Origin: a virus
Taxonomy: Duplodnaviria > Caudoviricetes
IMG/VR virus record: IMGVR_UViG_3300008954_000001
Length of the DNA stretch: 64,000 nucleotides
Direction: 5' to 3' (one strand)
The number at the start of each line of letters is the position of its first letter. Within the stretch, counting starts at the first letter, position 1. Below are positions 1 through 64,000 of the stretch, one piece after another. The translations under genes and the position numbers were made by a program. Under the pieces are notes generated by a model. That model made no database searches, was not told the origin of the DNA, and saw only the letters and a list, made by a program, of their open reading frames with translations.

Positions 1-3000
1 CGGGTGGGGGCTTCACTATCAACTTACCGAAGGTGTACCCCTGCGTATAAGAGACACACTCGGAACGGCGGGTTTCATAAGCGAAGCGTAAGCCCTTCAT
101 GGCATCCGATAGTGGGTCCAAAACATAGTTATGGAACCTACGGATGCGACGAACGGAGAACTGTACTCGTTCTACAAAGTGATCAAAGGGGTAATCTGGA
201 ACCGTGTCACCATCTTCATCAGCGATGAAGTCTAAGACAGTTCGTTCACCGACCTCATTCGGGTCAAGGCTTTCCTCTGTGGCTGGCACAGTGCCGTTAT
301 CATCACAAACAACTGAACGGGTCGCCCGACCTAAATCAAAGGTCGGCCTTGGGAAGTTGGGTTCAAGGAAAACCCCCGCCTCTGCCCAAAAGGTCGCATT
401 GAATACCGTACCAGGGAGCAGACAGTTGAGACAGTTGTTTGCCACCGAAGCGGTGGGGTCGTTGATCCCAAATTCTCCACCAAGAGACAGAAACGAAATA
501 TCAATGTATGTGGGGATAGTCTCGTAGGCGGCCAGAGCGTTCTCGTCTTCTTGGAACTCTCCATGAACCCAACCCGTCGCAGGGGTCTTACCTACCAGAA
601 TATGTCCCTCTGGACCCTTATCGGGGTTGACCCCCATCCAATCGTGTTTGCGGATACGGGCACGGTTGTAAAGCCCGTCATAAGGCAACGGCGGTTCGTA
701 ATCCCCGTCTCCATGGGCGGTCCAAGTTTGGGTGTCCCCATAAGCCATATCTTCATTTTGAAGCTGAATATCTACGAACCCACGAATAGCTCGATGCTCT
801 CGTAAGCCGTCTACGCCGAGATCGGTCGCCCTTGGGTTCGGGTCGTCGGGAAGCTCGCTCCAATCATGGCCTGACAGTCGAATATCGGGGTACTTGGTAG
901 TGTTGGGGTGTTTGATATTGATTGGAAAGAACTTCGCTCCTGTGATGTTCTTTCCAACAGAAGCGATCACTAACTCTTTAGCGTCCTCGTAAGAAAGAAC
1001 GGTGCCTCCCCCTCCTTTTGCCGTATCGAGATCAAGCGTAAAAGTTCCTGCCGCCGCATCAATCGCCGTGTATTCGCACCGAAGAACCGCTTCATCCAAG
1101 TCGGTCTGGTTCATACTGTCGGTGGGGTTTTCAAACAGGATGTAAAGGTAAGCCTCAAAAAGACCTACACCTCCGGGGTCTAACCAACTTGTTCCGTTCG
1201 TAGTGGGTGCGCCGTCAAAAGTTCGGAGACCTGAAACGGTAAGAATGTCGTTGGCCTCATCAAAAGCTGTGATAGCTGGAACACGAAGGTCCAACCACCC
1301 ATCATTTGTGTTCCAATTAACTGTTTCTTCGGATGCTCGAACAGGTCGCATCGGGGCTTTTTGCCCGTTGATGGTTCCAGTTCCTTCCCAAGCGGGATCG
1401 GGATAAAACGTCCCCCCCGCTGGTGTCAGATTTTTCCCGTCCGAATGGTTTTGGGGGTCGAGGCCGTAGCGCACCAAATAGGTGCCGACTTTAGTAGAGG
1501 CGTACTCTCCTGGCCCTGTTTGAATGTAAACCACATCTCCCGCTTCCACTTCGGGGCACTTGAAGGAGCACTCATCGGGATCGTTCAGATATGGCATAGT
1601 TTCATCCATACTGTACGTTGAGATACGATTCGGGAACGAGCTTGAACCCGTTAACGGGTCTGCGTCTGCGTCTTGGTGCCAGAGCATGTCCCCATATCTT
1701 CCTTCGGGCAGATTGGGGGGGATCACCAGCGAGGTTGGTGTCAGGTCAGAGGACGGGATCGCCGCTGTCTTGGCCGCTTCTGTGAAGGTGATTGGGACAT
1801 TCCCGTGGGCTTCAAAGCCCATCACTCTCAAGACCCCATAACCAGTTCGCCAATAGCCCACACCGTCAATCGTAGGGGGTTCCTCTCCAGCAGGTATGTT
1901 GTCGGGATCGATATCCGTCATCCAATCGTGTCGAGGAAGGAAGGTGAACGGAACGCCCCCATTAACATGCGCCATGTCGTTTACGTTGAGGGGGATCTCT
2001 ACTGGCAATCCTATCCAGTTGAAGTAATCGGAGTCGGTTTCAATCGCTTGCCCCGTGACCTTGGAGACGTTCAGATCCATTTCCAAGTTGATCTCGGAAA
2101 TCGGATGGGTGGTGCCTCGAACTTTCCCGTTACGGACATCCACAGGGCAGGTGAAGGTCAGACGGTCTGAATCAATGTACGCATTGACTCCATCGATAAC
2201 CTCCACGCTCATAAGCACTTCCTCATAAGCGTCGGCAAAATCGCTCACAATGGCGGGGGAGTGATCAATAATATCCCCTTCCCACACCTCGGCATGGCCC
2301 CATGTGTAGCGTTCACGAGGGATAAAGGGGGCAATACTTGGGTCTCCCGAACCATCGTTGATTTCATACGGAAGGTTGTCCGTCAGGTCGATATGGACAA
2401 ACCTCGTCCAATCGAACCATGAACTCACGGCGTTGGGATCATGGTCAGGATTAGCCAACCCTTCGTCGGGGTGGCCTGGAGGGAACGGGTCTGAATACTG
2501 TTCGGGAGCTTCGGGGTGGTAGGTCCGAATCACCATCACCGCACTCGGAGAGTCGTTGGTGGTGTACAGCCATTGTTCGTGCAGGGTTCCACCTACCCCA
2601 TCGGGTGTTTGGATATACCCGATGGGGGAGCCGTCTATTTCAAGTTGGAACACATGCGCTGCACCTGCCCCGCCCATAAGTTCGGGATCGTCTCCCATCG
2701 TGACTTTGACGACATCGAGCGTAAGGAGCACGGAGCCGTCTCCCGCAAGCGCATCGGGTTCGTAAGAGTAAGTGATTGGCGGGCCGGGATCTTCGATCAA
2801 AGTCGCCCGTTGTAGAAGCTGGAAGGTCAGCTTGGTTCCGACTTCTGCTTGTGCAAGAAGGTCATTCAACCCCCCTGTAGCAACATCATATCCGGGCGTA
2901 CCGCTGGAAGGATCGTAGTAGCCACTTCCAAACGGAGTGGTGTCGTTCGCCGCCCCGTCATCTACATTGAAGCCGATGATCTCGAACTCAAGCCTTGTCT

Positions 3001-6000
3001 CGGTGTATCCCTGCTCATGGGGGAAAAGAGGGTCCGAACCATTTACAACGGTCTCTCGAACCCGAAGCCCCGACTCCACATAAATAGCGTCCGACTCGAA
3101 GTTCCCCATCGTCGCCATGGCCCGATTGATTTCATAGTTGATCGGGGTTTCAGGCTTCGACCGAGTAACGAATCGAGGGACCGAGATAACGGAATACCTG
3201 TCTGGCTCTTCTCCATGAACGGTGTAGCCGCCTACAGACAAGAACCCTTGGACCCCTGCTGGTGCAGGGAGTGGAGCACCTTGATCTGTTTCAATAAGGA
3301 CCAAATCTCCCGCTCGGAGATCCCCCAACCCACTACCATCCTCGTAAGTACCACCCACAGGGGCAGCGTCAGCCTCTAACTTCAACCCTGACCCGTCTGC
3401 TTCTGCAAGAGGGAAAGCCGTGTTGAAAATCTCATCGGGATAAACAGACTTCCACACATGGGGGAGTGGGGTGAAAGTGCTGTCCTGCTGCATAATGGCG
3501 ATAACGCTCGCCATAGCCTCCCTGAGCCGCACCAACTCTGTGTTGGTAGACTTCATATAGGGGAGGGTGTAATCCCCGCTGTCGTCCCGTGTCTCGCCTT
3601 TGAGGGCGGGGATCGCAAGGGGGGTCAAGCTGGAATTATAGAAATCCGCATCCCCCTCAATACGTTGATGTGGGTTCGGCCCGTGTTGCCCAAACATCTC
3701 GTGTATTCCGAGCATTGGAGTGGACCATTCAGGGAAAGTAAGGTCTCGAATCCGCCCGCTTCCTGAAACAGTGTAATCAAAGCCTTCTCGGTAGGTGGGT
3801 AGGCTGGAAGCGTATGCTCCCAAGTCACTAAATGAGGGATCGTCGGGGTCTACGCCTTCCGTTGAAACCCCGTCTCCGACCAGCATGACCAAAGTATCAG
3901 AATGGGCCAGCGTGATTGGCTCCTCGTTGTTAGCGGGATCAATGATCATGTTGGGATTGGTGATGATGTCCCCTGAAGCAAAGGTCATCACGCAGCCCTT
4001 GATGATTTCTCCAACGAAGAGTTCCTTGAACTCCTCGTTCGGACCCCACCCAGTCTTTTCGTTGTATTTCGGAACCACCATATCGCCATTCGGGTGTCCG
4101 AATTGGAGCCTCATACCAACGGCCCATGGTGGAACATGATCTTCCCAGTTACCCGTATTCAGGTCGGGCAATCCGTTTTCAGGGTCGGTGGTGGCAAACG
4201 AAGCTATGTTGGGCCAGCCCTCCTTTAGGGGGAAATCGGGCAAATCCACCACACTGGCGATTACGGCGGGGCGGGGGATCTCGGAAAAGGAATTTGGGTC
4301 TGCAACCCCACCATCAAACAACTCCTCGTCCAGTTCGGGGAACCCGATAATACTGTATCGAAACACCCGTGCTCGTGCGGTTCGTGGCCGCATGGTGGTG
4401 TCCGTAACATTTGTAATGGGGCCAATAACAGGGTTCTCCACTTGACCGATAGTCGATAGGAAAGTGCTTCGGAGTTTCCAATCCATGATCTTGAGGAAAG
4501 AATATGTCCCAAAGTCCATATTCTTAGGGTCAGCCCCTAATCCCGGATAGGTGGTGGTGAAGTAATTAGCCTTATTCGGGAAGATGCGAGAAAGATAATG
4601 CGTCTCCTCCATCGAACGAATCCGACCCTTGATCTCAATCTGAGGCCAACCAGGAAAACGCCATCGGATACCTGAGACCCTAAAACCAATCACTACTCGG
4701 TCGTCCACATCGTTTTTGATGTATTCCATCTGATTGTCGATCAGCAGTTCTCGCCAATCGGAAGATGGCATTACCCCATCCAACTCTTCGGCAGAGTCGA
4801 TGGAGAAATCTGTCGGGTCCACAATCAAATCATCTTCGTCTACGATGACATCTGTATCCGGGGGCATAAACCTCAAGAAGGCTCGCCCATACGCATAACG
4901 AGGGTTCAATTTCCCTGAAACAGGGTTGGTGAAGCCAGGGGGTGTGTATTCCAGCCCCTCTCCAACCCAAAAACGGAACTTACCGTCTCGATCTCCAACG
5001 ATTCGGCCCGTAGCGGCCTCGCTGATCTGTTCAAACCCAACGCAAACTTCATTGAAGAAGCTCAGATAGGCACGGGCTGCCCGATCAGTGTCATACAAAT
5101 GATCTTGTTCAACCTTGATCCCAACCCGACCGTTCTCCCAGTTCTTATCTCCACCAACAGCAAGCGTAGAGCCGTAAGAACTTTGCTTGGCGGCGGCCTT
5201 CTTGATGATTTCTGTTGCCGCTTCGCCCGCAAAATCCAACAGTGGGATGGCTCGGTAATAGAACGAGTCTGGTGTGTGATAGGAATACGTCCCCATCAGC
5301 AGGTTCCCCAACAAACCGTTGCCTTCAGATGGGGCAACCTCGTGAAGGTATCGAAGATTGAAAGTGGGGAACTGAGGGTAGCCCTCGACCATTTTAGGCT
5401 TCACTACTCGGATTCTAATCCTACGGAAAGTTAGCCGTTGGTCGCTCTGAATGTACTGTTGGATTGGGTACTGGAAATCGATATCCCCTGTTTGGGGATC
5501 AGCGATATAGTCTTGGAACGGGGTCATTGTGCGACCTGGAAGGGTCGTCCCAAACTTATCGACCTCTCCCCACAAAACGACATCGGTCTCTTCGGATGCC
5601 AAAAAGGGCCTTCCAAAACCTAAATACGTCGTATCGTCAGGGGGGTAGATGGGTCGGGTGCTGACCAACACTTCATCGTCCCCGTACAAAATGCCCTTAG
5701 GAAGGGGTGGGGTGATGGAAACGGTTGTCCTTGTGCCGTCCTCGGACAGTGCCAACCCTGTAATCGTATGGGGAGAGCCGCCGATCTCAATCAAGAAGCC
5801 TTGGCCCAACGCCTCGATCAAGTTCGCAAAGAAAATAACCTCTCCCCGTGTTTTCGGGGTTGGCTCAAAACCTACGTTGGAGGGTTCGGGTTCATCGGGG
5901 TTTCCGAAAACAAGCCGTTCCCCTATCGGAACCAGAAACCCGTGTGGTGAAGAAGCTGTGTTACCCCAAAGGTTCCCACTTGGGTCTTCGGAGATCACCA

Positions 6001-9000
6001 CGGGATCAGAAGGATCTACCTCTCTTGCTACAGGCCATTCCGTAATCAGGCTTAGAACATCATTTCCAGGTGCTCTGGACCCTGCTCCCGACGATGGGCT
6101 TTCAGGATAAAAAGTAACTGTGGTTAGGTCTGTTTCCGCATCGTAGGCGACAGCTTTCAAGTAAAAGAGAACCGACCCAAGACGCATCAGTTGGCCGGGG
6201 TGTAGATCCGCACTCCGATCTTCTAAAAGCTCAAATGAGGATACCTTTCCATCAAGGAAAAACGGTGGGCGGTACACGGGAGGTGCCGAAACCGTATAAA
6301 CCGACTCTCCCCCAAAGGCTTCAAGCACCGCATAAGTAATCGTGACCTTACGGCCAGCCAAAGTAGCGGCATATGTCCCATCCCAAACAGGAGTCGTCTC
6401 AATTATGGGGGAGTCAGGGTCTAAGGGGTCGGACAGCACAGCTTCAGGAAGGTCGGGTACATCGTATTCAAGTGTGATCTCATTCGTTTCGTAATCGACC
6501 GACGCTATGATCGGCCCATATTCTGAGGCCATCTCTGGACCCACATAGATAATAGGCTCAATGTCCTGACGGACTGTTCGCCCTGTCGGATTGAACTTGA
6601 AGGTGGTGTTATTGACCTTCTCACATTCTTCGGCTCGAACATGCAGCGGTAGGAACTCGACGATTTCTGGCAGGATGTTGTCGTCGTCATCTTTTAGAAG
6701 CTCTCCCGCCGCATTTGTCGTCTGATAGGTGGCTTCCACAATTTGCCACTCAAGCAACTGCTCTCGGAACATGAAAGCACCAGCCATCGGATTGAGAAAC
6801 ACATCGGTTTGATCCTCTGTGACCATCCGAGAATCCCAATACACTTGCTCACCCATATTGTTCGCAATATCGATCTCGCTAAGAGCAATCGTGCCGTCAA
6901 CCGAGTTCACCTCGGCTTTCCCCGCTTCCAACAGTTCGGGAGGGAAAAGAGTCTCTTCGTAAATGACGATTGCTTGACCATAATCGTCAAGAATCTGACT
7001 GCTGAACTTTAGCTCACGAGTATCTGCTGTAATTTCAACCCCTGTGGGGTCTTCACTGAAATCATCGCTTGTCGGAACTTCGACAAGCTCATCCGAAGCA
7101 ATAAGAAGCGTGGCGATCCGAAGCCGATAATCCCCCGAAGCAAGATGGGTGTCGTCAGGGATATGGTTGGAAGTCAGAAACAAGGAAGCGTTCGCCAAAA
7201 GTCCTAACTCGGTAGTTTCCAACCACCGCACTGCGGCCCTTGGCGCAAAGTAAGATAGCCCGTCTACTTCGGATTCGATCAAAGTGTGGTGCAGCCCAAA
7301 ACGAATCCGAACTCGTCGTTCACGAGCCAAGTCTTGACTCACATTCGCTATTAAAGCGTCAGTCCCGATCACCCCAACAGGAGATAGTAGGTGAATCTGA
7401 AACGTCTCTCGTGGCATGTGATTGAAGCGTTTGTAGACATAATCAACACTCAATTGATCGTCGATCTCATCGGGGGTTCGTAACGAGTAGACCTCCCACG
7501 AAACCACCCCATCTGAATCCGATGGGAAATTGGGCCACACGGTAAGAGTGTCCTCGTCAAACGCCTCGATCAAATAGGAGCCGACAGAATCCCCTGTGAG
7601 GACTTTCAGGCGGGCACCAATGGCAATGTCAGGGATAGCGTTGAAGCCAACCCCCTCAGGCCCCGCTGAGTCGTCTGTGAACACATTCCCACCCTCATCG
7701 AAGGTGCCTTTCGCCCCCAAGGATAGAAGTGCTCCGATCTCCTGAATCAGGATAGCGTTCCCTGTCGCCCCTTCTTGGGGAAACAAGTAATCTTCTCCGT
7801 CTGTTTGATACTTATATCCGTCCGTACCGGGATCACGGCTTAAGAAGAAGCCTTTGAGGGCGGGATGTAGGCTTTCGGGAACAACCCCTTGAACCCCGAA
7901 GCTGATTGTAGATACGGGGGTCTTGGTTTGAAACGCTACCGCCCTACTCCCCAACCAAACAAAGCGACCGATCCCAAACTGGTGGAGGATATCCTCCATG
8001 TGGACAAGACTTCGCTGGTATGGACCATCAAAAATCTCAAAGAAAACCCCTTCATCAACACCAGCCACATCTTCCAGCGGGGCTTGTTGAAGGAACATAT
8101 AGGGGGAGCCACCAACATCCCCCAAATAAAGGCTTTCAATGCGGTTCGTGGCCCGAAAGTCGGGAGTTCCGTCATCGTTCCCCTTATTGAAAGGGGTTCT
8201 TTTGAAGCCGATGCAACCCCCGGTATCTGGTAGCCAGTTCAAGTCTAATGAGGTGCCAGCCAAATTGACATCTGTAAGGGGGTAGGATGTCTTCCAGAAG
8301 GGGTTGAAGCCTAAAGCCGCACACCCTGAAAAGTCCTTCTCTCCGTCCACCCCTGGAAGGATCTCAATCATCCCCTCACCCGAAGTGGCCGTTAGGAAAA
8401 GACGGTTTCCGATGTAGCCAGCTTCGTAGCCGCTGCCGTCCAGAATAAGGTTGATGCTTTCGGAGACTTCCTTCGCCGTATATGTGTCGGGATCAACCGT
8501 CACTTCTTCTGTAAGTGAGAGAGCTTCCCAGATTTTGTAATGACTTCCCCCAACAACTAACTGCAAAACCTCGTCACCACGAAGAGCGTAGGGTCCATCT
8601 TTCCGAGAAAACATGCGGATATCGGACGCATAAAAGGCTGGCGTAAAGTCTGTGTTTTGGAAGTAAAGTGGCAACCCCTGTCGCTCATCTTGGTTAGGGG
8701 CTGACCGATTGAATACAAGGGGTGAAGTCTCCGCCCCACCATGATTAGAGGAGCCATAAGTAGTGTAAACCTGAGTCAGGCTTGGGCCAAAAACCCCATC
8801 CAAGTCATCGGGGTCTTTTTTGACCACCAAATCCTCAAAAGCCTTATTGGGGTTGAATAGGAAAGTGTCTCCAACCCCCCGACACTTCCGAACTACGCCT
8901 GACTTCCCCGGCCTTCGTCCAACGACCTGACTAAAATTAGGCTCTCGCCCTGTCTTGTCCTCTTCGATCCTTATTCCAGAAACACCAAGGCCGGGAACTG

Positions 9001-10804
9001 GAATCGCTACGGGAGCGTTATACCCATCAGACTCCGTAAACTCATCGGTCACAAGTGCGGGAGCCTTTAACGGTTGGGCAACTCGGCACATAGCAACGCC
9101 GTCGTAGTAAAGGGTAGCCCCTGACCACAAAGGCTCAAAATCATCGTTTGGGGCATCCACCTCCCCCATATCCGCTTTTGTTATGTCAGCGGCACTCAAC
9201 TTGATTTGACCTGTCGTCAAAGACACGCCAACTTGACCCGTGTTGATAATCGAATCGCCCAACTGCTGATCGTTATCCGCAAACTGAACGTCCAACCACT
9301 GTCGATTTCCGATCTTCAGTAGGGGTCTTTCTGTAGAACTTGGGATCGGAGAAATGAATAGAGGTTCGAGATCCGTGCCAAGGATCTTCCCCACTTCACC
9401 TTCAGACTCCGACTCGAAGATATCTTGTATGTACCAAATAGTCTGGCCCGCATACTGAGCAAAGACTCCTGGGTGCCACTGAATAATGCCGTTCTTGTCC
9501 CCAACGATCCCAACGGGAGCGGGGTCAAGCACAGAAAAGTCGTAGGTGGCATCATCAATAATGCTGTCAGGTACAACCAAGATCCCACGGAAACCAATCG
9601 TGCCTGCCTCATCGTCCCCTAAAGGGATTGATCCAGCATCAGGACGAACCCCTAAGCGCACCATGGCTACGGAATCAGGGATTTGTGTGCCGACTAAGTA
9701 ATCCCCGACAACCAGATTCTTTGGTCGAGGGGCTAACTGAGTTGTGGCTTTTTCAGCGTCCAATCGGCCCAAATTCTTGATGGGGCCGCCCTTGTAGGGT
9801 GCCCAACGCTGATCTTTCCCGCTAAACCCAAAACGAGTTTGAGAAGGGTCATTGCGAGTCCACCAAAACTTAGGGGGGGACAGATAATAACCAACCTCTG
9901 TGACCCGATCTCCTCGTTTATGGCTCAACCCCGCCACAGAGTTCTCAGTTGGACTCAGCACACCCCGATTGAAGACGGTGTCCTCAACATAGATCACGCC
10001 AGAGTTGGGGGCGGGGCAAGAAATGTTGCCATCGGCTACCGAAAGGGTCACATCATCCCAATCGTCTGACCAATCCCCTCTACGGACGTTGATATAAGCC
10101 ACCCCTGATATGGTTCGGCCACCGTCATCTGTCAAAATGACTCGGCTGCTGGCCGTCAAAGGAGCTAAAACCTGCGCCACTACCTCTAAGGCTTCAGGAA
10201 CAACCTCTCCCTCTGGCATATAGAGTTCAAACGGCTCTGTAAGGGTCAGACTGTCAATGTCCAACACCTCCGCCACAGTTACGGCGTATTCAGTCCCAAA
10301 GGAATCCTCAAAAATAATGGTGGCATCAGTGCTCAGTTCAGAAACAAAATTTGTCCCAAGCCCTGTCACCAAAGTCGAGTCGTTCATAAACGCTACGATG
10401 CCCGTCAAGAACACGGGAAGAGTATCGTCCTCATCGAGACTGTTACAGGACTCAGACCCGTTTACAGGTATCCTACAAGAGCCTTGGGTCACCACGAAGT
10501 CGCCACCCTCAACCGTAGCGACACTCCCTGTGGTAGCGGCGAATACCAAGTATTCCTCTAATTCGCCCTCATTCCCCATAAGAACTGAAGAACGGTACTG
10601 ATCGACACAAGGATGGGTTGGGTGATCTCCCCAAGCAGTTCGGAAGCCTTCGGAATACCCAAACCCAATGGGAGTGTGAGGTTCCGTTCCGTCAGAGAGC
10701 TTCTTAATGTCGAAATCGACACCCCCCCGTGGTGCCCCCGTTTTGGGGTCATTCGAGGGGGCTACTCTTGGCCCTCTAAGTACGTGTCCATCAAAATTGC
10801 TCAA
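1..10804 (-). CDS. Giant (>3600 aa) acidic virion protein, probable baseplate wedge / fibre-attachment protein; 3' end lies beyond the left edge
   Basis: Not in the ORF track. Hand translation of the minus frame starting at TTG 10804 (MSNFDGHVLRGPRVAPSNDPKTG...) was open at every point checked (about 10.1, 8.6, 5.4, 3.3, 2.4, 0.9-0.55 kb and 1-120, ending ...QGYTFGKLIVKPPP). It follows the spike genes. All short ORFs in 1-10.8 kb are its shadows. Confidence 0.8.
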   Translation of the reverse strand, partial: MSNFDGHVLRGPRVAPSNDPKTGAPRGGVDFDIKKLSDGTEPHTPIGFGYSEGFRTAWGDHPTHPCVDQYRSSVLMGNEGELEEYLVFAATTGSVATVEGGDFVVTQGSCRIPVNGSESCNSLDEDDTLPVFLTGIVAFMNDSTLVTGLGTNFVSELSTDATIIFEDSFGTEYAVTVAEVLDIDSLTLTEPFELYMPEGEVVPEALEVVAQVLAPLTASSRVILTDDGGRTISGVAYINVRRGDWSDDWDDVTLSVADGNISCPAPNSGVIYVEDTVFNRGVLSPTENSVAGLSHKRGDRVTEVGYYLSPPKFWWTRNDPSQTRFGFSGKDQRWAPYKGGPIKNLGRLDAEKATTQLAPRPKNLVVGDYLVGTQIPDSVAMVRLGVRPDAGSIPLGDDEAGTIGFRGILVVPDSIIDDATYDFSVLDPAPVGIVGDKNGIIQWHPGVFAQYAGQTIWYIQDIFESESEGEVGKILGTDLEPLFISPIPSSTERPLLKIGNRQWLDVQFADNDQQLGDSIINTGQVGVSLTTGQIKLSAADITKADMGEVDAPNDDFEPLWSGATLYYDGVAMCRVAQPLKAPALVTDEFTESDGYNAPVAIPVPGLGVSGIRIEEDKTGREPNFSQVVGRRPGKSGVVRKCRGVGDTFLFNPNKAFEDLVVKKDPDDLDGVFGPSLTQVYTTYGSSNHGGAETSPLVFNRSAPNQDERQGLPLYFQNTDFTPAFYASDIRMFSRKDGPYALRGDEVLQLVVGGSHYKIWEALSLTEEVTVDPDTYTAKEVSESINLILDGSGYEAGYIGNRLFLTATSGEGMIEILPGVDGEKDFSGCAALGFNPFWKTSYPLTDVNLAGTSLDLNWLPDTGGCIGFKRTPFNKGNDDGTPDFRATNRIESLYLGDVGGSPYMFLQQAPLEDVAGVDEGVFFEIFDGPYQRSLVHMEDILHQFGIGRFVWLGSRAVAFQTKTPVSTISFGVQGVVPESLHPALKGFFLSRDPGTDGYKYQTDGEDYLFPQEGATGNAILIQEIGALLSLGAKGTFDEGGNVFTDDSAGPEGVGFNAIPDIAIGARLKVLTGDSVGSYLIEAFDEDTLTVWPNFPSDSDGVVSWEVYSLRTPDEIDDQLSVDYVYKRFNHMPRETFQIHLLSPVGVIGTDALIANVSQDLARERRVRIRFGLHHTLIESEVDGLSYFAPRAAVRWLETTELGLLANASLFLTSNHIPDDTHLASGDYRLRIATLLIASDELVEVPTSDDFSEDPTGVEITADTRELKFSSQILDDYGQAIVIYEETLFPPELLEAGKAEVNSVDGTIALSEIDIANNMGEQVYWDSRMVTEDQTDVFLNPMAGAFMFREQLLEWQIVEATYQTTNAAGELLKDDDDNILPEIVEFLPLHVRAEECEKVNNTTFKFNPTGRTVRQDIEPIIYVGPEMASEYGPIIASVDYETNEITLEYDVPDLPEAVLSDPLDPDSPIIETTPVWDGTYAATLAGRKVTITYAVLEAFGGESVYTVSAPPVYRPPFFLDGKVSSFELLEDRSADLHPGQLMRLGSVLFYLKAVAYDAETDLTTVTFYPESPSSGAGSRAPGNDVLSLITEWPVAREVDPSDPVVISEDPSGNLWGNTASSPHGFLVPIGERLVFGNPDEPEPSNVGFEPTPKTRGEVIFFANLIEALGQGFLIEIGGSPHTITGLALSEDGTRTTVSITPPLPKGILYGDDEVLVSTRPIYPPDDTTYLGFGRPFLASEETDVVLWGEVDKFGTTLPGRTMTPFQDYIADPQTGDIDFQYPIQQYIQSDQRLTFRRIRIRVVKPKMVEGYPQFPTFNLRYLHEVAPSEGNGLLGNLLMGTYSYHTPDSFYYRAIPLLDFAGEAATEIIKKAAAKQSSYGSTLAVGGDKNWENGRVGIKVEQDHLYDTDRAARAYLSFFNEVCVGFEQISEAATGRIVGDRDGKFRFWVGEGLEYTPPGFTNPVSGKLNPRYAYGRAFLRFMPPDTDVIVDEDDLIVDPTDFSIDSAEELDGVMPSSDWRELLIDNQMEYIKNDVDDRVVIGFRVSGIRWRFPGWPQIEIKGRIRSMEETHYLSRIFPNKANYFTTTYPGLGADPKNMDFGTYSFLKIMDWKLRSTFLSTIGQVENPVIGPITNVTDTTMRPRTARARVFRYSIIGFPELDEELFDGGVADPNSFSEIPRPAVIASVVDLPDFPLKEGWPNIASFATTDPENGLPDLNTGNWEDHVPPWAVGMRLQFGHPNGDMVVPKYNEKTGWGPNEEFKELFVGEIIKGCVMTFASGDIITNPNMIIDPANNEEPITLAHSDTLVMLVGDGVSTEGVDPDDPSFSDLGAYASSLPTYREGFDYTVSGSGRIRDLTFPEWSTPMLGIHEMFGQHGPNPHQRIEGDADFYNSSLTPLAIPALKGETRDDSGDYTLPYMKSTNTELVRLREAMASVIAIMQQDSTFTPLPHVWKSVYPDEIFNTAFPLAEADGSGLKLEADAAPVGGTYEDGSGLGDLRAGDLVLIETDQGAPLPAPAGVQGFLSVGGYTVHGEEPDRYSVISVPRFVTRSKPETPINYEINRAMATMGNFESDAIYVESGLRVRETVVNGSDPLFPHEQGYTETRLEFEIIGFNVDDGAANDTTPFGSGYYDPSSGTPGYDVATGGLNDLLAQAEVGTKLTFQLLQRATLIEDPGPPITYSYEPDALAGDGSVLLTLDVVKVTMGDDPELMGGAGAAHVFQLEIDGSPIGYIQTPDGVGGTLHEQWLYTTNDSPSAVMVIRTYHPEAPEQYSDPFPPGHPDEGLANPDHDPNAVSSWFDWTRFVHIDLTDNLPYEINDGSGDPSIAPFIPRERYTWGHAEVWEGDIIDHSPAIVSDFADAYEEVLMSVEVIDGVNAYIDSDRLTFTCPVDVRNGKVRGTTHPISEINLEMDLNVSKVTGQAIETDSDYFNWIGLPVEIPLNVNDMAHVNGGVPFTFLPRHDWMTDIDPDNIPAGEEPPTIDGVGYWRTGYGVLRVMGFEAHGNVPITFTEAAKTAAIPSSDLTPTSLVIPPNLPEGRYGDMLWHQDADADPLTGSSSFPNRISTYSMDETMPYLNDPDECSFKCPEVEAGDVVYIQTGPGEYASTKVGTYLVRYGLDPQNHSDGKNLTPAGGTFYPDPAWEGTGTINGQKAPMRPVRASEETVNWNTNDGWLDLRVPAITAFDEANDILTVSGLRTFDGAPTTNGTSWLDPGGVGLFEAYLYILFENPTDSMNQTDLDEAVLRCEYTAIDAAAGTFTLDLDTAKGGGGTVLSYEDAKELVIASVGKNITGAKFFPINIKHPNTTKYPDIRLSGHDWSELPDDPNPRATDLGVDGLREHRAIRGFVDIQLQNEDMAYGDTQTWTAHGDGDYEPPLPYDGLYNRARIRKHDWMGVNPDKGPEGHILVGKTPATGWVHGEFQEDENALAAYETIPTYIDISFLSLGGEFGINDPTASVANNCLNCLLPGTVFNATFWAEAGVFLEPNFPRPTFDLGRATRSVVCDDNGTVPATEESLDPNEVGERTVLDFIADEDGDTVPDYPFDHFVERVQFSVRRIRRFHNYVLDPLSDAMKGLRFAYETRRSECVSYTQGYTFGKLIVKPPP

Positions 10805-10816
10805 ACCACTACACCA

Positions 10817-11413
10817 TCAAGAAATCATGTTGCTTGGACTTGATCCCGCCGCCACAGCGGGAGCGGGAGTCACGGGGGAGATTGCACCTGTCCCAAACCC
10901 TAAGGCAAGGTTCAAAGCAATCCCATTTCCAATACCTGTTGCTAACATGGGTAACAATACCCCCTTCATACCCACGGCCTTGAATCCGCTCTGAATCGAC
11001 TTGATTAATTTAGGTGAATTAGACACCACCACCTTAGCAATATCGGCCCCACCTGAAACACCTGCAACCGACCCCCTGTAATATGCGCTTTGATTTATAG
11101 TGTTCGAGAACCCGATAGAGATCGCAGTCGCCATCTCCACCATCTTGACCCCCTTTAGGCCAGCAGCAAGGCAAGCCCCTATCACCACTGGCGGTGCCGG
11201 GGGGCAAATTACCTTACCGCTCGATATCATCCCCGCACCCGCTGGCCCTACTGGACAAACACCGACCAGCATCGCATTAGAGGTTTGGGCATTGATCCAG
11301 TTCTGAACCCCCATCCCAATCCCATTGGTCATCATCAACCAACCCGGAGCCGTGGACTTGAAACTGCTTGCTGAACGAATGTTTTGAGCAAGCGACACCC
11401 CAATAACAGGCAT
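10817..11413 (-). CDS. Gly/Ala-rich baseplate-associated protein (~198 aa)
   Basis: The track ORF is 10817..11491. The likelier start is ATG 11413 (MPVIGVSL), with AAGGAG 5-6 nt upstream, just after the spike gene stop. Confidence 0.6.
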   Translation of the reverse strand: MPVIGVSLAQNIRSASSFKSTAPGWLMMTNGIGMGVQNWINAQTSNAMLVGVCPVGPAGAGMISSGKVICPPAPPVVIGACLAAGLKGVKMVEMATAISIGFSNTINQSAYYRGSVAGVSGGADIAKVVVSNSPKLIKSIQSGFKAVGMKGVLLPMLATGIGNGIALNLALGFGTGAISPVTPAPAVAAGSSPSNMIS

Positions 11414-11424
11414 AGCAGCCTCCT

Positions 11425-13776
11425 TTATACGAAACGCATCCCGTAGGCCGCTGTCGTAATCATCTTGTACTTCAACCCTGTAATCGGACAAAGGGAGCCG
11501 CCCGTAACAGGGCTGCCTGGAGCCGCTGCATTAGCCGCTGCCGTGAAGGTAAACAAACAAGCGTTCGCATCATGTTTACCTACCGTATCTGTACTGTACC
11601 CTGTCAGGCCCGTCAGGGACATGGCCGCCAACTGCGCTTTGTGGGAGATCCCACCAACCAAAGTCGAATTCGTATAACCGTTCGCAAAATCTTGGACGGT
11701 TTTGTTTGTGCCACACTTACTGGTTCGTTTACCTAACCCGATGATGTGTTTCTCATCCCCAAGTTTGCGATTGACCTCACCATCCCCCGCATCAACCGTG
11801 CATTTCGTACTGCCATAAAGATAGTGGCTCTCATCCACAACAGTCGGGTAAGCAGCGCAACCAGAGGCGGGGCTACTGGTGAACTCTGTTTTTCGACACG
11901 GGCCGTCTTCGGAAGAACCCCCACCATGGGTGTATTTGGCGGTTTTCGACGTAAATACCTCTTGGTTGTCTCCGGCAAAGGATATCTTTGGAGACTCTAC
12001 CTGACACGATGATTTTACACGGCAATCGAAGGTATCAGCGTCATGGAAATCAAAGCTCTCTTGAGCCGAAAAACGGGCACTTCCCGCCACCGTCATTTTT
12101 GAATGGCCGCCAGAATTCAACATCAGGGCAGGGTCATCCTTGGATTGATCTTTCTCGCTCCCTCCCGCCGAGGACATGATGGCATCACCACCAAACATGG
12201 GGCGAGCCGCATTGATCGTTACTGGTCCAGCGGGAGCATCTAATGACACCCCTTCCCCGCCTTCCCCCACAACACTCATCTTTTCAGTGCTCTCAATAGA
12301 GTACGGGCTGGCCGTTCGGAAGGAGTAACCACCTTTGACAAACACTTGAAGGCCGTTCTCGATCCACACAAGCATCTTGCCGTCTTTACGAGAAGCCACC
12401 CAAGAGGAACCCGACCTCGCCGTAACTGTCGCAGGGTTTACTTTCAGCATCATGGAGGCGTGTTCGCCTATGGGCTTTCCTACACCTGAAGACAGAATTC
12501 CTTCCCCATTGACGATTTTTGGAGCAATTGGCTTTCCGTAAAGGTCCGGGTCACCGTAAAAATCATTCCCAACCACTGACCCCAACACGAACTCAACCAT
12601 GGGGGGCATCGCAGTCCCTCCCATGGGAAGACGATCCGCATCAAAGTTGTCTGTCGCTTCCGTAACGGGAAGCGTAGCGTCTGTCGTTTCTGCGACCTCT
12701 ACTCGAAACTCAGGGTCAAACCCCCACATACCGAGAGCGGCAGCATTGTGTGGTTCCCCCATCGGAGCCGCCTTGGACCCCACGTGCGCCCCGTACCGCC
12801 AGAATCCTTTGCCTCCATAGTAAGCGAAGTCCTCGGAAACATTTTTCGCCCTACCTTCATCATTGATAAACCCACCAGCTTCTAAAAAGCCAAACGGGTC
12901 TAAAGCACCGAACGGCACCCCTTTGCCTTGCATTTCAACTATAAAGATATTTTTTTCATCTTCGTCCCTTCGGAAAGGAAGAGCGGGGTTCAAATAGCCG
13001 TCTTCCTGAAGACCAAAACGACCATCGGCTTCGGCACTTGGGAGCTTGTCTAAGTAGTTCAAGAGATCGGCATGTTCCCAATCTTGTCCGTCCGAGAACA
13101 TCTCCGTAGGCAAGATATTAGCGTCTCGTTGAATTGGCCCCGCATAAACACGGGTGCCAGACATCGCCATGTGCGTGACTACTGAACGAGTGATCAAGGC
13201 TTGATCCTGATCTTGTAATCGGATCTCGTTGCCCCTTCGGTTCGCCAAAGTAACGGACTCGTCTAAGACTAAATCTGAACCTTGTGCCGAAGACGCAACA
13301 ATATGTCCCGGCTCCATATGGCGTAATTTGAACCGCTCTCGATCAGAAATGCCCTTAACCATCTGCCGAACACCAGTGGTGTCCATTCCCTCACCCCGCT
13401 CAAACTCCTGAGCGGGAACCCAATCACGAGCAAGCATTGGAGGAGGCGGGAACCAACTTAAAACCATAGGGCGTTTTGCAGAGGCTTGGCCCGATGAATT
13501 TGAGGAGATCCAGCCAACCACACAGTAATCGCCTATGGATGGCATCGACCCCAAGAAAGAACGCCTACCGCCACCTGCATAAGTGATAGGTACGGGGGCC
13601 AACTGGTTGTTTTCAGGGTTGCCCGTAAGCATTTGAAGAGTCACATGATGTGACTCATATTCAACGAAGATGACTTTAGCGACAGCTAAGGACCACGCAG
13701 ACCAGCCGGAGCCTGTCTTCATCCCTTCAAGTTCGGTTTCTTTTCGGTAGAGTAGATCGAGATAGGTATCTGCCAT
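11425..13776 (-). CDS. Baseplate central spike, gp5/VgrG-like (783 aa)
   Basis: N-terminal OB-fold-like segment (FVEYESHHVTLQML...SFLGSMPSIGDYCVVGW) and a beta-strand-rich Gly/Ser/Thr C-terminal half; lies directly after the hub; RBS AGGAGG. Confidence 0.65.
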   Translation of the reverse strand: MADTYLDLLYRKETELEGMKTGSGWSAWSLAVAKVIFVEYESHHVTLQMLTGNPENNQLAPVPITYAGGGRRSFLGSMPSIGDYCVVGWISSNSSGQASAKRPMVLSWFPPPPMLARDWVPAQEFERGEGMDTTGVRQMVKGISDRERFKLRHMEPGHIVASSAQGSDLVLDESVTLANRRGNEIRLQDQDQALITRSVVTHMAMSGTRVYAGPIQRDANILPTEMFSDGQDWEHADLLNYLDKLPSAEADGRFGLQEDGYLNPALPFRRDEDEKNIFIVEMQGKGVPFGALDPFGFLEAGGFINDEGRAKNVSEDFAYYGGKGFWRYGAHVGSKAAPMGEPHNAAALGMWGFDPEFRVEVAETTDATLPVTEATDNFDADRLPMGGTAMPPMVEFVLGSVVGNDFYGDPDLYGKPIAPKIVNGEGILSSGVGKPIGEHASMMLKVNPATVTARSGSSWVASRKDGKMLVWIENGLQVFVKGGYSFRTASPYSIESTEKMSVVGEGGEGVSLDAPAGPVTINAARPMFGGDAIMSSAGGSEKDQSKDDPALMLNSGGHSKMTVAGSARFSAQESFDFHDADTFDCRVKSSCQVESPKISFAGDNQEVFTSKTAKYTHGGGSSEDGPCRKTEFTSSPASGCAAYPTVVDESHYLYGSTKCTVDAGDGEVNRKLGDEKHIIGLGKRTSKCGTNKTVQDFANGYTNSTLVGGISHKAQLAAMSLTGLTGYSTDTVGKHDANACLFTFTAAANAAAPGSPVTGGSLCPITGLKYKMITTAAYGMRFV

Positions 13777-13832
13777 GGGTGCCTCCTAAGGACTCTACCC
13801 TGTGGCGGATATAGGCTGTTCAACCGAGGAAG

Positions 13833-16800
13833 CTACTCGTCCCCCTCATCAACCTCTTCGGAAGACCCGACATTCCCACCTTGATCGGTGTACATATCTT
13901 CCTCTTCTGGGGGAGCATCGCCTTTGAAGGTTTGGTAATACCATCCCGTTTCATCATTCGGCCACGAAGTCGCTTTACCCTCCTCCCAGTCCGTCATGTG
14001 TTCGGCTACGGACTCGTTTAAGTCATCTTGGGCCTGAGCGGGGTTGTGCCACTCATCAGCATCCCCATCAAAGATTTCCATCCACCTATTGTGTTGGGTT
14101 GACCCGACCTCATTGAGCTTATCGTACAAATCAGCCAATCTGGGATCGTCGGGAGCGTCACTAAACGCCGTAGCTAATTTCTGGAATGCTTGGCCCGCTG
14201 CGCTGTTCTCCCAATTCCCATCCCCGCCCCAATTATCGAACATATTGGCAAAATCGATAGCGTCTCGTGGCTTCTCGATCTGACCCCGCAGAGCGTCCTG
14301 AATGATTGTGTGATCTATTGAGGATTCTACAACTTGCTGCTGAACCGTTTTGACCACATTCGTTTGCAGATCCCCATCTTTGCCGTCTGGGGAAACATAA
14401 ATAAATTTGGACTCGTCTGTGGCAATCATTCGGACCATGGAATCGTATAAGATTTCATTCCCCGCCACGGGATCAAGCCCACCACCGGGGAAGATATCCA
14501 CAATGTTATACGCAGCGTTTAGGGGATCTGTGGTGCTGCCGGGAGTGTCTTCTCGTTGGAAATAGTTAATGAGACCCGCCGCCATGACTTTCCGTGTGGC
14601 CGCACTGCCCGTAATCCCCTTTTGCTCAATATACTGCGCCGTAGAAACGATGGCCTTGTCGTCATCCGTAGCTACTTTTAGAGTTCGTTGAAGTCTTGAG
14701 AAAGCCGCAGGGTTTGTTGTTTGCATCAACATGATCGCATCAAGCATCGTCGGAGTTGCTGCACCTGTGGCTGCGGTCGCCGTTCCAAACCCTGACAGAA
14801 GAGCCAACTTTGTGGAGCCTTCCTTCAATATGTCTCGAACAAACTTATCAATAACAGTGTCGTCGAGGGTTTCAAGAGGGTCTTGGGCCAGCAGCTTCTC
14901 GAAGCCTTGGCCCTCTTCACCAATCCGCAACCCACGCCCATACGCATAGCTTCCATAATGCCGATATCCACCCGCATCGCTGATCGGAAAGACGGGGGAC
15001 AGCACCTTTGTTTTCCGTCGAAACGACCCGGTTGCATTGTAATGCCCGCTTGCACTAATGGCCCAAGGCTTTAGCCACTTCTCACCACTAAGATTGAATG
15101 TGTCACATATGGCCTTCTGGAAAGAATTCAGTTCGAGGAAGCCATCTTTCGCCGCATCTGTATTCCTTTGCGCTTTGGTTTTGAATATTTTCCCCCACGC
15201 TACCGCCGAATACTTCAGTATGTAATATAGTCTGAAAGCAACCGCCTTAGCCGCTAACGTGTAAACCCCGTGCGACAGCTTCTTCATATCGACTTCTTTT
15301 TCGTCAAACCTCGGTCTGTCCGCTCTTTGTATCTGCCGCCTACCCTTTTTATAGCACTTACATTTGTCGTTGCCCTTGGGAGATTTGCCGCCTTTACAGT
15401 AGTTGTGCAAAAAGTAGTGGGAGGCTTTGACTTTGCTCATATCCACGGTTTTGTCTTTGTTTTGAGAGGCATCCAAGTCACTGTGGGGGAAGTCCGCTCT
15501 GACGTTACTACCAAACTCTTCCTCTAAGCCCCAACTAAGAGCCGAAAGTGCGCCGTCCCATTTTGCCGTAACTGACGTAGGTGGCGGAGTGTGCTTGCCG
15601 AAAGGGTTGTTCGCCGCCGTCCACCACGTTCCTGCACCAGGAATCGCAAGAGAATCCAACTCCGCAAGAATCGGCCCGAACCAATCCTCCATCGTATCGG
15701 TTGCTGCTGGCGGGCCGTATTTAATTCCCCAGCGTTTCACAAGTGCTTCTGCAAGGGCTTTTTCAAGCCCGCTGGCTGGGGATGGTGCGCCTGTGTGGGA
15801 TGACGGCACCATGGCCTTCAAGTCTATCCCCAACTGCGAAAAAACAAGCGTGTAGATTTGATCTGTAGGCAAGTCCTCTGTTCTCGATCCAGCCTTAGCA
15901 ACTCGAAAGGCCCTTACCTTACTTTGTTTTGAGTCGTCCCATGCCGCAAACCGCTTCTTCAAGTTATCCATTCCTTGAATAGCTTTTGGAACTTTATCCG
16001 CATTACTTCCCGCATGGAACATCCCATGGGAAGCATCTGCCATATCGTCGTAAGCGTCTTTTATGTTTGCACCCCCCGAACCCGGCATTGTGAAAGTGTA
16101 TCGAGTCGGAGCTTGATTCTCTCCTACGGGGTGTGCCGATGAATAATATCGGTAATAGCCGGGGGTAGAGGCGTTGCTGAAATTAGATTTCTTATCTCCC
16201 AAGAGATTCAAAATCTGTGCCGAATCTAACTTGTCTGGCTCATGTGCTTGGTTCCCAAGAACCCAAAGCACAGAAGTCAAAAGGTCAAAGATATCCGCTG
16301 TCCCCTTAGGGACGGTCCCGATAGCTTTCTTTTCATATGCTTTGATGTAGTCTGTGAGGGTGTCTTGCCAATCGCCCGTAACATCGAAATCCGCCCCCCC
16401 TTTACCGACATCCTCCTTTTGTTTTTCCATAAAGTCTTTGTAGGTCTCGACCTGCTTCTCAATTTCCGAAATTTTAAGCTGTTTGTAGTCCCATACAATA
16501 GAGCCGTTTTTCGTCACGTATTTCGACGACCCTGATCCAAGTCTCGGAACCCGAACCCACAAATCCGCTGCACCCACTGTAGAGGTGGTATCAAAAAGAG
16601 CTTTAGCTTTAGTTTCACTCAATGCAGCCCCGGCACCAGAAGTGGAGGTTGTAGCGAGAGATGAAGAGGATTCTCGGATCAAGGGTTCTTTTTGAGCGGG
16701 GTCTTTGAATGATGCCAGCGTTTGTTTGCTGTCGTGCCCGCAAAGGAGCAGGACCATGTTTCGGACATTTTGTGCATTTGACAGGTCCAAAACATCTTGG

Positions 16801-18716
16801 CCCAAAGCCCACGCAAAAGGGCTTATTCCAGCGGGATCGAGGGCCATGACCACATTCGGAAAGCCAGCAAACTTTACTGCACCTTCTCCAGAACCTTTAT
16901 CCTCCATCACTAATGGAAAATTCGGCAAATCGACACGATCTAATCGCACCCCGTTTATCCCATTAGCATCCCCGCTCGCTGATTGGTTGCTGTCCCCCGG
17001 AGCCATAAACTTCTCTCGCCTCGCCACGCATTGAAGAGAAGTTGTACATTGACCCCCATAACTAAAGCTGTGAGACATGGACTTGATGTAATAAAAGCAA
17101 TCTAAGTGCTCCACATACACGGGAAAGCCCGGTCGTAGTTCAGGACGTAATGGGATCGTAATGTTGGCCGAGTTCATCGCCTCATTAAGAATATCAATCC
17201 GAGCAACCGCAGCCCAAAACGCCCCACGAGCACTACTATAAAACTGTGCGTCCAAGTCTCCGGGTCGCCACCCAAACTTTGCCACCAAAGGGTAATCGAT
17301 ATACTGTCCTCGAATACCCCATTCGCCATCAAGACCCACACCCGTCATGTTCGAGAAGGCACTCGATTTGACTGTCATATATGTAGCAGTAGGTTCGGCA
17401 GCGGCTCTGGTGATTGAGATGAGGTCTTGGGGAGCAATCCTGTACGCCTCCAAATTACGAGTATCCAGATTGTAAAGAGGTGGCTTGAACACCAAATCCC
17501 CATCCACATCTTGATAGAACTCGTAACCCACGGCGGTAGCGGCTGCGCTGGCAATATCCAACTTGGAGGTGTACGAGGCTTCCCACAAGTTGACGTTGCC
17601 CCACTGACTAATATCATGCACAAAGGCTTTCAGTTGGGCTGCTGATACAGCCACACCCGACTTTTCGCCCGCTCTCGGCATGTATTGAAGCCTATCCGCA
17701 GGGAAAGAACCTTGGGTGTACCTTCTTGCATCCTTCACATCAGTTGCCATTTTCCAGATATCTTCGTTTCCTCGAAAAAGATCTGAAGGCTCCGTCTGTG
17801 TGTTTCCAGTATGTCGCAAGTTGATCTCTGCCGCCGTGTTCAATTGCTTAGTCGTCATACGACCAATCATGGCCGTCTGGACCGAATTCAACTGCTCTCC
17901 GTTCACACCAAACATGCGTAGGTTGTACACTTTACTTCGGAAGCGTTGCTCCCAATACTTTTGGGTCATCTCAAATAGAGAGTTACCTGTCCCAAAGAAC
18001 TTCTTGGCTTGGTTGCTGGAAGCACTCAACGCAAACGCCACACCTCCCGCTGCCCCCGCCGTATCCTTGTAAAGCGAGTAGATGATCGAAAACGGGGTCA
18101 TGTTGGTAAAGTTGTGGCCCACCAAACTCATTTTGAGCTTTGATCCCGTAGGCCGAGTACCAAACAACGAAGCGTTTGTACTGATGTCGTGGTACTGCCA
18201 AAAATGCAACATTCCAGTACACGACATATTGATCGAGTAGAAACCACCGCTGTAATCAATGTTGGCGGTAGTCGTGACCCCATGAAAGCAGTGGTAATAG
18301 GGTCGGAGGGCTAAATCCGTGGCATTATCCCCAAGAGCATCCCGCAGTGCTTTCACTTCTGTAGCATCTAAAGTATTCGCCATCCCCTCCACAGGAAAGT
18401 AGCCTCTCATATAAATATGAACTTCCAATCCTGGCTGGAAAACTGAATGCCCGTCCGAAAATAGAGAACTCCCAATGTCATTGGGAATAGACATGGTGAA
18501 GGAACCAGAACAGGAACCCGCCTCCACACCAGAATCCACAGAAATCTGCGTGATATACCGCTGGATATCGATCTTCTTTTGTTTCGTAGACTCTGCTTTT
18601 GAAGACGTAACGGAAACATCGCCGTTCAGAAACAGGACGGCATCTGGCGTGTATCGGATCACTCCTTTGCGGTTCGGCACCCAATTACCAGCGTGTGGTC
18701 GATCAAAGACTCCCAT
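13833..18716 (-). CDS. Baseplate hub protein, gp27-like, with a large C-terminal extension (1627 aa)
   Basis: Hub-like N-terminal ~570 aa (EFYQDVDGDLVFKPPLYN; ANITIPLRPELRPGFPVYVEHLDCFYYIKSMSHSFSYGGQCTTSL); synteny between tube-initiator genes and spike. Confidence 0.6.
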   Translation of the reverse strand: MGVFDRPHAGNWVPNRKGVIRYTPDAVLFLNGDVSVTSSKAESTKQKKIDIQRYITQISVDSGVEAGSCSGSFTMSIPNDIGSSLFSDGHSVFQPGLEVHIYMRGYFPVEGMANTLDATEVKALRDALGDNATDLALRPYYHCFHGVTTTANIDYSGGFYSINMSCTGMLHFWQYHDISTNASLFGTRPTGSKLKMSLVGHNFTNMTPFSIIYSLYKDTAGAAGGVAFALSASSNQAKKFFGTGNSLFEMTQKYWEQRFRSKVYNLRMFGVNGEQLNSVQTAMIGRMTTKQLNTAAEINLRHTGNTQTEPSDLFRGNEDIWKMATDVKDARRYTQGSFPADRLQYMPRAGEKSGVAVSAAQLKAFVHDISQWGNVNLWEASYTSKLDIASAAATAVGYEFYQDVDGDLVFKPPLYNLDTRNLEAYRIAPQDLISITRAAAEPTATYMTVKSSAFSNMTGVGLDGEWGIRGQYIDYPLVAKFGWRPGDLDAQFYSSARGAFWAAVARIDILNEAMNSANITIPLRPELRPGFPVYVEHLDCFYYIKSMSHSFSYGGQCTTSLQCVARREKFMAPGDSNQSASGDANGINGVRLDRVDLPNFPLVMEDKGSGEGAVKFAGFPNVVMALDPAGISPFAWALGQDVLDLSNAQNVRNMVLLLCGHDSKQTLASFKDPAQKEPLIRESSSSLATTSTSGAGAALSETKAKALFDTTSTVGAADLWVRVPRLGSGSSKYVTKNGSIVWDYKQLKISEIEKQVETYKDFMEKQKEDVGKGGADFDVTGDWQDTLTDYIKAYEKKAIGTVPKGTADIFDLLTSVLWVLGNQAHEPDKLDSAQILNLLGDKKSNFSNASTPGYYRYYSSAHPVGENQAPTRYTFTMPGSGGANIKDAYDDMADASHGMFHAGSNADKVPKAIQGMDNLKKRFAAWDDSKQSKVRAFRVAKAGSRTEDLPTDQIYTLVFSQLGIDLKAMVPSSHTGAPSPASGLEKALAEALVKRWGIKYGPPAATDTMEDWFGPILAELDSLAIPGAGTWWTAANNPFGKHTPPPTSVTAKWDGALSALSWGLEEEFGSNVRADFPHSDLDASQNKDKTVDMSKVKASHYFLHNYCKGGKSPKGNDKCKCYKKGRRQIQRADRPRFDEKEVDMKKLSHGVYTLAAKAVAFRLYYILKYSAVAWGKIFKTKAQRNTDAAKDGFLELNSFQKAICDTFNLSGEKWLKPWAISASGHYNATGSFRRKTKVLSPVFPISDAGGYRHYGSYAYGRGLRIGEEGQGFEKLLAQDPLETLDDTVIDKFVRDILKEGSTKLALLSGFGTATAATGAATPTMLDAIMLMQTTNPAAFSRLQRTLKVATDDDKAIVSTAQYIEQKGITGSAATRKVMAAGLINYFQREDTPGSTTDPLNAAYNIVDIFPGGGLDPVAGNEILYDSMVRMIATDESKFIYVSPDGKDGDLQTNVVKTVQQQVVESSIDHTIIQDALRGQIEKPRDAIDFANMFDNWGGDGNWENSAAGQAFQKLATAFSDAPDDPRLADLYDKLNEVGSTQHNRWMEIFDGDADEWHNPAQAQDDLNESVAEHMTDWEEGKATSWPNDETGWYYQTFKGDAPPEEEDMYTDQGGNVGSSEEVDEGDE

Positions 18717-18727
18717 CAGCCGTCCTC

Positions 18728-20599
18728 CTAATCATCATCGTCTACCGCCTCGCCTACACCGGCTCCCGCCACGCCGCCCGCCACGGCACCCCAAGGACCA
18801 GCGAGACTCCCGACTGCGGCACCGACTACGGCACCCGCAATGACTTCGTTATTGTCGCCTGAAAGAGTGCTGTCCCACCAACCCGCTTCGTCGTCTTCGG
18901 GGGCTGTCTGAATACCTTGAAGGCCCCAGCCAGCGGTAGACTGTGCGGTGGGGTCTACCCCTGTATTGGACCCCCAACCATCAAGACCTACTTGAGCGTT
19001 CCAACTATCCTGTGCGCCCTCACTTGTTTGTACATTGAAAAAGGCATCGCCCCCCTCTTGCCCTTGATTCTGAACGGATTGAATAAAGGAAGCCATTGTT
19101 CGGATCTCGTTGGGATCGTCTCCAAACCGAGAGCCGTTGTTCGGATTGTTCATCCTCAAAACGCTGTTTGAGCGTTCGTCGGTGTGTCGGATTTCTGTAG
19201 CGGTAAAGTCAAAGGAGAAGTTCACCCCACCAAGGTTGTTCGCTTCTTCAAAGGTCCACTCCAACTTATCGAACTGCCCGATATATCGAACACCGTCATA
19301 GGCGATCTCGACCATACCGATCATCCAGTTCGCCTGACTTCCCCCAACTGTGTCTCGAATGTAGCCGTTGTTTCGGTACAACATGAACAGGTTCATCAAG
19401 TTCTGGTAGGCGGGGGACACCCTGCGACACGCCTCTTGAACACCCGATGGGTGTGTCGTTGCGCTATCTCCAAAACCTGATGAAGTAGCCAGTGAGCCAG
19501 ATACCGCAGGGCCAGTAAGGGCCGATGGGCTTTCCCCTCCGTAATAGGCTCCAATACGACCTGAAAAGTTGATTGTTGGAAGCTGCTCGCCCCACGCCTG
19601 ATAAATATAGCCGTACCGAGTTCGTTCTTGGAACGATTGGATCTTGGCATAGGTAACATTCATCGAAGTGGGGTTGATCAAAAGGATCAAGGGCGGAGTC
19701 CTCATCATTTGGATCAACTGCATGTAGATATCAGCGACATTCGCTTGCCCAAATAAGGGGATCGTGTCTTGAACCCCGGCCAAGTCGTTTGAAAGGGTGC
19801 CCTCTGTCGCAGAGGTGATCTGGCCGTTGTAAACCATCATCTCCAAGTTGCTGATAACCGCCTTAAAACCTATATCCGCCGCCGCTCGATCCGCCGCCGA
19901 TTTTGCATCGCTGCCAGGGGTCCAAAAGGAAGTTGTTGCCGTTGGATTCGCCATTCCCATCAACGCTTGAGTCTTAACCGAAAGATTACCCAACCCTGTC
20001 CACGAGTAAGGATCTGAAGCCGTAGCTGCCCCCACTTCCTTGGGAGGTAACAAACTAATCGTAAAAGGGCTTAGATGACGGATGTTCTTGTTTGAGGCAT
20101 CCATAGGAGGATTCTGTTGATCCTCCACACTCCAAGAAGCCCTTTCAGCCGACAACCCACTAAAAACATGAAGGGGTTGGTGCTCGTAAATGCTCGCCTC
20201 CCCAAACATACCCACAACACCTGTCGGAATAGGGTCCGACACGTCTGGCAAAATCCCGCCTGAATCAAACCCCGCTGGCGTGGAAACCGCAGGTGGAACT
20301 TCTGCTTCCCCAACCGCCTGTTCAGCCGTTTCCACTGTACCAATAGTGAACGACCCTTCCTCGGCGGCGATCTCAAACGCTACCAACATAGCGTCCTCGG
20401 AAGTAGCGGTGGCTCTCGATATTGTGATCCCGCTTTCTTCCCCGTAGGACTCCGAAACTTGAACCGCATATTCAGCCGCTTCGGGCTGTAACCCCACAGC
20501 ATTGACTACCGAGTTCTCCAACAGAGCCGCTTCTTGGATTTTTTGAAGCTCCTCTTTCTGGATCGAAACCTGGTCGGGGGTAAGTGTAATGGCACCCAT
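18728..20599 (-). CDS. Tail tube initiator / baseplate-tube junction protein (623 aa)
   Basis: The core LLINPTSMNVTYAKIQ...QAWGEQLPTINFSGRIG is paralogous to the adjacent 221-aa gene; position after the tape measure. Confidence 0.5.
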   Translation of the reverse strand: MGAITLTPDQVSIQKEELQKIQEAALLENSVVNAVGLQPEAAEYAVQVSESYGEESGITISRATATSEDAMLVAFEIAAEEGSFTIGTVETAEQAVGEAEVPPAVSTPAGFDSGGILPDVSDPIPTGVVGMFGEASIYEHQPLHVFSGLSAERASWSVEDQQNPPMDASNKNIRHLSPFTISLLPPKEVGAATASDPYSWTGLGNLSVKTQALMGMANPTATTSFWTPGSDAKSAADRAAADIGFKAVISNLEMMVYNGQITSATEGTLSNDLAGVQDTIPLFGQANVADIYMQLIQMMRTPPLILLINPTSMNVTYAKIQSFQERTRYGYIYQAWGEQLPTINFSGRIGAYYGGESPSALTGPAVSGSLATSSGFGDSATTHPSGVQEACRRVSPAYQNLMNLFMLYRNNGYIRDTVGGSQANWMIGMVEIAYDGVRYIGQFDKLEWTFEEANNLGGVNFSFDFTATEIRHTDERSNSVLRMNNPNNGSRFGDDPNEIRTMASFIQSVQNQGQEGGDAFFNVQTSEGAQDSWNAQVGLDGWGSNTGVDPTAQSTAGWGLQGIQTAPEDDEAGWWDSTLSGDNNEVIAGAVVGAAVGSLAGPWGAVAGGVAGAGVGEAVDDDD

Positions 20600-21264
20600 T
20601 ATCCCGCCCCCCTCGAATAGTCATCAAAGCTGCCAGCAAGAGATTTGAATTCGTGTCGCTCACTCTCAACTGTAAAGGATGCCGAAATCGAAAACTCGTA
20701 TGGCTTTTCGGCTTCTTCTTGGACGGTGAAGTTACTGAACCACCCAAACCAGTGATGACCGTCAAAGGAACACTTGATCTTTCCACGGGTAATGATCGTT
20801 CCGTAAGCATCGTAAATCGCACCGTTACAATGGAACAAAGCCAAGAGGTCTAAGAACTTGTCATAGGCAATCGTCTGGCGGCGAGTACCCCCCGTGTCTA
20901 ACGCTTGCATACGGCTCGGTAAGCGGTCGTTGTGGAAGGTCGGCCCTGTGGTGTTGGAAAGACCCGAATAGAGCCTCATAAAGCCGCCTGTGGCCGCCTC
21001 GAAGCTAATCTCGGAAGGGATGTCACCCCAATGCTGTTCGACCCACCCACCCATCGTCTGGATGCGCTCAATGAGCTTCGTCATGCTGATGCTCATCGAC
21101 TTCGGGTTCACATGCAAAACAAGCCGCATCCCCTCAGGGAGCATACTGGTCACGCCATCGGGAGCGAGGATATCAAAGATAACAGGGCGGATGCCCTTAT
21201 CTGTGATCTCATCATATTCGTCGGTAAAAGCCGACTTGATGATCTGTTCGTACTCCCTCGCCAC
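20599..21264 (-). CDS. Tail tube initiator-like protein (221 aa)
   Basis: LHVNPKSMSISMTKLIERIQTMGGWVEQHWGDIPSEISF tube-fold-like motif; immediately downstream of the tape measure; 1-nt stop/start overlap with the next gene. Confidence 0.55.
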   Translation of the reverse strand: MAREYEQIIKSAFTDEYDEITDKGIRPVIFDILAPDGVTSMLPEGMRLVLHVNPKSMSISMTKLIERIQTMGGWVEQHWGDIPSEISFEAATGGFMRLYSGLSNTTGPTFHNDRLPSRMQALDTGGTRRQTIAYDKFLDLLALFHCNGAIYDAYGTIITRGKIKCSFDGHHWFGWFSNFTVQEEAEKPYEFSISASFTVESERHEFKSLAGSFDDYSRGAG

Positions 21265-21277
21265 TTCTCACCATCCC

Positions 21278-24200
21278 CTACGCTTTGAACTTCTTCATGG
21301 GGTGGCCGAAGTTGCCCTTACCAGCCCACGCTTTCTTAGACCCGCCCGGACCCGTCATCCGAGCACCCGCATAAACGGCTTGCTTCACCTTTTCGAGATC
21401 CATTTCTTGACAAACATAAACAAAGACACTGCCACCACCACCGACACCACCCGTCGCTTGATCGACAGCACCACCGGGCTTCATACCAATGAACTCATCC
21501 TTGGTGTTGATTGGGCGGATAACCCCGCCTTGTGACCCGCCTTGATAGATGAAGTCTTGTAGGGTGTTCATATCGACCCCAAGCGACTTAAAGTCTTTTA
21601 ACAAAAGGGCTTTTCGAGGGTCGTCGTTGTCCAACCGTTTGTACATTGAAGCAGGGCTGTCAGGGGTGTTGAGCGATCCAGCCTCACCCTTCGCCAAATT
21701 CTTAGCGGCATCGCCAGTGGGGTCAAGACCGAGGAAGGTCGCAGCGTTACGAGAGAGTTCGGACTTCTTTGCTTCGGCCTCTTCCGTCTTGCCCTCTGCC
21801 AGCAGCTTCTTGATCTCTTTACGGACCTTCTCGGCGTTCCTGGCGTATTTCCTAACCTTCTCCTGTTCATCTTTTGATTTTTTGATGTTGTCCCACGGGC
21901 CTCTTTGGTTAGCCGCCATCCAATCCTCAAACTTTTTCTGAGACATTTTGTCGGCCCCGACCTCCAAGGTCGCCTTCACGAAGTCTTTCTTCAAATCCTC
22001 AGTGGTGTAGTCGTCGCCATCCTCCTTTTGTCCTGCATAGCCAGCCGCTACCTGCTTTTCGAGCAGCTTGAACATATGGATAATGTCCCCACCGCCCTCG
22101 GCACCCCTAAAGCTCGTGTTCATGTCGTTGGAAAGATTGGCCTGAGCATAGCCAGAACCCCTGGCATCAGCCGTTTTGCCGTCCTTGTCTTTCTTACTTT
22201 GTTCAGCCGTTACATATCCAGTAGTGCTTTGGCCTCTGCGGTCCAGCTTACCGTCCGTAACTCCGGGGGAGTATGTGACAGCAATCGAGTCGGTCACCTT
22301 CTCCAAGTTCAACCCAAGGCCCTGCATCCAAATAGCCATTTCAGCCATTTCAGCGTTGATATCTTCGGCGCTTCGATTTGTTGCGTTACCTGCGGCATCT
22401 GAATTAAAGGTGGCATACGAAGCATCGCTGGGAGCAAGATGGGTTGTTGTTTGCCCGATGCTTGTTATCGCTTGCGGCTGGTGTGTCCTAAATGTGCCCG
22501 CAACCCCTCCCGACAAAGCCTGACCATGGGACGTAACTTCGTCATCCCTACCTCTGATGCGTAAAGTCCTTCTTGTATCGGTGTTCCTTAGGTTCTCTGA
22601 GGAAACGCCGATGCCACGGTGCTTATATGTTGACCCCTCTCCCGTGATAGATACACCAGATATGTTTGAGGGCGCATCGGAAGCTCCCGTCCAGGTCGTC
22701 CCAGCTTCCTTCCTCGACCGATTTGGGTCTTTGAAATCATGAAGCATCCGCCCTGTTACCACCTCAGGAGCATCTTCTTTCCATGCGTCTTGCCTCTGCT
22801 TGTTAGTAATGGCTCCGTGACCAGGAACATCGATGCCGTGAACATCCTGCGTATGGAACGAGCCATGGACAGCGTCCCCACTCATGGGGTTGTCGGGGCT
22901 GGAAAAACCGCCCGCCCGATCAGGGTCTTTGATCGTGAACGCTGTCATGTCCTGATCAGCATTTATCGATTGGGTAACCAAGTTGGCATTATGGATGTTC
23001 CGCCCTGTGGTCACCCTTGCAGCTTTGGACGTTGCAATTTGCTCCTCCGTGTACCCCATTTGTTCGGCTTCGGTTTTCCAGCCCTCTTGTCGGGCGAACC
23101 TTCTTGGAGCAGCCTGCTTGAGCATGTCCATAAACTCAGGGTTGGCTTGGGCTTCCTTCAGCATTCCCCGTGGTAAGCCACCATCCCCGTAGGACGCATA
23201 TGAGCCTTGCGTCCTGGAGATGAAACCAGAAGCGCCTGTACCCAAGTTAGCGTTCATATTAGGGGTGCCGTCTGCATTAAACGCATTGTTCGCCGCATAT
23301 TTAGCTCCCTGATATTTGATGTTCATGGTTTCCCGCTTGTCTTTCATCTCCTCAACTTCTTGTTTCATCGTCTGCGCTTTATTGAAGTCTTTTTCTTGAG
23401 CGGCTGCTTTCTCTTTTTTCCTGATCTCACGACTCAAAATTTGGATGTCACGGTTTGTTTTAGTAGCTACTTTTGAATACCTGCTTTGCGCTTCAAGGGT
23501 GGATTTGAACGAATTGTCCCCAACGATTGATGTGAGAATCCCCTGAACCACTTTGAAGATTTGGTTTAAGACCATTGTGATCCCAGCATTCAAGGCATCC
23601 GCTATTGAGAAGGTGTTGTCAGCAATCTCACGGGAAAGCTCCTTATCTTCACTGAAGTTAGCGACCTGTGTTTGATGCTCAACACGGGCACCCTGCGACT
23701 GGTAGTAGTCCTCAATGGAACCGACAACCCTTTCAACGCCGTTAGCATCCTTAGTGATCTGAACATTCCCTTTTGAGTCCAAGGTGGCTGCCAACATCTT
23801 TCCATTCATCCCAACGACCGCACCATACGCTTTCACCTGCGCTCGCTGACTCGCTGAAATCTCCTTCGCAGTCATATCTCTTTTGACACCATCTTTCTCA
23901 ACGGTGTAACCATTCTTCTCTACCTCCTTCGCCATGTCTTTCATCACTTCATAATTACCGTCAAAGGCTTGCGTTAGATTTCGCATCTGACGCAACTGTT
24001 CCCCTTGCATCCCTGTGGCACTTTCTAAAGCCGCCAATTGCAACGCACTTAATTCATGGATTTCTTTACCGGGGAACATGCCTTTCATTGAATCTCGAAG
24101 CATGTTGAGCTTCCCGCCCATATCCAACTGATCGAGATTCTTCGCCATATTAGTCAGCCCACCCTTAGAGGCTTCCGAAATATTAGCCAAAACCGTCAAA

Positions 24201-25825
24201 CGGTTTCGCATCCCGTCAGCCGCCGCCGCATCCCGTTTGGTGGCTTCCATGTGGAATTTAGCGAGCATCTTTTTCTGTTGGGTCGGACTCAAGTCCTTCA
24301 AGACCTTCACCAACTCTTTCTTATCCATTGTTCCTAAGGTCTTATCGCCCCCAGCAAGGCCAATGGACCCCATCGTTATGTCCCCAAATTTCTTATTCTT
24401 CGCCAAATCCTTAACGAAAGCGTCCGCTGTGTTTTCTGCGGATCTGGTAACAGTCGCTTTTGTTCGGCCTACTCCCGCCAGCTTGACACGCTTAAAGCGA
24501 GCCGTCATAGACTCATCTACGAAACCTTTAGATAGGGTACTAAGGAACTCCCCACCTGTTTTCTGACCAAGGATCTTCCCGATCCGCACCAACAAAGCGG
24601 AGGCTTCTTCGAGACGCACGTTGTACATGGACATGCCAGAAGTGGCTTGGATCACCATCGAAAAGAACCGCTTGGTTGAGAAACCAGATTCCATCGCAAA
24701 ACGGCCAATAGTGCTGAACTTTTCAGCTACGGTTTCCAAGGTGAGGCCCAACTCTTCAGATTGGGTAGCCATATTTTGAGCAACGGTGCTTGCGCTCTCA
24801 CCAATCATACGGCTGGTGTTGATAACCAACGACATCGCCTGCCCGTATCCAGTAAGAGCAGATTTGGCACTTGTCATATCATTGGTCATTTCACGAATGG
24901 TCGAACCATGTTCGTGAAGGGTTTTGATAACTTCAATGTTGTCTTTTGCAAGAGAACGTAACGAAAACTGCATGTTGATTGCAGCGTCTCGCATGGCATC
25001 GATGGAATCGGTCGCACTATCGAAGCCTTGTCCAAGCATATCCGCCCCACCAACGGTGGACAGCAAGGACTTGTTAAACTCCTTCATCTTCGAGTCGGCA
25101 GCCATAATCACAGCAACAATGCCCATGATCACGCCGACCACAGCCCCAATTGCGGCGGCTGCGGCCCCAAGACCCGCAACTACAGCCCCTAACATCCCGA
25201 CGACTGGACCCAGAAGGGCACCCACTTTGCCAAGCATTCCAGCGGCCTTACCCATCCCGGCCATGGCTTTACCACCGCCAGCCAGCTTCCCTAAAAAGCC
25301 ACCCTTTTTACCACCCTTGGCTTTCCCTTTGCCGCCAACCGCACCGGGGCCGCCCGATTTGCCCCCCATTTTATTGAGAAGGCCCAAATGCTTTTTGGCC
25401 ATGTTGTTGACTGCGGCCCAGGCTTTTTTGCGTTCCGTGAGAAGCATTTTCTCTTGCTTGAAAATATTGCGGATAGCAGACAGTCGGCTCTTGCCCTGCT
25501 TGTCATCTTGCTTCGCAGCCGAAGAACTCGACTTAGCTACCTCTGTAGCTACCTGTTGCTCAATCTTGATCCGCTTCGAGTGATAGTCGGCAAGCTGCCT
25601 GTCTAACTTTGAAGTATCTACCGTGAGTTCTTGTGTCAGGGCCTTCTTAAGGGTCTCCCCGATCTGTTTTGAGGCAACATCAGCATTTCGCCGCATGGCA
25701 TCAAAACTAACCGCCCCAAGACCTTTTTCGATCTCAGTTTGCAAAGCCTTGCTTGCTTGCTCAACGCTTTTTGCGTTGAGCATAAATGCAAGTTCAAGTT
25801 GTTCAACTTTGCCGCCGCCAGCCAT
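21278..25825 (-). CDS. Tape measure protein (1515 aa)
   Basis: Long Ala/Lys-rich helical protein with a hydrophobic segment (LLGPVVGMLGAVVAGLGAAAAAIGAVVGVIMGIVAVIMAA) and a TMP-type C-terminus (QDFIYQGG...IRPINTKDEFIGMKPGG); follows two chaperone genes. Confidence 0.85.
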   Translation of the reverse strand: MAGGGKVEQLELAFMLNAKSVEQASKALQTEIEKGLGAVSFDAMRRNADVASKQIGETLKKALTQELTVDTSKLDRQLADYHSKRIKIEQQVATEVAKSSSSAAKQDDKQGKSRLSAIRNIFKQEKMLLTERKKAWAAVNNMAKKHLGLLNKMGGKSGGPGAVGGKGKAKGGKKGGFLGKLAGGGKAMAGMGKAAGMLGKVGALLGPVVGMLGAVVAGLGAAAAAIGAVVGVIMGIVAVIMAADSKMKEFNKSLLSTVGGADMLGQGFDSATDSIDAMRDAAINMQFSLRSLAKDNIEVIKTLHEHGSTIREMTNDMTSAKSALTGYGQAMSLVINTSRMIGESASTVAQNMATQSEELGLTLETVAEKFSTIGRFAMESGFSTKRFFSMVIQATSGMSMYNVRLEEASALLVRIGKILGQKTGGEFLSTLSKGFVDESMTARFKRVKLAGVGRTKATVTRSAENTADAFVKDLAKNKKFGDITMGSIGLAGGDKTLGTMDKKELVKVLKDLSPTQQKKMLAKFHMEATKRDAAAADGMRNRLTVLANISEASKGGLTNMAKNLDQLDMGGKLNMLRDSMKGMFPGKEIHELSALQLAALESATGMQGEQLRQMRNLTQAFDGNYEVMKDMAKEVEKNGYTVEKDGVKRDMTAKEISASQRAQVKAYGAVVGMNGKMLAATLDSKGNVQITKDANGVERVVGSIEDYYQSQGARVEHQTQVANFSEDKELSREIADNTFSIADALNAGITMVLNQIFKVVQGILTSIVGDNSFKSTLEAQSRYSKVATKTNRDIQILSREIRKKEKAAAQEKDFNKAQTMKQEVEEMKDKRETMNIKYQGAKYAANNAFNADGTPNMNANLGTGASGFISRTQGSYASYGDGGLPRGMLKEAQANPEFMDMLKQAAPRRFARQEGWKTEAEQMGYTEEQIATSKAARVTTGRNIHNANLVTQSINADQDMTAFTIKDPDRAGGFSSPDNPMSGDAVHGSFHTQDVHGIDVPGHGAITNKQRQDAWKEDAPEVVTGRMLHDFKDPNRSRKEAGTTWTGASDAPSNISGVSITGEGSTYKHRGIGVSSENLRNTDTRRTLRIRGRDDEVTSHGQALSGGVAGTFRTHQPQAITSIGQTTTHLAPSDASYATFNSDAAGNATNRSAEDINAEMAEMAIWMQGLGLNLEKVTDSIAVTYSPGVTDGKLDRRGQSTTGYVTAEQSKKDKDGKTADARGSGYAQANLSNDMNTSFRGAEGGGDIIHMFKLLEKQVAAGYAGQKEDGDDYTTEDLKKDFVKATLEVGADKMSQKKFEDWMAANQRGPWDNIKKSKDEQEKVRKYARNAEKVRKEIKKLLAEGKTEEAEAKKSELSRNAATFLGLDPTGDAAKNLAKGEAGSLNTPDSPASMYKRLDNDDPRKALLLKDFKSLGVDMNTLQDFIYQGGSQGGVIRPINTKDEFIGMKPGGAVDQATGGVGGGGSVFVYVCQEMDLEKVKQAVYAGARMTGPGGSKKAWAGKGNFGHPMKKFKA

Positions 25826-25827
25826 GA

Positions 25828-27090
25828 TCAGTCGCCTCCACTATAACGAGGCAATCGAGAGGTTATTTTATCTTGAAGGTTGCGGTCATCTTTTTTGGGT
25901 TTCGGGATCTCTTTTCGAGCAACTAACTTGCCGTCCTCTTCAACTAAAGCTCCCGCATCCTTTTCCGAATCTACCCACTTATCAAAGGCGGCCTGCTTCC
26001 GAGATGTGGGATATGAAACCGTCCGTGCTCCAGGCCGATCAGCATCAAAGCCCCCTTCTTGCATCATTTGAGCTACTTGATCCCCTGTGTACCCAACCAA
26101 ACGGGTTCGAGGACGGGTGCCAAGATTCTCTTCTCGTTCTCGGATTTCCTGTTGGGCTTCGGCCATCGCTTGATCTCGTGCCGAACGCTCTTGGAGCATC
26201 CTTTCTTTGATCTGATCTTTGTATTCAGCAACCACCTTATCGTGAAAGTCCATATCCCCAGTGACCCAACGGCGCATTTCATCGGCCAACTCATCAGAGG
26301 TGTACGCCATGCTGACCTGATCTCCCACATAAGGGTCTACAACAGATCCGTCTTTCGTGATCAGTTTGCCGTCTTCATCCAAAACACCCGTTGCTTTGTA
26401 GTACCACTCGTCCGATTTCTTGGCCCGATCTTGAAGACGAAGCTCTTCCTTTTGCTTCTCTTGCTTATTCATCCTCTCAACAGCTTTTGGAGCATGGGGG
26501 GCAATCGTTTGTTTCGTCAGCGTCCAATTAAATTCATCCCGTATTCGCTGGTCCTCTGCGTAATTCCACGCTAACCAAACCTTTTGGGAAGCGTTCAAAC
26601 CCAACCCTTCAAGCCCCGTCATACCTGTTAAGGTATCTAAATTGGGCGGGCCACTTCCCAGACCTCTCCAAAGGTCACGAGAGCGATCCTCAAACAAAAA
26701 ATAAAGGATGTTTTCTTGCGCTTTCGACATCCGCCGAATCAATCCCAAAACACAATAAAAGAGAGCGTCGAAGGCCCCCCTCGGTAATGAGTTCAACACC
26801 TCTCGAAACATCAGCTCTTTGCCAGGGGTGTTGAAATAAGGGAAGCCATCAATCAACCAAACCAGCCGAGCAACCATCGCAATAGACCAATTTCGTTGGG
26901 CGACCGCATCCTTCTGCACAGAAAACGCATTTTCTAAAAGGAAGTAATCTGACGGAAAAGGGCTGCGGATATTAAAAGTGAGATCGCCTACGGTAATTCT
27001 TTCGGAAAGAAACCCCGGCGTAATCAACGATTCGGTGTCTTCTAATAGCTCTAAACGCTGCTCCTGTGTTGTGGGAGGGAGCCGAGCCAT
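25828..27090 (-). CDS. Tail assembly chaperone / pre-tape-measure protein (420 aa)
   Basis: Synteny (tube-chaperone-chaperone-TMP); helical composition. Confidence 0.5.
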   Translation of the reverse strand: MARLPPTTQEQRLELLEDTESLITPGFLSERITVGDLTFNIRSPFPSDYFLLENAFSVQKDAVAQRNWSIAMVARLVWLIDGFPYFNTPGKELMFREVLNSLPRGAFDALFYCVLGLIRRMSKAQENILYFLFEDRSRDLWRGLGSGPPNLDTLTGMTGLEGLGLNASQKVWLAWNYAEDQRIRDEFNWTLTKQTIAPHAPKAVERMNKQEKQKEELRLQDRAKKSDEWYYKATGVLDEDGKLITKDGSVVDPYVGDQVSMAYTSDELADEMRRWVTGDMDFHDKVVAEYKDQIKERMLQERSARDQAMAEAQQEIREREENLGTRPRTRLVGYTGDQVAQMMQEGGFDADRPGARTVSYPTSRKQAAFDKWVDSEKDAGALVEEDGKLVARKEIPKPKKDDRNLQDKITSRLPRYSGGD

Positions 27091-27093
27091 TGA

Positions 27094-28209
27094 TCACCGT
27101 TTCTTCGGTGGTGTAAACCTTGGGTTCGTCGAAGGCTCTGCTACCGAAGGCTCTGCTATCGAAGGCTCTGCTATCGAAGGCTCTGCTTCGGCAACTTCTT
27201 CGGCCACCGTTTTCGCTGCTACGTGAGGGGGGACTCGCCTTGACCGAAGCTCTTGGATGCGTCGAGTTTCTGCTGCCATTGCCGCTTCCATGGAATCCCC
27301 ATCGCTCTTATCCACCCAACCACCATCCGCCGCCGCACTGCTTACTGAACCCGTAGCTGAAACAATGGTTTCAGCTTCCGTAGGGGCTTCCTTCGAGGTT
27401 TGTGGTGATGGGGGTTCAGAGATCGGCGCTTGCTTTTCTACTGGTGTGGCCGAAGTGGGGATAGCTGAAACACGACCCCCATCGGTTGTTGGGGTCGCAT
27501 GGGAAACCGCATCGGTATCGGTTGCTGTATCGGTTGCTGTATCGGTTGCTGTGTCAGTTGCCGGGAGTGTTGCTGTACCCCACCGATTTGTTTGGGGTGT
27601 TAGTGAAGGGGTGGGGTCAGCTTCTTCACCAGTTATCGGAAGACCGTCTCCCGACAAGACCGCTGTTGTAGCTTTGGATACCTTCATGTCCTCCAAAGTT
27701 TGCAACCGCCCCAAGAGGCGTTGGATTTCCGTTTCAATATCTGGAGGATTAAACTCAACAGCCTTATCAGACTGTAGTTCACAGCGTTCCATTATCTCGT
27801 TGAACTTCCGAAAAACGGCTGTCAATAATGGGCGAGGCCATGTCTCCAACATTTGACGAACCGCCTCAGTTCGCTTGACCTTAACGGGCTGGCCGTTCGG
27901 GAGAGTTTCCCCGGTGGCTACGTAATCTTCATTACGAAGATCCAAACCATTGATCTCAACCAAAGAGTAAGAAAGACAACCCAACTTGAAACGGTTTAGA
28001 TACTCGACCGCCAAGGAATTGTCCTTTTCTTGATCCTCTTCGGGAGTAGCCAAGATTTTTGCTTGCGCCCACCTCTGAATTTCAAGCTCTTCCGCCGGAC
28101 AAAGCACACGCATTACAACAACAATACCATCAATTTCAAAGCGTTCTTCAACCTCACCAATCTGCTTGATTGGTTGAAGGGTAGCTTTAAGGGTGGCGAG
28201 ATCGAGCAT
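27094..28209 (-). CDS. Tail assembly chaperone (371 aa) with a low-complexity acidic C-terminal half
   Basis: First gene after the tube; chaperone-like N-terminus (VVMRVLCPAEELEIQRWA...LSYSLVEINGLD); RBS AAGGAG. Confidence 0.55.
   Translation of the reverse strand: MLDLATLKATLQPIKQIGEVEERFEIDGIVVVMRVLCPAEELEIQRWAQAKILATPEEDQEKDNSLAVEYLNRFKLGCLSYSLVEINGLDLRNEDYVATGETLPNGQPVKVKRTEAVRQMLETWPRPLLTAVFRKFNEIMERCELQSDKAVEFNPPDIETEIQRLLGRLQTLEDMKVSKATTAVLSGDGLPITGEEADPTPSLTPQTNRWGTATLPATDTATDTATDTATDTDAVSHATPTTDGGRVSAIPTSATPVEKQAPISEPPSPQTSKEAPTEAETIVSATGSVSSAAADGGWVDKSDGDSMEAAMAAETRRIQELRSRRVPPHVAAKTVAEEVAEAEPSIAEPSIAEPSVAEPSTNPRFTPPKKR
27131..27190. repeat. 4 x 15-bp tandem repeat (GAAGGCTCTGCTAYC), encodes (A)EPS[IV] repeats
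   Basis: Read directly at 27131, 27146, 27161 and 27176 (last copy diverged). Confidence 0.9.
27515..27562. repeat. 4 x 12-bp tandem repeat (GTATCGGTTGCT), encodes ATDT repeats
   Basis: Three exact copies plus one diverged copy. Confidence 0.9.
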
Positions 28210-28279
28210 TGGACGTCTCCTTATAGATATACATCATTCAGATTCTACCCCTAATGCTTTGGTAGAACTATGGAGAGAC

Positions 28280-29191
28280 TTATCCGAGCGTGGAGATATC
28301 GCCTTCAAGACCCGTTGTGCCACCAGCGTCCACCATGCTTCCACCCCGAATCGGCGTAGAGCCAAACCGAACAGAACCAAGCTGACCGAGAGTTGGGTCA
28401 TTACCAGTAGCAAGAAACTCACCGTAGTAGCTGGAGAAATCATGGACATCAGAAACGATTACCGACCCTGTTTCCATGATCATGCCAGCATCCTTAGCGA
28501 AGGATGCGCTCCATGCCGTAAACCAACAGGCTTCGTACATGGTGATGATGGCCGAATGGCCTCGGTCATTAGTATTTCCAGCATTTGACGCTGGTGCCGC
28601 ACTGTCGGGGTTCGGGGTTTCGGTTGTTCCTGAAGCGGTCGTCCCTGAAGCGTATCCGCCCGCCGCCTTGCCGTCTTGGGTAACTTGTCCGTAGGCTGTT
28701 TGCTTGACACCGCCGTCAAAATCGCCCGATGCGCCACTCGCACCTGAGTTTGCTTCCGCCAGATCCCAATCCGCAAGCGTGGAGAACACAAGCTGCTGTT
28801 CAATGTCGAAGGGCCACCTGTGGTGTGCAAGAGATCGAACTGGACCGTCTACACCTGAAGCATAGCCAGTGGCTTGCCAAAGGTTGCAGAGATAAAGCAA
28901 CGCCCGCTCAAAGTCGCCTGTAGTAGGCTCCGTCACGGAAGGCACGAGTTCCGCCACCTGATCCCCGAAGCCGATACCACGAACAGGTTCAACCGTTCGA
29001 CTTTGACTTGGGTTAAAAGAGGACAAAACACCCATCTGATGTAGAGAAGTGTTTTCACCGTACACAGGAGTCAGAATACGCACTTTCTGCGAAACTGCCG
29101 TTCGAGTGTTTGGGGACGTACCGTAGTCATACAGGTACGAGGTGCCTTGTAGTCCTTTTTGTGGACTCTTATCTGTGTTCTTTGCGGTCAT
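28280..29191 (-). CDS. Tail tube protein (303 aa)
   Basis: Tube-type motif QMGVLSSFNPSQSRTVEPVRGIGFGDQVAELVP...WPFDIEQ...MYEACWFTAWS; precedes chaperones and TMP. Confidence 0.8.
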   Translation of the reverse strand: MTAKNTDKSPQKGLQGTSYLYDYGTSPNTRTAVSQKVRILTPVYGENTSLHQMGVLSSFNPSQSRTVEPVRGIGFGDQVAELVPSVTEPTTGDFERALLYLCNLWQATGYASGVDGPVRSLAHHRWPFDIEQQLVFSTLADWDLAEANSGASGASGDFDGGVKQTAYGQVTQDGKAAGGYASGTTASGTTETPNPDSAAPASNAGNTNDRGHSAIITMYEACWFTAWSASFAKDAGMIMETGSVIVSDVHDFSSYYGEFLATGNDPTLGQLGSVRFGSTPIRGGSMVDAGGTTGLEGDISTLG

Positions 29192-29244
29192 TAGTCGATC
29201 TCCAATAGTCAGACGTTGCGGTGTCCATCTATGAAGGTTGGCCT

Positions 29245-29258
29245 ATAGACCAGCTATC
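29245..29258 (-). promoter_or_regulatory. Candidate late-promoter motif GATA-N6-CTAT upstream of the tail tube gene
   Basis: Similar motifs recur upstream of several minus-strand genes. Confidence 0.4.
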
Positions 29259-29320
29259 GACGCACAAAAATCCTCCTAATTAGATTACCGTTGAACGGGA
29301 AGATCAGCCCCCGCTTCAAG

Positions 29321-29350
29321 GGGGGGCTAATTTTGTCCCTCACGGGTAGT
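29321..29350 (+). promoter_or_regulatory. Candidate phage promoter GGGGGGCTAA-N14-GGTAGT
   Basis: Same spacing as the copies at 29381 and 44741; intergenic, upstream of a plus-strand gene. Confidence 0.55.
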
Positions 29351-29380
29351 CCAATCGAACCCCAAAGAAACCCCTCCAAG

Positions 29381-29410
29381 GGGGGGCTGATTGCGGGTCA
29401 AATCGGTACT
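29381..29410 (+). promoter_or_regulatory. Candidate phage promoter GGGGGGCTGA-N14-GGTACT
   Basis: Tandem copy 60 bp after the first; ends 22 nt before the helicase ATG. Confidence 0.55.
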
Positions 29411-29432
29411 ACGAATAGGAGAGAGGACAACG

Positions 29433-31556
29433 ATGTTGCGTGTTTACAATAATAGGTATCCAGGGAAATGCGAGTTTTGCGGCGAAGCCGTGGGCGAGCA
29501 TCAAGGATACGCATATGGCAACCCCGGCGGTCGCTATAAGACGGTATGCAACTCGTCCGTGTGCATTGAAGATGCCCCCTCGGAAGTACGGGTAAAGGCT
29601 AATGAAAAGCCTCGCCGTGAGATTACCGTAGAGGGCGAGATTTACATGCCTTACGAGCCTGACGCTCTCCCCATTCTCCGTGGAATGCCCAAGGCGAAGT
29701 TTGACCGTGAGAAAAAGTGTTGGGTGGTCAGCACAGACCCCAAACACCGTGAACGCATCCTAAATTCGTGTGAGCGATTGAACCTCGATGTTCCCGAAGC
29801 CTTCAACAAGGTTGAAATGGACACTACCAGCCTTGGAGCCGTCAAACGAGCCATGATGGGCGGTGCCTACGGCTACCAGCAATTCGGAGTGCGGTTCCTC
29901 GCACAACATGACCGATGCCTGTTGGGAGACGACATGGGCCTCGGTAAGACCTTTCAAAGCCTCATGGCTATCGAAGGCAGGGCCATCGTCCTTTGCCCCG
30001 CCACCATCAAACTCAACTGGAAAAACGAAGTCGAGAAATGGCGACCTGACCTGACCCCCATCGTATGTAAGGGGCGTAATGGTTTTCAGCTTCCCGCTGA
30101 AAACGAAGTCGTCATCATTAACTACGACATTCTGCCCAAAGAATTTACCCCCACTGACAAATGGGGCGACGAACACAAGGTTCCTGAACTGTGGTTGAAG
30201 GTTCTCGCTAAGACCACCTTGATCGCTGACGAAGCGCACCTGTGCAAGTCGTACAAAACCATGCGATCCAAGCGCACGAAGGTTCTCTCCGCCGTTTGTG
30301 GCAAATCGTGGGCCATGACAGGAACCCCTTTGATGTCCAAAGGGTTTGACCTGTGGGGCGTTCTGTCCACCTTTGGGCTGTCGAGAGAAACCTTTGGTGG
30401 GTTCCGCACCTTCACCAACCTCATGGACACAAGCCGTGACCGATGGGGCGGATGGCACTTTGGCACTCCCGACCCTTCGGTTCCCGAACGGTTGCGCCGA
30501 GTCATGCTTCGTCGCACCAAGGCCGAAGTCCTTACCGATCTGCCCCCAAAGCAAACCCAAACCATCATTGTCAATCTCGGCTCCAAGCTGACCGCTACGG
30601 TCAACAAGGCTTGGGCGCAAATGCAGGAATATGATGCCCGTGAGCTTCCCTCGTTCACCGCTTTCAGCAAAGTCCGAGCAGCACTGGCTAAAGACCGTAT
30701 CCCTGCCCTCTTGGAGCTTGTGGAATCCTACGAGGATGCCAATGAGCCTGTGGTGGTCTACTCGGCCCACAGAGCACCCGTAGAGGCCCTTGGAGAGCGT
30801 GAGGGGTGGGCTACCATCCTCGGTGACACTTCACAGGCTAACCGCCAGAAGGCGGTCGATGCTTTCCAAGCTGGCGACCTCAAAGGGATCGCTTGCACCA
30901 TCAAGGCTGGTGGCACCGGGATCACCCTGACCCACGCCTCGAAAATGGTTTTCTGTGACCTCGAATGGAATCCAGCCCTCAATCTTCAGGCCGAAGACCG
31001 CATTTGCAGAATCGGCCAGACGGCTTCCAACCTCCAATATGTTCGATTGGTCAGCGATCACCCGATGGATTTGCATGTCCTCAACACCCTCGACAAGAAG
31101 GCCGCTTTGATCCAAGGAGCGGTGGAACAAGAGTGTGGTGGCTTGACCAGTACCGCAAAGACAGGAAACGGTGGGGTCAACATCGTTCAAGAAACCCGTG
31201 AGCAACGGGACGCTCGTATTGCCGCCGCCGCCCAAAAGGTCATTGTGCTCAAAGCACAGAAACGAGTCGGCCAAAACAAGAGCAAGTGGATGGCACGGGC
31301 CAACGGGTTTTCACAAACCGTAGTCAGCCCTACCATCATCAAGGACATCCTTGACGCTGTTCAATACATGCAATCCATCTGTGATGGCGCACACGCAAAG
31401 GACTTCCAAGGGTTCAATGCCCCTGATGCCGCCATTATGAACACCCTTACTGAATCTCAACTACTTGCTGGCGACCAAGACCTACTCAAGTTCTGCTGGT
31501 GGACCCTTCGCAAGTACCAAGGTCAATGTGAAAGCAGGTTCCCTGCGCTGTATTAG
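29433..31556 (+). CDS. SNF2-family (SMARCAL1/HARP-like) helicase/translocase with N-terminal Zn-binding and HARP-like domains
   Basis: LLGDDMGLGKT (motif I), IADEAH (II), MTGTP (III), MLRRTK, AGGTGITLTHAS (V), QAEDRICRIGQ (VI); N-terminal CEFC...C; ATG 29433 with an AGGAGAGAGG RBS. Confidence 0.9.
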   Translation: MLRVYNNRYPGKCEFCGEAVGEHQGYAYGNPGGRYKTVCNSSVCIEDAPSEVRVKANEKPRREITVEGEIYMPYEPDALPILRGMPKAKFDREKKCWVVSTDPKHRERILNSCERLNLDVPEAFNKVEMDTTSLGAVKRAMMGGAYGYQQFGVRFLAQHDRCLLGDDMGLGKTFQSLMAIEGRAIVLCPATIKLNWKNEVEKWRPDLTPIVCKGRNGFQLPAENEVVIINYDILPKEFTPTDKWGDEHKVPELWLKVLAKTTLIADEAHLCKSYKTMRSKRTKVLSAVCGKSWAMTGTPLMSKGFDLWGVLSTFGLSRETFGGFRTFTNLMDTSRDRWGGWHFGTPDPSVPERLRRVMLRRTKAEVLTDLPPKQTQTIIVNLGSKLTATVNKAWAQMQEYDARELPSFTAFSKVRAALAKDRIPALLELVESYEDANEPVVVYSAHRAPVEALGEREGWATILGDTSQANRQKAVDAFQAGDLKGIACTIKAGGTGITLTHASKMVFCDLEWNPALNLQAEDRICRIGQTASNLQYVRLVSDHPMDLHVLNTLDKKAALIQGAVEQECGGLTSTAKTGNGGVNIVQETREQRDARIAAAAQKVIVLKAQKRVGQNKSKWMARANGFSQTVVSPTIIKDILDAVQYMQSICDGAHAKDFQGFNAPDAAIMNTLTESQLLAGDQDLLKFCWWTLRKYQGQCESRFPALY

Positions 31557-31567
31557 GAGGCCCCCCC

Positions 31568-32884
31568 ATGAGTATTATCAACCAAGCATGGAACCATTTT
31601 GACAGGGTTCGCCAATTGTCGAGATGTGCTCCTTCAAGGATCAAGCAACTCGAAGCCCGACAATGGATGACCATTATTGAAACCCTAACTTCGGCGGGTC
31701 AAACGGCTGACAGCGGTTTCGATGAGGGCCTTCAACCGAATCATGGTGCCATGATGCGGGATGATAATGGACAGGATTACAGCATCCCTTCCATGAATGT
31801 TCAGTTGTGTACCATGATCGACTACCTCCATTGGGGTTCGCAAACCGTTGTGGTTGGGCCAAACATGCAAGAAGCCTTTGCGGATACGGAACTTGGGAAA
31901 GTCCCCGTCAGCCATCTGAAGTTCCCCTTCCCTTGCTACTGGCTTGCCCTCCCCGACAATGAGGACATCCGTATCTATGGTGGCGATCCCGAAGCGGTAG
32001 TTGCCAACTATGAACTCAATGGGGAAGTGCTCAACACTTACGGCACGGGCTGGCACAAGGTAAAGGGAGCCTATATCGTCAACCGCAAAGAGGGCATACT
32101 GGTTCATATGTGGGCACCGGAACCAGAAGACCCTGAGATTCGTAAACGCCTCAACGAGATTGAAAACGGTCCTGCCAAATTGGGTCTAACTGGCAACACT
32201 GGATTGGATTGGGCGCACCAATGGTTCACGATGAGGTTTCTTCCAGATCAAGATTTGGAAGAAACGATCCGAGAGGTTTACACCGATATTGACCGAGAGG
32301 TTTTCGACCCCCACCCCAACGACCCGACTCGCACCTATTGGCAAGAAGCCTGTATGGGTATCCAACATGAAGGGGAAGGCCGAGACATTATGGTTAGTTC
32401 GGCTTGTCGGGTGCTTCGGATCATCATCAATTCTGCCCTATACATGACTTCCCCCAAAGCAGACATTGCTCACATTCGGAGTGTGAAGCGGGACAGACTA
32501 CTCCAACAGGCCCAAGACCTTACGGAGATCGCCGCACGAAACGGGAATCGGAAAGGCCAGCGCAAGCTACGGAGAGAAGCCAAAAGAAAGGCCCAAAAAG
32601 CTGAACGCTACAAATCCCCTGTCGTTTGGATTGGCCCAAAAGTCGAAGAAAAGATGCGTTCTCGAAATGCCACTTCTGACAAGAAAAGGGAACACACCGC
32701 TCGTAAGGGGCATGTCCGAAAAGGTCATTGGCACAAGTTTCTAACGGGCCGCAAACTGGACGATCATGGGAACCCCATCCCTTCAGAGGCCCGTGGCTTT
32801 ATCTTCCATTGGATTCCGCCCCTGTGGTGCGGGGATCTGAACGATAAGAAGGAAGCCCAAACCTACGCCTTCCGAGAAGTTTAG
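31568..32884 (+). CDS. Hypothetical protein (438 aa) with a C-terminal basic GHVRKGHW...WIPP motif
   Basis: RBS AGGAGG, 11 bp after the helicase stop; followed by a terminator. Confidence 0.75.
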   Translation: MSIINQAWNHFDRVRQLSRCAPSRIKQLEARQWMTIIETLTSAGQTADSGFDEGLQPNHGAMMRDDNGQDYSIPSMNVQLCTMIDYLHWGSQTVVVGPNMQEAFADTELGKVPVSHLKFPFPCYWLALPDNEDIRIYGGDPEAVVANYELNGEVLNTYGTGWHKVKGAYIVNRKEGILVHMWAPEPEDPEIRKRLNEIENGPAKLGLTGNTGLDWAHQWFTMRFLPDQDLEETIREVYTDIDREVFDPHPNDPTRTYWQEACMGIQHEGEGRDIMVSSACRVLRIIINSALYMTSPKADIAHIRSVKRDRLLQQAQDLTEIAARNGNRKGQRKLRREAKRKAQKAERYKSPVVWIGPKVEEKMRSRNATSDKKREHTARKGHVRKGHWHKFLTGRKLDDHGNPIPSEARGFIFHWIPPLWCGDLNDKKEAQTYAFREV

Positions 32885-32899
32885 ACACCCTCTCAGAAC

Positions 32900-32938
32900 A
32901 AAGCCCCCCGAAGGATCTGATCCTTCGGGGGGCTTTTT
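32900..32938. terminator. Bidirectional rho-independent terminator
   Basis: Perfect 18-bp inverted repeat AAAGCCCCCCGAAGGATC-t-GATCCTTCGGGGGGCTTT between the convergent 438-aa and sheath genes, with A/T tails on both sides. Confidence 0.85.
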
Positions 32939-32962
32939 ATTACTCTGATTTCTTCGGAGCTA

Positions 32963-35900
32963 TTAGAGAGAGCTACGAATGTTGAACTTCAGGATAATGT
33001 AAAGCAACGGGAAGATCGGCTGATAGAAAGATTCAACCTCACACGCCGTTGGATCGTTGGGGCTAATGTTCGCCTTGATCCCGGTGTACGCTGAAACAAT
33101 CTGTGCGCTTACCATCTGCTTGTACATCTCGGCCAACCGTCCCTCAACCTGTGAGATAATCTGAGGTAGAAACTTCACGCCAATGAAGCCTTCCAGAGTG
33201 TCACGGGTTTGCTGCTGAACTTCGTCGGCAATCTGAACAACGGAAGGAGTCTTGGTCATAACATTCCCCATGTCCGTAGTGAGGCCCTGCCGCACACGAA
33301 TAAAGGGAGGCTTGTTTTCACAAACCGTAACACCAGCCGAAGCAACCTGATTCATGGTCACGGTATCCAAGTTCCGAGCCACCCCATTCGTACCCACAAA
33401 GGACGTTCCCGTCCATGGAGTAGCGGGGTCACGGTTCGGGCTAACTTGCCGTGCCGCCATCATAGCCGCCAGATACCGACCATCAACCAACTCTTCCTTC
33501 TCGTTTCCGAGTGCGTCAGTAGTCGTGACCGTCAACATATCGGGATACAGACAACGGATTCGAGGGTTACCCGAAACCTTCATGCCGTTTTCATCCTCGC
33601 CCATATCAAGCTGTGCGACCAAATCCGCCGCCTCGGAAGGCTGCGTTCCAGCACTAAAGCCGAGAATACAGGTACGCTCCGCTTGATTACGGATATTGGA
33701 CTGCTCATCCACATGGAGAGAAAGGAAAGTTCCCAACTCGTGTGAATACTCAAGCAAAGGCACGAGGACCGATGGCCGAATACGACCGGGCAACAGACCT
33801 TCAAGTTCCGTGACCGCATCCAAATAGGATGCGATAGAACCGTTTACCTTGCCCTCTTCACGCCGTACCTGCTTCACGCCAACAACGGTAGCACCGTTCA
33901 TAAACATGAGGTAGGAAGCCAGACTGCTCTGATTGGTAGCCCCCACTGATCCGAATGCAGCCTCAATCGAAGCAACCTTCGTAAACAGACGGGGTGAGTA
34001 GTTACGCTTCTCGTACTCATACGAGGCGTAATAGCTCTGTCCAATCGCAGGCTCGTTGCCACCCTTATGGTGAGTCGTGATCGTTGCCGTATCACCTTCT
34101 CCAACGGAACTGGTGTTTGCAACGAACAACTGAACGCCAGGAATCGAGTCAATCGGCACATTGGCATCACAGGTAATCTCATCTGCACAGGTCAACTCAA
34201 AGGTTGAGGTTGCGTTAGATGAGTAGTTACCACCACCAAGCGGAGCCAAAAGCGTGAAGGTAAGACCCGTGACTTCATCACGATAAGTCTGACCAACAAC
34301 ACCATCTTGACCAGTACCGTCGTTGAGGACAGAAGATCCCGAAGAACCTGACCCAACAGGGTTATCAGAAGTGACATGGAAGCCAGTGCGACCCGACTCA
34401 CCATTATCCTGATCCCCATTCGTACCGAGCAAGCCCGTTCCCGAACGGAAAGCGGTGCAATCGCCCACGGCAACACTTGAAGCAAGACCCAAGGTGGGGC
34501 TTTGAATCTGAACATAATCGTCGCCAGAAGCGTCCGTTACGATCATCACCATCGCACCATCTTGATCCAAACCATCGCCAGCCACATCAGCAAACAACGC
34601 CTTCCACGAAGCCGTTGATTCCGTCATCATCGAAGCCGCCAACGCTGCCGCCGAGACTCCTTCACGAACTGAAGACTCATTGTCGGTAAGACGAATCGTG
34701 TTGTTTGCGCTTCCTTCACCGATAGCAACCCGTGAACTCGCACCCTGCGTGGCACTTTCAATCCAGAAAGCTGCGCCTTCTTGGGTCAAAGCACCTACAC
34801 CAGCGGCGACAAGGGCTGCACTAATCTGACCCAAAACCGAAGCGGGTTCGCCAACAGGTCCAAGAGGAGTCGCCGTACCTACATCAGAAGATGTGAACGC
34901 AACCGTTACGGAGGTTCCGTCGATGGTCAAATCAAGCGTGTCGTTTGCGGGGTTAGCCGCCACACCACCATCGAAGAAAGTGAGTTCTGCCTGACCGTCT
35001 GTATCTACACCGCCACCGACAGCCGTTTGGCCTGTACCAAACCCAACATCAGCCTTAACCGCTGCGGGGAGAACAGTAGCCGAGCTTCGAGGCTCTGCAC
35101 TTTCGCCACCTTCCCAACCGAACAGGCTCATTGCGGTTCCCGAAAGAACCTCAAGACCTAAACCAGTGTGTCCACGAGGGTTCACCGAACCAGCGTTTCC
35201 AGGGATAATGCGGTTGCGGAGAATCAAGCGATCATGGGAATCCGCACCAGAGTCGCCGTTTCCACCGTCACCCAACTTCGCAATCGGGCCATGAAGGATT
35301 TGGGTCTGATCCGTATCCGCAAGAGCGGCGGTATCAATACCTGCGACATTTGCAGCGAAATCCGCCTTAGCCGCTACGGAACTCAAGAAGGAGAATCGCC
35401 CGTGCGTGGCATTTACCGCCCTTGCACAAGTGAATACCAACTGACTACTGACATTCGCAGCAACAGTTACCGTTGGATAATCGTCAACATCCGTTGTTCC
35501 AGCCAATACAACGGTAGTAATCCCGCCTTCGATGGCCGCCTGAACAGCCGCCGCCAAGTCACCAACATTCGTGTAAACGCCAGCGGCGATATCAACACTG
35601 ATGGTTTCGGCACCTTCCGCATCGTCATTCCAATGAAGTCGAATGTTGTCAAAAACGCCAGCGGCGATCTCGACTCGATTCCGAACCATAGTTGAAGCGG
35701 TGTACTGAGGAGGAACAGCGTCCGCAGCGGCGTTAAGGGCCGTTACGAAATCTGCGATGCCAGCGTTCGCCGCACCTACCGTGGCCGAAATCGTCTGACC
35801 ATCAACACTCAAAGAAAGAGTGTCATTTGATCCCGCATCAATCGTCCAAGAGGTGTTGTTATCGGGGGCGGCCTCATCATACTGAGCCTTCGCTGATACG

Positions 35901-37882
35901 AGCATCGCAGCAGCGGGGCGGCTTGCGCCGAGCATCGTTCGAGTAGCACCACCATCAACGGTGATAATCATACTGTCCGAGGAACCGTCCACAAAGAAGT
36001 ATGGGCCAGGGTTGCCAAAAGACATCATGGCGGGGGTTTCATCCTTATCCACCAAAGTAACCGTGACAATTTCGCCCACTGGACCCGTAAACAGGTCGGA
36101 ATCGACCGCCTCAAAACGAGCTTGTGGAAGATTGGAGTTTCCAGACTCAAACTGGAGAACCTCAACCAAACCATCGCCCTTATCCGTCAAAGGAGCAGCA
36201 AAAACGGAGTCTCCACCACTATCTGTAATAGAGTAGGTGCCTACTGAAGAAGCCCCTGCCGAAACACAGGTGAGGGTAAAGGTCTCGTCATCAACGCCGT
36301 TGTACCAATGGGTAGCGAACAAGGACATACCTGGCTCAATGGCTTCCGCCAAAGTAACCGTCTTTGTATTAGCATCCACACTGGCAACCGTGACAGCACC
36401 ACGATCCAAGGCATCCTGAACATCATATCCAGCGAAAGCCGTGACCAGTTCGGGGCGGTTTGACCACACATCCCGACGATCATTCGTCATGGCCTTAAAG
36501 GTTGCGGGAGTTAGAGGAAACTCATTCCCCGGTGATCCCACACCATTACCAGAAGTTGGAATACGGCTAAGAGTGAACGCCGTTCGACTCGTCGCCCCAC
36601 CATCCGTAACAGGCTCGCAAAGCTCCATGTGAGTGCGGCAATCCGCCAACTGTGCCGTGATTTGAGTGTCATCAAAAGGCGTGGCGAGTTCCGAAGAGGA
36701 ATCCGCAGCGATAATAGCCGCCGTTCCCCAATGGAGTTTGTCGTCCTGAAGGATGAAGTCACTGCCTGCGAGGTAGTCCATACGACTCGGCTCAAGACCA
36801 CACCGCAACATTCGAGTTACGCCAATGTCGAAAACATAGTCGAAAGTGTCCTGCCAAGAGTTCCAGAAGTAGGTCACCTCTAAAGTTGATCCCGCTGCGG
36901 GAGCAACCGCCAAAGTGATACCACCGTTCTTTCCGTCTACTTCGGAAACCTCAACTTCTGCCCCGTCTACCGTCACTACAACGCCTGTGGTGCTTCCCGT
37001 ATCAAGGGTGCGACCAGCGTTGGTGCCGTCCACAATCGGACGCTGATGGGTAAAGAAGCGGGCATTTCGAGAAGTCTCGTCACCATTGACGATGCCAAGA
37101 GTGTCGTTTGCGAGGCCAGCACCAATCGCAATGCCTTGTTCCGCAGACAAGAGGATAACAGTATCCCCTTCGTTGTTTGTAATGGTGGAAGCCTCCAAGG
37201 AGCCGATTTCTTCAGCATTGATGAAACCGATTACCTGAACGGCTGTCCAAGTACCTTCAGGAAGCTCGAAAGAAGCACTTTCGCCGTCTACCGTCAGTTC
37301 AAGGGTGTCGTTTGTACCTGCTTCAATCTCAAAACCAGCACCTTCGGCACCCGTTCCAGTGATTTCAGCACCGTCACCCGAAACTTGTGCTGACAAGTCA
37401 TCGGTCTGTTGGGTGTCTGTGCGATTGAAGAAGTAGGTGACCATCACCTCATCCTCAAGGGTCGCAGCCACGGCAAGCTCAATAGTGCCGTTGGCACCGT
37501 TGACAGCCAGTACAACGGAAGGTTCTCCATTGATAAACGCTGTCACATCGGCAGGATCGTTAGTGGTTCGGCCATTCCCCTGACCGTCAACAATGGGGAA
37601 ATTACGGACCATAACAACGGTAGCTTCACCGTTGAAATCTCCGAGATTGCCGTCATCGTCAATCACCGCACGGCCAGCCATGTCATCCAAGGGGATGCGC
37701 TGGTCTACGGATTGGGAAGACCCCCGAACAACCTCAAGGCCGTTTCGGGTCAAAATTTCATTTCCAGGACCAATCAACATAGGAATGTTTGTTGATCCCA
37801 AGACTCCTCCAAGGGCGGATTCGTACTCGGTTTCCGTGTACACGCCGGGAGGGGCATAGGGGTTCTTAAAGTCAAAAGCCAT
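32963..37882 (-). CDS. Contractile tail sheath protein, unusually large (1639 aa)
   Basis: N-terminal PYAPPGVYTETE and C-terminal sheath core (FIRVRQGLTT...SVVQIADEVQQQTRDTLEGFIGVKF...CEVESFYQPIFPLLYIILKF). Confidence 0.9.
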   Translation of the reverse strand: MAFDFKNPYAPPGVYTETEYESALGGVLGSTNIPMLIGPGNEILTRNGLEVVRGSSQSVDQRIPLDDMAGRAVIDDDGNLGDFNGEATVVMVRNFPIVDGQGNGRTTNDPADVTAFINGEPSVVLAVNGANGTIELAVAATLEDEVMVTYFFNRTDTQQTDDLSAQVSGDGAEITGTGAEGAGFEIEAGTNDTLELTVDGESASFELPEGTWTAVQVIGFINAEEIGSLEASTITNNEGDTVILLSAEQGIAIGAGLANDTLGIVNGDETSRNARFFTHQRPIVDGTNAGRTLDTGSTTGVVVTVDGAEVEVSEVDGKNGGITLAVAPAAGSTLEVTYFWNSWQDTFDYVFDIGVTRMLRCGLEPSRMDYLAGSDFILQDDKLHWGTAAIIAADSSSELATPFDDTQITAQLADCRTHMELCEPVTDGGATSRTAFTLSRIPTSGNGVGSPGNEFPLTPATFKAMTNDRRDVWSNRPELVTAFAGYDVQDALDRGAVTVASVDANTKTVTLAEAIEPGMSLFATHWYNGVDDETFTLTCVSAGASSVGTYSITDSGGDSVFAAPLTDKGDGLVEVLQFESGNSNLPQARFEAVDSDLFTGPVGEIVTVTLVDKDETPAMMSFGNPGPYFFVDGSSDSMIITVDGGATRTMLGASRPAAAMLVSAKAQYDEAAPDNNTSWTIDAGSNDTLSLSVDGQTISATVGAANAGIADFVTALNAAADAVPPQYTASTMVRNRVEIAAGVFDNIRLHWNDDAEGAETISVDIAAGVYTNVGDLAAAVQAAIEGGITTVVLAGTTDVDDYPTVTVAANVSSQLVFTCARAVNATHGRFSFLSSVAAKADFAANVAGIDTAALADTDQTQILHGPIAKLGDGGNGDSGADSHDRLILRNRIIPGNAGSVNPRGHTGLGLEVLSGTAMSLFGWEGGESAEPRSSATVLPAAVKADVGFGTGQTAVGGGVDTDGQAELTFFDGGVAANPANDTLDLTIDGTSVTVAFTSSDVGTATPLGPVGEPASVLGQISAALVAAGVGALTQEGAAFWIESATQGASSRVAIGEGSANNTIRLTDNESSVREGVSAAALAASMMTESTASWKALFADVAGDGLDQDGAMVMIVTDASGDDYVQIQSPTLGLASSVAVGDCTAFRSGTGLLGTNGDQDNGESGRTGFHVTSDNPVGSGSSGSSVLNDGTGQDGVVGQTYRDEVTGLTFTLLAPLGGGNYSSNATSTFELTCADEITCDANVPIDSIPGVQLFVANTSSVGEGDTATITTHHKGGNEPAIGQSYYASYEYEKRNYSPRLFTKVASIEAAFGSVGATNQSSLASYLMFMNGATVVGVKQVRREEGKVNGSIASYLDAVTELEGLLPGRIRPSVLVPLLEYSHELGTFLSLHVDEQSNIRNQAERTCILGFSAGTQPSEAADLVAQLDMGEDENGMKVSGNPRIRCLYPDMLTVTTTDALGNEKEELVDGRYLAAMMAARQVSPNRDPATPWTGTSFVGTNGVARNLDTVTMNQVASAGVTVCENKPPFIRVRQGLTTDMGNVMTKTPSVVQIADEVQQQTRDTLEGFIGVKFLPQIISQVEGRLAEMYKQMVSAQIVSAYTGIKANISPNDPTACEVESFYQPIFPLLYIILKFNIRSSL

Positions 37883-38041
37883 GATGGGTTCTCCTTCTCA
37901 GTTAGTGGCTGTTACAAAACAGTGTTTCTTTCAAATCCACGCCAGTATTGACGGGGTTTTAAGCTCGGTTGATGCACATGCTTCCATACTTGTTTTCTAA
38001 CCAGACCATCACGGTCGGAGAGGGAACCCACCCTCATGCGT

Positions 38042-38500
38042 CTATTGACGCTCTTTAGCTTTCAGCTTCTTCTTGTGTCTATCAATCATTCCCATAGCCT
38101 CGGCATTGAGATTTCGGGCGGTTTCTGCGGCCAACCGTTCGTCTTTATTCAGAATTCGGTAATCGCCAGTGTCCGTCCTACTAAGATCGTGTCCAGAAGT
38201 GCCTGGATTGTCTCGAATGACCTCACGCTTTCGCTCATGTCGTTTTGAAATTTGTTCGTAGCTGCCCTTGGCATGGTCGCCAATGACTCGATCTACATTT
38301 GCGTCATAGGAAGATACGCCCGTGTTCTGTGGGCGGATCGTGCCATCCCCATTCGGAATGTAGGTGGAGGTCATCGTTTCAGGGGGGAGCCTAAGAGCTT
38401 CGGCATCGCAACCCAGACAGGGGTAGGGGTCGGTCCCCATAGCCGCTGTACGGTGAGCATCGAAGCGAAGGCCACAAGCCTGACACTGATAATTATACAA
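38042..38500 (-). CDS. FmdB-family zinc-ribbon protein (152 aa)
   Basis: YNYQCQAC-G-x-F...CLGC pattern. Confidence 0.7.
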   Translation of the reverse strand: MYNYQCQACGLRFDAHRTAAMGTDPYPCLGCDAEALRLPPETMTSTYIPNGDGTIRPQNTGVSSYDANVDRVIGDHAKGSYEQISKRHERKREVIRDNPGTSGHDLSRTDTGDYRILNKDERLAAETARNLNAEAMGMIDRHKKKLKAKERQ

Positions 38501-38538
38501 AGGAATGACGCACCTCCATCCTAATAAGTGGCGTAAGT

Positions 38539-38552
38539 ATAGACAGAGTACC
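38539..38552 (-). promoter_or_regulatory. Candidate late-promoter motif GGTA-N6-CTAT
   Basis: Located in the 56-bp gap upstream of the FmdB/sheath unit. Confidence 0.4.
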
Positions 38553-38556
38553 CACG

Positions 38557-39741
38557 CTATTTGATAAGTTCGTAAGTCCCGCTCCGACCGGAAAAGAAGG
38601 GATCAAGACTCCGCTCGATCCCCAAACTTCGGTTGGCGAGGCTCTCTTCAGTTGCATTAGCGGGGTCTGCCTCCGCCGCTTTCATATCTTCACTGCTGAT
38701 CGCTGAAACAGACCTCATCCACGGCCCCAAAGGAACATGAATAGACCACTCGGTTTCCAAGGAAATGTTGAAGTTCCCGTTGAAGAAGTAGTCGTCGCCC
38801 GTTTCGTCGTAGATTTCTTCCACCTCTCCACCGAGACTCATATCCATGATCTCAATGCCTTCTGTGGAAAGTCGTGGGCGAAGCACACCAAAAATGAATG
38901 TGCAGGTACGATCAATAATCTCTCTCTGAGCGTGAACATCTCTGGAAATCACATCGAATTCCATATTCAGCGTCCAACGACCGCCGTACTCTTGGTATGC
39001 AGGCTCACGCCGATTCGACACAACAACCGCTGCTCGATCCCCCGCCTCCACCTCACGCCCAAACGCCAAGACCACACCAGGAATCGCCGTATTGTCTGCC
39101 CGCATACTCCTAAAAGGAATCGGGCCAAGGCTTGGTACGGCATATCGGTAATCCGCTGAAAGGCTCATCCCTGCTTTCAAGGGCTGAACTAAAGTAATGC
39201 CAGCGGTTTCGGGGTCATAAGTGAAGTTACGCAGCCGAATCCCGCTCGGAACCTCATATAAAGATAAGGTTCCATCCAAGGGCTTCCGCTGAAGAGTCGC
39301 TTCACTGGGACTCACCATAGTTACGGCTTCATTCCGAACCTCTAAAAGACGATCTACATAGAATTCGCCCTCACTGGTGTTCTGATTGTATGCCGTAATC
39401 TCAATGTAATAGACCCCTGCGGGGGAGGGGAAAGAACCTCCGTTGGATTGGATGGCCAGCCCATCCTCCCGAATCCACTCAAGAAAGGTGCCTTGATAAC
39501 TATCTACTTTCGTCAGATAGCAATAACTGTGAACAGTTCCCATGTAGTTATCAGCGGCCATCTTGACGATAGAGCCACCCGACGACTTTACAATGATCCC
39601 ATGTTGAGGGCGTTCGGCAAACGAATACTTACCTTGGATATTATCAACAAGGTCGTCCCTGTACCTCGGATGATAAGACCAGAAGCGACGAAGTTCCTGA
39701 ATGAATCTTCGAGTTAAAGCATGAGTGAGAACGTAGTACAC
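38557..39741 (-). CDS. Tail terminator / tail completion-like protein (394 aa) with an inserted beta-sandwich domain
   Basis: Position upstream of the sheath; terminator-like C-terminus (MEFDVISRDVHAQREIIDR...FFNGNFNISLETEW). Confidence 0.45.
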   Translation of the reverse strand: MYYVLTHALTRRFIQELRRFWSYHPRYRDDLVDNIQGKYSFAERPQHGIIVKSSGGSIVKMAADNYMGTVHSYCYLTKVDSYQGTFLEWIREDGLAIQSNGGSFPSPAGVYYIEITAYNQNTSEGEFYVDRLLEVRNEAVTMVSPSEATLQRKPLDGTLSLYEVPSGIRLRNFTYDPETAGITLVQPLKAGMSLSADYRYAVPSLGPIPFRSMRADNTAIPGVVLAFGREVEAGDRAAVVVSNRREPAYQEYGGRWTLNMEFDVISRDVHAQREIIDRTCTFIFGVLRPRLSTEGIEIMDMSLGGEVEEIYDETGDDYFFNGNFNISLETEWSIHVPLGPWMRSVSAISSEDMKAAEADPANATEESLANRSLGIERSLDPFFSGRSGTYELIK

Positions 39742-39754
39742 GACAACTCCAAGG

Positions 39755-40060
39755 TTACTCCTCTTTCAGAGTACCCGTCAGAGTGATTGTACTGCCCTCT
39801 TTGGTCAGAGAAATCGTCGAGTAGTAGCCGAAAAACTTGCGACCCCCTTGGCCGTAATAAACGAGCTTTCCTCGCCCGTGCTCAACGGTTTCCCCATCCT
39901 CTTCTGGGATCGTAACTTGAATCAAAGGCGGCCCCATCGCTGGAATACCTGCCTTTGAGTCATTGAAAGCGTCCCCACTTCCAATTGTCGGGGCATCGGG
40001 ATCTGGTGGGATGATGCCATCCAAGACATCCAGAAAATCTTTACTACTACTCATCATCAT
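39755..40060 (-). CDS. Hypothetical protein (~100 aa) coupled to the actin-like gene
   Basis: Overlaps the actin-like stop by 14 bp and fills the gap to the next gene. Confidence 0.6.
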   Translation of the reverse strand: MMMSSSKDFLDVLDGIIPPDPDAPTIGSGDAFNDSKAGIPAMGPPLIQVTIPEEDGETVEHGRGKLVYYGQGGRKFFGYYSTISLTKEGSTITLTGTLKEE

Positions 40061-41129
40061 ACTCCTGCATGGCCTGAACCAACATTCCGTAAGCCACAGC
40101 GTTTAGCGGTTCGTTTGCGTGTCGAATTTCCGATACTTCAATGGGGAACTTTCGACGCTTCTTGTTAAAAACAGCCTGAAAGAACTCCATGAAGCCCCCT
40201 GCTAAAGAGGTGCCTCCTGAAACCACAATCGGAATCGGACGGGGCAAAGAAAACTGCCCCTCAATCTGCTTAAAGCGGAGGGCGATTTGATCTAAAGCAT
40301 ATTCAATCAAGTTGCGGTAATAGAAAACAATCGCCTCTTGATCTCGCCCCTCAGGACTGTTCAAATCGATCCCCTGCTCCTTAATCGAGCAGATACGGGC
40401 TTGTGTGGACCCAATGCTTCGAGCGGCCCCACCATCAATCCAATCCCCCCCACGGGCGACCGAAAAGCTCAAACCTTCAATAGTGTTCACAGCCAAGGCA
40501 ATATTGGTCATTCCTGAACCGAAACTGATTCCGATCCCCGAAAAACCTTCCTTAGCAGTCTCGGCATAGATAATAGCCATCGCTTCATTCGAGGCATAAG
40601 GCTCATAGCCACATTCCGTCACAATGCGCTCAAAAACCCCTCGGTGATAAATGATGTCTTTATCTGGCTGATCGATGGGGGCGGCGGGAACCGAAAAGTA
40701 ACAGGCTTCATTTTCTACCCGTGGCTCGCCCAAAACATTCTTTACGAGCAACCCCAAAACATCGAGAGCGTCCGTCTCACCCGAAGAAATCAGGCCCGCT
40801 TGTAGTGGTCGCCGTGCTTCTCGGCCAAAGATATTGGCAGTTTCCAATGCGGGATCACCGATAATGATCAATTCGTCAGGTCGCTCAACGTAGCTCACAC
40901 CCGACAATTTCAACATTTTCTTGGAGTCTGGCGGAAGGTCGAGGAAAGCATCTCGAACTCGACGGGACTCAATCTCACCCGACCCGCTTCTACGGGCCGA
41001 AACGATATTCATTGTCCCGATGTCCAACCCTACGCCCTTAGGGAGCACCTTGGCGGGCTTCTTCGAGGCCGCCTTAGGCTTTGCTTGAGGCTTTTCTTGG
41101 GGCGTTTCTGGGGTTTCTGCGTCAGACAT
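40047..41129 (-). CDS. Actin-fold ATPase (MreB/MamK/ParM superfamily; Mad28-like signature)
   Basis: Phosphate-1 GLDIGTMNI, connect-1 NEAMAIIY, phosphate-2 GISFGSGMT, adenosine IVVSGGTS, connect-2 PLNAVAYG; RBS AGGAG. Confidence 0.85.
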   Translation of the reverse strand: MSDAETPETPQEKPQAKPKAASKKPAKVLPKGVGLDIGTMNIVSARRSGSGEIESRRVRDAFLDLPPDSKKMLKLSGVSYVERPDELIIIGDPALETANIFGREARRPLQAGLISSGETDALDVLGLLVKNVLGEPRVENEACYFSVPAAPIDQPDKDIIYHRGVFERIVTECGYEPYASNEAMAIIYAETAKEGFSGIGISFGSGMTNIALAVNTIEGLSFSVARGGDWIDGGAARSIGSTQARICSIKEQGIDLNSPEGRDQEAIVFYYRNLIEYALDQIALRFKQIEGQFSLPRPIPIVVSGGTSLAGGFMEFFQAVFNKKRRKFPIEVSEIRHANEPLNAVAYGMLVQAMQEYDDE

Positions 41130-41140
41130 TTTAGGACTCC

Positions 41141-41776
41141 TTATTTTTTCTTCTTAGCTTTCCTGAGTTGCCTTAATGCCTCAGTAGCCGCATCCACAGA
41201 GGAACCCTTTGAAGATGTGCTGGAGGTATCGATATCAGCCTTCAACTCACCTGACACGATACCCTCAGGAATAAACATAGGCGTATCATCGACTAAAGCC
41301 GATGGGTGCTGCCCACCTTGGACGGCACCAGCGTTTTGAACAATGGGTAAATTACCCAACATTTCTTTCAACATGGATGCAAGAACCTCCGTATCGACTT
41401 GGGCCGCTGGAGGAGCGGGGGCGGGAGCGACTACGGGCGCTGGAGCTTTTTGGTTTTCAAGGGTGCTCGAAATCTGAACAAGATGATCCCGGAGAGCACC
41501 AGAAATCATCTCTTTCATACGATCTTCAAAATTTGGTGTCGGAATCTTGTTCTTCGGCTTGCGTTTCTTCGGGGCGTTTCTTCGAGAAGTGTCTCGGATT
41601 CGAGGAGCTTGCTTCGTCTTAAAGGATAAACCTCCGAGCCGAATAGCCCGCTGAACCTCAACTGAGCGCATAGCGTCCTGTTCGGGGATCTCCAACCGCT
41701 CTCCTCTCGTTAGCACAACCCCAAATTCAGGCAGGGAAATCCTGTCCATGCGACACGTTAAAATCACGGTTTTCAT
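41141..41776 (-). CDS. Hypothetical protein (211 aa): basic patch, Pro/Ala linker, basic amphipathic C-terminus
   Basis: 4-bp overlap with the upstream gene; 11 bp upstream of the actin-like gene. Confidence 0.7.
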   Translation of the reverse strand: MKTVILTCRMDRISLPEFGVVLTRGERLEIPEQDAMRSVEVQRAIRLGGLSFKTKQAPRIRDTSRRNAPKKRKPKNKIPTPNFEDRMKEMISGALRDHLVQISSTLENQKAPAPVVAPAPAPPAAQVDTEVLASMLKEMLGNLPIVQNAGAVQGGQHPSALVDDTPMFIPEGIVSGELKADIDTSSTSSKGSSVDAATEALRQLRKAKKKK

Positions 41777-42297
41777 TGCTTCTTCCCTAAGGCATGGCCG
41801 ACCATTGTGGTCCCGTATTCGTCCAAGATGGCTTTCTTAGCCCTCTGGATAGCCCTCTGGATGAAGGTGTGTTTAGCGATCCCTGGATGACACCAGATAT
41901 TGTCTGAACAAGGCCCCTTCTTTAGTTTGGCGGGCATGGTTCGGAAGATTAACTCTCCCGATTTCTTATCGATGAGCGGAATAACCTTCCCCGGCGCACC
42001 TACTCGCCAGCCTTTCTTTCCCTCCATGTATGCTTCAGGCTTCATATGAGGCCAAGACGATTGAATCTCAATCGTACTTTTACCTCTCAAAGACCACGAA
42101 AAAGAGTTGAAGAACTTTTCAGAGCGGGGGATCGACTTGGAGCGACCGGCTACCTTCATAGCTTCTTGCTTGATGAACTCGATGCACTTATCCCCCAACT
42201 TCGCCAAAATTGTATTGGAGGGGCTGGTTCGGAACCCACCCTTCTTAGCTAAAGGGCCGCCGTAAATACCTTTGACTCGAAACGGTTGCTCTGCCAC
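41773..42297 (-). CDS. Neck / tail-completion-like basic protein (174 aa)
   Basis: Synteny after the head-closure gene; C-terminal WCHPGIAKHTFIQRAI resembles HK97 gp10-type proteins. Confidence 0.4.
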   Translation of the reverse strand: MAEQPFRVKGIYGGPLAKKGGFRTSPSNTILAKLGDKCIEFIKQEAMKVAGRSKSIPRSEKFFNSFSWSLRGKSTIEIQSSWPHMKPEAYMEGKKGWRVGAPGKVIPLIDKKSGELIFRTMPAKLKKGPCSDNIWCHPGIAKHTFIQRAIQRAKKAILDEYGTTMVGHALGKKQ

Positions 42298-42306
42298 TTA
42301 TCCCCC

Positions 42307-43671
42307 CTACTTCTCAATGTTATCCCACACAGGGGTACGGCCTCGTTTCTCCGTCTCATCGGGGAAATTGCTCTTTTCAGTTTGCATGGGGGTCGTACTA
42401 TCAGTGCCGATAGGAAAGGGGGGAGAATGGTCATGCTGTCCCGCAGCGGGAGCCACAGCACTGTGGCTGTATCGAGTTTCAGGGAAGACCATGGAATCAG
42501 TTCCATCGATGGGAACCTCAAAACGAATGTCCTGTTGGTCAATGATCCCAATCGTAAAGTGCTGCTGTAAAACATTCCCTCGATTAGTGGGGCGACGAAC
42601 GGCCCCTACGCTGTATCTCTCATTTGTTTGCTTAACGATAAAGTCTCGCATCGTAAGCATGGGGCTTGGCCCCATGAAAACCTCGTACTGCATCTCCACT
42701 CGTCGGCCCATCGGGGTTTGGGACACACGACGATCCCCATCTTCGGGGGCGATAATAATGTCGTAAGGGCCTTCGTAGCCCCCGATATAGCCCGTGCCAA
42801 AACACAAACGGCATCGTTGGGAGGCTTGCTTGTTGTATTCAAGATCCTGCTCGTCCATCCCACAAGAACAATGCGTTCCCGTAGTCTTTCGGACAAAAGC
42901 CTTTACTCGCTCGCCACCTTGCTGAAGAATCCACTGATTGCGGCGAACAGCCTCTTTCCAAATGTAATCCAACTCCTCGATGGCCGTTGGCGTAACAGGA
43001 TGGCAGTTCTCTAAAGCCGTCTCAACCAACCCATTTTCGGTGACGGCAACGGTGGTTAGACGGTAAAAAACCTTACGGTCAAGGGCGACCCCTGGCGTAA
43101 GGTTCTTGTTTCGGTAGTACGAAACCGTGACCGATGTGTTTTCGTCTATGGTGGTTGGGTCTGCGTACTTCTCTCGTCCAACATCATAAGTCGCATGGTT
43201 GGTCAGGATTACCTCACCCGTGCGACCAAACACTTGCTGAACCTCAACAGGCTCGCCAGCAATCTCAACAACAAGATCCGAGGGCGAATTCGCAAATACC
43301 CCACGGCCATCTTTTTTGACCATAGGGTGCTTACTGCGAAAGGACCACCTACGACTGTTCGAGGCATCGCCCTTATTGACCCAAGAATTGTCGAAATCGA
43401 CAACCTCTTGCCGCACCAAAACATTAACTGTTCTGTCCCGATAGAAAGCCCCTCCAACGGGGACTTCGTTGACCCGACGATAGGGGCCACGGTCTGATGC
43501 GTCAGACCGATACACATTTACCCCAAGGATAGTCCAAGGAGTATTAGCTGACAGTAGGGCGGGGTTGTCCCATCGAAGATCATAAACCCCTACTTTATAG
43601 GGGCTAAAAGCCATCCCGTTTTGAGGCGGAGAAGGCTTATCTCCCGTCGATGTCTCCCAGCCAGCAGTCAA
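42307..43671 (-). CDS. Head closure / neck protein (454 aa) with a Zn-finger insert
   Basis: GGERVKAFVRK...CSC...CRLCFGTGYIGGY...LTMRDFIV...RYSV...RGNVLQQHF; position between adaptor and tail genes. Confidence 0.55.
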   Translation of the reverse strand: MTAGWETSTGDKPSPPQNGMAFSPYKVGVYDLRWDNPALLSANTPWTILGVNVYRSDASDRGPYRRVNEVPVGGAFYRDRTVNVLVRQEVVDFDNSWVNKGDASNSRRWSFRSKHPMVKKDGRGVFANSPSDLVVEIAGEPVEVQQVFGRTGEVILTNHATYDVGREKYADPTTIDENTSVTVSYYRNKNLTPGVALDRKVFYRLTTVAVTENGLVETALENCHPVTPTAIEELDYIWKEAVRRNQWILQQGGERVKAFVRKTTGTHCSCGMDEQDLEYNKQASQRCRLCFGTGYIGGYEGPYDIIIAPEDGDRRVSQTPMGRRVEMQYEVFMGPSPMLTMRDFIVKQTNERYSVGAVRRPTNRGNVLQQHFTIGIIDQQDIRFEVPIDGTDSMVFPETRYSHSAVAPAAGQHDHSPPFPIGTDSTTPMQTEKSNFPDETEKRGRTPVWDNIEK

Positions 43672-43683
43672 AGCAACCTCCTA

Positions 43684-44136
43684 CTACCCTTCTGAGGGTG
43701 CTTCGGCTGCCTCTCCCATGGCTCCAGGGGTGCTTTGAACAACTACAGTGCCATCTGGATTCACAGACCAGCCTGACCCTTCAGCGATCCCCAAGGATTC
43801 CCCGATTTCTCGGAGCTTGTTTTGCGAGGCGGATTCCAACTGACCATAAGAAGCGATGATCCGAGCCTTGCGAATTTCAATATTCCCAAGCTCCTTCACA
43901 CAATCCTCGCCCGCCATGCGGAAACGGTTCAAAACCGCCATATCCGCTTCGGGTACGGTCAGGGTTTCAGTTGTCGCTGACACGGCTTCTTCCGTTGCTT
44001 TAGCGACATCTTCAGGTGCAGATACCGAAGCGGTTTCAGTACCATCAGCTTCGGCGGTTACGGTTTCCTCAACTGCTTCGGTGGCTGTCTCAACTGCACC
44101 ATCATCAGTATTCTTGGACTTTTTCTTTCCAAACAT
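43684..44136 (-). CDS. Hypothetical acidic coiled-coil protein (150 aa)
   Basis: RBS AGGAG; fills the gap between neighbours. Confidence 0.7.
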   Translation of the reverse strand: MFGKKKSKNTDDGAVETATEAVEETVTAEADGTETASVSAPEDVAKATEEAVSATTETLTVPEADMAVLNRFRMAGEDCVKELGNIEIRKARIIASYGQLESASQNKLREIGESLGIAEGSGWSVNPDGTVVVQSTPGAMGEAAEAPSEG

Positions 44137-44202
44137 TATTGAACTCTCCTATCGGGTAAAAGCCAAGCACCAGCTTCGGTGCGCCTTACTTTACCCCCGT
44201 CC

Positions 44203-44216
44203 ATAGAGGGCTTACT
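44203..44216 (-). promoter_or_regulatory. Candidate late-promoter motif AGTA-N6-CTAT
   Basis: Variant of the recurring motif upstream of the 150-aa/neck operon. Confidence 0.3.
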
Positions 44217-44221
44217 GAAAC

Positions 44222-44455
44222 TCAAGGACAAATTTCGTTATGTATGGCATCAACATCCTTTTCAAGAGAATCTGCCGTGCGTTGAAGTTCGTCCACAATA
44301 GCTCTTTGCTCTAACACTACCCGTCGTGTTTCCGCCCTTGCGGATGGCACGATCTCAGCTTTCGGGGCTGGTGCGGGGCTTGTCTCACGGAAAGAGAAAA
44401 CGCAAGACAAAACCAAGGCGAAGAAAATGGCCCCGTATATTCGCTTACCTTTCAT
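44222..44455 (-). CDS. Small membrane/lipoprotein-like protein (77 aa)
   Basis: Basic N-terminus, hydrophobic stretch ending in VLSC, Pro-rich linker, coiled coil. Confidence 0.55.
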   Translation of the reverse strand: MKGKRIYGAIFFALVLSCVFSFRETSPAPAPKAEIVPSARAETRRVVLEQRAIVDELQRTADSLEKDVDAIHNEICP

Positions 44456-44726
44456 GGTTCATCTCCGCTTTAATCTCGTCTACTCGGAGCTTCACATAAC
44501 CCATCGCTTCGGACAGGCGTTCTAAAGCTACCGTATTTGATTGGAGAGAGGCCAAAACCGAAGCGTTGTCGTCCGACAACTGCTTCACTTGAACTTGGAG
44601 ATTCTGCCGTTCGACCTCCGCCGTCGCCAACTGAACTTCCAGCCTAACCGCCCATAAAATAAGGGGGATCACCAAGATCGCTAAAATCTTGCTGGCTGTG
44701 TCAATCAGTGCGTGGCTGTTACTCAC
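44445..44726 (-). CDS. Single-TM coiled-coil protein (~93 aa), holin/spanin-like
   Basis: GTG 44726 with AAGGAG RBS (the track start is 44756); TM ILAILVIPLILWAV followed by a heptad coil. Confidence 0.55.
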   Translation of the reverse strand: MSNSHALIDTASKILAILVIPLILWAVRLEVQLATAEVERQNLQVQVKQLSDDNASVLASLQSNTVALERLSEAMGYVKLRVDEIKAEMNHER

Positions 44727-44740
44727 AAGAATCTCCTTCG

Positions 44741-44770
44741 GGGGGGCTAATTTCAACCTCTAACGGTAAT
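44741..44770 (+). promoter_or_regulatory. Candidate phage promoter GGGGGGCTAA-N14-GGTAAT
   Basis: 27/38 nt identical to the 29321 copy without gaps; upstream of the plus-strand island. Confidence 0.55.
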
Positions 44771-44811
44771 CCCATTGAGGATGCAGGCCCGTCCAAACAA
44801 TAGGCGGCCCT

Positions 44812-44825
44812 ATAGAGAGGGAACC
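44812..44825 (-). promoter_or_regulatory. Candidate late-promoter motif GGTT-N6-CTAT
   Basis: Variant of the recurring motif upstream of the 93-aa gene. Confidence 0.3.
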
Positions 44826-45545
44826 ATGAATGTAAAAGCAATAGCCAAACCACCGATGGATGAACGGTCACAACTTTTTTCCAAATGGACAACGGAGTTT
44901 GTTCGCAAGCATCCCGATATGTTCGAGCTTTTCTGCTCACGGGCAAAGCGGGCCTACTTCACGGCTCGTGACTCTCGGATCGAAAACCTCCCTTGTGTCT
45001 GGTTCAATATGGGCCTGTCTTACATTTTAGCTTGGGAGTACGGATATGACATCCCTTCTCGTATCCTTGCGGGAGCGCAAAGCGACTTCTACTCCTTCAA
45101 TTACTCGATACACTCTCAAAATGAGGGTAAAGCCACCTCATGGGCTGACGAAGCGAACTCCAAGTACCCTGTCACCGTAAAGGGTTTGATTGCGGAAATC
45201 GAAAAGGTGCTCACCGAAGCGCAGAAAGAAGCTGTTGATGAGTACGATCACGATCCAGAGGACTACCTTCGGTATCACCGCTCCAACCCCCACGAAGAAC
45301 ACCCTTGGGGCGAAGACTGTGTCGCCTTGATTCGAGCATGGTGCCAAGCAGATGAGTTTGAGTGGTTCATGGTCCACAGAAACGTCAAAGAAGCCACTGA
45401 ATCCGCCATCTCCGAAAACTTGTGGGAAATGACCATGTGGGAGGATGACAGTACCGCCGCCCCCATCGCTCAAGCGGCTCGTGAAGCCTTGGCTTCGCAG
45501 ATGGGTAAATTCATCGAAGGCGTAAAGGAGTCCTCTAATGGATAA
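44826..45545 (+). CDS. Hypothetical protein (~239 aa)
   Basis: ATG 44826 with GAGAGGGA RBS; overlaps the next gene. Confidence 0.7.
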   Translation: MNVKAIAKPPMDERSQLFSKWTTEFVRKHPDMFELFCSRAKRAYFTARDSRIENLPCVWFNMGLSYILAWEYGYDIPSRILAGAQSDFYSFNYSIHSQNEGKATSWADEANSKYPVTVKGLIAEIEKVLTEAQKEAVDEYDHDPEDYLRYHRSNPHEEHPWGEDCVALIRAWCQADEFEWFMVHRNVKEATESAISENLWEMTMWEDDSTAAPIAQAAREALASQMGKFIEGVKESSNG

Positions 45546-45894
45546 AGCAAAAGAAGCCGTTCAAAACATTCTAAAAGTTTGTACCGCTCTGGAACTTCAA
45601 AGACCTCCCGCAAATGCGGAGAGTGTCCTTGTTTCAGCGGTCAACACCATCGACCTCTACCTAACAGGTAAAGACAAGCGAGACGCTGCCACAGAAATAA
45701 TGGACAAAGAAGCAGCCGCCGCTTTGATCGAGCACAATTCTTTTGATTGGATTGTGTACCTCTCAAACGGAGGCTACTCACGACTTGTGATCTCCCCCTA
45801 CCAAGAGCCTAACAAAATGTGGCTCACAGGGGGTCCACATGCCGGGTACGAAGAGATTCTATCGAAGTGGCAGGAAATACATTCCGAACACTAA
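45538..45894 (+). CDS. Hypothetical protein (118 aa)
   Basis: AAGGAG RBS; 8-bp overlap with the previous gene. Confidence 0.7.
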   Translation: MDKAKEAVQNILKVCTALELQRPPANAESVLVSAVNTIDLYLTGKDKRDAATEIMDKEAAAALIEHNSFDWIVYLSNGGYSRLVISPYQEPNKMWLTGGPHAGYEEILSKWQEIHSEH

Positions 45895-46268
45895 TAGTAT
45901 TTGACCCGACCTCTTTCCACGAGAAGGTCGTTCAAACACTCCCCCGTTTCAGGCAAGTACATCTCCACCAAGTAGCGGCCATACTTCCCTGCTTTATTGG
46001 TGGACACGAAAAACTTGGTGCCGACAGGGAACTCTTCTTTCAAGTCTTCCAGTAGTTTGAGGCCAGCCTTTTTCTCGGAAGCTGTCACCCCCGCCTTTCG
46101 GCGGATTTCCGGCGCATCTATCCGAGCAAGACGGTACTTGTTCACGACATGGACGCTCTGCCCAAGGTCCACGCTCAACTCCACCGTATCCCCATCTACC
46201 CAACGAACAATCGTCGCCACATACTTGTTTTGATCATACATATAAACCCTCATCAATGGTGTCTGCAT
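45891..46268 (-). CDS. Thermonuclease (staphylococcal nuclease/SNase) family protein
   Basis: RWVDGDT, RLARIDAPE, GKYGRYL and NDLLVERG motifs. Confidence 0.9.
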   Translation of the reverse strand: MQTPLMRVYMYDQNKYVATIVRWVDGDTVELSVDLGQSVHVVNKYRLARIDAPEIRRKAGVTASEKKAGLKLLEDLKEEFPVGTKFFVSTNKAGKYGRYLVEMYLPETGECLNDLLVERGRVKYY

Positions 46269-46293
46269 AGCCTCCCCATTGAGAGGTAGGCGA

Positions 46294-46569
46294 ATGTCGA
46301 ATTGCGCTCACTGCCACGGTTTCGGGGAACTGCTCATCTACCGTTATGGGCGAGTTCTTCGTGTGTACTGTGACTGCCCTGTTGGGGATCAAAGAGTGGA
46401 GAAGATCATTTCTTCTTTCGACCGCCCGCCCGCCTTTTCTTGCGAGAGGCTTTCGGACCATCCGACTTTGCTTGAGTATTACGGGGTGGGGGAAACTCCG
46501 TCCAAGGTTGCTTCCAAGTCCGAAGTGCTTTCCGACGCTCCTGACGGGAAACACGATCCAAAAAAGTAA
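46294..46569 (+). CDS. Small Cys-rich Zn-finger-like protein (~91 aa)
   Basis: CAHCHGFG...CDC; RBS GAGAGG; its 3' part overlaps def antisense by 164 bp. Confidence 0.45.
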   Translation: MSNCAHCHGFGELLIYRYGRVLRVYCDCPVGDQRVEKIISSFDRPPAFSCERLSDHPTLLEYYGVGETPSKVASKSEVLSDAPDGKHDPKK

Positions 46570-46987
46570 TCCCATTGAGGTGGTCTATTTCGTGTTGGAC
46601 GCAGACGGCCAAAGGTAAGCCATCAAACCGACGAACATGCCGTTTCATATTGAGATCAAGATACGCCACATCAACCCAACGGGGTCGGGCGATTTCTATG
46701 AACAGCCCCGGAAAAGAAAGACAGCCCTCACCGAACCAAGTTTTCTTTTTAGAAGACGCTTCTACGACAGGGTTGATTAGGACCAATGGCTCTTCGTCAA
46801 AGCGTTCTTGAACCAAACATACTCGAAGATGGACTCCGACTTGGGGGGCGGCGATCCCGATCCCCTGTTCTTCTCGCATAGTCTTCTTCAAAGATTCGAT
46901 GAAAAGCAAAAGCGAATCGTCCATCCGCTCTACGGGTTCGCATCTTTTAGTAAGCCGCTCATCAGGCCAGTAGGCTAAAGGAAGCAT
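46406..46987 (-). CDS. def: Peptide deformylase
   Basis: All three PDF motifs: GIGIAAPQVG, EGCLSFP, QHEIDHLNG; RBS GGAGGA. Confidence 0.95.
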   Translation of the reverse strand: MLPLAYWPDERLTKRCEPVERMDDSLLLFIESLKKTMREEQGIGIAAPQVGVHLRVCLVQERFDEEPLVLINPVVEASSKKKTWFGEGCLSFPGLFIEIARPRWVDVAYLDLNMKRHVRRFDGLPLAVCVQHEIDHLNGITFLDRVSRQERRKALRTWKQPWTEFPPPRNTQAKSDGPKASRKKRRAGGRKKK

Positions 46988-47054
46988 GTTATCCTCCCAA
47001 CCTACTGAAACTATAAATGGTAAAGCCTAATATGGGGTCTAAGAAACCGTCCAA

Positions 47055-47156
47055 TGGCGGTGAGGGTGGGAATTGCACCCACGGTCGAGGGTCGCTCGAC
47101 CCGGCATAACCATGCTTTACCTCTGGTCACCACCTTTTGACCAAGGTCGCCCCACC
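47055..47156 (-). tRNA. Non-canonical tRNA(Ser)-like RNA (102 nt, encoded CCA, long variable arm, aberrant anticodon loop)
   Basis: Acceptor GGTGGGG/CCTCACC followed by G73 and CCA; D-stem ACCT/AGGT; T-arm GTGGG-TGCAATT-CCCAC; extra 7-bp arm GGTCGAG/CTCGACC; anticodon arm has an 11-15-nt loop instead of 7. Confidence 0.65.
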
Positions 47157-47162
47157 GAGAGA

Positions 47163-47519
47163 TCAGCCGCCCTTTACAAACCGAGCGACCATCTGATTCC
47201 CCCCAGAGCCAGAGCCAGAGACAAGGTGGAGTTGTTCTTCCACGATAATCGGACTCGCACTCTCAGGGTCGGTTCCTGACATCATTGCAAATATGGTAGG
47301 GGCTAAGGAGTATTCAAGATCAATCTGATACGTATACGCATATCGACCGATATCATCTTCTACGGCGACCATTTCTGTACCCGCCGCAACCAACACCACC
47401 TTTGTCCCATTCGCATCGAAAGAAAAGATTTCGATTTCTGGATCGGGCACAATCAGTGGAGCATTGAAGCCATCAAAGAACGCAACCGTGAAGGTATATG
47501 TGTCGCCAACTTGAGCCAT
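47163..47519 (-). CDS. Small Ig-like/beta-sandwich virion-type protein (118 aa)
   Basis: Alternating beta pattern (YTFTVAFFD...GRYAYTYQI) resembles the N-terminal domain of the adaptor at 49020..49913. Confidence 0.6.
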   Translation of the reverse strand: MAQVGDTYTFTVAFFDGFNAPLIVPDPEIEIFSFDANGTKVVLVAAGTEMVAVEDDIGRYAYTYQIDLEYSLAPTIFAMMSGTDPESASPIIVEEQLHLVSGSGSGGNQMVARFVKGG

Positions 47520-47549
47520 GTGAACCCCTACCTTTATTACAGCAAGAGG

Positions 47550-47563
47550 ATAAGGCTTTTATC
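47550..47563 (-). promoter_or_regulatory. Candidate late-promoter motif GATA-N6-TTAT
   Basis: Upstream of the 118-aa / tRNA-like / def unit. Confidence 0.35.
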
Positions 47564-47636
47564 GCACTTGATCGCACGAATCGTTTGCTACCCCGCCCAC
47601 AGGTAAAGTCTCTTATTACCGAAGGACGGGTTTCTC

Positions 47637-47864
47637 TTGTCATACAACATACCCAACCACAAAAAAGAGTACGAGGGGGCGGCGAGGTGGCGTACCATCG
47701 GTTGGGTAATTGTAAGTCTAATCGCCCTTGTGGGGTTGATATGGCTCATTTTACACATCACTTTGAACGACGACTATGTGCGGCTGTGTGTCGAAACTTG
47801 TGGGGCGGGGCAGGTGGAACAAGTCACAGCTTTTCATTGTAAGTGTCGAGAAAACGTCCCATAG
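47637..47864 (+). CDS. Small membrane protein (75 aa) with a Cys-rich C-terminus
   Basis: TM WVIVSLIALVGLIWLILHI; CVETC...CKC; TTG start with AAGGA upstream. Confidence 0.55.
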   Translation: MSYNIPNHKKEYEGAARWRTIGWVIVSLIALVGLIWLILHITLNDDYVRLCVETCGAGQVEQVTAFHCKCRENVP

Positions 47865-47866
47865 AA

Positions 47867-47897
47867 GGGGGGCTAAACCTACCTGTCTTTCAGTAAG
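47867..47897 (+). promoter_or_regulatory. Candidate phage promoter variant GGGGGGCTAA-N15-AGTAAG
   Basis: Same upstream box as the other copies; precedes the ATPase-GNAT gene. Confidence 0.4.
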
Positions 47898-47932
47898 GGA
47901 CGGGTAGTATGAGGGGAACAAAAGGATACGCT

Positions 47933-49081
47933 ATGTCAATACTCGATCTCTTCGGGGAGCAAACTAAAAAGGAGCCTGTTGTCTCTCATGTTCAGGTAGA
48001 CGAGTTTACGAAACACGCCTCTGCCGCTTTTGACTATGAGTTCGATGGCACCATTTCTTTTGAGCCTTGGGCGGTGCCTCAGGATTTGCCAGAAACCTTT
48101 ACGATTGGTGCTGTTGTAGGCCCAAGCGGAACAGGTAAGTCCTTATTTCTGAACAACTTTGGAAAGCCTGTGCAGCACACATGGGATCGGGATCGAGCGA
48201 TTGTGTCTCATTTCAAGACCCCAGAAGAGGCTCTACAACGTCTTTCCGCTGTGGGTCTAAACTCAATCCCCTCTTGGATGAAGCCGTACCATGTGCTCTC
48301 CGTAGGGGAGTCTTTTCGGGCAGATTTGGCTCGGAGTATGGGGGACGGTGCGGTCTTCGATGAGTTTACTTCGGTCGTTGACCGAGAAACGGCGAAAAGC
48401 TGTTCCAGATCCCTCAAACGGATCGCAACGAATAAAGGGTGGACGAATATCATAGTGGCAACATGCCACGAAGATATACTTCCTTGGCTTCAACCAGATT
48501 GGGTGTTTAACACGGTGGATGGTTCCCTCACCGTGGGGAGGTGGCTTCATCGACCGACCATCAAACTGGACGTCCACCGATGTCGCCATGATGTATGGCC
48601 CCTTTTTGCGTCGGCTCACTATCTGACGGCAGAAATCAGCAAATCCTCACATTGCTACGTGGGGCTGTGGGAGAACGCTCCTGTGGTTTTCGGCTCGGTG
48701 CTATGTTTCCCCCACGCAGTCGTGAAAGGCGGCTGGAGAGAGCACAGGACGGTCGTGCTGCCCCAATATCAGGGCATGGGTATCGGCCCCCGCTTTTCAG
48801 AGATGCTTGGGGAGATTTACCTTGAAAGGGGAGGCCGCTTCTTTAGTCGCACAGCCCACCCTCGCCTTGGTCAGTACCGAGAAGCCTCCCCCAAATGGAA
48901 AGCTACCGCCCACAGCTATCAGCTACGGACAGACCAGAAAGACCGACCTGAAGAGGAGTTCTTCCACAACTGGAAGCACGACACGAACCGTGTCTGTTGG
49001 GCGCACGAATATCTGGGATCTATAGAAAGTTCCGAGGGCCAAGAACACCTCGACCCACATGCGGTCCAAAAGCCGACCTGA
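47933..49081 (+). CDS. ABC-type ATPase fused to a GNAT acetyltransferase (COG2401-like)
   Basis: Walker A GPSGTGKS, signature LSVGE, Walker B AVFDEFTS, H-loop TCH; C-terminal RTVVLPQYQGMGIG acetyl-CoA motif; ATG 47933 with AAAGGA RBS. Confidence 0.85.
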   Translation: MSILDLFGEQTKKEPVVSHVQVDEFTKHASAAFDYEFDGTISFEPWAVPQDLPETFTIGAVVGPSGTGKSLFLNNFGKPVQHTWDRDRAIVSHFKTPEEALQRLSAVGLNSIPSWMKPYHVLSVGESFRADLARSMGDGAVFDEFTSVVDRETAKSCSRSLKRIATNKGWTNIIVATCHEDILPWLQPDWVFNTVDGSLTVGRWLHRPTIKLDVHRCRHDVWPLFASAHYLTAEISKSSHCYVGLWENAPVVFGSVLCFPHAVVKGGWREHRTVVLPQYQGMGIGPRFSEMLGEIYLERGGRFFSRTAHPRLGQYREASPKWKATAHSYQLRTDQKDRPEEEFFHNWKHDTNRVCWAHEYLGSIESSEGQEHLDPHAVQKPT

Positions 49082-49913
49082 TACCAACACCGTACTTTGG
49101 TTGGCGTAAACCCCGCATAATCTTGACGGTCATCATCTTGGCTTCCGTTGCTTTATCGAACTGCATGTCCGAAGAGGACTTCATACTTTCGTACTTGCTG
49201 GATTTTTCCAAGGTTAAACTTACACCCCCGATGGAGTAATCAAACTCATCGGCGGTCCAGTTCGCCATCAATGCGAAGCAGGCGTGGGAAATAGCTCCCC
49301 ATAGGACGCAAGTTCGCCAAACGGGTTTACTGCCTACCAGCTTTGTCAGGTTGTTGAGTTCTTCTGTTTCAGGCGGGAACATATTCCACCAATCCAACGC
49401 CCGTTCCAAATACTCAAATAGCTCGGCATCTTCCCAAATCTGACCAAACACTCGGTTGTAGGTGCCGATAGCCCCTTCATGTTCGGGCGGCCTGAAATGA
49501 TAGAACTTATCGGGGTTTTGATCCCTCAAAAGCAATCGGAGCTTATCGATCATGGATTGCTCCTGATCTGTATAAGTGTTCGCTATTAGAGCCGACGACT
49601 CCACCACAGCGAAGCGCATAACGACCTGTTGGATGGGACTTCCCGCAAACTCCCGAAAAGACCAGCGGATTCGATATTCTCCTGGCTCTGCGCTCGGTGG
49701 GATCAAGAGAGCCGCATAGTATTCCCCGACTGCGGGGTTCACGGGAGTTCTCGCAGCGTCTCCGATCAAGACCTCTTCATCGGTATCGGGGTCGTAGAAA
49801 TAAATGGCGAAGGAAATCGAGGCGGCGTTTGAAACGGCCCCGCTATTGTTTGTCAGAAAGATATCTAAGTCGCCACGGCTCAGTTCTTGTCCTGGTGAAA
49901 ATGCAATAGCCAT
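49020..49913 (-). CDS. Head-tail adaptor (connector) protein with an N-terminal Ig-like domain (297 aa)
   Basis: MIDKLRLLLRD...WEDAELFEYLERAL...FDYSIGGVSLTLEKSSKY helical adaptor pattern. Confidence 0.6.
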   Translation of the reverse strand: MAIAFSPGQELSRGDLDIFLTNNSGAVSNAASISFAIYFYDPDTDEEVLIGDAARTPVNPAVGEYYAALLIPPSAEPGEYRIRWSFREFAGSPIQQVVMRFAVVESSALIANTYTDQEQSMIDKLRLLLRDQNPDKFYHFRPPEHEGAIGTYNRVFGQIWEDAELFEYLERALDWWNMFPPETEELNNLTKLVGSKPVWRTCVLWGAISHACFALMANWTADEFDYSIGGVSLTLEKSSKYESMKSSSDMQFDKATEAKMMTVKIMRGLRQPKYGVGIRSAFGPHVGRGVLGPRNFL

Positions 49914-50425
49914 TACAACTCCATCCGACCATCGGTAGCCAGTATCAATTTTGTCGCACCAACAGCGTAGCCGACTCTCAGCATTACGGACCCCCGCATA
50001 TCGTAAAAGGCACGATCTTGTGTGACCTCACCCGGAATAATGGACAGAAAAACATCTTCGCCCGCCCTCAACTCTACCCCTTCAGTTACCGCAGGGTTCA
50101 TCACTCTTGACCCTCTGGAAGCCGTCACAATGGGTCGGATACCCTCTCCATCGATGATATTGGTTTGGAAGCCGAGAAACGCTTGTGGCATCCCCGTATC
50201 TTGGAACGCCCCACATAAACGGTACTCCTCATCTCCATCTTCGTTCTCAACTACAGCAACCGCCTTACCGGGGCCGAAGATAACGGGTTGCTCGATAGTA
50301 ATGAATTCCCCTGTTTCAGGGTCGATCACTGTCACGGTCTGGTTATCTGGGATCACCACGCCCGTAGCGATCAACACAACAGATGTCCCTGCTGCTTGGG
50401 CAAACGGTGGGCGACCTACGGCCAT
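49913..50425 (-). CDS. Capsid decoration/cement-like protein (~170 aa)
   Basis: ATG 50425 (GGAGGG RBS, TGATG overlap); LRAGEDVFLS...PGEVT...GSVMLRVGYA pattern. Confidence 0.5.
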   Translation of the reverse strand: MAVGRPPFAQAAGTSVVLIATGVVIPDNQTVTVIDPETGEFITIEQPVIFGPGKAVAVVENEDGDEEYRLCGAFQDTGMPQAFLGFQTNIIDGEGIRPIVTASRGSRVMNPAVTEGVELRAGEDVFLSIIPGEVTQDRAFYDMRGSVMLRVGYAVGATKLILATDGRMEL

Positions 50426-50742
50426 CAGATATTCCCCTCCAACCATCGGACAGCGGTGTCGGCCACATAGCAAGCAGCGGCGGATACGAAGCAAGCCACC
50501 ACCACAGTTGGGGCTGCTGTCCAATCCAGCGTAGGAACGCCCTTACACAGCCATAGAAGCCCTAAAGACATCCAACCCGTATGGAAGCCCAAGCAATAGG
50601 CGCAGTTCAACAGGCGGTCGATGAAGGTTTCAGCAATCGCTTCCTCACGGAAGGTCTGGCTATAAAGAAAGGGCAGTTTGTTTGCGAGTCCGAAGCACAA
50701 GCCGTAAGACAGCATAATGAAAAGTACGATATCCATGTTCAC
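50425..50742 (-). CDS. DUF1360-like small membrane protein (105 aa)
   Basis: Hydrophobic helices with the LLNCAYCLGFHTGW (CxxC) motif. Confidence 0.55.
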   Translation of the reverse strand: MNMDIVLFIMLSYGLCFGLANKLPFLYSQTFREEAIAETFIDRLLNCAYCLGFHTGWMSLGLLWLCKGVPTLDWTAAPTVVVACFVSAAACYVADTAVRWLEGNI

Positions 50743-50744
50743 CT

Positions 50745-51047
50745 CTATTTTTTGCCCTTACGGACACGACGGGTTCCCTTACCTGCGGGTTTCGTTGGCA
50801 TAATTCGGCAGCATGAAGTGGCCGCCGCCTTTTGGAAAATCTCTACGGTATCGGGCATCCCGTCTTCGTTACAATCGAAGCCGAGATCAATCTCAACTCG
50901 GTTTAGGGCATCAAGAAGCAGATCCCGTTCCGTGGTCAGTTCTTCAGTTCTTCCACCATTACGATATCGGATCTCTACCGCAAGAAGGCGGCGTACCGCT
51001 TCGCCCAACCCCATACGCATCTGTTTCTCGAATTTATTTGAAGCCAC
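50745..51047 (-). CDS. Hypothetical protein (~100 aa)
   Basis: GTG 51047 with GGAGG RBS; contains DCNEDGMPD (EF-hand-like loop) and a basic tail. Confidence 0.6.
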   Translation of the reverse strand: MASNKFEKQMRMGLGEAVRRLLAVEIRYRNGGRTEELTTERDLLLDALNRVEIDLGFDCNEDGMPDTVEIFQKAAATSCCRIMPTKPAGKGTRRVRKGKK

Positions 51048-51102
51048 TACTAACCTCCCAACGTAACCATGGTGAAGTATAAGGCCCGCACCGAAAGACA
51101 AT

Positions 51103-51137
51103 AAAAAAGCCCCCCTCTCCCGAAGGAAAGGGGGGCT
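51103..51137 (-). terminator. Rho-independent terminator after the 2.2-kaa gene
   Basis: Stem AGCCCCCCT.TCC/GGA.AGGGGGGCT, loop CGAA, T6 tail on the minus strand. Confidence 0.8.
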
Positions 51138-51180
51138 GAAAGAGTTTTGCTTATCTTACAAGTGCAAGCACTTGATTGGA

Positions 51181-54100
51181 TTAGGCATCAAACAAGAACT
51201 GATCGGCAACGATACACTTAAGTTCCATAGCCTTAGTTCCGGTATCAGTCGTAGTCTCAGTTTGACCGTCCAAGAAAAGAGGTGCGCCAGAAGCGTCTCT
51301 CTTTTGCTGTGAAATCATCCGACCAACCAAAACAGCAACACCATCGGTGATTCCCAAGGTGTCATTGTCAGGCAGGACATTAGTCACACGGCCAGCTTCC
51401 ATAGCCGACAAGAACACATGGTCCCCGTCTACCAAGGTCATCCCACTTTCAGCGAGAACCGAGATGCAAGAACGCTTAGGCATCATGTGGATTTTACCCA
51501 ACAAGGATGCTTCATCAAGCGCACCTTCCATGGCCTGACCAGCAAGTTGCCAGTCGTTGACTCGTGCTTTCGCCATCTTACCGGAGTGGTCTACCAATGC
51601 GAGTGCATCGATATTTCCATCCGCTACGAGGTTCAAACAGTTATCAATGAGTTTGCTCTGAGTCAGAGAACCGACCTTGATGTCATCCTCAAAGGAACCT
51701 TCATAGGTGAACCGACCTGTGATTGGATCATAAGACAGACCACTTGTTGAACCTGCCCCGTCGCTTTGAGCATCATTGACTTCCGCACCAAACAAACCTT
51801 TGATGTTTGCACCAGTAACGCCAGTGAATACCCAAGCACCAGTGGTGGCATCGTAAGACAATCCACCAAAAGACACATCGGCAACTTCCTCAACATAGCC
51901 CTCTTGACCTTCTACACCGGATTCAGCCACGAGTGGTGGCACATCAGCCGCAGTCAGACTTTGCATCGCACGGACATCACCAACATTGAACGACTTCAGT
52001 CGATTGGTCATGGTTTCGCTGCCAACGGTAGCGTCCAGCACCTTCTCAAGCACAGCAACCCGAATAGTGTTGTCTTCAGCCGTTCCAGCGAACACCTGAG
52101 CGACACCTGTGAGGTCACCATTCTCGTCAACCTCACCGCCATCCTTGTGAAGATCCTCTACGAGAATATCCACATGGATTTCAGTAGCCTTGACCCGTGT
52201 AAGGGTATGCGTGTTGACATTCTCAGAGACAGCGAAAGCAAGTGAGCCATAAGTCTTTTCAGACTCAGCAGCATCACCAGCGTCCATCAGTGCTTTCAGT
52301 CCACCCACACCATCCGTCATCTGGAAAGTGTTGGTAGGATCAACCTGAAGCGCAAACTGACCGACACCCAAAGCGAGTTTCTGGAGAACCTCCGCACTCA
52401 CCTCTTCGCCGGTCTCCTCGTCGTAAACCGCTGCCTGATAAGTAACTGCGGATTGACCGTCCACACTACCATACTGAATGGAGTTAGAACCAGAAGCCAA
52501 GGCTTTCAGTCCGTAAGTGCCATCTGTAAGTGGGAAAGTGCTATCAGCATCGATGTAAAGACCGAACTGACCTGCGCTTAGAGCAAGTTTGCCCGGAACC
52601 CCTTCAGACTGAACTACCGCATCCTGATCATCCGCACCCGCATACTGAATGGCGTTACCGCCAGACACATCGCCACGAATCATTCGATTCGTAACACGAG
52701 TCAGAGTGATCACACCCTCACTGAACGCAAGACCACCATGAGCAGTGTCGCCCTCGGTAGCTACAACAGCATCAGCCGCACTGAAAGTACCCCAAACATC
52801 ATGGTTTGTTGGCAACACAGCCGTAAGAGCACCCGTAGAGGGGGCATAGGCCAAGCTACCAAAATCAGCCGCATCCACTGTATAGCCTTCAGGTGCATCT
52901 GCACTTGAAACACTAAGCGAGTACGAAGCGTATAGACCGTCCACACCAGCAGTCAGTGGAATCTGAGTACCAGACTCCTCCGATGCGGATGTTGGGGGAA
53001 CATACCCATTGTAGCTCTCGTTAGCTGCAACCCCACCAGCACCGTCAGCAAAACCGTCCATGAAGGCCGTATTGCTGGTCATAATATCGTACCCATTCTC
53101 ACTGAGCCATAAGACTCCAGATCCGGGACTTCCCAAACTCAACCACTGAACCCCAGCAGCGTGACCGCTGTCGTAATCAGCTTGTTCTTGTGGGTCGCCC
53201 GATCCTGAGCCAGCACTTACAGCAGCCGCATACGAATCAATCGTAAGACTGAGAGTTTTGACATTATTCGCAATCAATTCATCGATGGCGTTTCCGTCAG
53301 CGACAGTGGCAGTGTGAACACGAGCAGCCGTGAAGTACATGGTTCCCGAAGTAACCGACGCATTTGGATCTTCATCCAAACCCGCAGTGCTATGACGAAC
53401 AGGCGTATTGCTACCTACTGGCAAGTATTCCGAAATACTCGAAATACCACCACGGAAGGTACGAGCTTCAAGATCAAGCAAAGCACCTGCTGTGGTTTCT
53501 GGAGTAGTAATCTGTCCAAATCTCCAGTGACCACCACGAATCGCTGGATCGCCGTTTTCAAGGGCATCCCCCTCAGAGGAATCCAGAGGGTCCATTACCC
53601 AAAGCATTGCTGCATCGTGCAACCCTCGCTCAACACGAAGTCCAGCGAAGAAGGGGTCAATATCAGCCTGTGAGCCGTCAGCTTTTCGTGCCAGGTGAAT
53701 CACATTGTCTTCAAGCGTAGTCACCTCTGTATTTACAGCGGTCTGAGTGCCATTTACGACGAGATCACCCGTTAGGGTCATGTTTCCAGCGACCGCAAGG
53801 CCACCACTCAGATTCAAACCACGAGAGGATGAAATCCTGTTCTGGTCATCAGCCGCATCGGATTGCTCGCTGCCAGCGTCTTGTCCGGCGATTGACACCG
53901 AGCTACTTCCCGCAGGGGGGTTAGCTGGATCAATCGACGTGTCTTCGTTTTCCGAATAGAACATCGAGTTGACAGGTTCGCCTGGATCAGCGGCTTGACC
54001 ATGGCTTACGCCTTGGTCAAATTGCGGATTTCCTTGCCACATATCATACTCAGAAAACTCGCTGCCGAACAACCAAGTCGAGAAATCGGCCTCACCTGAA

Positions 54101-57100
54101 AGCTGAAAGGCTTGTCCAATAGAATAGCCAAGCTCATAGTCGCCTTGTGCTGGCTGTGCGGCCACCATGTACTCAATAGTAAAGGTACGATCTTCTACCG
54201 GAATCGCTGTAAGATCCTCAAAAGGTGCCTCATACTTCCAAGTCGAAGGCCCCTCATTTGTCGTAAGCGTTCCAACAGCGGGGCTGCTTACAGGGTTGAG
54301 GTATCCACCATTAGCTTCTGCGAGGCTGCCCTCAACAACTGTACTGGCAGGTATGGCATCTACACTTACAAGAGCCAACATCGGCACTTCAAGTGCATAA
54401 GTCTCAGACCCTTCAGCGAGGTTGTCCTCGATCCGAACCCGACCCTCATTAATCGTGAGATTACCTGTCAGGTCAGTGACACCTTCAACGGTGAGATCAC
54501 CAGTCAACTCAGTCCGACCAGTCAACTGAAGGAGAGTGTAGGCGTTATCGTTGCCCGTCGCACCCGCTGCCAACACCTGAAAGCTCGCACTCCCCTGTGA
54601 TGGAAGCATGATGCGCTTGTCGGCCTTCAAAGACTCAAGAGTAACAATGTCGCCGTCAGCCTTGATGGACTTCTGCGTCACAATGGAGTGCCACTGGGCA
54701 TCACCAGCGTTTGCTGGTGTACCAAAGGTAGCCAAACCACCGACACCCAAACTACCAGCGAGGTCTAAACCACGGGTAGAAAGCATGTTGTGAACAGCAT
54801 CATCAGCAGGACGAGCACCTTCCATGATTGGATCGAATGCAACGAACTCTTCGCCGCTTAATCCGTTATCAGCTTCCGTAGTTGCGATGCCTTCAGCATC
54901 CGAATAAAGAAGCTCACCACCACCAATGACGTTCCCGCCCTCATCGTATTCTAAGGGCATTGTAGCCTGAACACCGTTGTTTGCTTCCAACACTGGAACA
55001 TAGAAGCCATGGATACCTGTGCCGCCTTCATTCGGACGGATCTTCAAGCTGTGACCAGCTTGGAGAAGCCCGTCTGCATAAACACTACCGAATTCAGCAT
55101 GAACCTGAGCACCGGATGCGCCTACGAACAAACCGCCATCGTGGATGTTCAAATGACCATCTGAATTCCCATGGGAATACATATCAAGGTCGCCCTTGAG
55201 GTACAGGTGGTGATTGTGGCCCTCATTGTCCAGTCGCTTGTCCAACTTGAACAAGAACTCAGAACCGTCCCAAATAGCATCTACACTCTTGGAGACTTGA
55301 AAGTTATCGGCTCGGAAACCGCCGCTGCTGCTTATGGTTTCCCGTGCTTCAATCCAACCAACAACCAACATATCTGCGGCGGCAGTCATGGGCCAAGCGG
55401 TTTCATCAAGAGAGTCAAACTCTCCTAAACGGATTTTCTGAGTCTCACCAGTCCGAACATGGAAGCCAGGAGCTTTCAGTTCCATAGCACTGTCGGCTGC
55501 GACCCTTACAAGGTCACCTTTAACTTGTGCTCCTACGGAGGATTCTACGTTCACACCAATCGAAGATTGGAGGTCGATTTTCTCTGCCTCAACCTTTAGG
55601 TCGCCCGAAAGTCGAGTGTCGCCTTTAAGGTCAAGATAAGAAGCATTGAGCTTGATTTCGCTGGCCTCTAAGTCAACACGATCAATCGTAGCGTAAGTCT
55701 CTTCCAAAATCATGGAAGGATCGACCTGTGCCAAAAGACCGGGATCAAACGTAGCTGATTGAGTCGTAGTAGACCCATCCCCAGAGTAAACGTAGGTCGC
55801 AGTCAGAGGGATCTCCCGATAGGAAGAATCTTCTTCCATCAACCGACGAAGATCCTTATCTGCTTCGTAAATCCAATCATCGCCCTGCGTTGTTACCCAT
55901 CCCACACTGGGATCGTTATCAACCGTAAAGCTCTCAAGAACCATCGTCTGCACACCGATTGGAGCGCCAAGGTCGTATTGGATCGAAGCGGGGAAAGAAT
56001 CCGCCAGTTCGCCTGAAATCTTGACGTATCCATTATCAGCAGTGTTCTCCGCCGTATCCACTCTAAGTTTTCCGTCAGCAACCATGAACTCATTGAGTCG
56101 GGCGTTGTTGGAAATGTGGACAAAGCCAGCGGCCATCGACATTGAACTGAGAATAGTGTCGTCACCATCTCTCAAAGAAATGATTGCGAGCATTTCCTCT
56201 TGGGCCAGCGCATCCGCATGTTTGACGTAAAAGTCGCCATCAACCGAAGTGGTTGGGGCGGCAATCGCAACAGACTTACGAATAGCTTCATTTTCCGCAA
56301 TAATAGCGACACCAGCTACGCCTCTACTAAATTGGTCATCAAAAAGAGTGACCACATCTGCCATCTGGGTCTCTGAATGACCATCGGTGTAAACCATCGT
56401 AATGATAAGCTCACGCTGCCAAGAGGCGGCTTCTCGTAGACCTCGAAGATCCGCTTGGAAGGCTGCCCCATCCTCTACCATAGTAGAGAAAATGATGGTG
56501 CCATCGCCATTGTCAATAAACGCAGCAGATCCCGAATAAGCAACCGCCGGGGCAGATTGCTGAGAATAGCCATCAGGAGAGGTGGCGGGGAACGCTTCTT
56601 GAACATTGACCAAGAGTTGCACATCACCAGGGGTTTCTCCGTCTCCGATTTCGCCAGCCAAGCCAGCACCATCAAGAGTAATCAATCCCATAAGGTTGGT
56701 AAGAGCAACATCCTGTGTGAAAATCGCCTGTGAGTTAGCCAATAAAATCTGACTGCCTGCGCCAGACACATTCAAAGTAATAGCGGAAGACGCTGCACTT
56801 GTATCAAGAGCAATAGAATTAGCCGCACTCTGAATGATTGCGTCAGCACTTAGAGACAACTGCGCCGCAGAAGCGTTGCTTGACTCCAAATTCAACTGAT
56901 CCGCTGTAATAGTTACATTGGTATCGGTGATGGAAGTCGATGCCGCATTTCGGTCATAAGTGAAACGCCCATCGCCTAATGTGAGGCTTTTGGGGTTTGC
57001 GCTTAAGATAGCGTCATCCGCCTCAGATACAGTTTCATCCGTAAAGGAAAAGAATGGAATCCTTTTACCCATCGTGGTTTGGTCTGCACCAATGATGTTC

Positions 57101-57711
57101 AAACTACCCAAAGCGAGAATGTCGCCAAGATGGGGTTTGCAATCAGTAGGCATCCGTGGGTTTGGGGCATCCTGTCCAACCATCTTGCGAGCGAGAACGC
57201 TTACGAAGTTGGTAAGGGCGGGAGCAACAACCTCGACAGTTTCGCCATTGCTATCGAAAGATGGGGTAACGATACCGTTATCCACCGCTGCGAGAGCAGA
57301 ACCGTCGTCAGGCCCTTGATCAAGACCAGCAGTAGGAACAAGAGCAGCCCGAAGTGCTACCTCGGCATCCCCGTCCATGTAAGGTACAGTACCTGCCAAC
57401 GGAAGAGTGTAGCTGTAAACAGCAAAGGTAGCTCCCACGTCGCCGCCCATCATGACGATGCCAGAGGCATCCTGAAGGGAAACGGTGTAATCTACACTCC
57501 GCACAAGGCCGTCCAAATTGAGGAAGTTGTTATCCATAATCGCTTGGGCGGTTTCGTTACCGTCAGCGGTTGCCAGATAGAACTGTGTGATATTTTCGGG
57601 AATGTCCCCGTTGTCCAGAAAATCAACCCCTTCATTATCGATTGTAAAATCAACCTGAAGTTCTTGATTCTCAAGATCAACGGAAATCCCGTTAATGATT
57701 AAAATAGCCAT
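51181..57711 (-). CDS. Large acidic fibre / head-decoration protein (~2176 aa)
   Basis: ATG 57711 (MAILIING) with AAGGAG RBS; fibre-type motifs (GDLVVNGTQTAVNTEVTTLEDNVIHL; repeated G[GS]L[SA][YF]DxxTG); C-terminal cement-like domain. Confidence 0.65.
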   Translation of the reverse strand: MAILIINGISVDLENQELQVDFTIDNEGVDFLDNGDIPENITQFYLATADGNETAQAIMDNNFLNLDGLVRSVDYTVSLQDASGIVMMGGDVGATFAVYSYTLPLAGTVPYMDGDAEVALRAALVPTAGLDQGPDDGSALAAVDNGIVTPSFDSNGETVEVVAPALTNFVSVLARKMVGQDAPNPRMPTDCKPHLGDILALGSLNIIGADQTTMGKRIPFFSFTDETVSEADDAILSANPKSLTLGDGRFTYDRNAASTSITDTNVTITADQLNLESSNASAAQLSLSADAIIQSAANSIALDTSAASSAITLNVSGAGSQILLANSQAIFTQDVALTNLMGLITLDGAGLAGEIGDGETPGDVQLLVNVQEAFPATSPDGYSQQSAPAVAYSGSAAFIDNGDGTIIFSTMVEDGAAFQADLRGLREAASWQRELIITMVYTDGHSETQMADVVTLFDDQFSRGVAGVAIIAENEAIRKSVAIAAPTTSVDGDFYVKHADALAQEEMLAIISLRDGDDTILSSMSMAAGFVHISNNARLNEFMVADGKLRVDTAENTADNGYVKISGELADSFPASIQYDLGAPIGVQTMVLESFTVDNDPSVGWVTTQGDDWIYEADKDLRRLMEEDSSYREIPLTATYVYSGDGSTTTQSATFDPGLLAQVDPSMILEETYATIDRVDLEASEIKLNASYLDLKGDTRLSGDLKVEAEKIDLQSSIGVNVESSVGAQVKGDLVRVAADSAMELKAPGFHVRTGETQKIRLGEFDSLDETAWPMTAAADMLVVGWIEARETISSSGGFRADNFQVSKSVDAIWDGSEFLFKLDKRLDNEGHNHHLYLKGDLDMYSHGNSDGHLNIHDGGLFVGASGAQVHAEFGSVYADGLLQAGHSLKIRPNEGGTGIHGFYVPVLEANNGVQATMPLEYDEGGNVIGGGELLYSDAEGIATTEADNGLSGEEFVAFDPIMEGARPADDAVHNMLSTRGLDLAGSLGVGGLATFGTPANAGDAQWHSIVTQKSIKADGDIVTLESLKADKRIMLPSQGSASFQVLAAGATGNDNAYTLLQLTGRTELTGDLTVEGVTDLTGNLTINEGRVRIEDNLAEGSETYALEVPMLALVSVDAIPASTVVEGSLAEANGGYLNPVSSPAVGTLTTNEGPSTWKYEAPFEDLTAIPVEDRTFTIEYMVAAQPAQGDYELGYSIGQAFQLSGEADFSTWLFGSEFSEYDMWQGNPQFDQGVSHGQAADPGEPVNSMFYSENEDTSIDPANPPAGSSSVSIAGQDAGSEQSDAADDQNRISSSRGLNLSGGLAVAGNMTLTGDLVVNGTQTAVNTEVTTLEDNVIHLARKADGSQADIDPFFAGLRVERGLHDAAMLWVMDPLDSSEGDALENGDPAIRGGHWRFGQITTPETTAGALLDLEARTFRGGISSISEYLPVGSNTPVRHSTAGLDEDPNASVTSGTMYFTAARVHTATVADGNAIDELIANNVKTLSLTIDSYAAAVSAGSGSGDPQEQADYDSGHAAGVQWLSLGSPGSGVLWLSENGYDIMTSNTAFMDGFADGAGGVAANESYNGYVPPTSASEESGTQIPLTAGVDGLYASYSLSVSSADAPEGYTVDAADFGSLAYAPSTGALTAVLPTNHDVWGTFSAADAVVATEGDTAHGGLAFSEGVITLTRVTNRMIRGDVSGGNAIQYAGADDQDAVVQSEGVPGKLALSAGQFGLYIDADSTFPLTDGTYGLKALASGSNSIQYGSVDGQSAVTYQAAVYDEETGEEVSAEVLQKLALGVGQFALQVDPTNTFQMTDGVGGLKALMDAGDAAESEKTYGSLAFAVSENVNTHTLTRVKATEIHVDILVEDLHKDGGEVDENGDLTGVAQVFAGTAEDNTIRVAVLEKVLDATVGSETMTNRLKSFNVGDVRAMQSLTAADVPPLVAESGVEGQEGYVEEVADVSFGGLSYDATTGAWVFTGVTGANIKGLFGAEVNDAQSDGAGSTSGLSYDPITGRFTYEGSFEDDIKVGSLTQSKLIDNCLNLVADGNIDALALVDHSGKMAKARVNDWQLAGQAMEGALDEASLLGKIHMMPKRSCISVLAESGMTLVDGDHVFLSAMEAGRVTNVLPDNDTLGITDGVAVLVGRMISQQKRDASGAPLFLDGQTETTTDTGTKAMELKCIVADQFLFDA

Positions 57712-57891
57712 AATTAATGACTCCTTTTTGAGTAAGAATTGTGAGGCATAGGTTTCGCACCGTGCGAACCTACGCATGTTTGTTTTCGTGTGTTGTCTGT
57801 TCCTTAAGATCGAGGTTTAGAGATCGGAAGCCGTAGCTTCGTGTCTCTGCAACTCACCATCTGTCTATTTCAGACCCAGAACACGACTTAG

Positions 57892-57919
57892 AAAAAAGCC
57901 CCTGTGGGTGGTTGGGGCC
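57892..57919 (-). terminator. Rho-independent terminator
   Basis: GCCCC/GGGGC stem with a T6 tail on the minus strand, downstream of the 113-aa gene. Confidence 0.55.
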
Positions 57920-58047
57920 TCATTAATAGGGTTGGTGGGTCGTGGACCGCACCCGCACCTATACGAGTCACCTATAGGAATCCCGTATCGGGCACGGATT
58001 GAAATAAAGTGGGTTTGTGCCGCACTGACGGGGAAAAGGCTTCCCGG

Positions 58048-58389
58048 TCAGTCTTTTAGGGACGTTTTCTCGCCCGCTTCTTCCGCTCGGTAGGCTTTCA
58101 AACGGTCGGCCAAATAGTTTCTAATAAGAAGGATTTGATCCTTCTGGCCGTTCAACCGTTGGAGTTGCTTATCCATCTCTTGTCGGAGAAGAACTTTTCG
58201 ATGCCGTAAGTCTTGGTGTTCTTGATAGATCCCCGCTCGCTGAAGGAGCTTGGTGATCTCAACATCGATTTCTTTGATCTTATCAACAGCTTCTTGTTGA
58301 TAGTGCTCTCGTTGATCGGAAATCCCTCGGACACCCCCATCAAGGATTTCGATTTCTCGAAGCAGAACTTCAACCGCCGTATTCGCCAT
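58048..58389 (-). CDS. Hypothetical coiled-coil protein (113 aa)
   Basis: Heptad-rich; 1-nt overlap with the upstream gene. Confidence 0.7.
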   Translation of the reverse strand: MANTAVEVLLREIEILDGGVRGISDQREHYQQEAVDKIKEIDVEITKLLQRAGIYQEHQDLRHRKVLLRQEMDKQLQRLNGQKDQILLIRNYLADRLKAYRAEEAGEKTSLKD

Positions 58390-58643
58390 TACATATGAGT
58401 CAGTGCCTTCATATTCCTAATCTCATCAGCATAGGTCAGCGCAGGCACTTTCGCTTTTCGGTTGAAGTAGTCGTTCTTGAGATCACGAATATTTGGAGTG
58501 TGCTCAAAGATAAAGAACACCCGATTTTGATCTCGAATCGTTTCAATTAGCGAAACCCCTGCAACCCGCAGATAAGCGGCATAATACAAGTCGGACGTTC
58601 GGTAACGCCTTTCTTCTACTGGCTCGCTCATAAGGTTCTCCAA
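58389..58643 (-). CDS. DUF5659-like small protein
   Basis: YRTSDLYYAAYL...RVFFIF pattern. Confidence 0.6.
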   Translation of the reverse strand: MENLMSEPVEERRYRTSDLYYAAYLRVAGVSLIETIRDQNRVFFIFEHTPNIRDLKNDYFNRKAKVPALTYADEIRNMKALTHM

Positions 58644-58691
58644 AAAGGGGTCATGTTATCTCCAGCCTCCCCTATACAAATGGGGGAGCCT

Positions 58692-58705
58692 ATCGGTAGC
58701 TTATC
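58692..58705 (-). promoter_or_regulatory. Candidate late-promoter motif GATA-N6-CGAT
   Basis: Variant of the recurring motif in a 64-bp intergenic gap. Confidence 0.3.
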
Positions 58706-58707
58706 GA

Positions 58708-59457
58708 TCAAGGGCCGTTTTGAAGCCCAAAAACCATGTTGAAGGTAGGTACGCTTTCCGCACCCCCCGCATTTCTATTGCTGGATACCAACACCTCCAT
58801 AGCATTGACATCGTATAAGCCGAGTTCTTCGCCCGAAGTAAGTTGGATCATCGGCATCCCCGGATGGAAGGCCACATGAAGATCCTCACCCGCCGCACCC
58901 AGATTCTTGATCCAGATCGAAGAGGAAAACATCGGCAAATGGAAGTGCATCGCCGCTTCGGGGGGGAAATCCCCCGGCGATGAAGCAAGCCCTGGTGCGG
59001 TCCCGTGCAAAGTTAGAACTGGCCGCACCCCTTGAATATAGTCCTTCGGCAAAACGATGTTGATCGGACCTTGGGCCTCAAAATCATCCAAAGCATCCGA
59101 GAACTTCTCGATCCGCATGAACATGATCTGGTCATCACTCGGAATCAGCGGAGCACCAACAGGGTCGAAGAAATCGTCGGGATCGAAGATCATCCGTGTG
59201 ACCCCTCGATCTCGACCAGCCCCGTGAACCACATGACGCTTGTTCTTCTTAATCGAATGTGAACGGAACCCCACACCAGCGGGAGCCGTGAATAGGCTTT
59301 CTGTTCCTGAACCACCTACGCCGTTAGTGTTGCCATACGCATGATCCAAGGTGTTCGCAGCACTAACTCGATACTGTGACACCCCACCCTCTTGCGAGAG
59401 CATCATGTCGATATAGTTGTTCTGGCGCTCTCGGACGTTGCCAATTACCCCTCTCAT
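58708..59457 (-). CDS. Hypothetical beta-rich protein (249 aa), probably virion-associated
   Basis: ATGA overlap with the upstream gene. Confidence 0.7.
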   Translation of the reverse strand: MRGVIGNVRERQNNYIDMMLSQEGGVSQYRVSAANTLDHAYGNTNGVGGSGTESLFTAPAGVGFRSHSIKKNKRHVVHGAGRDRGVTRMIFDPDDFFDPVGAPLIPSDDQIMFMRIEKFSDALDDFEAQGPINIVLPKDYIQGVRPVLTLHGTAPGLASSPGDFPPEAAMHFHLPMFSSSIWIKNLGAAGEDLHVAFHPGMPMIQLTSGEELGLYDVNAMEVLVSSNRNAGGAESVPTFNMVFGLQNGP

Positions 59458-59846
59458 GCGTCACCTCTTTTTTCTTTACGGATCAAGGAATCGTAGGATG
59501 ATGTGTCTTTCCCTTTCGAGCCAGCCAACTTTTTCGCATCCGACCAAGAAGCCACTCGCTCACCCTCTACATTCGGAGCAAGTTGAACGGGAGGAGCATC
59601 CCTTTTCTTCTCGTTTTCTTTCCCCGCCAATCGTTGATTCTTCGCTGCCATTTGACTTTTGATCCGAAGATTCTTACCCGGCCACGAGTCGCCTTTCAGG
59701 ACAAACCCTACGGGAGTGATCTGTTTGTCGGCGGATGTTTCACACACAGGACAAACCTGTGTTTTGTCATACTCAGCAAAAGGGAGATGTAATTCAAACT
59801 CCTTTTCGCACTCGTCGTTTGTGCATTGGTAAGCGTATATCGGCAT
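59454..59846 (-). CDS. FmdB-family zinc-ribbon protein (130 aa)
   Basis: MPIYAYQCTNDEC..EFE...CPVC pattern. Confidence 0.8.
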   Translation of the reverse strand: MPIYAYQCTNDECEKEFELHLPFAEYDKTQVCPVCETSADKQITPVGFVLKGDSWPGKNLRIKSQMAAKNQRLAGKENEKKRDAPPVQLAPNVEGERVASWSDAKKLAGSKGKDTSSYDSLIRKEKRGDA

Positions 59847-62401
59847 CAGTCTTTTCCCGTTAGATATCTATGAGCTACGTTACCCGCCTTCAGTTCCCCA
59901 CCCTGGAGCTTTCTACGGGGTTTGGCGGGCCGTTTTGCTCTGAAAGATACATTTTTGGAACTCATATAGGAGAGAGTTGCCAAAACGTGCTTGCAGGCTT
60001 TGTGCTGCCCTTCGGGGTCTTTCATATCGGGGCGGGTCGCCGTACCTCTTGGTTTACCGTATAAGTAACCACCAACCTTGGCCCAATGCTCCGGTCCTTG
60101 CCATTGCCAAAAGTTGCAATCACAGGACACGAGGACATCGGCTTTAGCCAGCGTTCTCAAATTGTTCTTACGAATGGCCTTGAGGCGCACTCGATGGGTG
60201 TCTTCGCCACCACTTACATCGAAAAGCCAAACCGCATTTCTGGGATCGACTCGCCGCCTTGCAACACTCAGGCTTCGAGATCGCTCGTGGATGTTCTCTG
60301 AACACCCCGACATAATCTCGGCCATCTTCGCCGCTACGATTTCTCGATGTGCTTGTTTGAGTCGGGCCGTTTTGCCTACGAACCCTTGGCCTCTCGGAAT
60401 CACTTTCGCTGATCCCGGCGCACCTGGACGATCTCTGTCCACGGGCATCCCATGTGCGGGGCTACGGTTCTCCCGTTCTTCCTTGAGCTTGTTTGGTCCA
60501 ACCCAAGTGGGCAGACCTTCGTGGGCCGCTTCTTCTTCGCCATCGGGCAAGCTCGTGGGGGACTTCTCTTTGGGGTTAGTTTCCCTTCGAGCCAGATCAG
60601 CCTTCTCAAAGTAGAAATCAGCCAACCTTTCTAAGTCAGCGGCTCGGCTGGCTACTCTGGCGGGTCCGTTTGGCATCGGCTCCGAGTCTTCCTCAGGAAA
60701 GGAGACCTGTCCAAAATATAGTGGGGCTTTTCCAAGAGCCGCATCAGCGTCCTCGGTGTCTCGTGGGAAAAGATCCCCCTCAGGAGTCCTCGTAATCTGT
60801 CGGCTCCCGCCCACTAAAACCTTGTGCATCAAGATTGAGGCTACAGACCCAAGCTGGTCTGCGGTCATCGTGTCGATGCTGGCTACCCCTGTTTCGGTCA
60901 TACACATGGCTTGGAACTCTTCGGAATTGCCACCTTCTTCCAGCAATTCCATGCACATACGCATCATATCGGCGTTTAGCTCCAGCCCAAAGGCTTCTTG
61001 GCCGACTTCTACATCAATCAAATCAAACATCGCCTCAACATCGGCCTCGGTCAAAAGAACAACCGAGTGCCAAAAAGCAGGTAGGGGCATAGAAGCGATC
61101 CGACCAGACTCCAAACGATAAGTAACATAGCCCGTCATGGTCGAGATGTTTCTGACGAAGCCCAAAGTCAGCTTTGCGCCAGTGACGAAAGCGATCTCTG
61201 GGGTGGTCAAAACCTCGGCGGTACGGACCTTGAATCGACGGGGGTTCGCCTTTTGGAGCTTCCTACGGACAGCTTGAATACGCTTGAACTTCGGGTTTCG
61301 CTTCAAACGTGCTCGGTAGATCCTCTGACGGGCCTTGATCTTGCCCTTATTCTTCCTACGGTAATTGCGAGACTTAACCCTCGCAAGCCCACGCTTCCGC
61401 TTACGACGGCCCCAACCTTTTCTCTGCGCTTTGTAAGCGGTTTTGTCCATAGCCAACACCTCTTCAGAATCAAGATATAGGCAATCCAGCGTTTCTACGA
61501 CTTCAAGGAAATCGGAAGAGTAAAGAAAGGTGCTTCGCAAAAAGAAATCTTGAAGGCTGATCTTACGAAACTTGCCCTTGTATTCGTAAACGACCTTTTC
61601 GGTATCCCCGTTCACCCCTCGAAGCTGACAAAGACCCTCCCCTGTCATGTAAACAGGGATATCGTAAAAAATCACGAACGAAGGGTTTTCGACCAAACTT
61701 GCCTTCTTCTTATCATCTTGCTTTTTGGTGTTGTGCTTAGTTGTGGTTCGAGCACGGCCTTTACGAGCATCCGAAGCTCGTTGTTTGGCGGAGTTGTAGC
61801 CCCCGCCGGGTTTGCGAGCAAACCATTGAGGGTGCTTCCTACGAAGCATTTTGTCTCTCTTGAACAGGCCCTTTTTACGGATGCGTCGATACCGAAGCAT
61901 TTGCTTTCGGATCACCTGCTTTCGGTTCTTCAAATACCAAAGGTGAGACTTCTTCTTGGCTGGACCCTTTTGACTTCTTTGGCGGGCCTTACCGGGGGGT
62001 TTCTTCCCCATAGCCGACCCCGCCTCGTGGTCCTCATCCCCCGTAAGAGTCCTACGGCGGAAAAGACCTTTGGACTGATCGATAGTCTCTGGTTTGTATT
62101 GATCCCCCGGCTTCCCCTTCGTCCTCACACGGTCCTCATGGAGGTTACCGTCAGGGTGGGAGCCAGACTCCCCAGGAGCGTTGTAAACGGGCTGTGCGGG
62201 GCGGTTAACTTGCCTACCTGGACCTCGTGGTGCAGGTAAAGCCTGTTCCCGCTGGTCGGGCTTTGAGGAAGGGTTTCTTGGGTCGCCTCCCGAATCCCCT
62301 AAAGATCGCTCTTTATGAGCATCAGGAGGGATGTTTTTCTCGCTGTCCTCATCAACCCAAGTCTTTTGGCCGGGAAGACTTTGAGGATTTCGATACCCCA
62401 T
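59846..62401 (-). CDS. Highly basic, internally duplicated protein with a C-terminal SWIM-type Zn finger (851 aa)
   Basis: Two K/R-rich tracts, each followed by a related folded domain; VSCDC...ACKHVLATL. Confidence 0.7.
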   Translation of the reverse strand: MGYRNPQSLPGQKTWVDEDSEKNIPPDAHKERSLGDSGGDPRNPSSKPDQREQALPAPRGPGRQVNRPAQPVYNAPGESGSHPDGNLHEDRVRTKGKPGDQYKPETIDQSKGLFRRRTLTGDEDHEAGSAMGKKPPGKARQRSQKGPAKKKSHLWYLKNRKQVIRKQMLRYRRIRKKGLFKRDKMLRRKHPQWFARKPGGGYNSAKQRASDARKGRARTTTKHNTKKQDDKKKASLVENPSFVIFYDIPVYMTGEGLCQLRGVNGDTEKVVYEYKGKFRKISLQDFFLRSTFLYSSDFLEVVETLDCLYLDSEEVLAMDKTAYKAQRKGWGRRKRKRGLARVKSRNYRRKNKGKIKARQRIYRARLKRNPKFKRIQAVRRKLQKANPRRFKVRTAEVLTTPEIAFVTGAKLTLGFVRNISTMTGYVTYRLESGRIASMPLPAFWHSVVLLTEADVEAMFDLIDVEVGQEAFGLELNADMMRMCMELLEEGGNSEEFQAMCMTETGVASIDTMTADQLGSVASILMHKVLVGGSRQITRTPEGDLFPRDTEDADAALGKAPLYFGQVSFPEEDSEPMPNGPARVASRAADLERLADFYFEKADLARRETNPKEKSPTSLPDGEEEAAHEGLPTWVGPNKLKEERENRSPAHGMPVDRDRPGAPGSAKVIPRGQGFVGKTARLKQAHREIVAAKMAEIMSGCSENIHERSRSLSVARRRVDPRNAVWLFDVSGGEDTHRVRLKAIRKNNLRTLAKADVLVSCDCNFWQWQGPEHWAKVGGYLYGKPRGTATRPDMKDPEGQHKACKHVLATLSYMSSKNVSFRAKRPAKPRRKLQGGELKAGNVAHRYLTGKD

Positions 62402-62817
62402 TATTCCCCCCGATTTATGTGGACCTTCTTCGCCGCCACCCTCTTTTGATGTCGATACGCCACTTTTTGAGCAGAAACGGAGACTCCTTTTGAGAAGCCT
62501 TGAGTGGCATGAACCGCCTCATCGACATGGGTGCGATCTGGGATCGGAATCCGCCCACGCAAGAAATCTTGCCCCATCTTCGACAGGGCATAGCTGGTCT
62601 TGTCGAGAATACGCTCCAACGAAGCTATCCGGTTGGGCAGCCCCTCCAGAACATCTCCAAGATACTGATACAATAGTTCGTCGTGCTCGGATGAATTCGC
62701 CAGCTTCACCAAACGGTCCACAAGATGACGGATTCGGTGGGCCTCCACACGGGACTCACCCACACCACACGTCAATAGTGCCCACGCTGCTTGGCTACTT
62801 GCTGTTTTTTCTGACAC
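62401..62817 (-). CDS. Hypothetical helical protein (~138 aa)
   Basis: GTG 62817 with AGGGAG RBS (the track start is 62835); TAATG overlap with the next gene. Confidence 0.7.
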   Translation of the reverse strand: MSEKTASSQAAWALLTCGVGESRVEAHRIRHLVDRLVKLANSSEHDELLYQYLGDVLEGLPNRIASLERILDKTSYALSKMGQDFLRGRIPIPDRTHVDEAVHATQGFSKGVSVSAQKVAYRHQKRVAAKKVHINRGE

Positions 62818-62862
62818 GCCATTCTCCCTTGGCACAACACATGGTTCTACCAGTGAACTCCA

Positions 62863-62876
62863 ATAGGGAGGATACC
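62863..62876 (-). promoter_or_regulatory. Candidate late-promoter motif GGTA-N6-CTAT
   Basis: Intergenic, upstream of the 138-aa/851-aa operon. Confidence 0.4.
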
Positions 62877-62879
62877 GTT

Positions 62880-63677
62880 TCAGGACTTCGAGAGGCGTTC
62901 CGTAATCATCTTGACAACAGAGGGAACTTCAACAGCTTGGATTAGAGAGAGGGTTTCGGTGTCTGAACCATAACTCTTCGTGGCATCACGACCACGAGTG
63001 CGCCAATGGCGACCCATATCCCATTCAACACCATTAGAAAGAGTAACGACCTTTGATTTCGCCGTCTTAGCCGTCTTTTTTGGAGTGGTGCTTGAAGCAG
63101 TCGCCGCATTTGGCAAAACATCTTCCAAAGTGTCTCCAACAATCGCCTCATCGACATCCCCCGTAGCGGTGGCAGTCTTTGTCACCGCTGGAGGAGGGTT
63201 ATTCGACAGCCGATTGATCTCTTGTTGCGCTGCCGAAGTGTCCGTCAGGGTAGTGCGTTGGCGAGCGGGAGTAGCGATTTTCCCTACTGTTTCCCCCTCT
63301 CCCGAAACCTCACCGCCGCCCTCAGTCGTCGATGTCGAATGAACCGTGCCGACTACCTTATTATCATCATAGGCTTGCGTCACGGGCATAGGCTTGCCCC
63401 GATCCTCAATGTTGGCCGCTTGAGCGGGACGGATATGGATATTGGCCGATTTCGGCTTGTAGGTTGAAGTTGTGTCCGTGGATGGAACGAGCCAACCTGA
63501 CATGACGGCCCCCCGTAGTTGAGGCAAGGCATGATTATCCCCCTCATACTTCAAGGTGTGTCCGTCAAACTCAATCTCTTCGTCCTTTTCAAGATACCTC
63601 TCCAATCGCCCCAAATGGATTTGGGTTACGACTCGGAAAGTCTCGAACTCACCTTTTACGAAATTGTGCTTGGACAT
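62880..63677 (-). CDS. Hypothetical protein (265 aa) with a Thr/Ala-rich linker
   Basis: RBS AGGAGG; folded N- and C-terminal segments. Confidence 0.7.
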   Translation of the reverse strand: MSKHNFVKGEFETFRVVTQIHLGRLERYLEKDEEIEFDGHTLKYEGDNHALPQLRGAVMSGWLVPSTDTTSTYKPKSANIHIRPAQAANIEDRGKPMPVTQAYDDNKVVGTVHSTSTTEGGGEVSGEGETVGKIATPARQRTTLTDTSAAQQEINRLSNNPPPAVTKTATATGDVDEAIVGDTLEDVLPNAATASSTTPKKTAKTAKSKVVTLSNGVEWDMGRHWRTRGRDATKSYGSDTETLSLIQAVEVPSVVKMITERLSKS

Positions 63678-63743
63678 AGGGAATGCCTCCTAAGGAAAAA
63701 ATCTTGCCATATCATACCCACCCCAAAACGGTAGATAAGGATA

Positions 63744-64000
63744 TCAGCGGGTTTGCCGAAGGAGTCTAATCTCCGCTTTGAGGGTTTCGATCTGATCTTG
63801 TTGTTCTTGGACAGCTTTGACCAAAGGGGCAAGCAATTCGGTGTAAATCATGCCGATTCCTTCTTCCGATTCAGATACCCCGGCAAAAGCCTTCCCTTTC
63901 AGTGCGGTCTTTACTTGATCTCCAAGAAATCCGTAGTGGCGATCATCATCTGCTCCCGCTCGGAATTTATAGGATACGGGCCTTACTGACATGATGAAGT
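63744..64000 (-). CDS. C-terminal intramolecular chaperone (peptidase S74-like) domain of a fibre/spike protein; 5' end beyond the right edge
   Basis: FIMSVRPVSYKF...HYGFLGDQV...YTELLAPLVKAVQEQ followed by a coiled coil; frame open to position 64000. Confidence 0.85.
   Translation of the reverse strand, partial: FIMSVRPVSYKFRAGADDDRHYGFLGDQVKTALKGKAFAGVSESEEGIGMIYTELLAPLVKAVQEQQDQIETLKAEIRLLRQTR

Follow-up and report, generated by a model that had tools for sequence, protein, structure and literature searches.

A very large uncultured marine phage encodes, between its neck and tail genes, a highly conserved actin-like protein of the volactin/Mad28 type together with a partner protein encoded upstream, a pairing also found in Planctomycetota bacteria, which suggests that these phages build their own actin filaments late in infection. 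The analysed window is the whole 64,000-nucleotide stretch of record IMGVR_UViG_3300008954_000001, and the genes considered here, all on the minus strand, are named by their length in amino acids (g211 for the 211-aa protein, and so forth). No paper describing this system was found. The features are as follows.

42307..43671 (-), g454, a conserved virion structural protein of 454 aa with a CxC...CxxC cysteine cluster
41773..42297 (-), g174, an HK97-gp10-like neck or tail-completion protein of 174 aa
41141..41776 (-), g211, the 211-aa partner, with an N-terminal beta-rich domain, helices, a Pro/Ala linker, an FIPxGIV motif and a C-terminal basic helix
41609..41776 (-), N-terminal domain of the partner (residues 1-56)
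41144..41200 (-), C-terminal helix and basic tail of the partner (residues 193-211; family consensus LDxAxxALRAxRKxKK)
40047..41129 (-), volactin/Mad28-type actin-like ATPase of 360 aa, with a Lys/Pro-rich N-terminal tail of about 30 aa that is not conserved
41013..41030 (-), phosphate-1 motif GLDIGT (residues 34-39)
40584..40586 (-), Glu182 in connect-1 (NEAMA, residues 181-185), by alignment the counterpart of the Glu in the MamK/MreB EP motif
40506..40532 (-), phosphate-2 motif GISFGSGMT (residues 200-208), with Ser202 in place of the usual Asp
40206..40223 (-), adenosine motif VSGGTS (residues 303-308)
39755..40060 (-), g101, a lineage-specific 101-aa ORF in a variable slot between the actin and the terminator-like gene
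38557..39741 (-), g394, a tail-terminator-like or tube-like neck protein of 394 aa
38042..38500 (-), a zinc-ribbon protein of 152 aa
32963..37882 (-), g1639, a giant conserved protein of 1639 aa, called sheath-like only by inference from its position and its N-terminal PPGVY motif

The observation made in the sequence-only reading, namely an actin-fold protein with a substituted phosphate-2 Asp lying in tight linkage with two small ORFs, is confirmed. The 360-aa protein matches the Pfam Volactin model (PF25216) end to end (E 1.6e-72; 245.2 bits against a cut-off of 35; model positions 3-321 of 321), and a family profile searched against solved structures finds MamK (E 6e-13) as the best relative, followed by MreB and FtsA, whereas a single-sequence search of the same kind gave only spurious ALIX hits. 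The Atlas structure model (pTM 0.84) has a volactin cluster as its nearest neighbour (TM 0.90), then salactin, MamK and MreB. All five actin-fold motifs are present and conserved across 82 family representatives: Asp36, Gly38 and Thr39 of phosphate-1 are nearly invariant, as is Glu182, which aligns to the MamK sEpf segment; Gly305 of the adenosine motif is invariant and Gly306 nearly so; and connect-2 contributes Gly348. Ser202 aligns with the Asp of MamK and is a family-wide hallmark, found in 80 of 82 representatives, 86 of 87 phage copies and 74 of 74 Planctomycetota copies. The phosphate-2 loop is also the intein insertion hotspot in relatives, with inteins at several sites in or beside it (four sites read from the junction sequences) in at least 17 of 150 representatives. 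The long N-terminal extensions of some family members carry no Pfam domain, except for tandem volactins and one Wzz/tyrosine-kinase fusion.

The genes are tightly packed: g174 and g211 overlap by 4 nt, an 11-nt gap with an AAGGAG Shine-Dalgarno site precedes the actin, the actin and g101 overlap by 14 nt, and a 13-nt gap precedes g394. Whether the actin keeps its place beside neck genes in relatives had been set out in advance as a condition on which the proposal could fail, and the synteny holds. The actin is a core gene of a large uncultured huge-phage clade sampled from marine, freshwater and groundwater environments, with 2234 homologue clusters at 90% identity and 1100 representatives at 50%, and in 82 loci, down to 52% identity, it sits in the same block, in the order g454, g174, g211, actin, g394, zinc ribbon, g1639. 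Median identity is 58% for the actin against 39-44% for its structural neighbours, and it was the most conserved gene in all 56 loci that could be compared. Gene position in huge phages is nevertheless a weak guide to function, as a distant huge-phage volactin (LR756511, 32% identity) lies outside any structural block.

The neck and tail-completion character of this block rests on several of its members. The g454 family matches phrog_1004 (virion structural protein) in 9 of 22 members and phrog_2806 in 16 of 22, has four invariant Cys and is present in 65 of 82 loci. The g174 family gives a PF04883 hit in 2 of 27 members (best E 3.6e-4) and is syntenic in 38 loci by tblastn. The g394 model (pLDDT 81) matches, at Foldseek probability 1.0, phage 812 neck chains, the E217 and Pa193 neck (collar/gateway) entries and the A-1(L) gp7 terminator entry, in addition to tail tube proteins, and the gene is present in 73 of 82 loci. 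The zinc-ribbon protein has only a below-cut-off match to PF09723 (E 1e-4) and is syntenic in 45 loci, while g1639 is syntenic in 73 of 82 loci and has no Pfam hit.

Conservation of the three-gene unit in related phages had likewise been named beforehand as a check, and it holds for two of the three genes. The g211 family lies upstream of the actin in 79 of 88 phage loci, and in at least seven of the other nine the upstream flank is cut off. In contrast, g101 is conserved only in the closest relatives, at 63% in one locus (L088) and weakly, at about 22%, in another (L008); it is absent from LR745208 and from most loci, which carry unrelated ORFs or none, the terminator-like gene then starting directly after the actin, such that g101 is not part of the conserved system. 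In one large subclade, at 52-58% identity, the gene immediately upstream of the actin was initially taken for a second adaptor type, but it is a Dps/ferritin-like insert and the true g211 homologue lies further upstream. The partner is as syntenic as every other gene of the block, so linkage alone does not single it out; whether g211 homologues occur in phages that lack the actin was not examined, and a word-indexed protein search with the g211 family alignment found only 26 proteins, nearly all close relatives. No fusion of the partner to the actin was found among 150 representatives, and Pfam and PHROGs gave nothing for g211 or g101.

Evidence for the pairing also comes from the closest cellular relatives, chromosomal Planctomycetota volactins (42-49% identity), which have their own conserved same-strand upstream partner in 66 loci. 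The C-terminal half of the g211 family is homologous to this partner (hhalign Prob 88, E 3e-6 over 107 columns), whereas the reversed template gives E 0.005 and 20 column shuffles give E of 0.49 or more. In the C-terminal helix of g211, modelled at pLDDT 72-86, Ala197, Ala200 and Leu201 are nearly invariant or invariant, and the helix aligns with the GGIAANLARLKKLKGG tail of the Planctomycetota partner. The N-terminal domain is modelled at pLDDT 95-98 but has only weak fold matches (small phage proteins, DUF7210, YqbF and FluMu_N), and thus its target is unknown. Complex prediction, another of the checks proposed at the outset, gave weak support for binding of the actin to g211 and leaves the matter undecided: the score was 0.53 against a best control of 0.09, where the mark was reached by 58 of 80 solved complexes and 2 of 110 mismatched pairs, but at 0.60 or under by only 7 of those 80 and by both mismatches that passed; the runs agree in at least 54% of contacts, and the partner's pLDDT is at least 52.

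Recent capture of a host mreB or ftsA had also been named as grounds for rejection, and the actin is not a recent host capture. Phage copies lie outside the Planctomycetota clade, which has 98-99 support, although monophyly of the phage copies themselves is well supported in FastTree (98) but not in a quick IQ-TREE run (15) once unlabelled representatives are included. Host prediction was not attempted, and the MAG labels of phage contigs are mutually inconsistent.

Altogether, the interpretation offered in the sequence-only reading is partly supported. An actin-fold ATPase with the Ser-for-Asp signature published for Mad28 (PMC10653835), placement inside a neck and tail-completion block, and a conserved, co-inherited 211-aa partner are all upheld; the ~100-aa ORF as a conserved partner is not, the family can be named as Volactin and is not an unassigned actin, and the suggested transport of heads and tails, or a chaperone role, rests only on gene position. 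In the explanation favoured here, the actin is a vertically inherited core gene travelling with a cognate partner, and the two genes would be transcribed late with the neck and tail-completion genes, as inferred from tight packing and the lack of intergenic space, expression and its timing not having been examined. The actin would bind ATP through its intact phosphate-1, phosphate-2 and adenosine motifs and Glu182 and, by family membership, polymerise into filaments; the partner would dock on it through its conserved C-terminal helix, as inferred from homology to the cellular volactin partner and the weakly supported complex prediction, and its phage-specific N-terminal domain would tie the filament to a phage target. 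The most likely role is the spatial organisation of late events, such as positioning or moving heads, tails or packaged DNA in large host cells. What the analysis demonstrates is the identity, conservation and pairing of the genes, while filament formation, binding to the partner and the role in the cell are inferred, neither polymerisation nor ATPase activity having been assayed and there being no experimental or transcript evidence for this phage; this reading is considered only somewhat more likely than not. A more far-reaching version, which remains doubtful, is that a whole clade of huge phages tethers late-expressed actin filaments through the partner's N-terminal domain to virion parts or packaged genomes, as an actin-based assembly or egress track inherited as a two-gene cassette sharing ancestry with a so far unstudied Planctomycetota actin and adaptor system.

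Several alternatives were weighed against this view. A non-polymerising, Hsp70-like assembly ATPase that chaperones or loads neck and tail parts, for example the giant 1639-aa protein, with g211 as its co-factor, would accord with the position between tail-completion and terminator-like genes in 82 loci, with the unusually large neighbouring proteins and with a Ser substitution that could change hydrolysis; however, there is no HSP70 hit and no substrate-binding domain, the close families (volactin, Mad28, MamK, salactin and MreB) are all filament formers, and Planctomycetota relatives have the same partner module without any phage genes nearby. A ParMRC- or AlpAC-like system, in which the partner binds phage DNA and filaments move or anchor replicating or packaged genomes, is suggested by the two-gene layout of an actin plus an adaptor with a C-terminal helix and a basic patch or tail, by the fusion of some volactins to an HU-like DNA-binding domain (an Atlas cluster), and by HeH-motif ORFs or a Dps-like gene next to the actin in other loci. 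Against it stand the absence of a ParM/StbA Pfam hit, of centromere-like iterated repeats and of intergenic space near the cassette, the lack of any match of the partner's N-terminal domain to ribbon-helix-helix or other DNA-binding folds, and the embedding in a structural operon. Both alternatives are considered unlikely.

Somewhat less likely still is a host-cytoskeleton mimic, in which the phage actin and its partner would co-assemble with, cap or hijack the host's own volactin filaments rather than build a separate phage skeleton; the Planctomycetota relatives and their shared C-terminal module favour it, but the host is unknown, phage copies do not nest inside the Planctomycetota clade, the clade occurs in varied waters, and a late structural context fits poorly with host take-over. 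A recently captured host mreB, ftsA or volactin gene with no fixed role is very improbable and already contradicted by the data: cellular homologues exist, but the fixed position, the conservation of the actin above the rest of its block, its placement outside the Planctomycetota clade and a best cellular identity of only 42-49% all oppose it.

The phage cytoskeletons studied so far are PhuZ tubulin and a few actin-like proteins of temperate elements. Here, an actin is better conserved than the structural genes around it across thousands of huge-phage sequences and carries inteins in its nucleotide loop, which argues that the phage needs it. If it forms filaments, it would be a second, independent and widespread solution to organising infection in large cells, and would also give a handle on the unstudied volactin and partner module of Planctomycetota. 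The two genes are small and can be expressed without a cultured host, so the central claims are open to direct testing.

Among known systems, volactin of Haloferax volcanii (VolA, HVO_2015) belongs to the same Pfam family over the full length, has the actin fold and forms dynamic filaments in vivo (PMC10869688), a property known within the family for this protein only and not assayed here for the phage protein; it is, however, an archaeal cell-shape protein, and identity to the archaeal members is only about 31-35%, whereas the present gene lies in a phage neck and tail block with a phage-specific partner. Mad28, the magnetosome-associated actin-like protein of deep-branching magnetotactic bacteria, has the same two motif variants, phosphate-2 S-x-G-x-G instead of D-x-G-x-G and connect-1 xExx instead of xEPx, and polymerises in vitro and forms filaments in E. 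coli (PMC10653835), such that the Ser does not prevent polymerisation. The relationship rests on these motifs, no Mad28 reference sequence having been aligned; Mad28 works with MamK on magnetosome chains, while the neighbours here are phage neck and tail genes and not a magnetosome cluster beside mamK. An Omnitrophota MAG (an assembled environmental genome) carries tandem PF25216 genes, but its upstream ORF has a C-terminal helix without a clear motif match and is not used as evidence.

The chromosomal volactins of Planctomycetota share the upstream partner ending in a conserved basic helix, but that partner has a coiled-coil N-terminus where the phage partner has a small beta-rich domain, the cellular genes have no phage neighbours, and the genomes also carry a true MreB. 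MamK (PDB 5jyg, 5ljv) is a filament that works through adaptors, but it has the canonical phosphate-2 Asp, and the phage protein gave no hit to the MreB_Mbl model (PF06723) at E up to 0.01. AlpC/AlpA of corynephage CGP3 and ParMRC likewise combine an actin-like ATPase with a small adaptor encoded beside it in a mobile element (PMC4446434), although those adaptors bind DNA sites and serve replication or segregation, whereas here neither iterated repeats nor a ribbon-helix-helix or other DNA-binding fold was found and the context is structural. Finally, no tubulin (PF00091) was found in five related phage genomes, one of them a complete 447-kb genome; the PhuZ tubulin of nucleus-forming jumbo phages is also a phage-encoded cytoskeletal filament in very large phages, but it has a tubulin fold and is unrelated to the actin-fold protein described here.

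The minus strand between window positions 38000 and 44200 carries a tight run of genes, in which the junctions are overlaps or gaps of 4-14 nt, an AAGGAG site precedes the 360-aa gene, and consensus scans found no convincing promoter or terminator inside the run. The genes of the run and its continuation are as follows:

42307-43671 (-), g454
41773-42297 (-), g174
41141-41776 (-), g211, encoding the 211-aa protein
40047-41129 (-), the 360-aa gene, encoding the actin-like protein
39755-40060 (-), g101, the 101-aa ORF
38557-39741 (-), g394
38042-38500 (-), a zinc-ribbon gene
32963-37882 (-), the 1639-aa gene, g1639

The window is part of an uncultured marine huge phage. The identical 360-aa protein occurs on contigs of 244-323 kb, and its nearest GenBank relative is a 485-kb uncultured phage, LR745208. 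Outside this run, a precomputed annotation lists a Pfam AcrVA2-like (PF26125) hit for the 438-aa gene at 31568-32884 (+), next to the SNF2 helicase, although a separate Pfam scan at E up to 0.01 did not return it.

On the level of protein identity, the 360-aa product matches Pfam Volactin (PF25216) end to end at E 1.6e-72, and no other family. A single-sequence search of solved structures found nothing real, whereas a profile of 59 family members found MamK (E 6e-13), followed by MreB, FtsA and EutJ. The ESM Atlas holds a confident model of this exact sequence (pTM 0.84), the nearest neighbours of which are volactin clusters (TM 0.90), then salactin, MamK and MreB. All five actin-fold motifs are conserved in 82 representatives, and the observation of a Ser at the phosphate-2 position holds: Ser202 aligns with the Asp of MamK, and Ser is found in 80 of 82 representatives, 86 of 87 phage copies and 74 of 74 Planctomycetota copies.

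The gene is widely distributed. A word-indexed search found 2234 clusters, the best 120 of them at 69-100% identity, while an exhaustive search found 1100 representatives at 50% identity. Eighty IMG/VR loci, on contigs up to 447 kb, carry it, and a complete 447-kb genome with terminal repeats has one copy. Synteny with the neck genes in relatives, a condition on which the sequence-only reading had staked its proposal, was borne out, as the order g454, g174, g211, actin, g394, Zn ribbon, g1639 is kept in these loci. Median identity to the window is 58% for the actin, against 44%, 41% and 39% for g454, g394 and g1639, respectively, and the actin was the most conserved of the four in 56 of 56 loci. 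One 297-kb IMG/VR contig (loci L019 and L033) carries two copies of the g454-g174-g211-actin part of the module on opposite strands, at 70% and 65% actin identity to the window, which may reflect a chimeric assembly of two related phages. Additionally, a second, AT-rich huge phage (LR756511, 7998-9017) has a distant volactin (32% identity) outside any structural block, preceded by a 76-aa ORF.

At least 17 of 150 representatives carry inteins, with HNH or LAGLIDADG endonucleases, that interrupt the actin gene at several sites in or beside the phosphate-2 loop. In these relatives (P0121-P0267), four such sites can be read from the junction sequences (after Ser202, Gly204, Met207 and Asn209), with insertion points that map to window 40500-40530, and one further site lies near Arg226. 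That pattern is typical of indispensable nucleotide-binding sites.

The neck and tail-completion setting is supported by the neighbouring genes, though each single assignment is modest. The g394 model (pLDDT 81) matches neck chains of phage 812, the E217 and Pa193 neck (collar/gateway) entries, the A-1(L) gp7 terminator entry and tail tube proteins, at Foldseek probability up to 1.0 but with low global TM scores, and is read here as a terminator-like or tube-like protein. Members of the g174 family hit HK97-gp10_like in 2 of 27 cases. Members of the g454 family hit virion structural PHROGs, and g454 and its relatives keep four invariant cysteines (CxC...CxxC), which suggests a zinc site in a virion structural protein.

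Conservation of the three-gene block, likewise named in advance as a check on the proposal of two coupled small partners, gave a divided result. The 101-aa ORF is not conserved: it has a 63% homologue only in the closest relative (locus L088) and a weak one in locus L008, and is absent from LR745208. In most loci g394 follows the actin directly, or unrelated ORFs and homing endonucleases fill the slot, which is variable and holds lineage-specific small ORFs, a GIY-YIG homing endonuclease (locus L003) and small ORFs with a HeH/SAP-like motif (loci L023 and L028). By contrast, the 211-aa protein is conserved, and a family HMM finds it upstream of the actin in 79 of 88 phage loci; in at least seven of the other nine the actin lies near a contig end, so that the upstream flank is missing. 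In the subclade with 52-58% actin identity (loci L043-L087), a Dps/ferritin-like gene (PF00210 in 19 of 19 members; DUF5856), with a conserved N-terminal W-x-D-P...GPPYLP motif and located about 700-1600 nt upstream of the actin, is inserted between the g211 homologue and the actin; it is an insert and not a second adaptor.

The g211 model comprises a very confident N-terminal beta-rich domain (residues 1-56), two helices, a disordered Pro/Ala and Ser-rich stretch, and a C-terminal helix followed by a basic tail. The N-terminal domain has only weak fold matches, namely to small phage proteins, DUF7210, YqbF and FluMu_N. Complex prediction, which had also been proposed as a check, returned weak support for actin with g211, with a score of 0.53 against a best control of 0.09. 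The mark was reached by 58 of 80 solved complexes and 2 of 110 mismatched pairs, but at 0.60 or under by only 7 of those 80 and by both mismatches that passed. Whether the two proteins bind is left undecided by this score, and no interface was reported. The runs agree in at least 54% of contacts, and the partner's pLDDT is at least 52.

Cellular relatives were sought in a genome scan, which found 74 Planctomycetota loci at 42-49% identity, some on contigs up to a complete 7.2-Mb chromosome and none with phage neighbours. The hits at 47-87% identity are phage contigs binned into unrelated metagenome-assembled genomes (MAGs); contigs carrying this module (loci L088-L093) are deposited inside MAGs labelled Legionellales, Thermoplasmata, Actinomycetota, Methylobacter and Altiarchaeales, which are binning errors rather than clues to the host. 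An Omnitrophota MAG (L174:4001-6251) carries two tandem PF25216 genes preceded by a 96-aa ORF that overlaps the first one. The Planctomycetota genomes also have a true MreB, and in trees rooted on that MreB the Planctomycetota copies form a clade with 98-99 support, whereas the phage copies fall in its sister group and do not nest inside it. The joint node has support of 71 (FastTree) and 80 (IQ-TREE), and phage monophyly is strong only in FastTree. In 31 of the Planctomycetota loci (L149:8600-11647 and 30 others), a convergent 1015-aa protein with Amidase_3, Golvesin_C, Germane and fn3 domains lies downstream of the volactin.

The Planctomycetota genes have their own conserved upstream partner in 66 loci, a coiled-coil protein ending in a conserved ESN..GGIAANLARLKKLKGG tail. 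Profile comparison of the phage g211 family with this partner gives Prob 88 and E 3e-6 over 107 columns of the C-terminal half, whereas the reversed template gives E 0.005 and 20 column shuffles give E of 0.49 or more. Actin and partner therefore look like an old two-gene cassette, in which the phage version swapped the N-terminal part.

Altogether, family membership, the motif pattern, core-gene status with fixed synteny in a neck and tail block, co-inheritance with the partner, and kinship of the pair with a Planctomycetota cassette are demonstrated by the analysis, while late co-transcription, filament formation, docking of the partner's C-terminal helix on the actin and a role in organising late events are inferences drawn from it. 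The interpretation offered by the sequence-only reading is supported in part. Alternative explanations include a non-polymerising assembly ATPase, a ParMRC-like DNA system and a host-cytoskeleton mimic, whereas a recent passenger gene, corresponding to the host capture that had been named beforehand as grounds for rejection, is contradicted by the data.

Papers mentioning volactin, judged from titles and abstracts, and literature searches for phage actins turned up no description of this system. What is new here for this window is the quantified synteny and conservation ranking, the recognition of the Dps-like gene as an insert, the pattern of intein sites, the controlled profile test of partner homology, and the exclusion of the 101-aa ORF from the system.

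In relation to known cytoskeletal systems, no tubulin was found in five related phage genomes. The link drawn by the sequence-only reading between the phosphate-2 Ser and Mad28 is correct, as Awal et al. report S-x-G-x-G and xExx as the Mad28 variants of the MamK motifs, and also show that Mad28 polymerises in vitro and forms filaments in E. coli (PMC10653835). Volactin, in turn, forms dynamic filaments in Haloferax (PMC10869688), a property not assayed here for the phage protein. The Ser is therefore compatible with polymerisation.

Follow-up and report, generated by a model that had tools for sequence, protein, structure and literature searches.

A probable tRNA-Ser pseudogene upstream of def in the accessory island of a huge marine phage

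Results

The 64,000-nucleotide stretch of DNA analysed here, referred to as the window, sits in a 281,784-bp marine metagenome scaffold, and the same sequence was found elsewhere on contigs of 244 kb to 324 kb that are identical at the locus. The window contains giant ORFs, gives almost no PHROG or Pfam matches and encodes a strongly conserved actin-family (Volactin-like) protein. This 360-aa protein, encoded at 40047-41129 on the minus strand, matched the Pfam family Volactin (PF25216) over its full length (E 1.6e-72), and proteins 51-86% identical to it were found on more than 100 IMG/VR contigs, many of them of 200-450 kb. The actin-family protein is a marker of a large group of huge phages. 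Because of the giant ORFs, the scarcity of PHROG and Pfam matches and the presence of the actin-like protein on so many large contigs, the window is assigned to a huge phage from a marine and environmental group that is large and poorly described. One 297-kb record, IMGVR_UViG_3300025141_000016 (G002; L110, L124), has two actin-like copies, 69% and 65% identical to the query, which lie approximately 160 kb apart on opposite strands.

Five giant ORFs are located on the minus strand of the window at positions 2-10804, 13833-18716, 21278-25825, 32963-37882 and 51181-57777; their products range from 1,515 to more than 3,601 aa and, where tested, showed essentially no PHROG matches, which is typical of structural or injected proteins of huge phages. 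Sub-threshold matches to the Rfam His_leader family were obtained on both strands at 32799-33000 (34 and 27 bits against a cut-off of 49, E 0.11 and 2.8), in the gap between a 438-aa and a 1639-aa gene and overlapping the ends of both. This is probably a structured intergenic hairpin region and no real His leader.

A hypervariable accessory island (approximately 44137-49019 of the window) lies between a 297-aa gene (49020-49913) and a 150-aa gene (43684-44136). In 20 other relatives, none of which has a tRNA there, the corresponding interval varies in length from about 0.8 kb, devoid of this set of genes, to more than 6 kb. The island of only one relative, IMGVR_UViG_3300027499_000009 (locus L179), has tRNAs, a tRNA-Asn and an intact tRNA-Ser. 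In this phage the homologue of the 297-aa gene is followed by tRNA-Asn and tRNA-Ser(GGA), and then by the homologues of the 150-, 454- and 174-aa genes, the actin-like gene and the 394-aa gene, in the order and on the strand of the window, which places the intact tRNA-Ser in the same variable interval. A search for def in four related huge-phage records gave no match; def, an SNase-like gene and an ATPase-GNAT gene are lineage-specific cargo of the island.

The locus under study is found in this island on the minus strand, where a 118-aa gene of unassigned function (47163..47519) is followed by a tRNA-Ser-derived element of 102 nt (47055..47156), which we read as a probable tRNA-Ser relic or pseudogene, by a conserved spacer or leader of 67 nt (46988..47054) and by def, encoding a peptide deformylase (46406..46987; Pfam PF01327, E 5e-45). 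The stop codon of the 118-aa gene and the element are separated by 6 nt, and 67 nt lie between the element and the def ATG at 46987, in agreement with the location given in the initial annotation. The 118-aa protein, which has no Pfam or PHROG match, was used as an anchor of synteny: among 5.8 billion proteins only two other clusters carry it, with 95% and 85% amino acid identity (hereafter the 95% and the 85% relative), and no relative of it was found in IMG/VR. The contigs of both relatives share the gene order of the window (297-aa, 382-aa, 118-aa, def and onward), and their flanks have 85% and 80% DNA identity. The gap between the 118-aa gene and def measures 97 and 90 nt in the two relatives versus 175 nt in the window, and the 67-nt leader aligns without gaps in all three lineages, with most columns identical.

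Other occurrences of def were also inspected. Its more distant homologues (50-55%) were found in different surroundings that lack a tRNA-like spacer, and a scan of JGI metagenomes for def gave only the known contig and a 36%-identical def on an unrelated contig. On unrelated def-carrying loci of IMG/VR (L001:4440-4806 and L036:4096-4396, among others), tmRNA genes or tRNA arrays are present 1-2 kb downstream of def, which suggests that this gene is often carried along with RNA genes related to translation.

The minus-strand sequence at 47055-47156 agrees with the one initially described, including the acceptor stem, the T arm, the extra arm and the GCCA end. The 5' strand of the acceptor stem, GGUGGGG (47150..47156; element nt 1-7), pairs with nt 92-98 with a probability of 0.87-0.93, and the 3' strand, together with the discriminator G and CCA, occupies 47055..47065 (nt 92-102). 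The resulting stem, GGUGGGG/CCUCACC, has 7 bp, one of them G.U, and is followed by the unpaired discriminator G73 and an encoded CCA. The T arm, GUGGG-UGCAAUU-CCCAC (47066..47082; nt 75-91; pair probability 0.96-0.98), directly abuts the 3' acceptor strand; its 5-bp stem and its 7-nt loop UGCAAUU are of correct size, and U54, C56 and A58 are in place, but position 55 is G and not U. The long variable (extra) arm, which is a feature of type II tRNAs, comprises 6-7 bp and a 5-nt loop (47083..47101; nt 56-74; pair probability 0.97-0.99). Upstream of it, a 10-bp bulged hairpin (47119..47147; nt 10-38) is made of the old D arm and an inverted copy of the 5' half of this arm, and a short hairpin, GCAU-GGUU-AUGC (47104..47115; nt 42-53; pair probability 0.5-0.6), represents a remnant of the anticodon arm. 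Core position 8 is C instead of U8, and the D loop is 2 nt shorter than that of canonical tRNA-Ser at the A14/G15 alignment point; both C8 and G55 had been reported initially and were borne out by the sequence. A repeat search showed that the element is present as a single copy in the window, and a promoter and terminator scan detected neither kind of signal at the element. No U tract follows the acceptor hairpin, unlike a typical intrinsic terminator.

The minimum free energy (MFE) structure of the element has -45.6 kcal/mol (z = -2.4) and keeps the acceptor stem, the T arm and the extra arm at pair probabilities of 0.87-0.99. In this structure nt 10-38 form the 10-bp bulged hairpin (pair probability 0.67-0.94), and nt 42-53 form a weak hairpin of 4 bp with a 4-nt loop. 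Apart from one extra G, nt 28-38 repeat nt 10-19 in reverse complement, which accounts for the 10-bp hairpin, and as nt 10-19 are engaged in this pairing, the canonical D stem has a probability of about 0.05; an inverted duplication of 10-14 nt is thereby predicted to sequester the D arm. The secondary structure first drawn for the element, with a 4-bp D stem and an anticodon stem of 5-7 bp, is a minor one in this analysis, as it accounts for approximately 5% of the ensemble and lies 5-11 kcal/mol above the MFE. When nt 20-60 were scanned exhaustively, no stem of 5 bp closing a 7-nt loop with U33 was detected; what is left of the anticodon arm is a 4-bp stem with a 4-nt loop or, alternatively, 3 bp with the 6-nt loop UGGUUA. 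The absence of a normal anticodon loop, on which the initial annotation had insisted, was therefore confirmed, there being no 7-nt loop and no serine anticodon within one. Every helix that the element retains (acceptor, T stem, variable arm and the new 10-bp hairpin) is perfectly paired.

The window was scanned for frames composed of a 7-bp acceptor, an adjacent T arm of 5 bp and 7 nt, and NCCA, and compared with 100 dinucleotide shuffles of it. The bare frame appeared in 8 of the 100 shuffles and, when U54, C56 and A58 were also demanded, in none (0/100), and the window holds exactly one frame of the latter kind, the element. A covariance model built from the element alone (R1) was searched in 28 whole records of related huge phages. 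The best match (40.9 bits, E 3.8e-7) was a 90-nt gene at L179:1501-1590 of IMGVR_UViG_3300027499_000009, which ARAGORN identifies as a normal tRNA-Ser(GGA), beside the tRNA-Asn mentioned above. A second model (R2), derived from six tRNA-Ser genes that carry a shared 25-mer, gave one significant match in the window with filters off, and this was the element (36.6 bits, E 6.7e-7). The test is partly circular, as the pattern by which these genes had been retrieved came from the T arm and acceptor of the element itself, whereas the R1 search is not circular. R2 aligned the GCAU-GGUU-AUGC hairpin to the anticodon arm with a shortened loop. With the same reservation about R2, the two matches show that the kinship with serine tRNAs proposed initially is real.

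The L179 tRNA-Ser(GGA) and the element are identical at 69 of the 90 positions of the whole tRNA-Ser. In the 5' acceptor strand 6/7 nt are those of the canonical tRNA-Ser, the change being A5 to G, which yields the G.U pair; the T arm has 15/17 identical nt, and the 3' acceptor strand with GCCA is identical throughout (11/11, 7/7 for the strand itself), as it is to canonical phage tRNA-Ser genes. The top half thus agrees at 32 of 35 nt, and in the last 30 nt there are two differences only, U55 to G and A59 to U. Both RNAs also have G73-CCA, the D-loop motif UGGUC and a long variable arm, and they occupy the same interval on the same strand. The element differs from the L179 gene in its length, which exceeds that of the gene by 12 nt, in the absence of a 5-bp/7-nt anticodon arm and of a serine anticodon, and in C8, G55, U59, a shortened D loop, a D arm locked in the 10-bp hairpin and a variable arm of unrelated sequence.

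The 25-mer of T arm and acceptor was found on 13 IMG/VR contigs, and in all 13 ARAGORN identified a tRNA-Ser, with the anticodons GGA, UGA and AGA. The variable-arm sequence of the element, on the other hand, is unlike that of every tRNA-Ser found in IMG/VR and in the GTDB genomes. Neither the locus nor the element gave a blastn match among 50,697 phage records, even at E 10; the exact pattern of T arm plus acceptor had no match in IMG/VR, and that of variable arm plus T arm had one chance match in a coding region in IMG/VR and none in the GTDB genomes. R1 found nothing significant in 24 further loci (20 syntenic intervals and four on the def side). On these sequence comparisons, the element is homologous to canonical phage tRNA-Ser genes and is closest to tRNA-Ser(GGA).

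Standard detection tools did not recognise the element as a tRNA: ARAGORN, which had been proposed for checking it, detected 0 tRNA or tmRNA genes in the whole 64-kb window, and Rfam had no match at gathering scores and no match from the tRNA clan even at E<=10 over the whole window. When a 401-nt slice was searched, the best sub-threshold Rfam match was tRNA-Sec (19.3 bits against a cut-off of 47, E 0.25), and the second was the tymovirus tRNA-like element (15.7 bits). A tRNA-Sec (RF01852), which resembles the element in a long extra arm, an extended D stem and a serylation by SerRS that is putative in the element, should have an 8-bp acceptor, a 6-bp D stem with a 4-nt loop, a UCA anticodon and a score of at least 47 bits; it was rejected on its score of 19.3 bits, on an acceptor of 7 and not 8 bp and on the absence of a UCA loop. 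A tymovirus-type tRNA-like structure was rejected on both score and anatomy. A tmRNA, for which the G3.U70 alanine identity, a tag reading frame and pseudoknots are expected, was likewise rejected, as the ARAGORN tmRNA search remained empty even when relaxed and the 3-70 pair is U-A, not G3.U70.

Compared with a canonical elongator tRNA, the element has the acceptor and the discriminator but lacks U55 of the T loop, the U8/A14/D-arm core and the anticodon arm, and it stays below the score thresholds. It is not a tRNA with one insertion either, since none of 2,790 single deletions of 1-45 nt led to an ARAGORN call. Two indels together, the removal of 10 nt (18-27) and the addition of 1 nt to the short loop, restored a default call, and the RNA so restored is of type II and has GGU as its anticodon; C8, G55, U59 and the D loop shortened at A14/G15 are differences that come on top of these two indels. 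Relaxed ARAGORN (80% threshold) proposed a tRNA with a 14-nt 'intron'; its Thr and His solutions were set aside as arbitrary.

In both nearest relatives the tRNA-like body of the element is missing and does not align. The 85% relative has GGCGAGG-UGGC-UCUCGCC-GCCA at this place, which corresponds to canonical tRNA-Ser positions 1-11 joined to positions 66-76; this remnant (L086:2993-3015) is a 7-bp acceptor microhelix whose 4-nt loop, UGGC, represents canonical positions 8-11, followed by GCCA. In the 95% relative only the 3'-strand-like CCCCACCGC..CCA is left and the 5' strand of the acceptor is gone; a 5-bp hairpin newly formed in this remnant (L085:3358-3387), GUAGC/GCUAC, overlaps with what was the 3' acceptor strand. 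The acceptor hairpins of the window and the 85% relative differ only by changes that preserve pairing, namely a double change from U3-A70 to C3-G70 and a change from G5.U68 to A5-U68. ARAGORN reported no tRNA on any of the relatives' contigs. Copies of the window phage in other samples were identical across the element, and contigs from four DNA runs showed no variants or joints across it. Among the public runs listed as containing this sequence there was no RNA run. The collection of homologues, a step already recommended for this locus, thus brought to light two nearest relatives with identical neighbours in which the body of the element was lost through two different deletions, and at the sequence level both were shown to retain, at this place, remnants of the same gene left by deletion.

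Discussion

The data presented here suggest that the element is probably a tRNA-Ser pseudogene without a function of its own. It has tRNA ancestry, it has lost essential features and it is not conserved in close relatives; the acceptor stem, the T stem, the variable arm and the GCCA end are intact, and a usable anticodon arm is absent. We propose that the common ancestor of the three close lineages would have carried a working tRNA-Ser between the 118-aa gene and def, which would have become dispensable and then have been lost three times independently. In the window phage the loss would have occurred by an inverted duplication plus small indels, in the 85% relative by an internal deletion of positions 12-65, and in the 95% relative by removal of the 5' strand and the body. 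The window copy would then be the least reduced of the three, dead for decoding and passively co-transcribed with its neighbours, and its tidy helices may be explained because the inactivation was recent and brought about by few indels rather than by many point mutations. The initial annotation had considered that a canonical tRNA with a 7-nt loop in relatives, together with random decay of this copy, would speak for a pseudogene; a canonical tRNA-Ser(GGA) with such a loop was indeed found in a related phage, in the same interval and on the same strand, so that this expectation was largely borne out.

The presence of tRNA pseudogenes in jumbo phages has a precedent, as Xanthomonas phage XacN1 was reported to carry one per terminal repeat (PMC5852040). 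The XacN1 pseudogenes and the element have in common that they are tRNA-derived sequences of a huge phage that have lost features needed for decoding. In contrast to XacN1, the element is a lone copy in an accessory island and not part of a tRNA array, three lineages display three states of decay, and its helices are perfectly paired.

Three observations weigh against a pseudogene. The retained helices are perfectly paired, whereas some of them should have been disrupted by a long neutral decay. The pairing-preserving changes in the acceptor hairpin of the 85% relative hint that the hairpin itself may be selected, although these changes may date from the time when both tRNAs worked. Finally, an intact tRNA-Ser was found in the interval of one relative only, and 20 others have no tRNA there. 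Because of this, and because the immediate neighbours differ, strict orthology between the L179 tRNA-Ser and the element loci is likely but not proven.

The second of these observations bears on whether the dead tRNA has been kept as an RNA processing or stability signal in the transcript of the 118-aa gene and def, which we regard as unlikely. Under this explanation, tRNA end-processing enzymes would still act on the intact acceptor-T minihelix and its GCCA; RNase P cleavage at G1 and 3' trimming at CCA would cut the operon mRNA or, alternatively, the hairpin would protect the upstream 3' end, and the short hairpins of the relatives would serve likewise. Recognition by bacterial RNase P depends on the stack of acceptor and T stem together with a 3' RCCA, and the enzyme cleaves some non-tRNA substrates, phage RNAs included. 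Known tRNA-like substrates of this enzyme are the C4 RNA precursor of phages P1 and P7, plant mitochondrial t-elements and mascRNA, in which a helix of the acceptor/T type followed by RCCA is embedded in a longer transcript; by analogy, the element may resemble them. In all three lineages a hairpin comes immediately behind the stop codon of the 118-aa gene and precedes CCA and the conserved 67-nt leader; within the element, stability and conservation are highest in the acceptor and T stems; and the acceptor hairpins of the window and the 85% relative differ only by pairing-keeping changes, one of them double. However, the 95% relative lost the 5' strand of the acceptor and has just an unrelated 5-bp hairpin, possibly by chance, the pairing-preserving changes could be a legacy of the working tRNA, and the missing U tract argues against a typical intrinsic terminator.

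Even less probable is that the element is an exapted tRNA-Ser derivative, charged by SerRS but not decoding, that acts as a seryl donor, as a decoy for nucleases or as a modulator of the ribosome or EF-Tu. This was the reading put forward initially, of which the absence of a normal anticodon stood; the further step, that the RNA is selected and chargeable, found no support. In tRNA-Ser, identity resides in the variable arm, G1-C72, G2-C71 and G73, and the anticodon is ignored (PMC9976931). Of the elements named in the initial annotation, G1-C72, G2-C71, G73, U3-A70 and the long variable arm are present in the sequence, and its top half, variable arm and CCA are intact, so that charging could be envisaged given that serine identity is independent of the anticodon and relies mainly on the variable arm (PMC9976931). 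The best precedent is provided by the staphylococcal non-proteinogenic tRNA-Gly species, peptidoglycan donors in which the G18/G19-U55/C56 elbow contacts are missing and which, once charged, serve outside the ribosome (PMC4574755). These tRNAs, unlike the element, have a normal cloverleaf, a UCC anticodon loop, genus-wide conservation and known partner enzymes (Fem).

Against a chargeable RNA, the lesions are not limited to decoding features, as the initial annotation had it, and also affect universal core positions (U8 to C, U55 to G and the D loop). E. coli SerRS was reported to recognise tRNA-Ser by its tertiary shape (PMC9976931), and since the D arm is predicted to be sequestered and the core is mutated, C8, G55, the short D loop and the sequestered D arm should disturb this shape and hinder charging. 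Furthermore, the form seen here occurs in one phage lineage only, the closest relatives having deleted it, and no partner enzyme that would use an aminoacyl-tRNA was identified nearby. A variant of this explanation, in which the acceptor/T minihelix, G73-CCA and the long variable arm would be kept for serylation by the host SerRS, the element would be a phage-made seryl carrier or off-ribosome decoy and the microhelix of the 85% relative its minimal version, appears equally doubtful.

It is highly improbable that the element is a working but unusual decoding tRNA of type II, reading with GGU or GGA, whose extra 10-14 nt are removed or tolerated. The 'intron' of 14 nt proposed by relaxed ARAGORN and the default call obtained after taking out 10 nt and adding 1 nt are compatible with it, but the site of the intron would be non-canonical and devoid of known splicing motifs, the removal would still leave the anticodon loop one nucleotide short, C8 and G55 would persist, and the relatives deleted the gene. 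As for a cloverleaf-like fold that arose by chance without tRNA ancestry, general tRNA models do score the element at chance level only, but this explanation is effectively refuted by the homology to tRNA-Ser (the R1 and R2 matches, E ~1e-6 in both directions), by a 3' segment of 30 nt that departs from canonical tRNA-Ser at only two positions and by the failure of any shuffle to reproduce the full frame.

In summary, what appeared as a striking tRNA mimic becomes, under the pseudogene reading, a tRNA-Ser gene caught in decay, and its value is mainly that of a clean negative: intact-looking acceptor and T helices are no evidence of a new class of RNA. If the element were chargeable after all, this would be the first case of a chargeable tRNA derivative without an anticodon encoded by a phage, and would matter for tRNA biology and for the conflict between phage and host. 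At one locus, three related huge marine phages display three end states of the gene, one rearranged, one collapsed to the acceptor hairpin and one reduced to the 3' strand, which documents the fast gain and loss of tRNA genes in the hypervariable island of this phage group.
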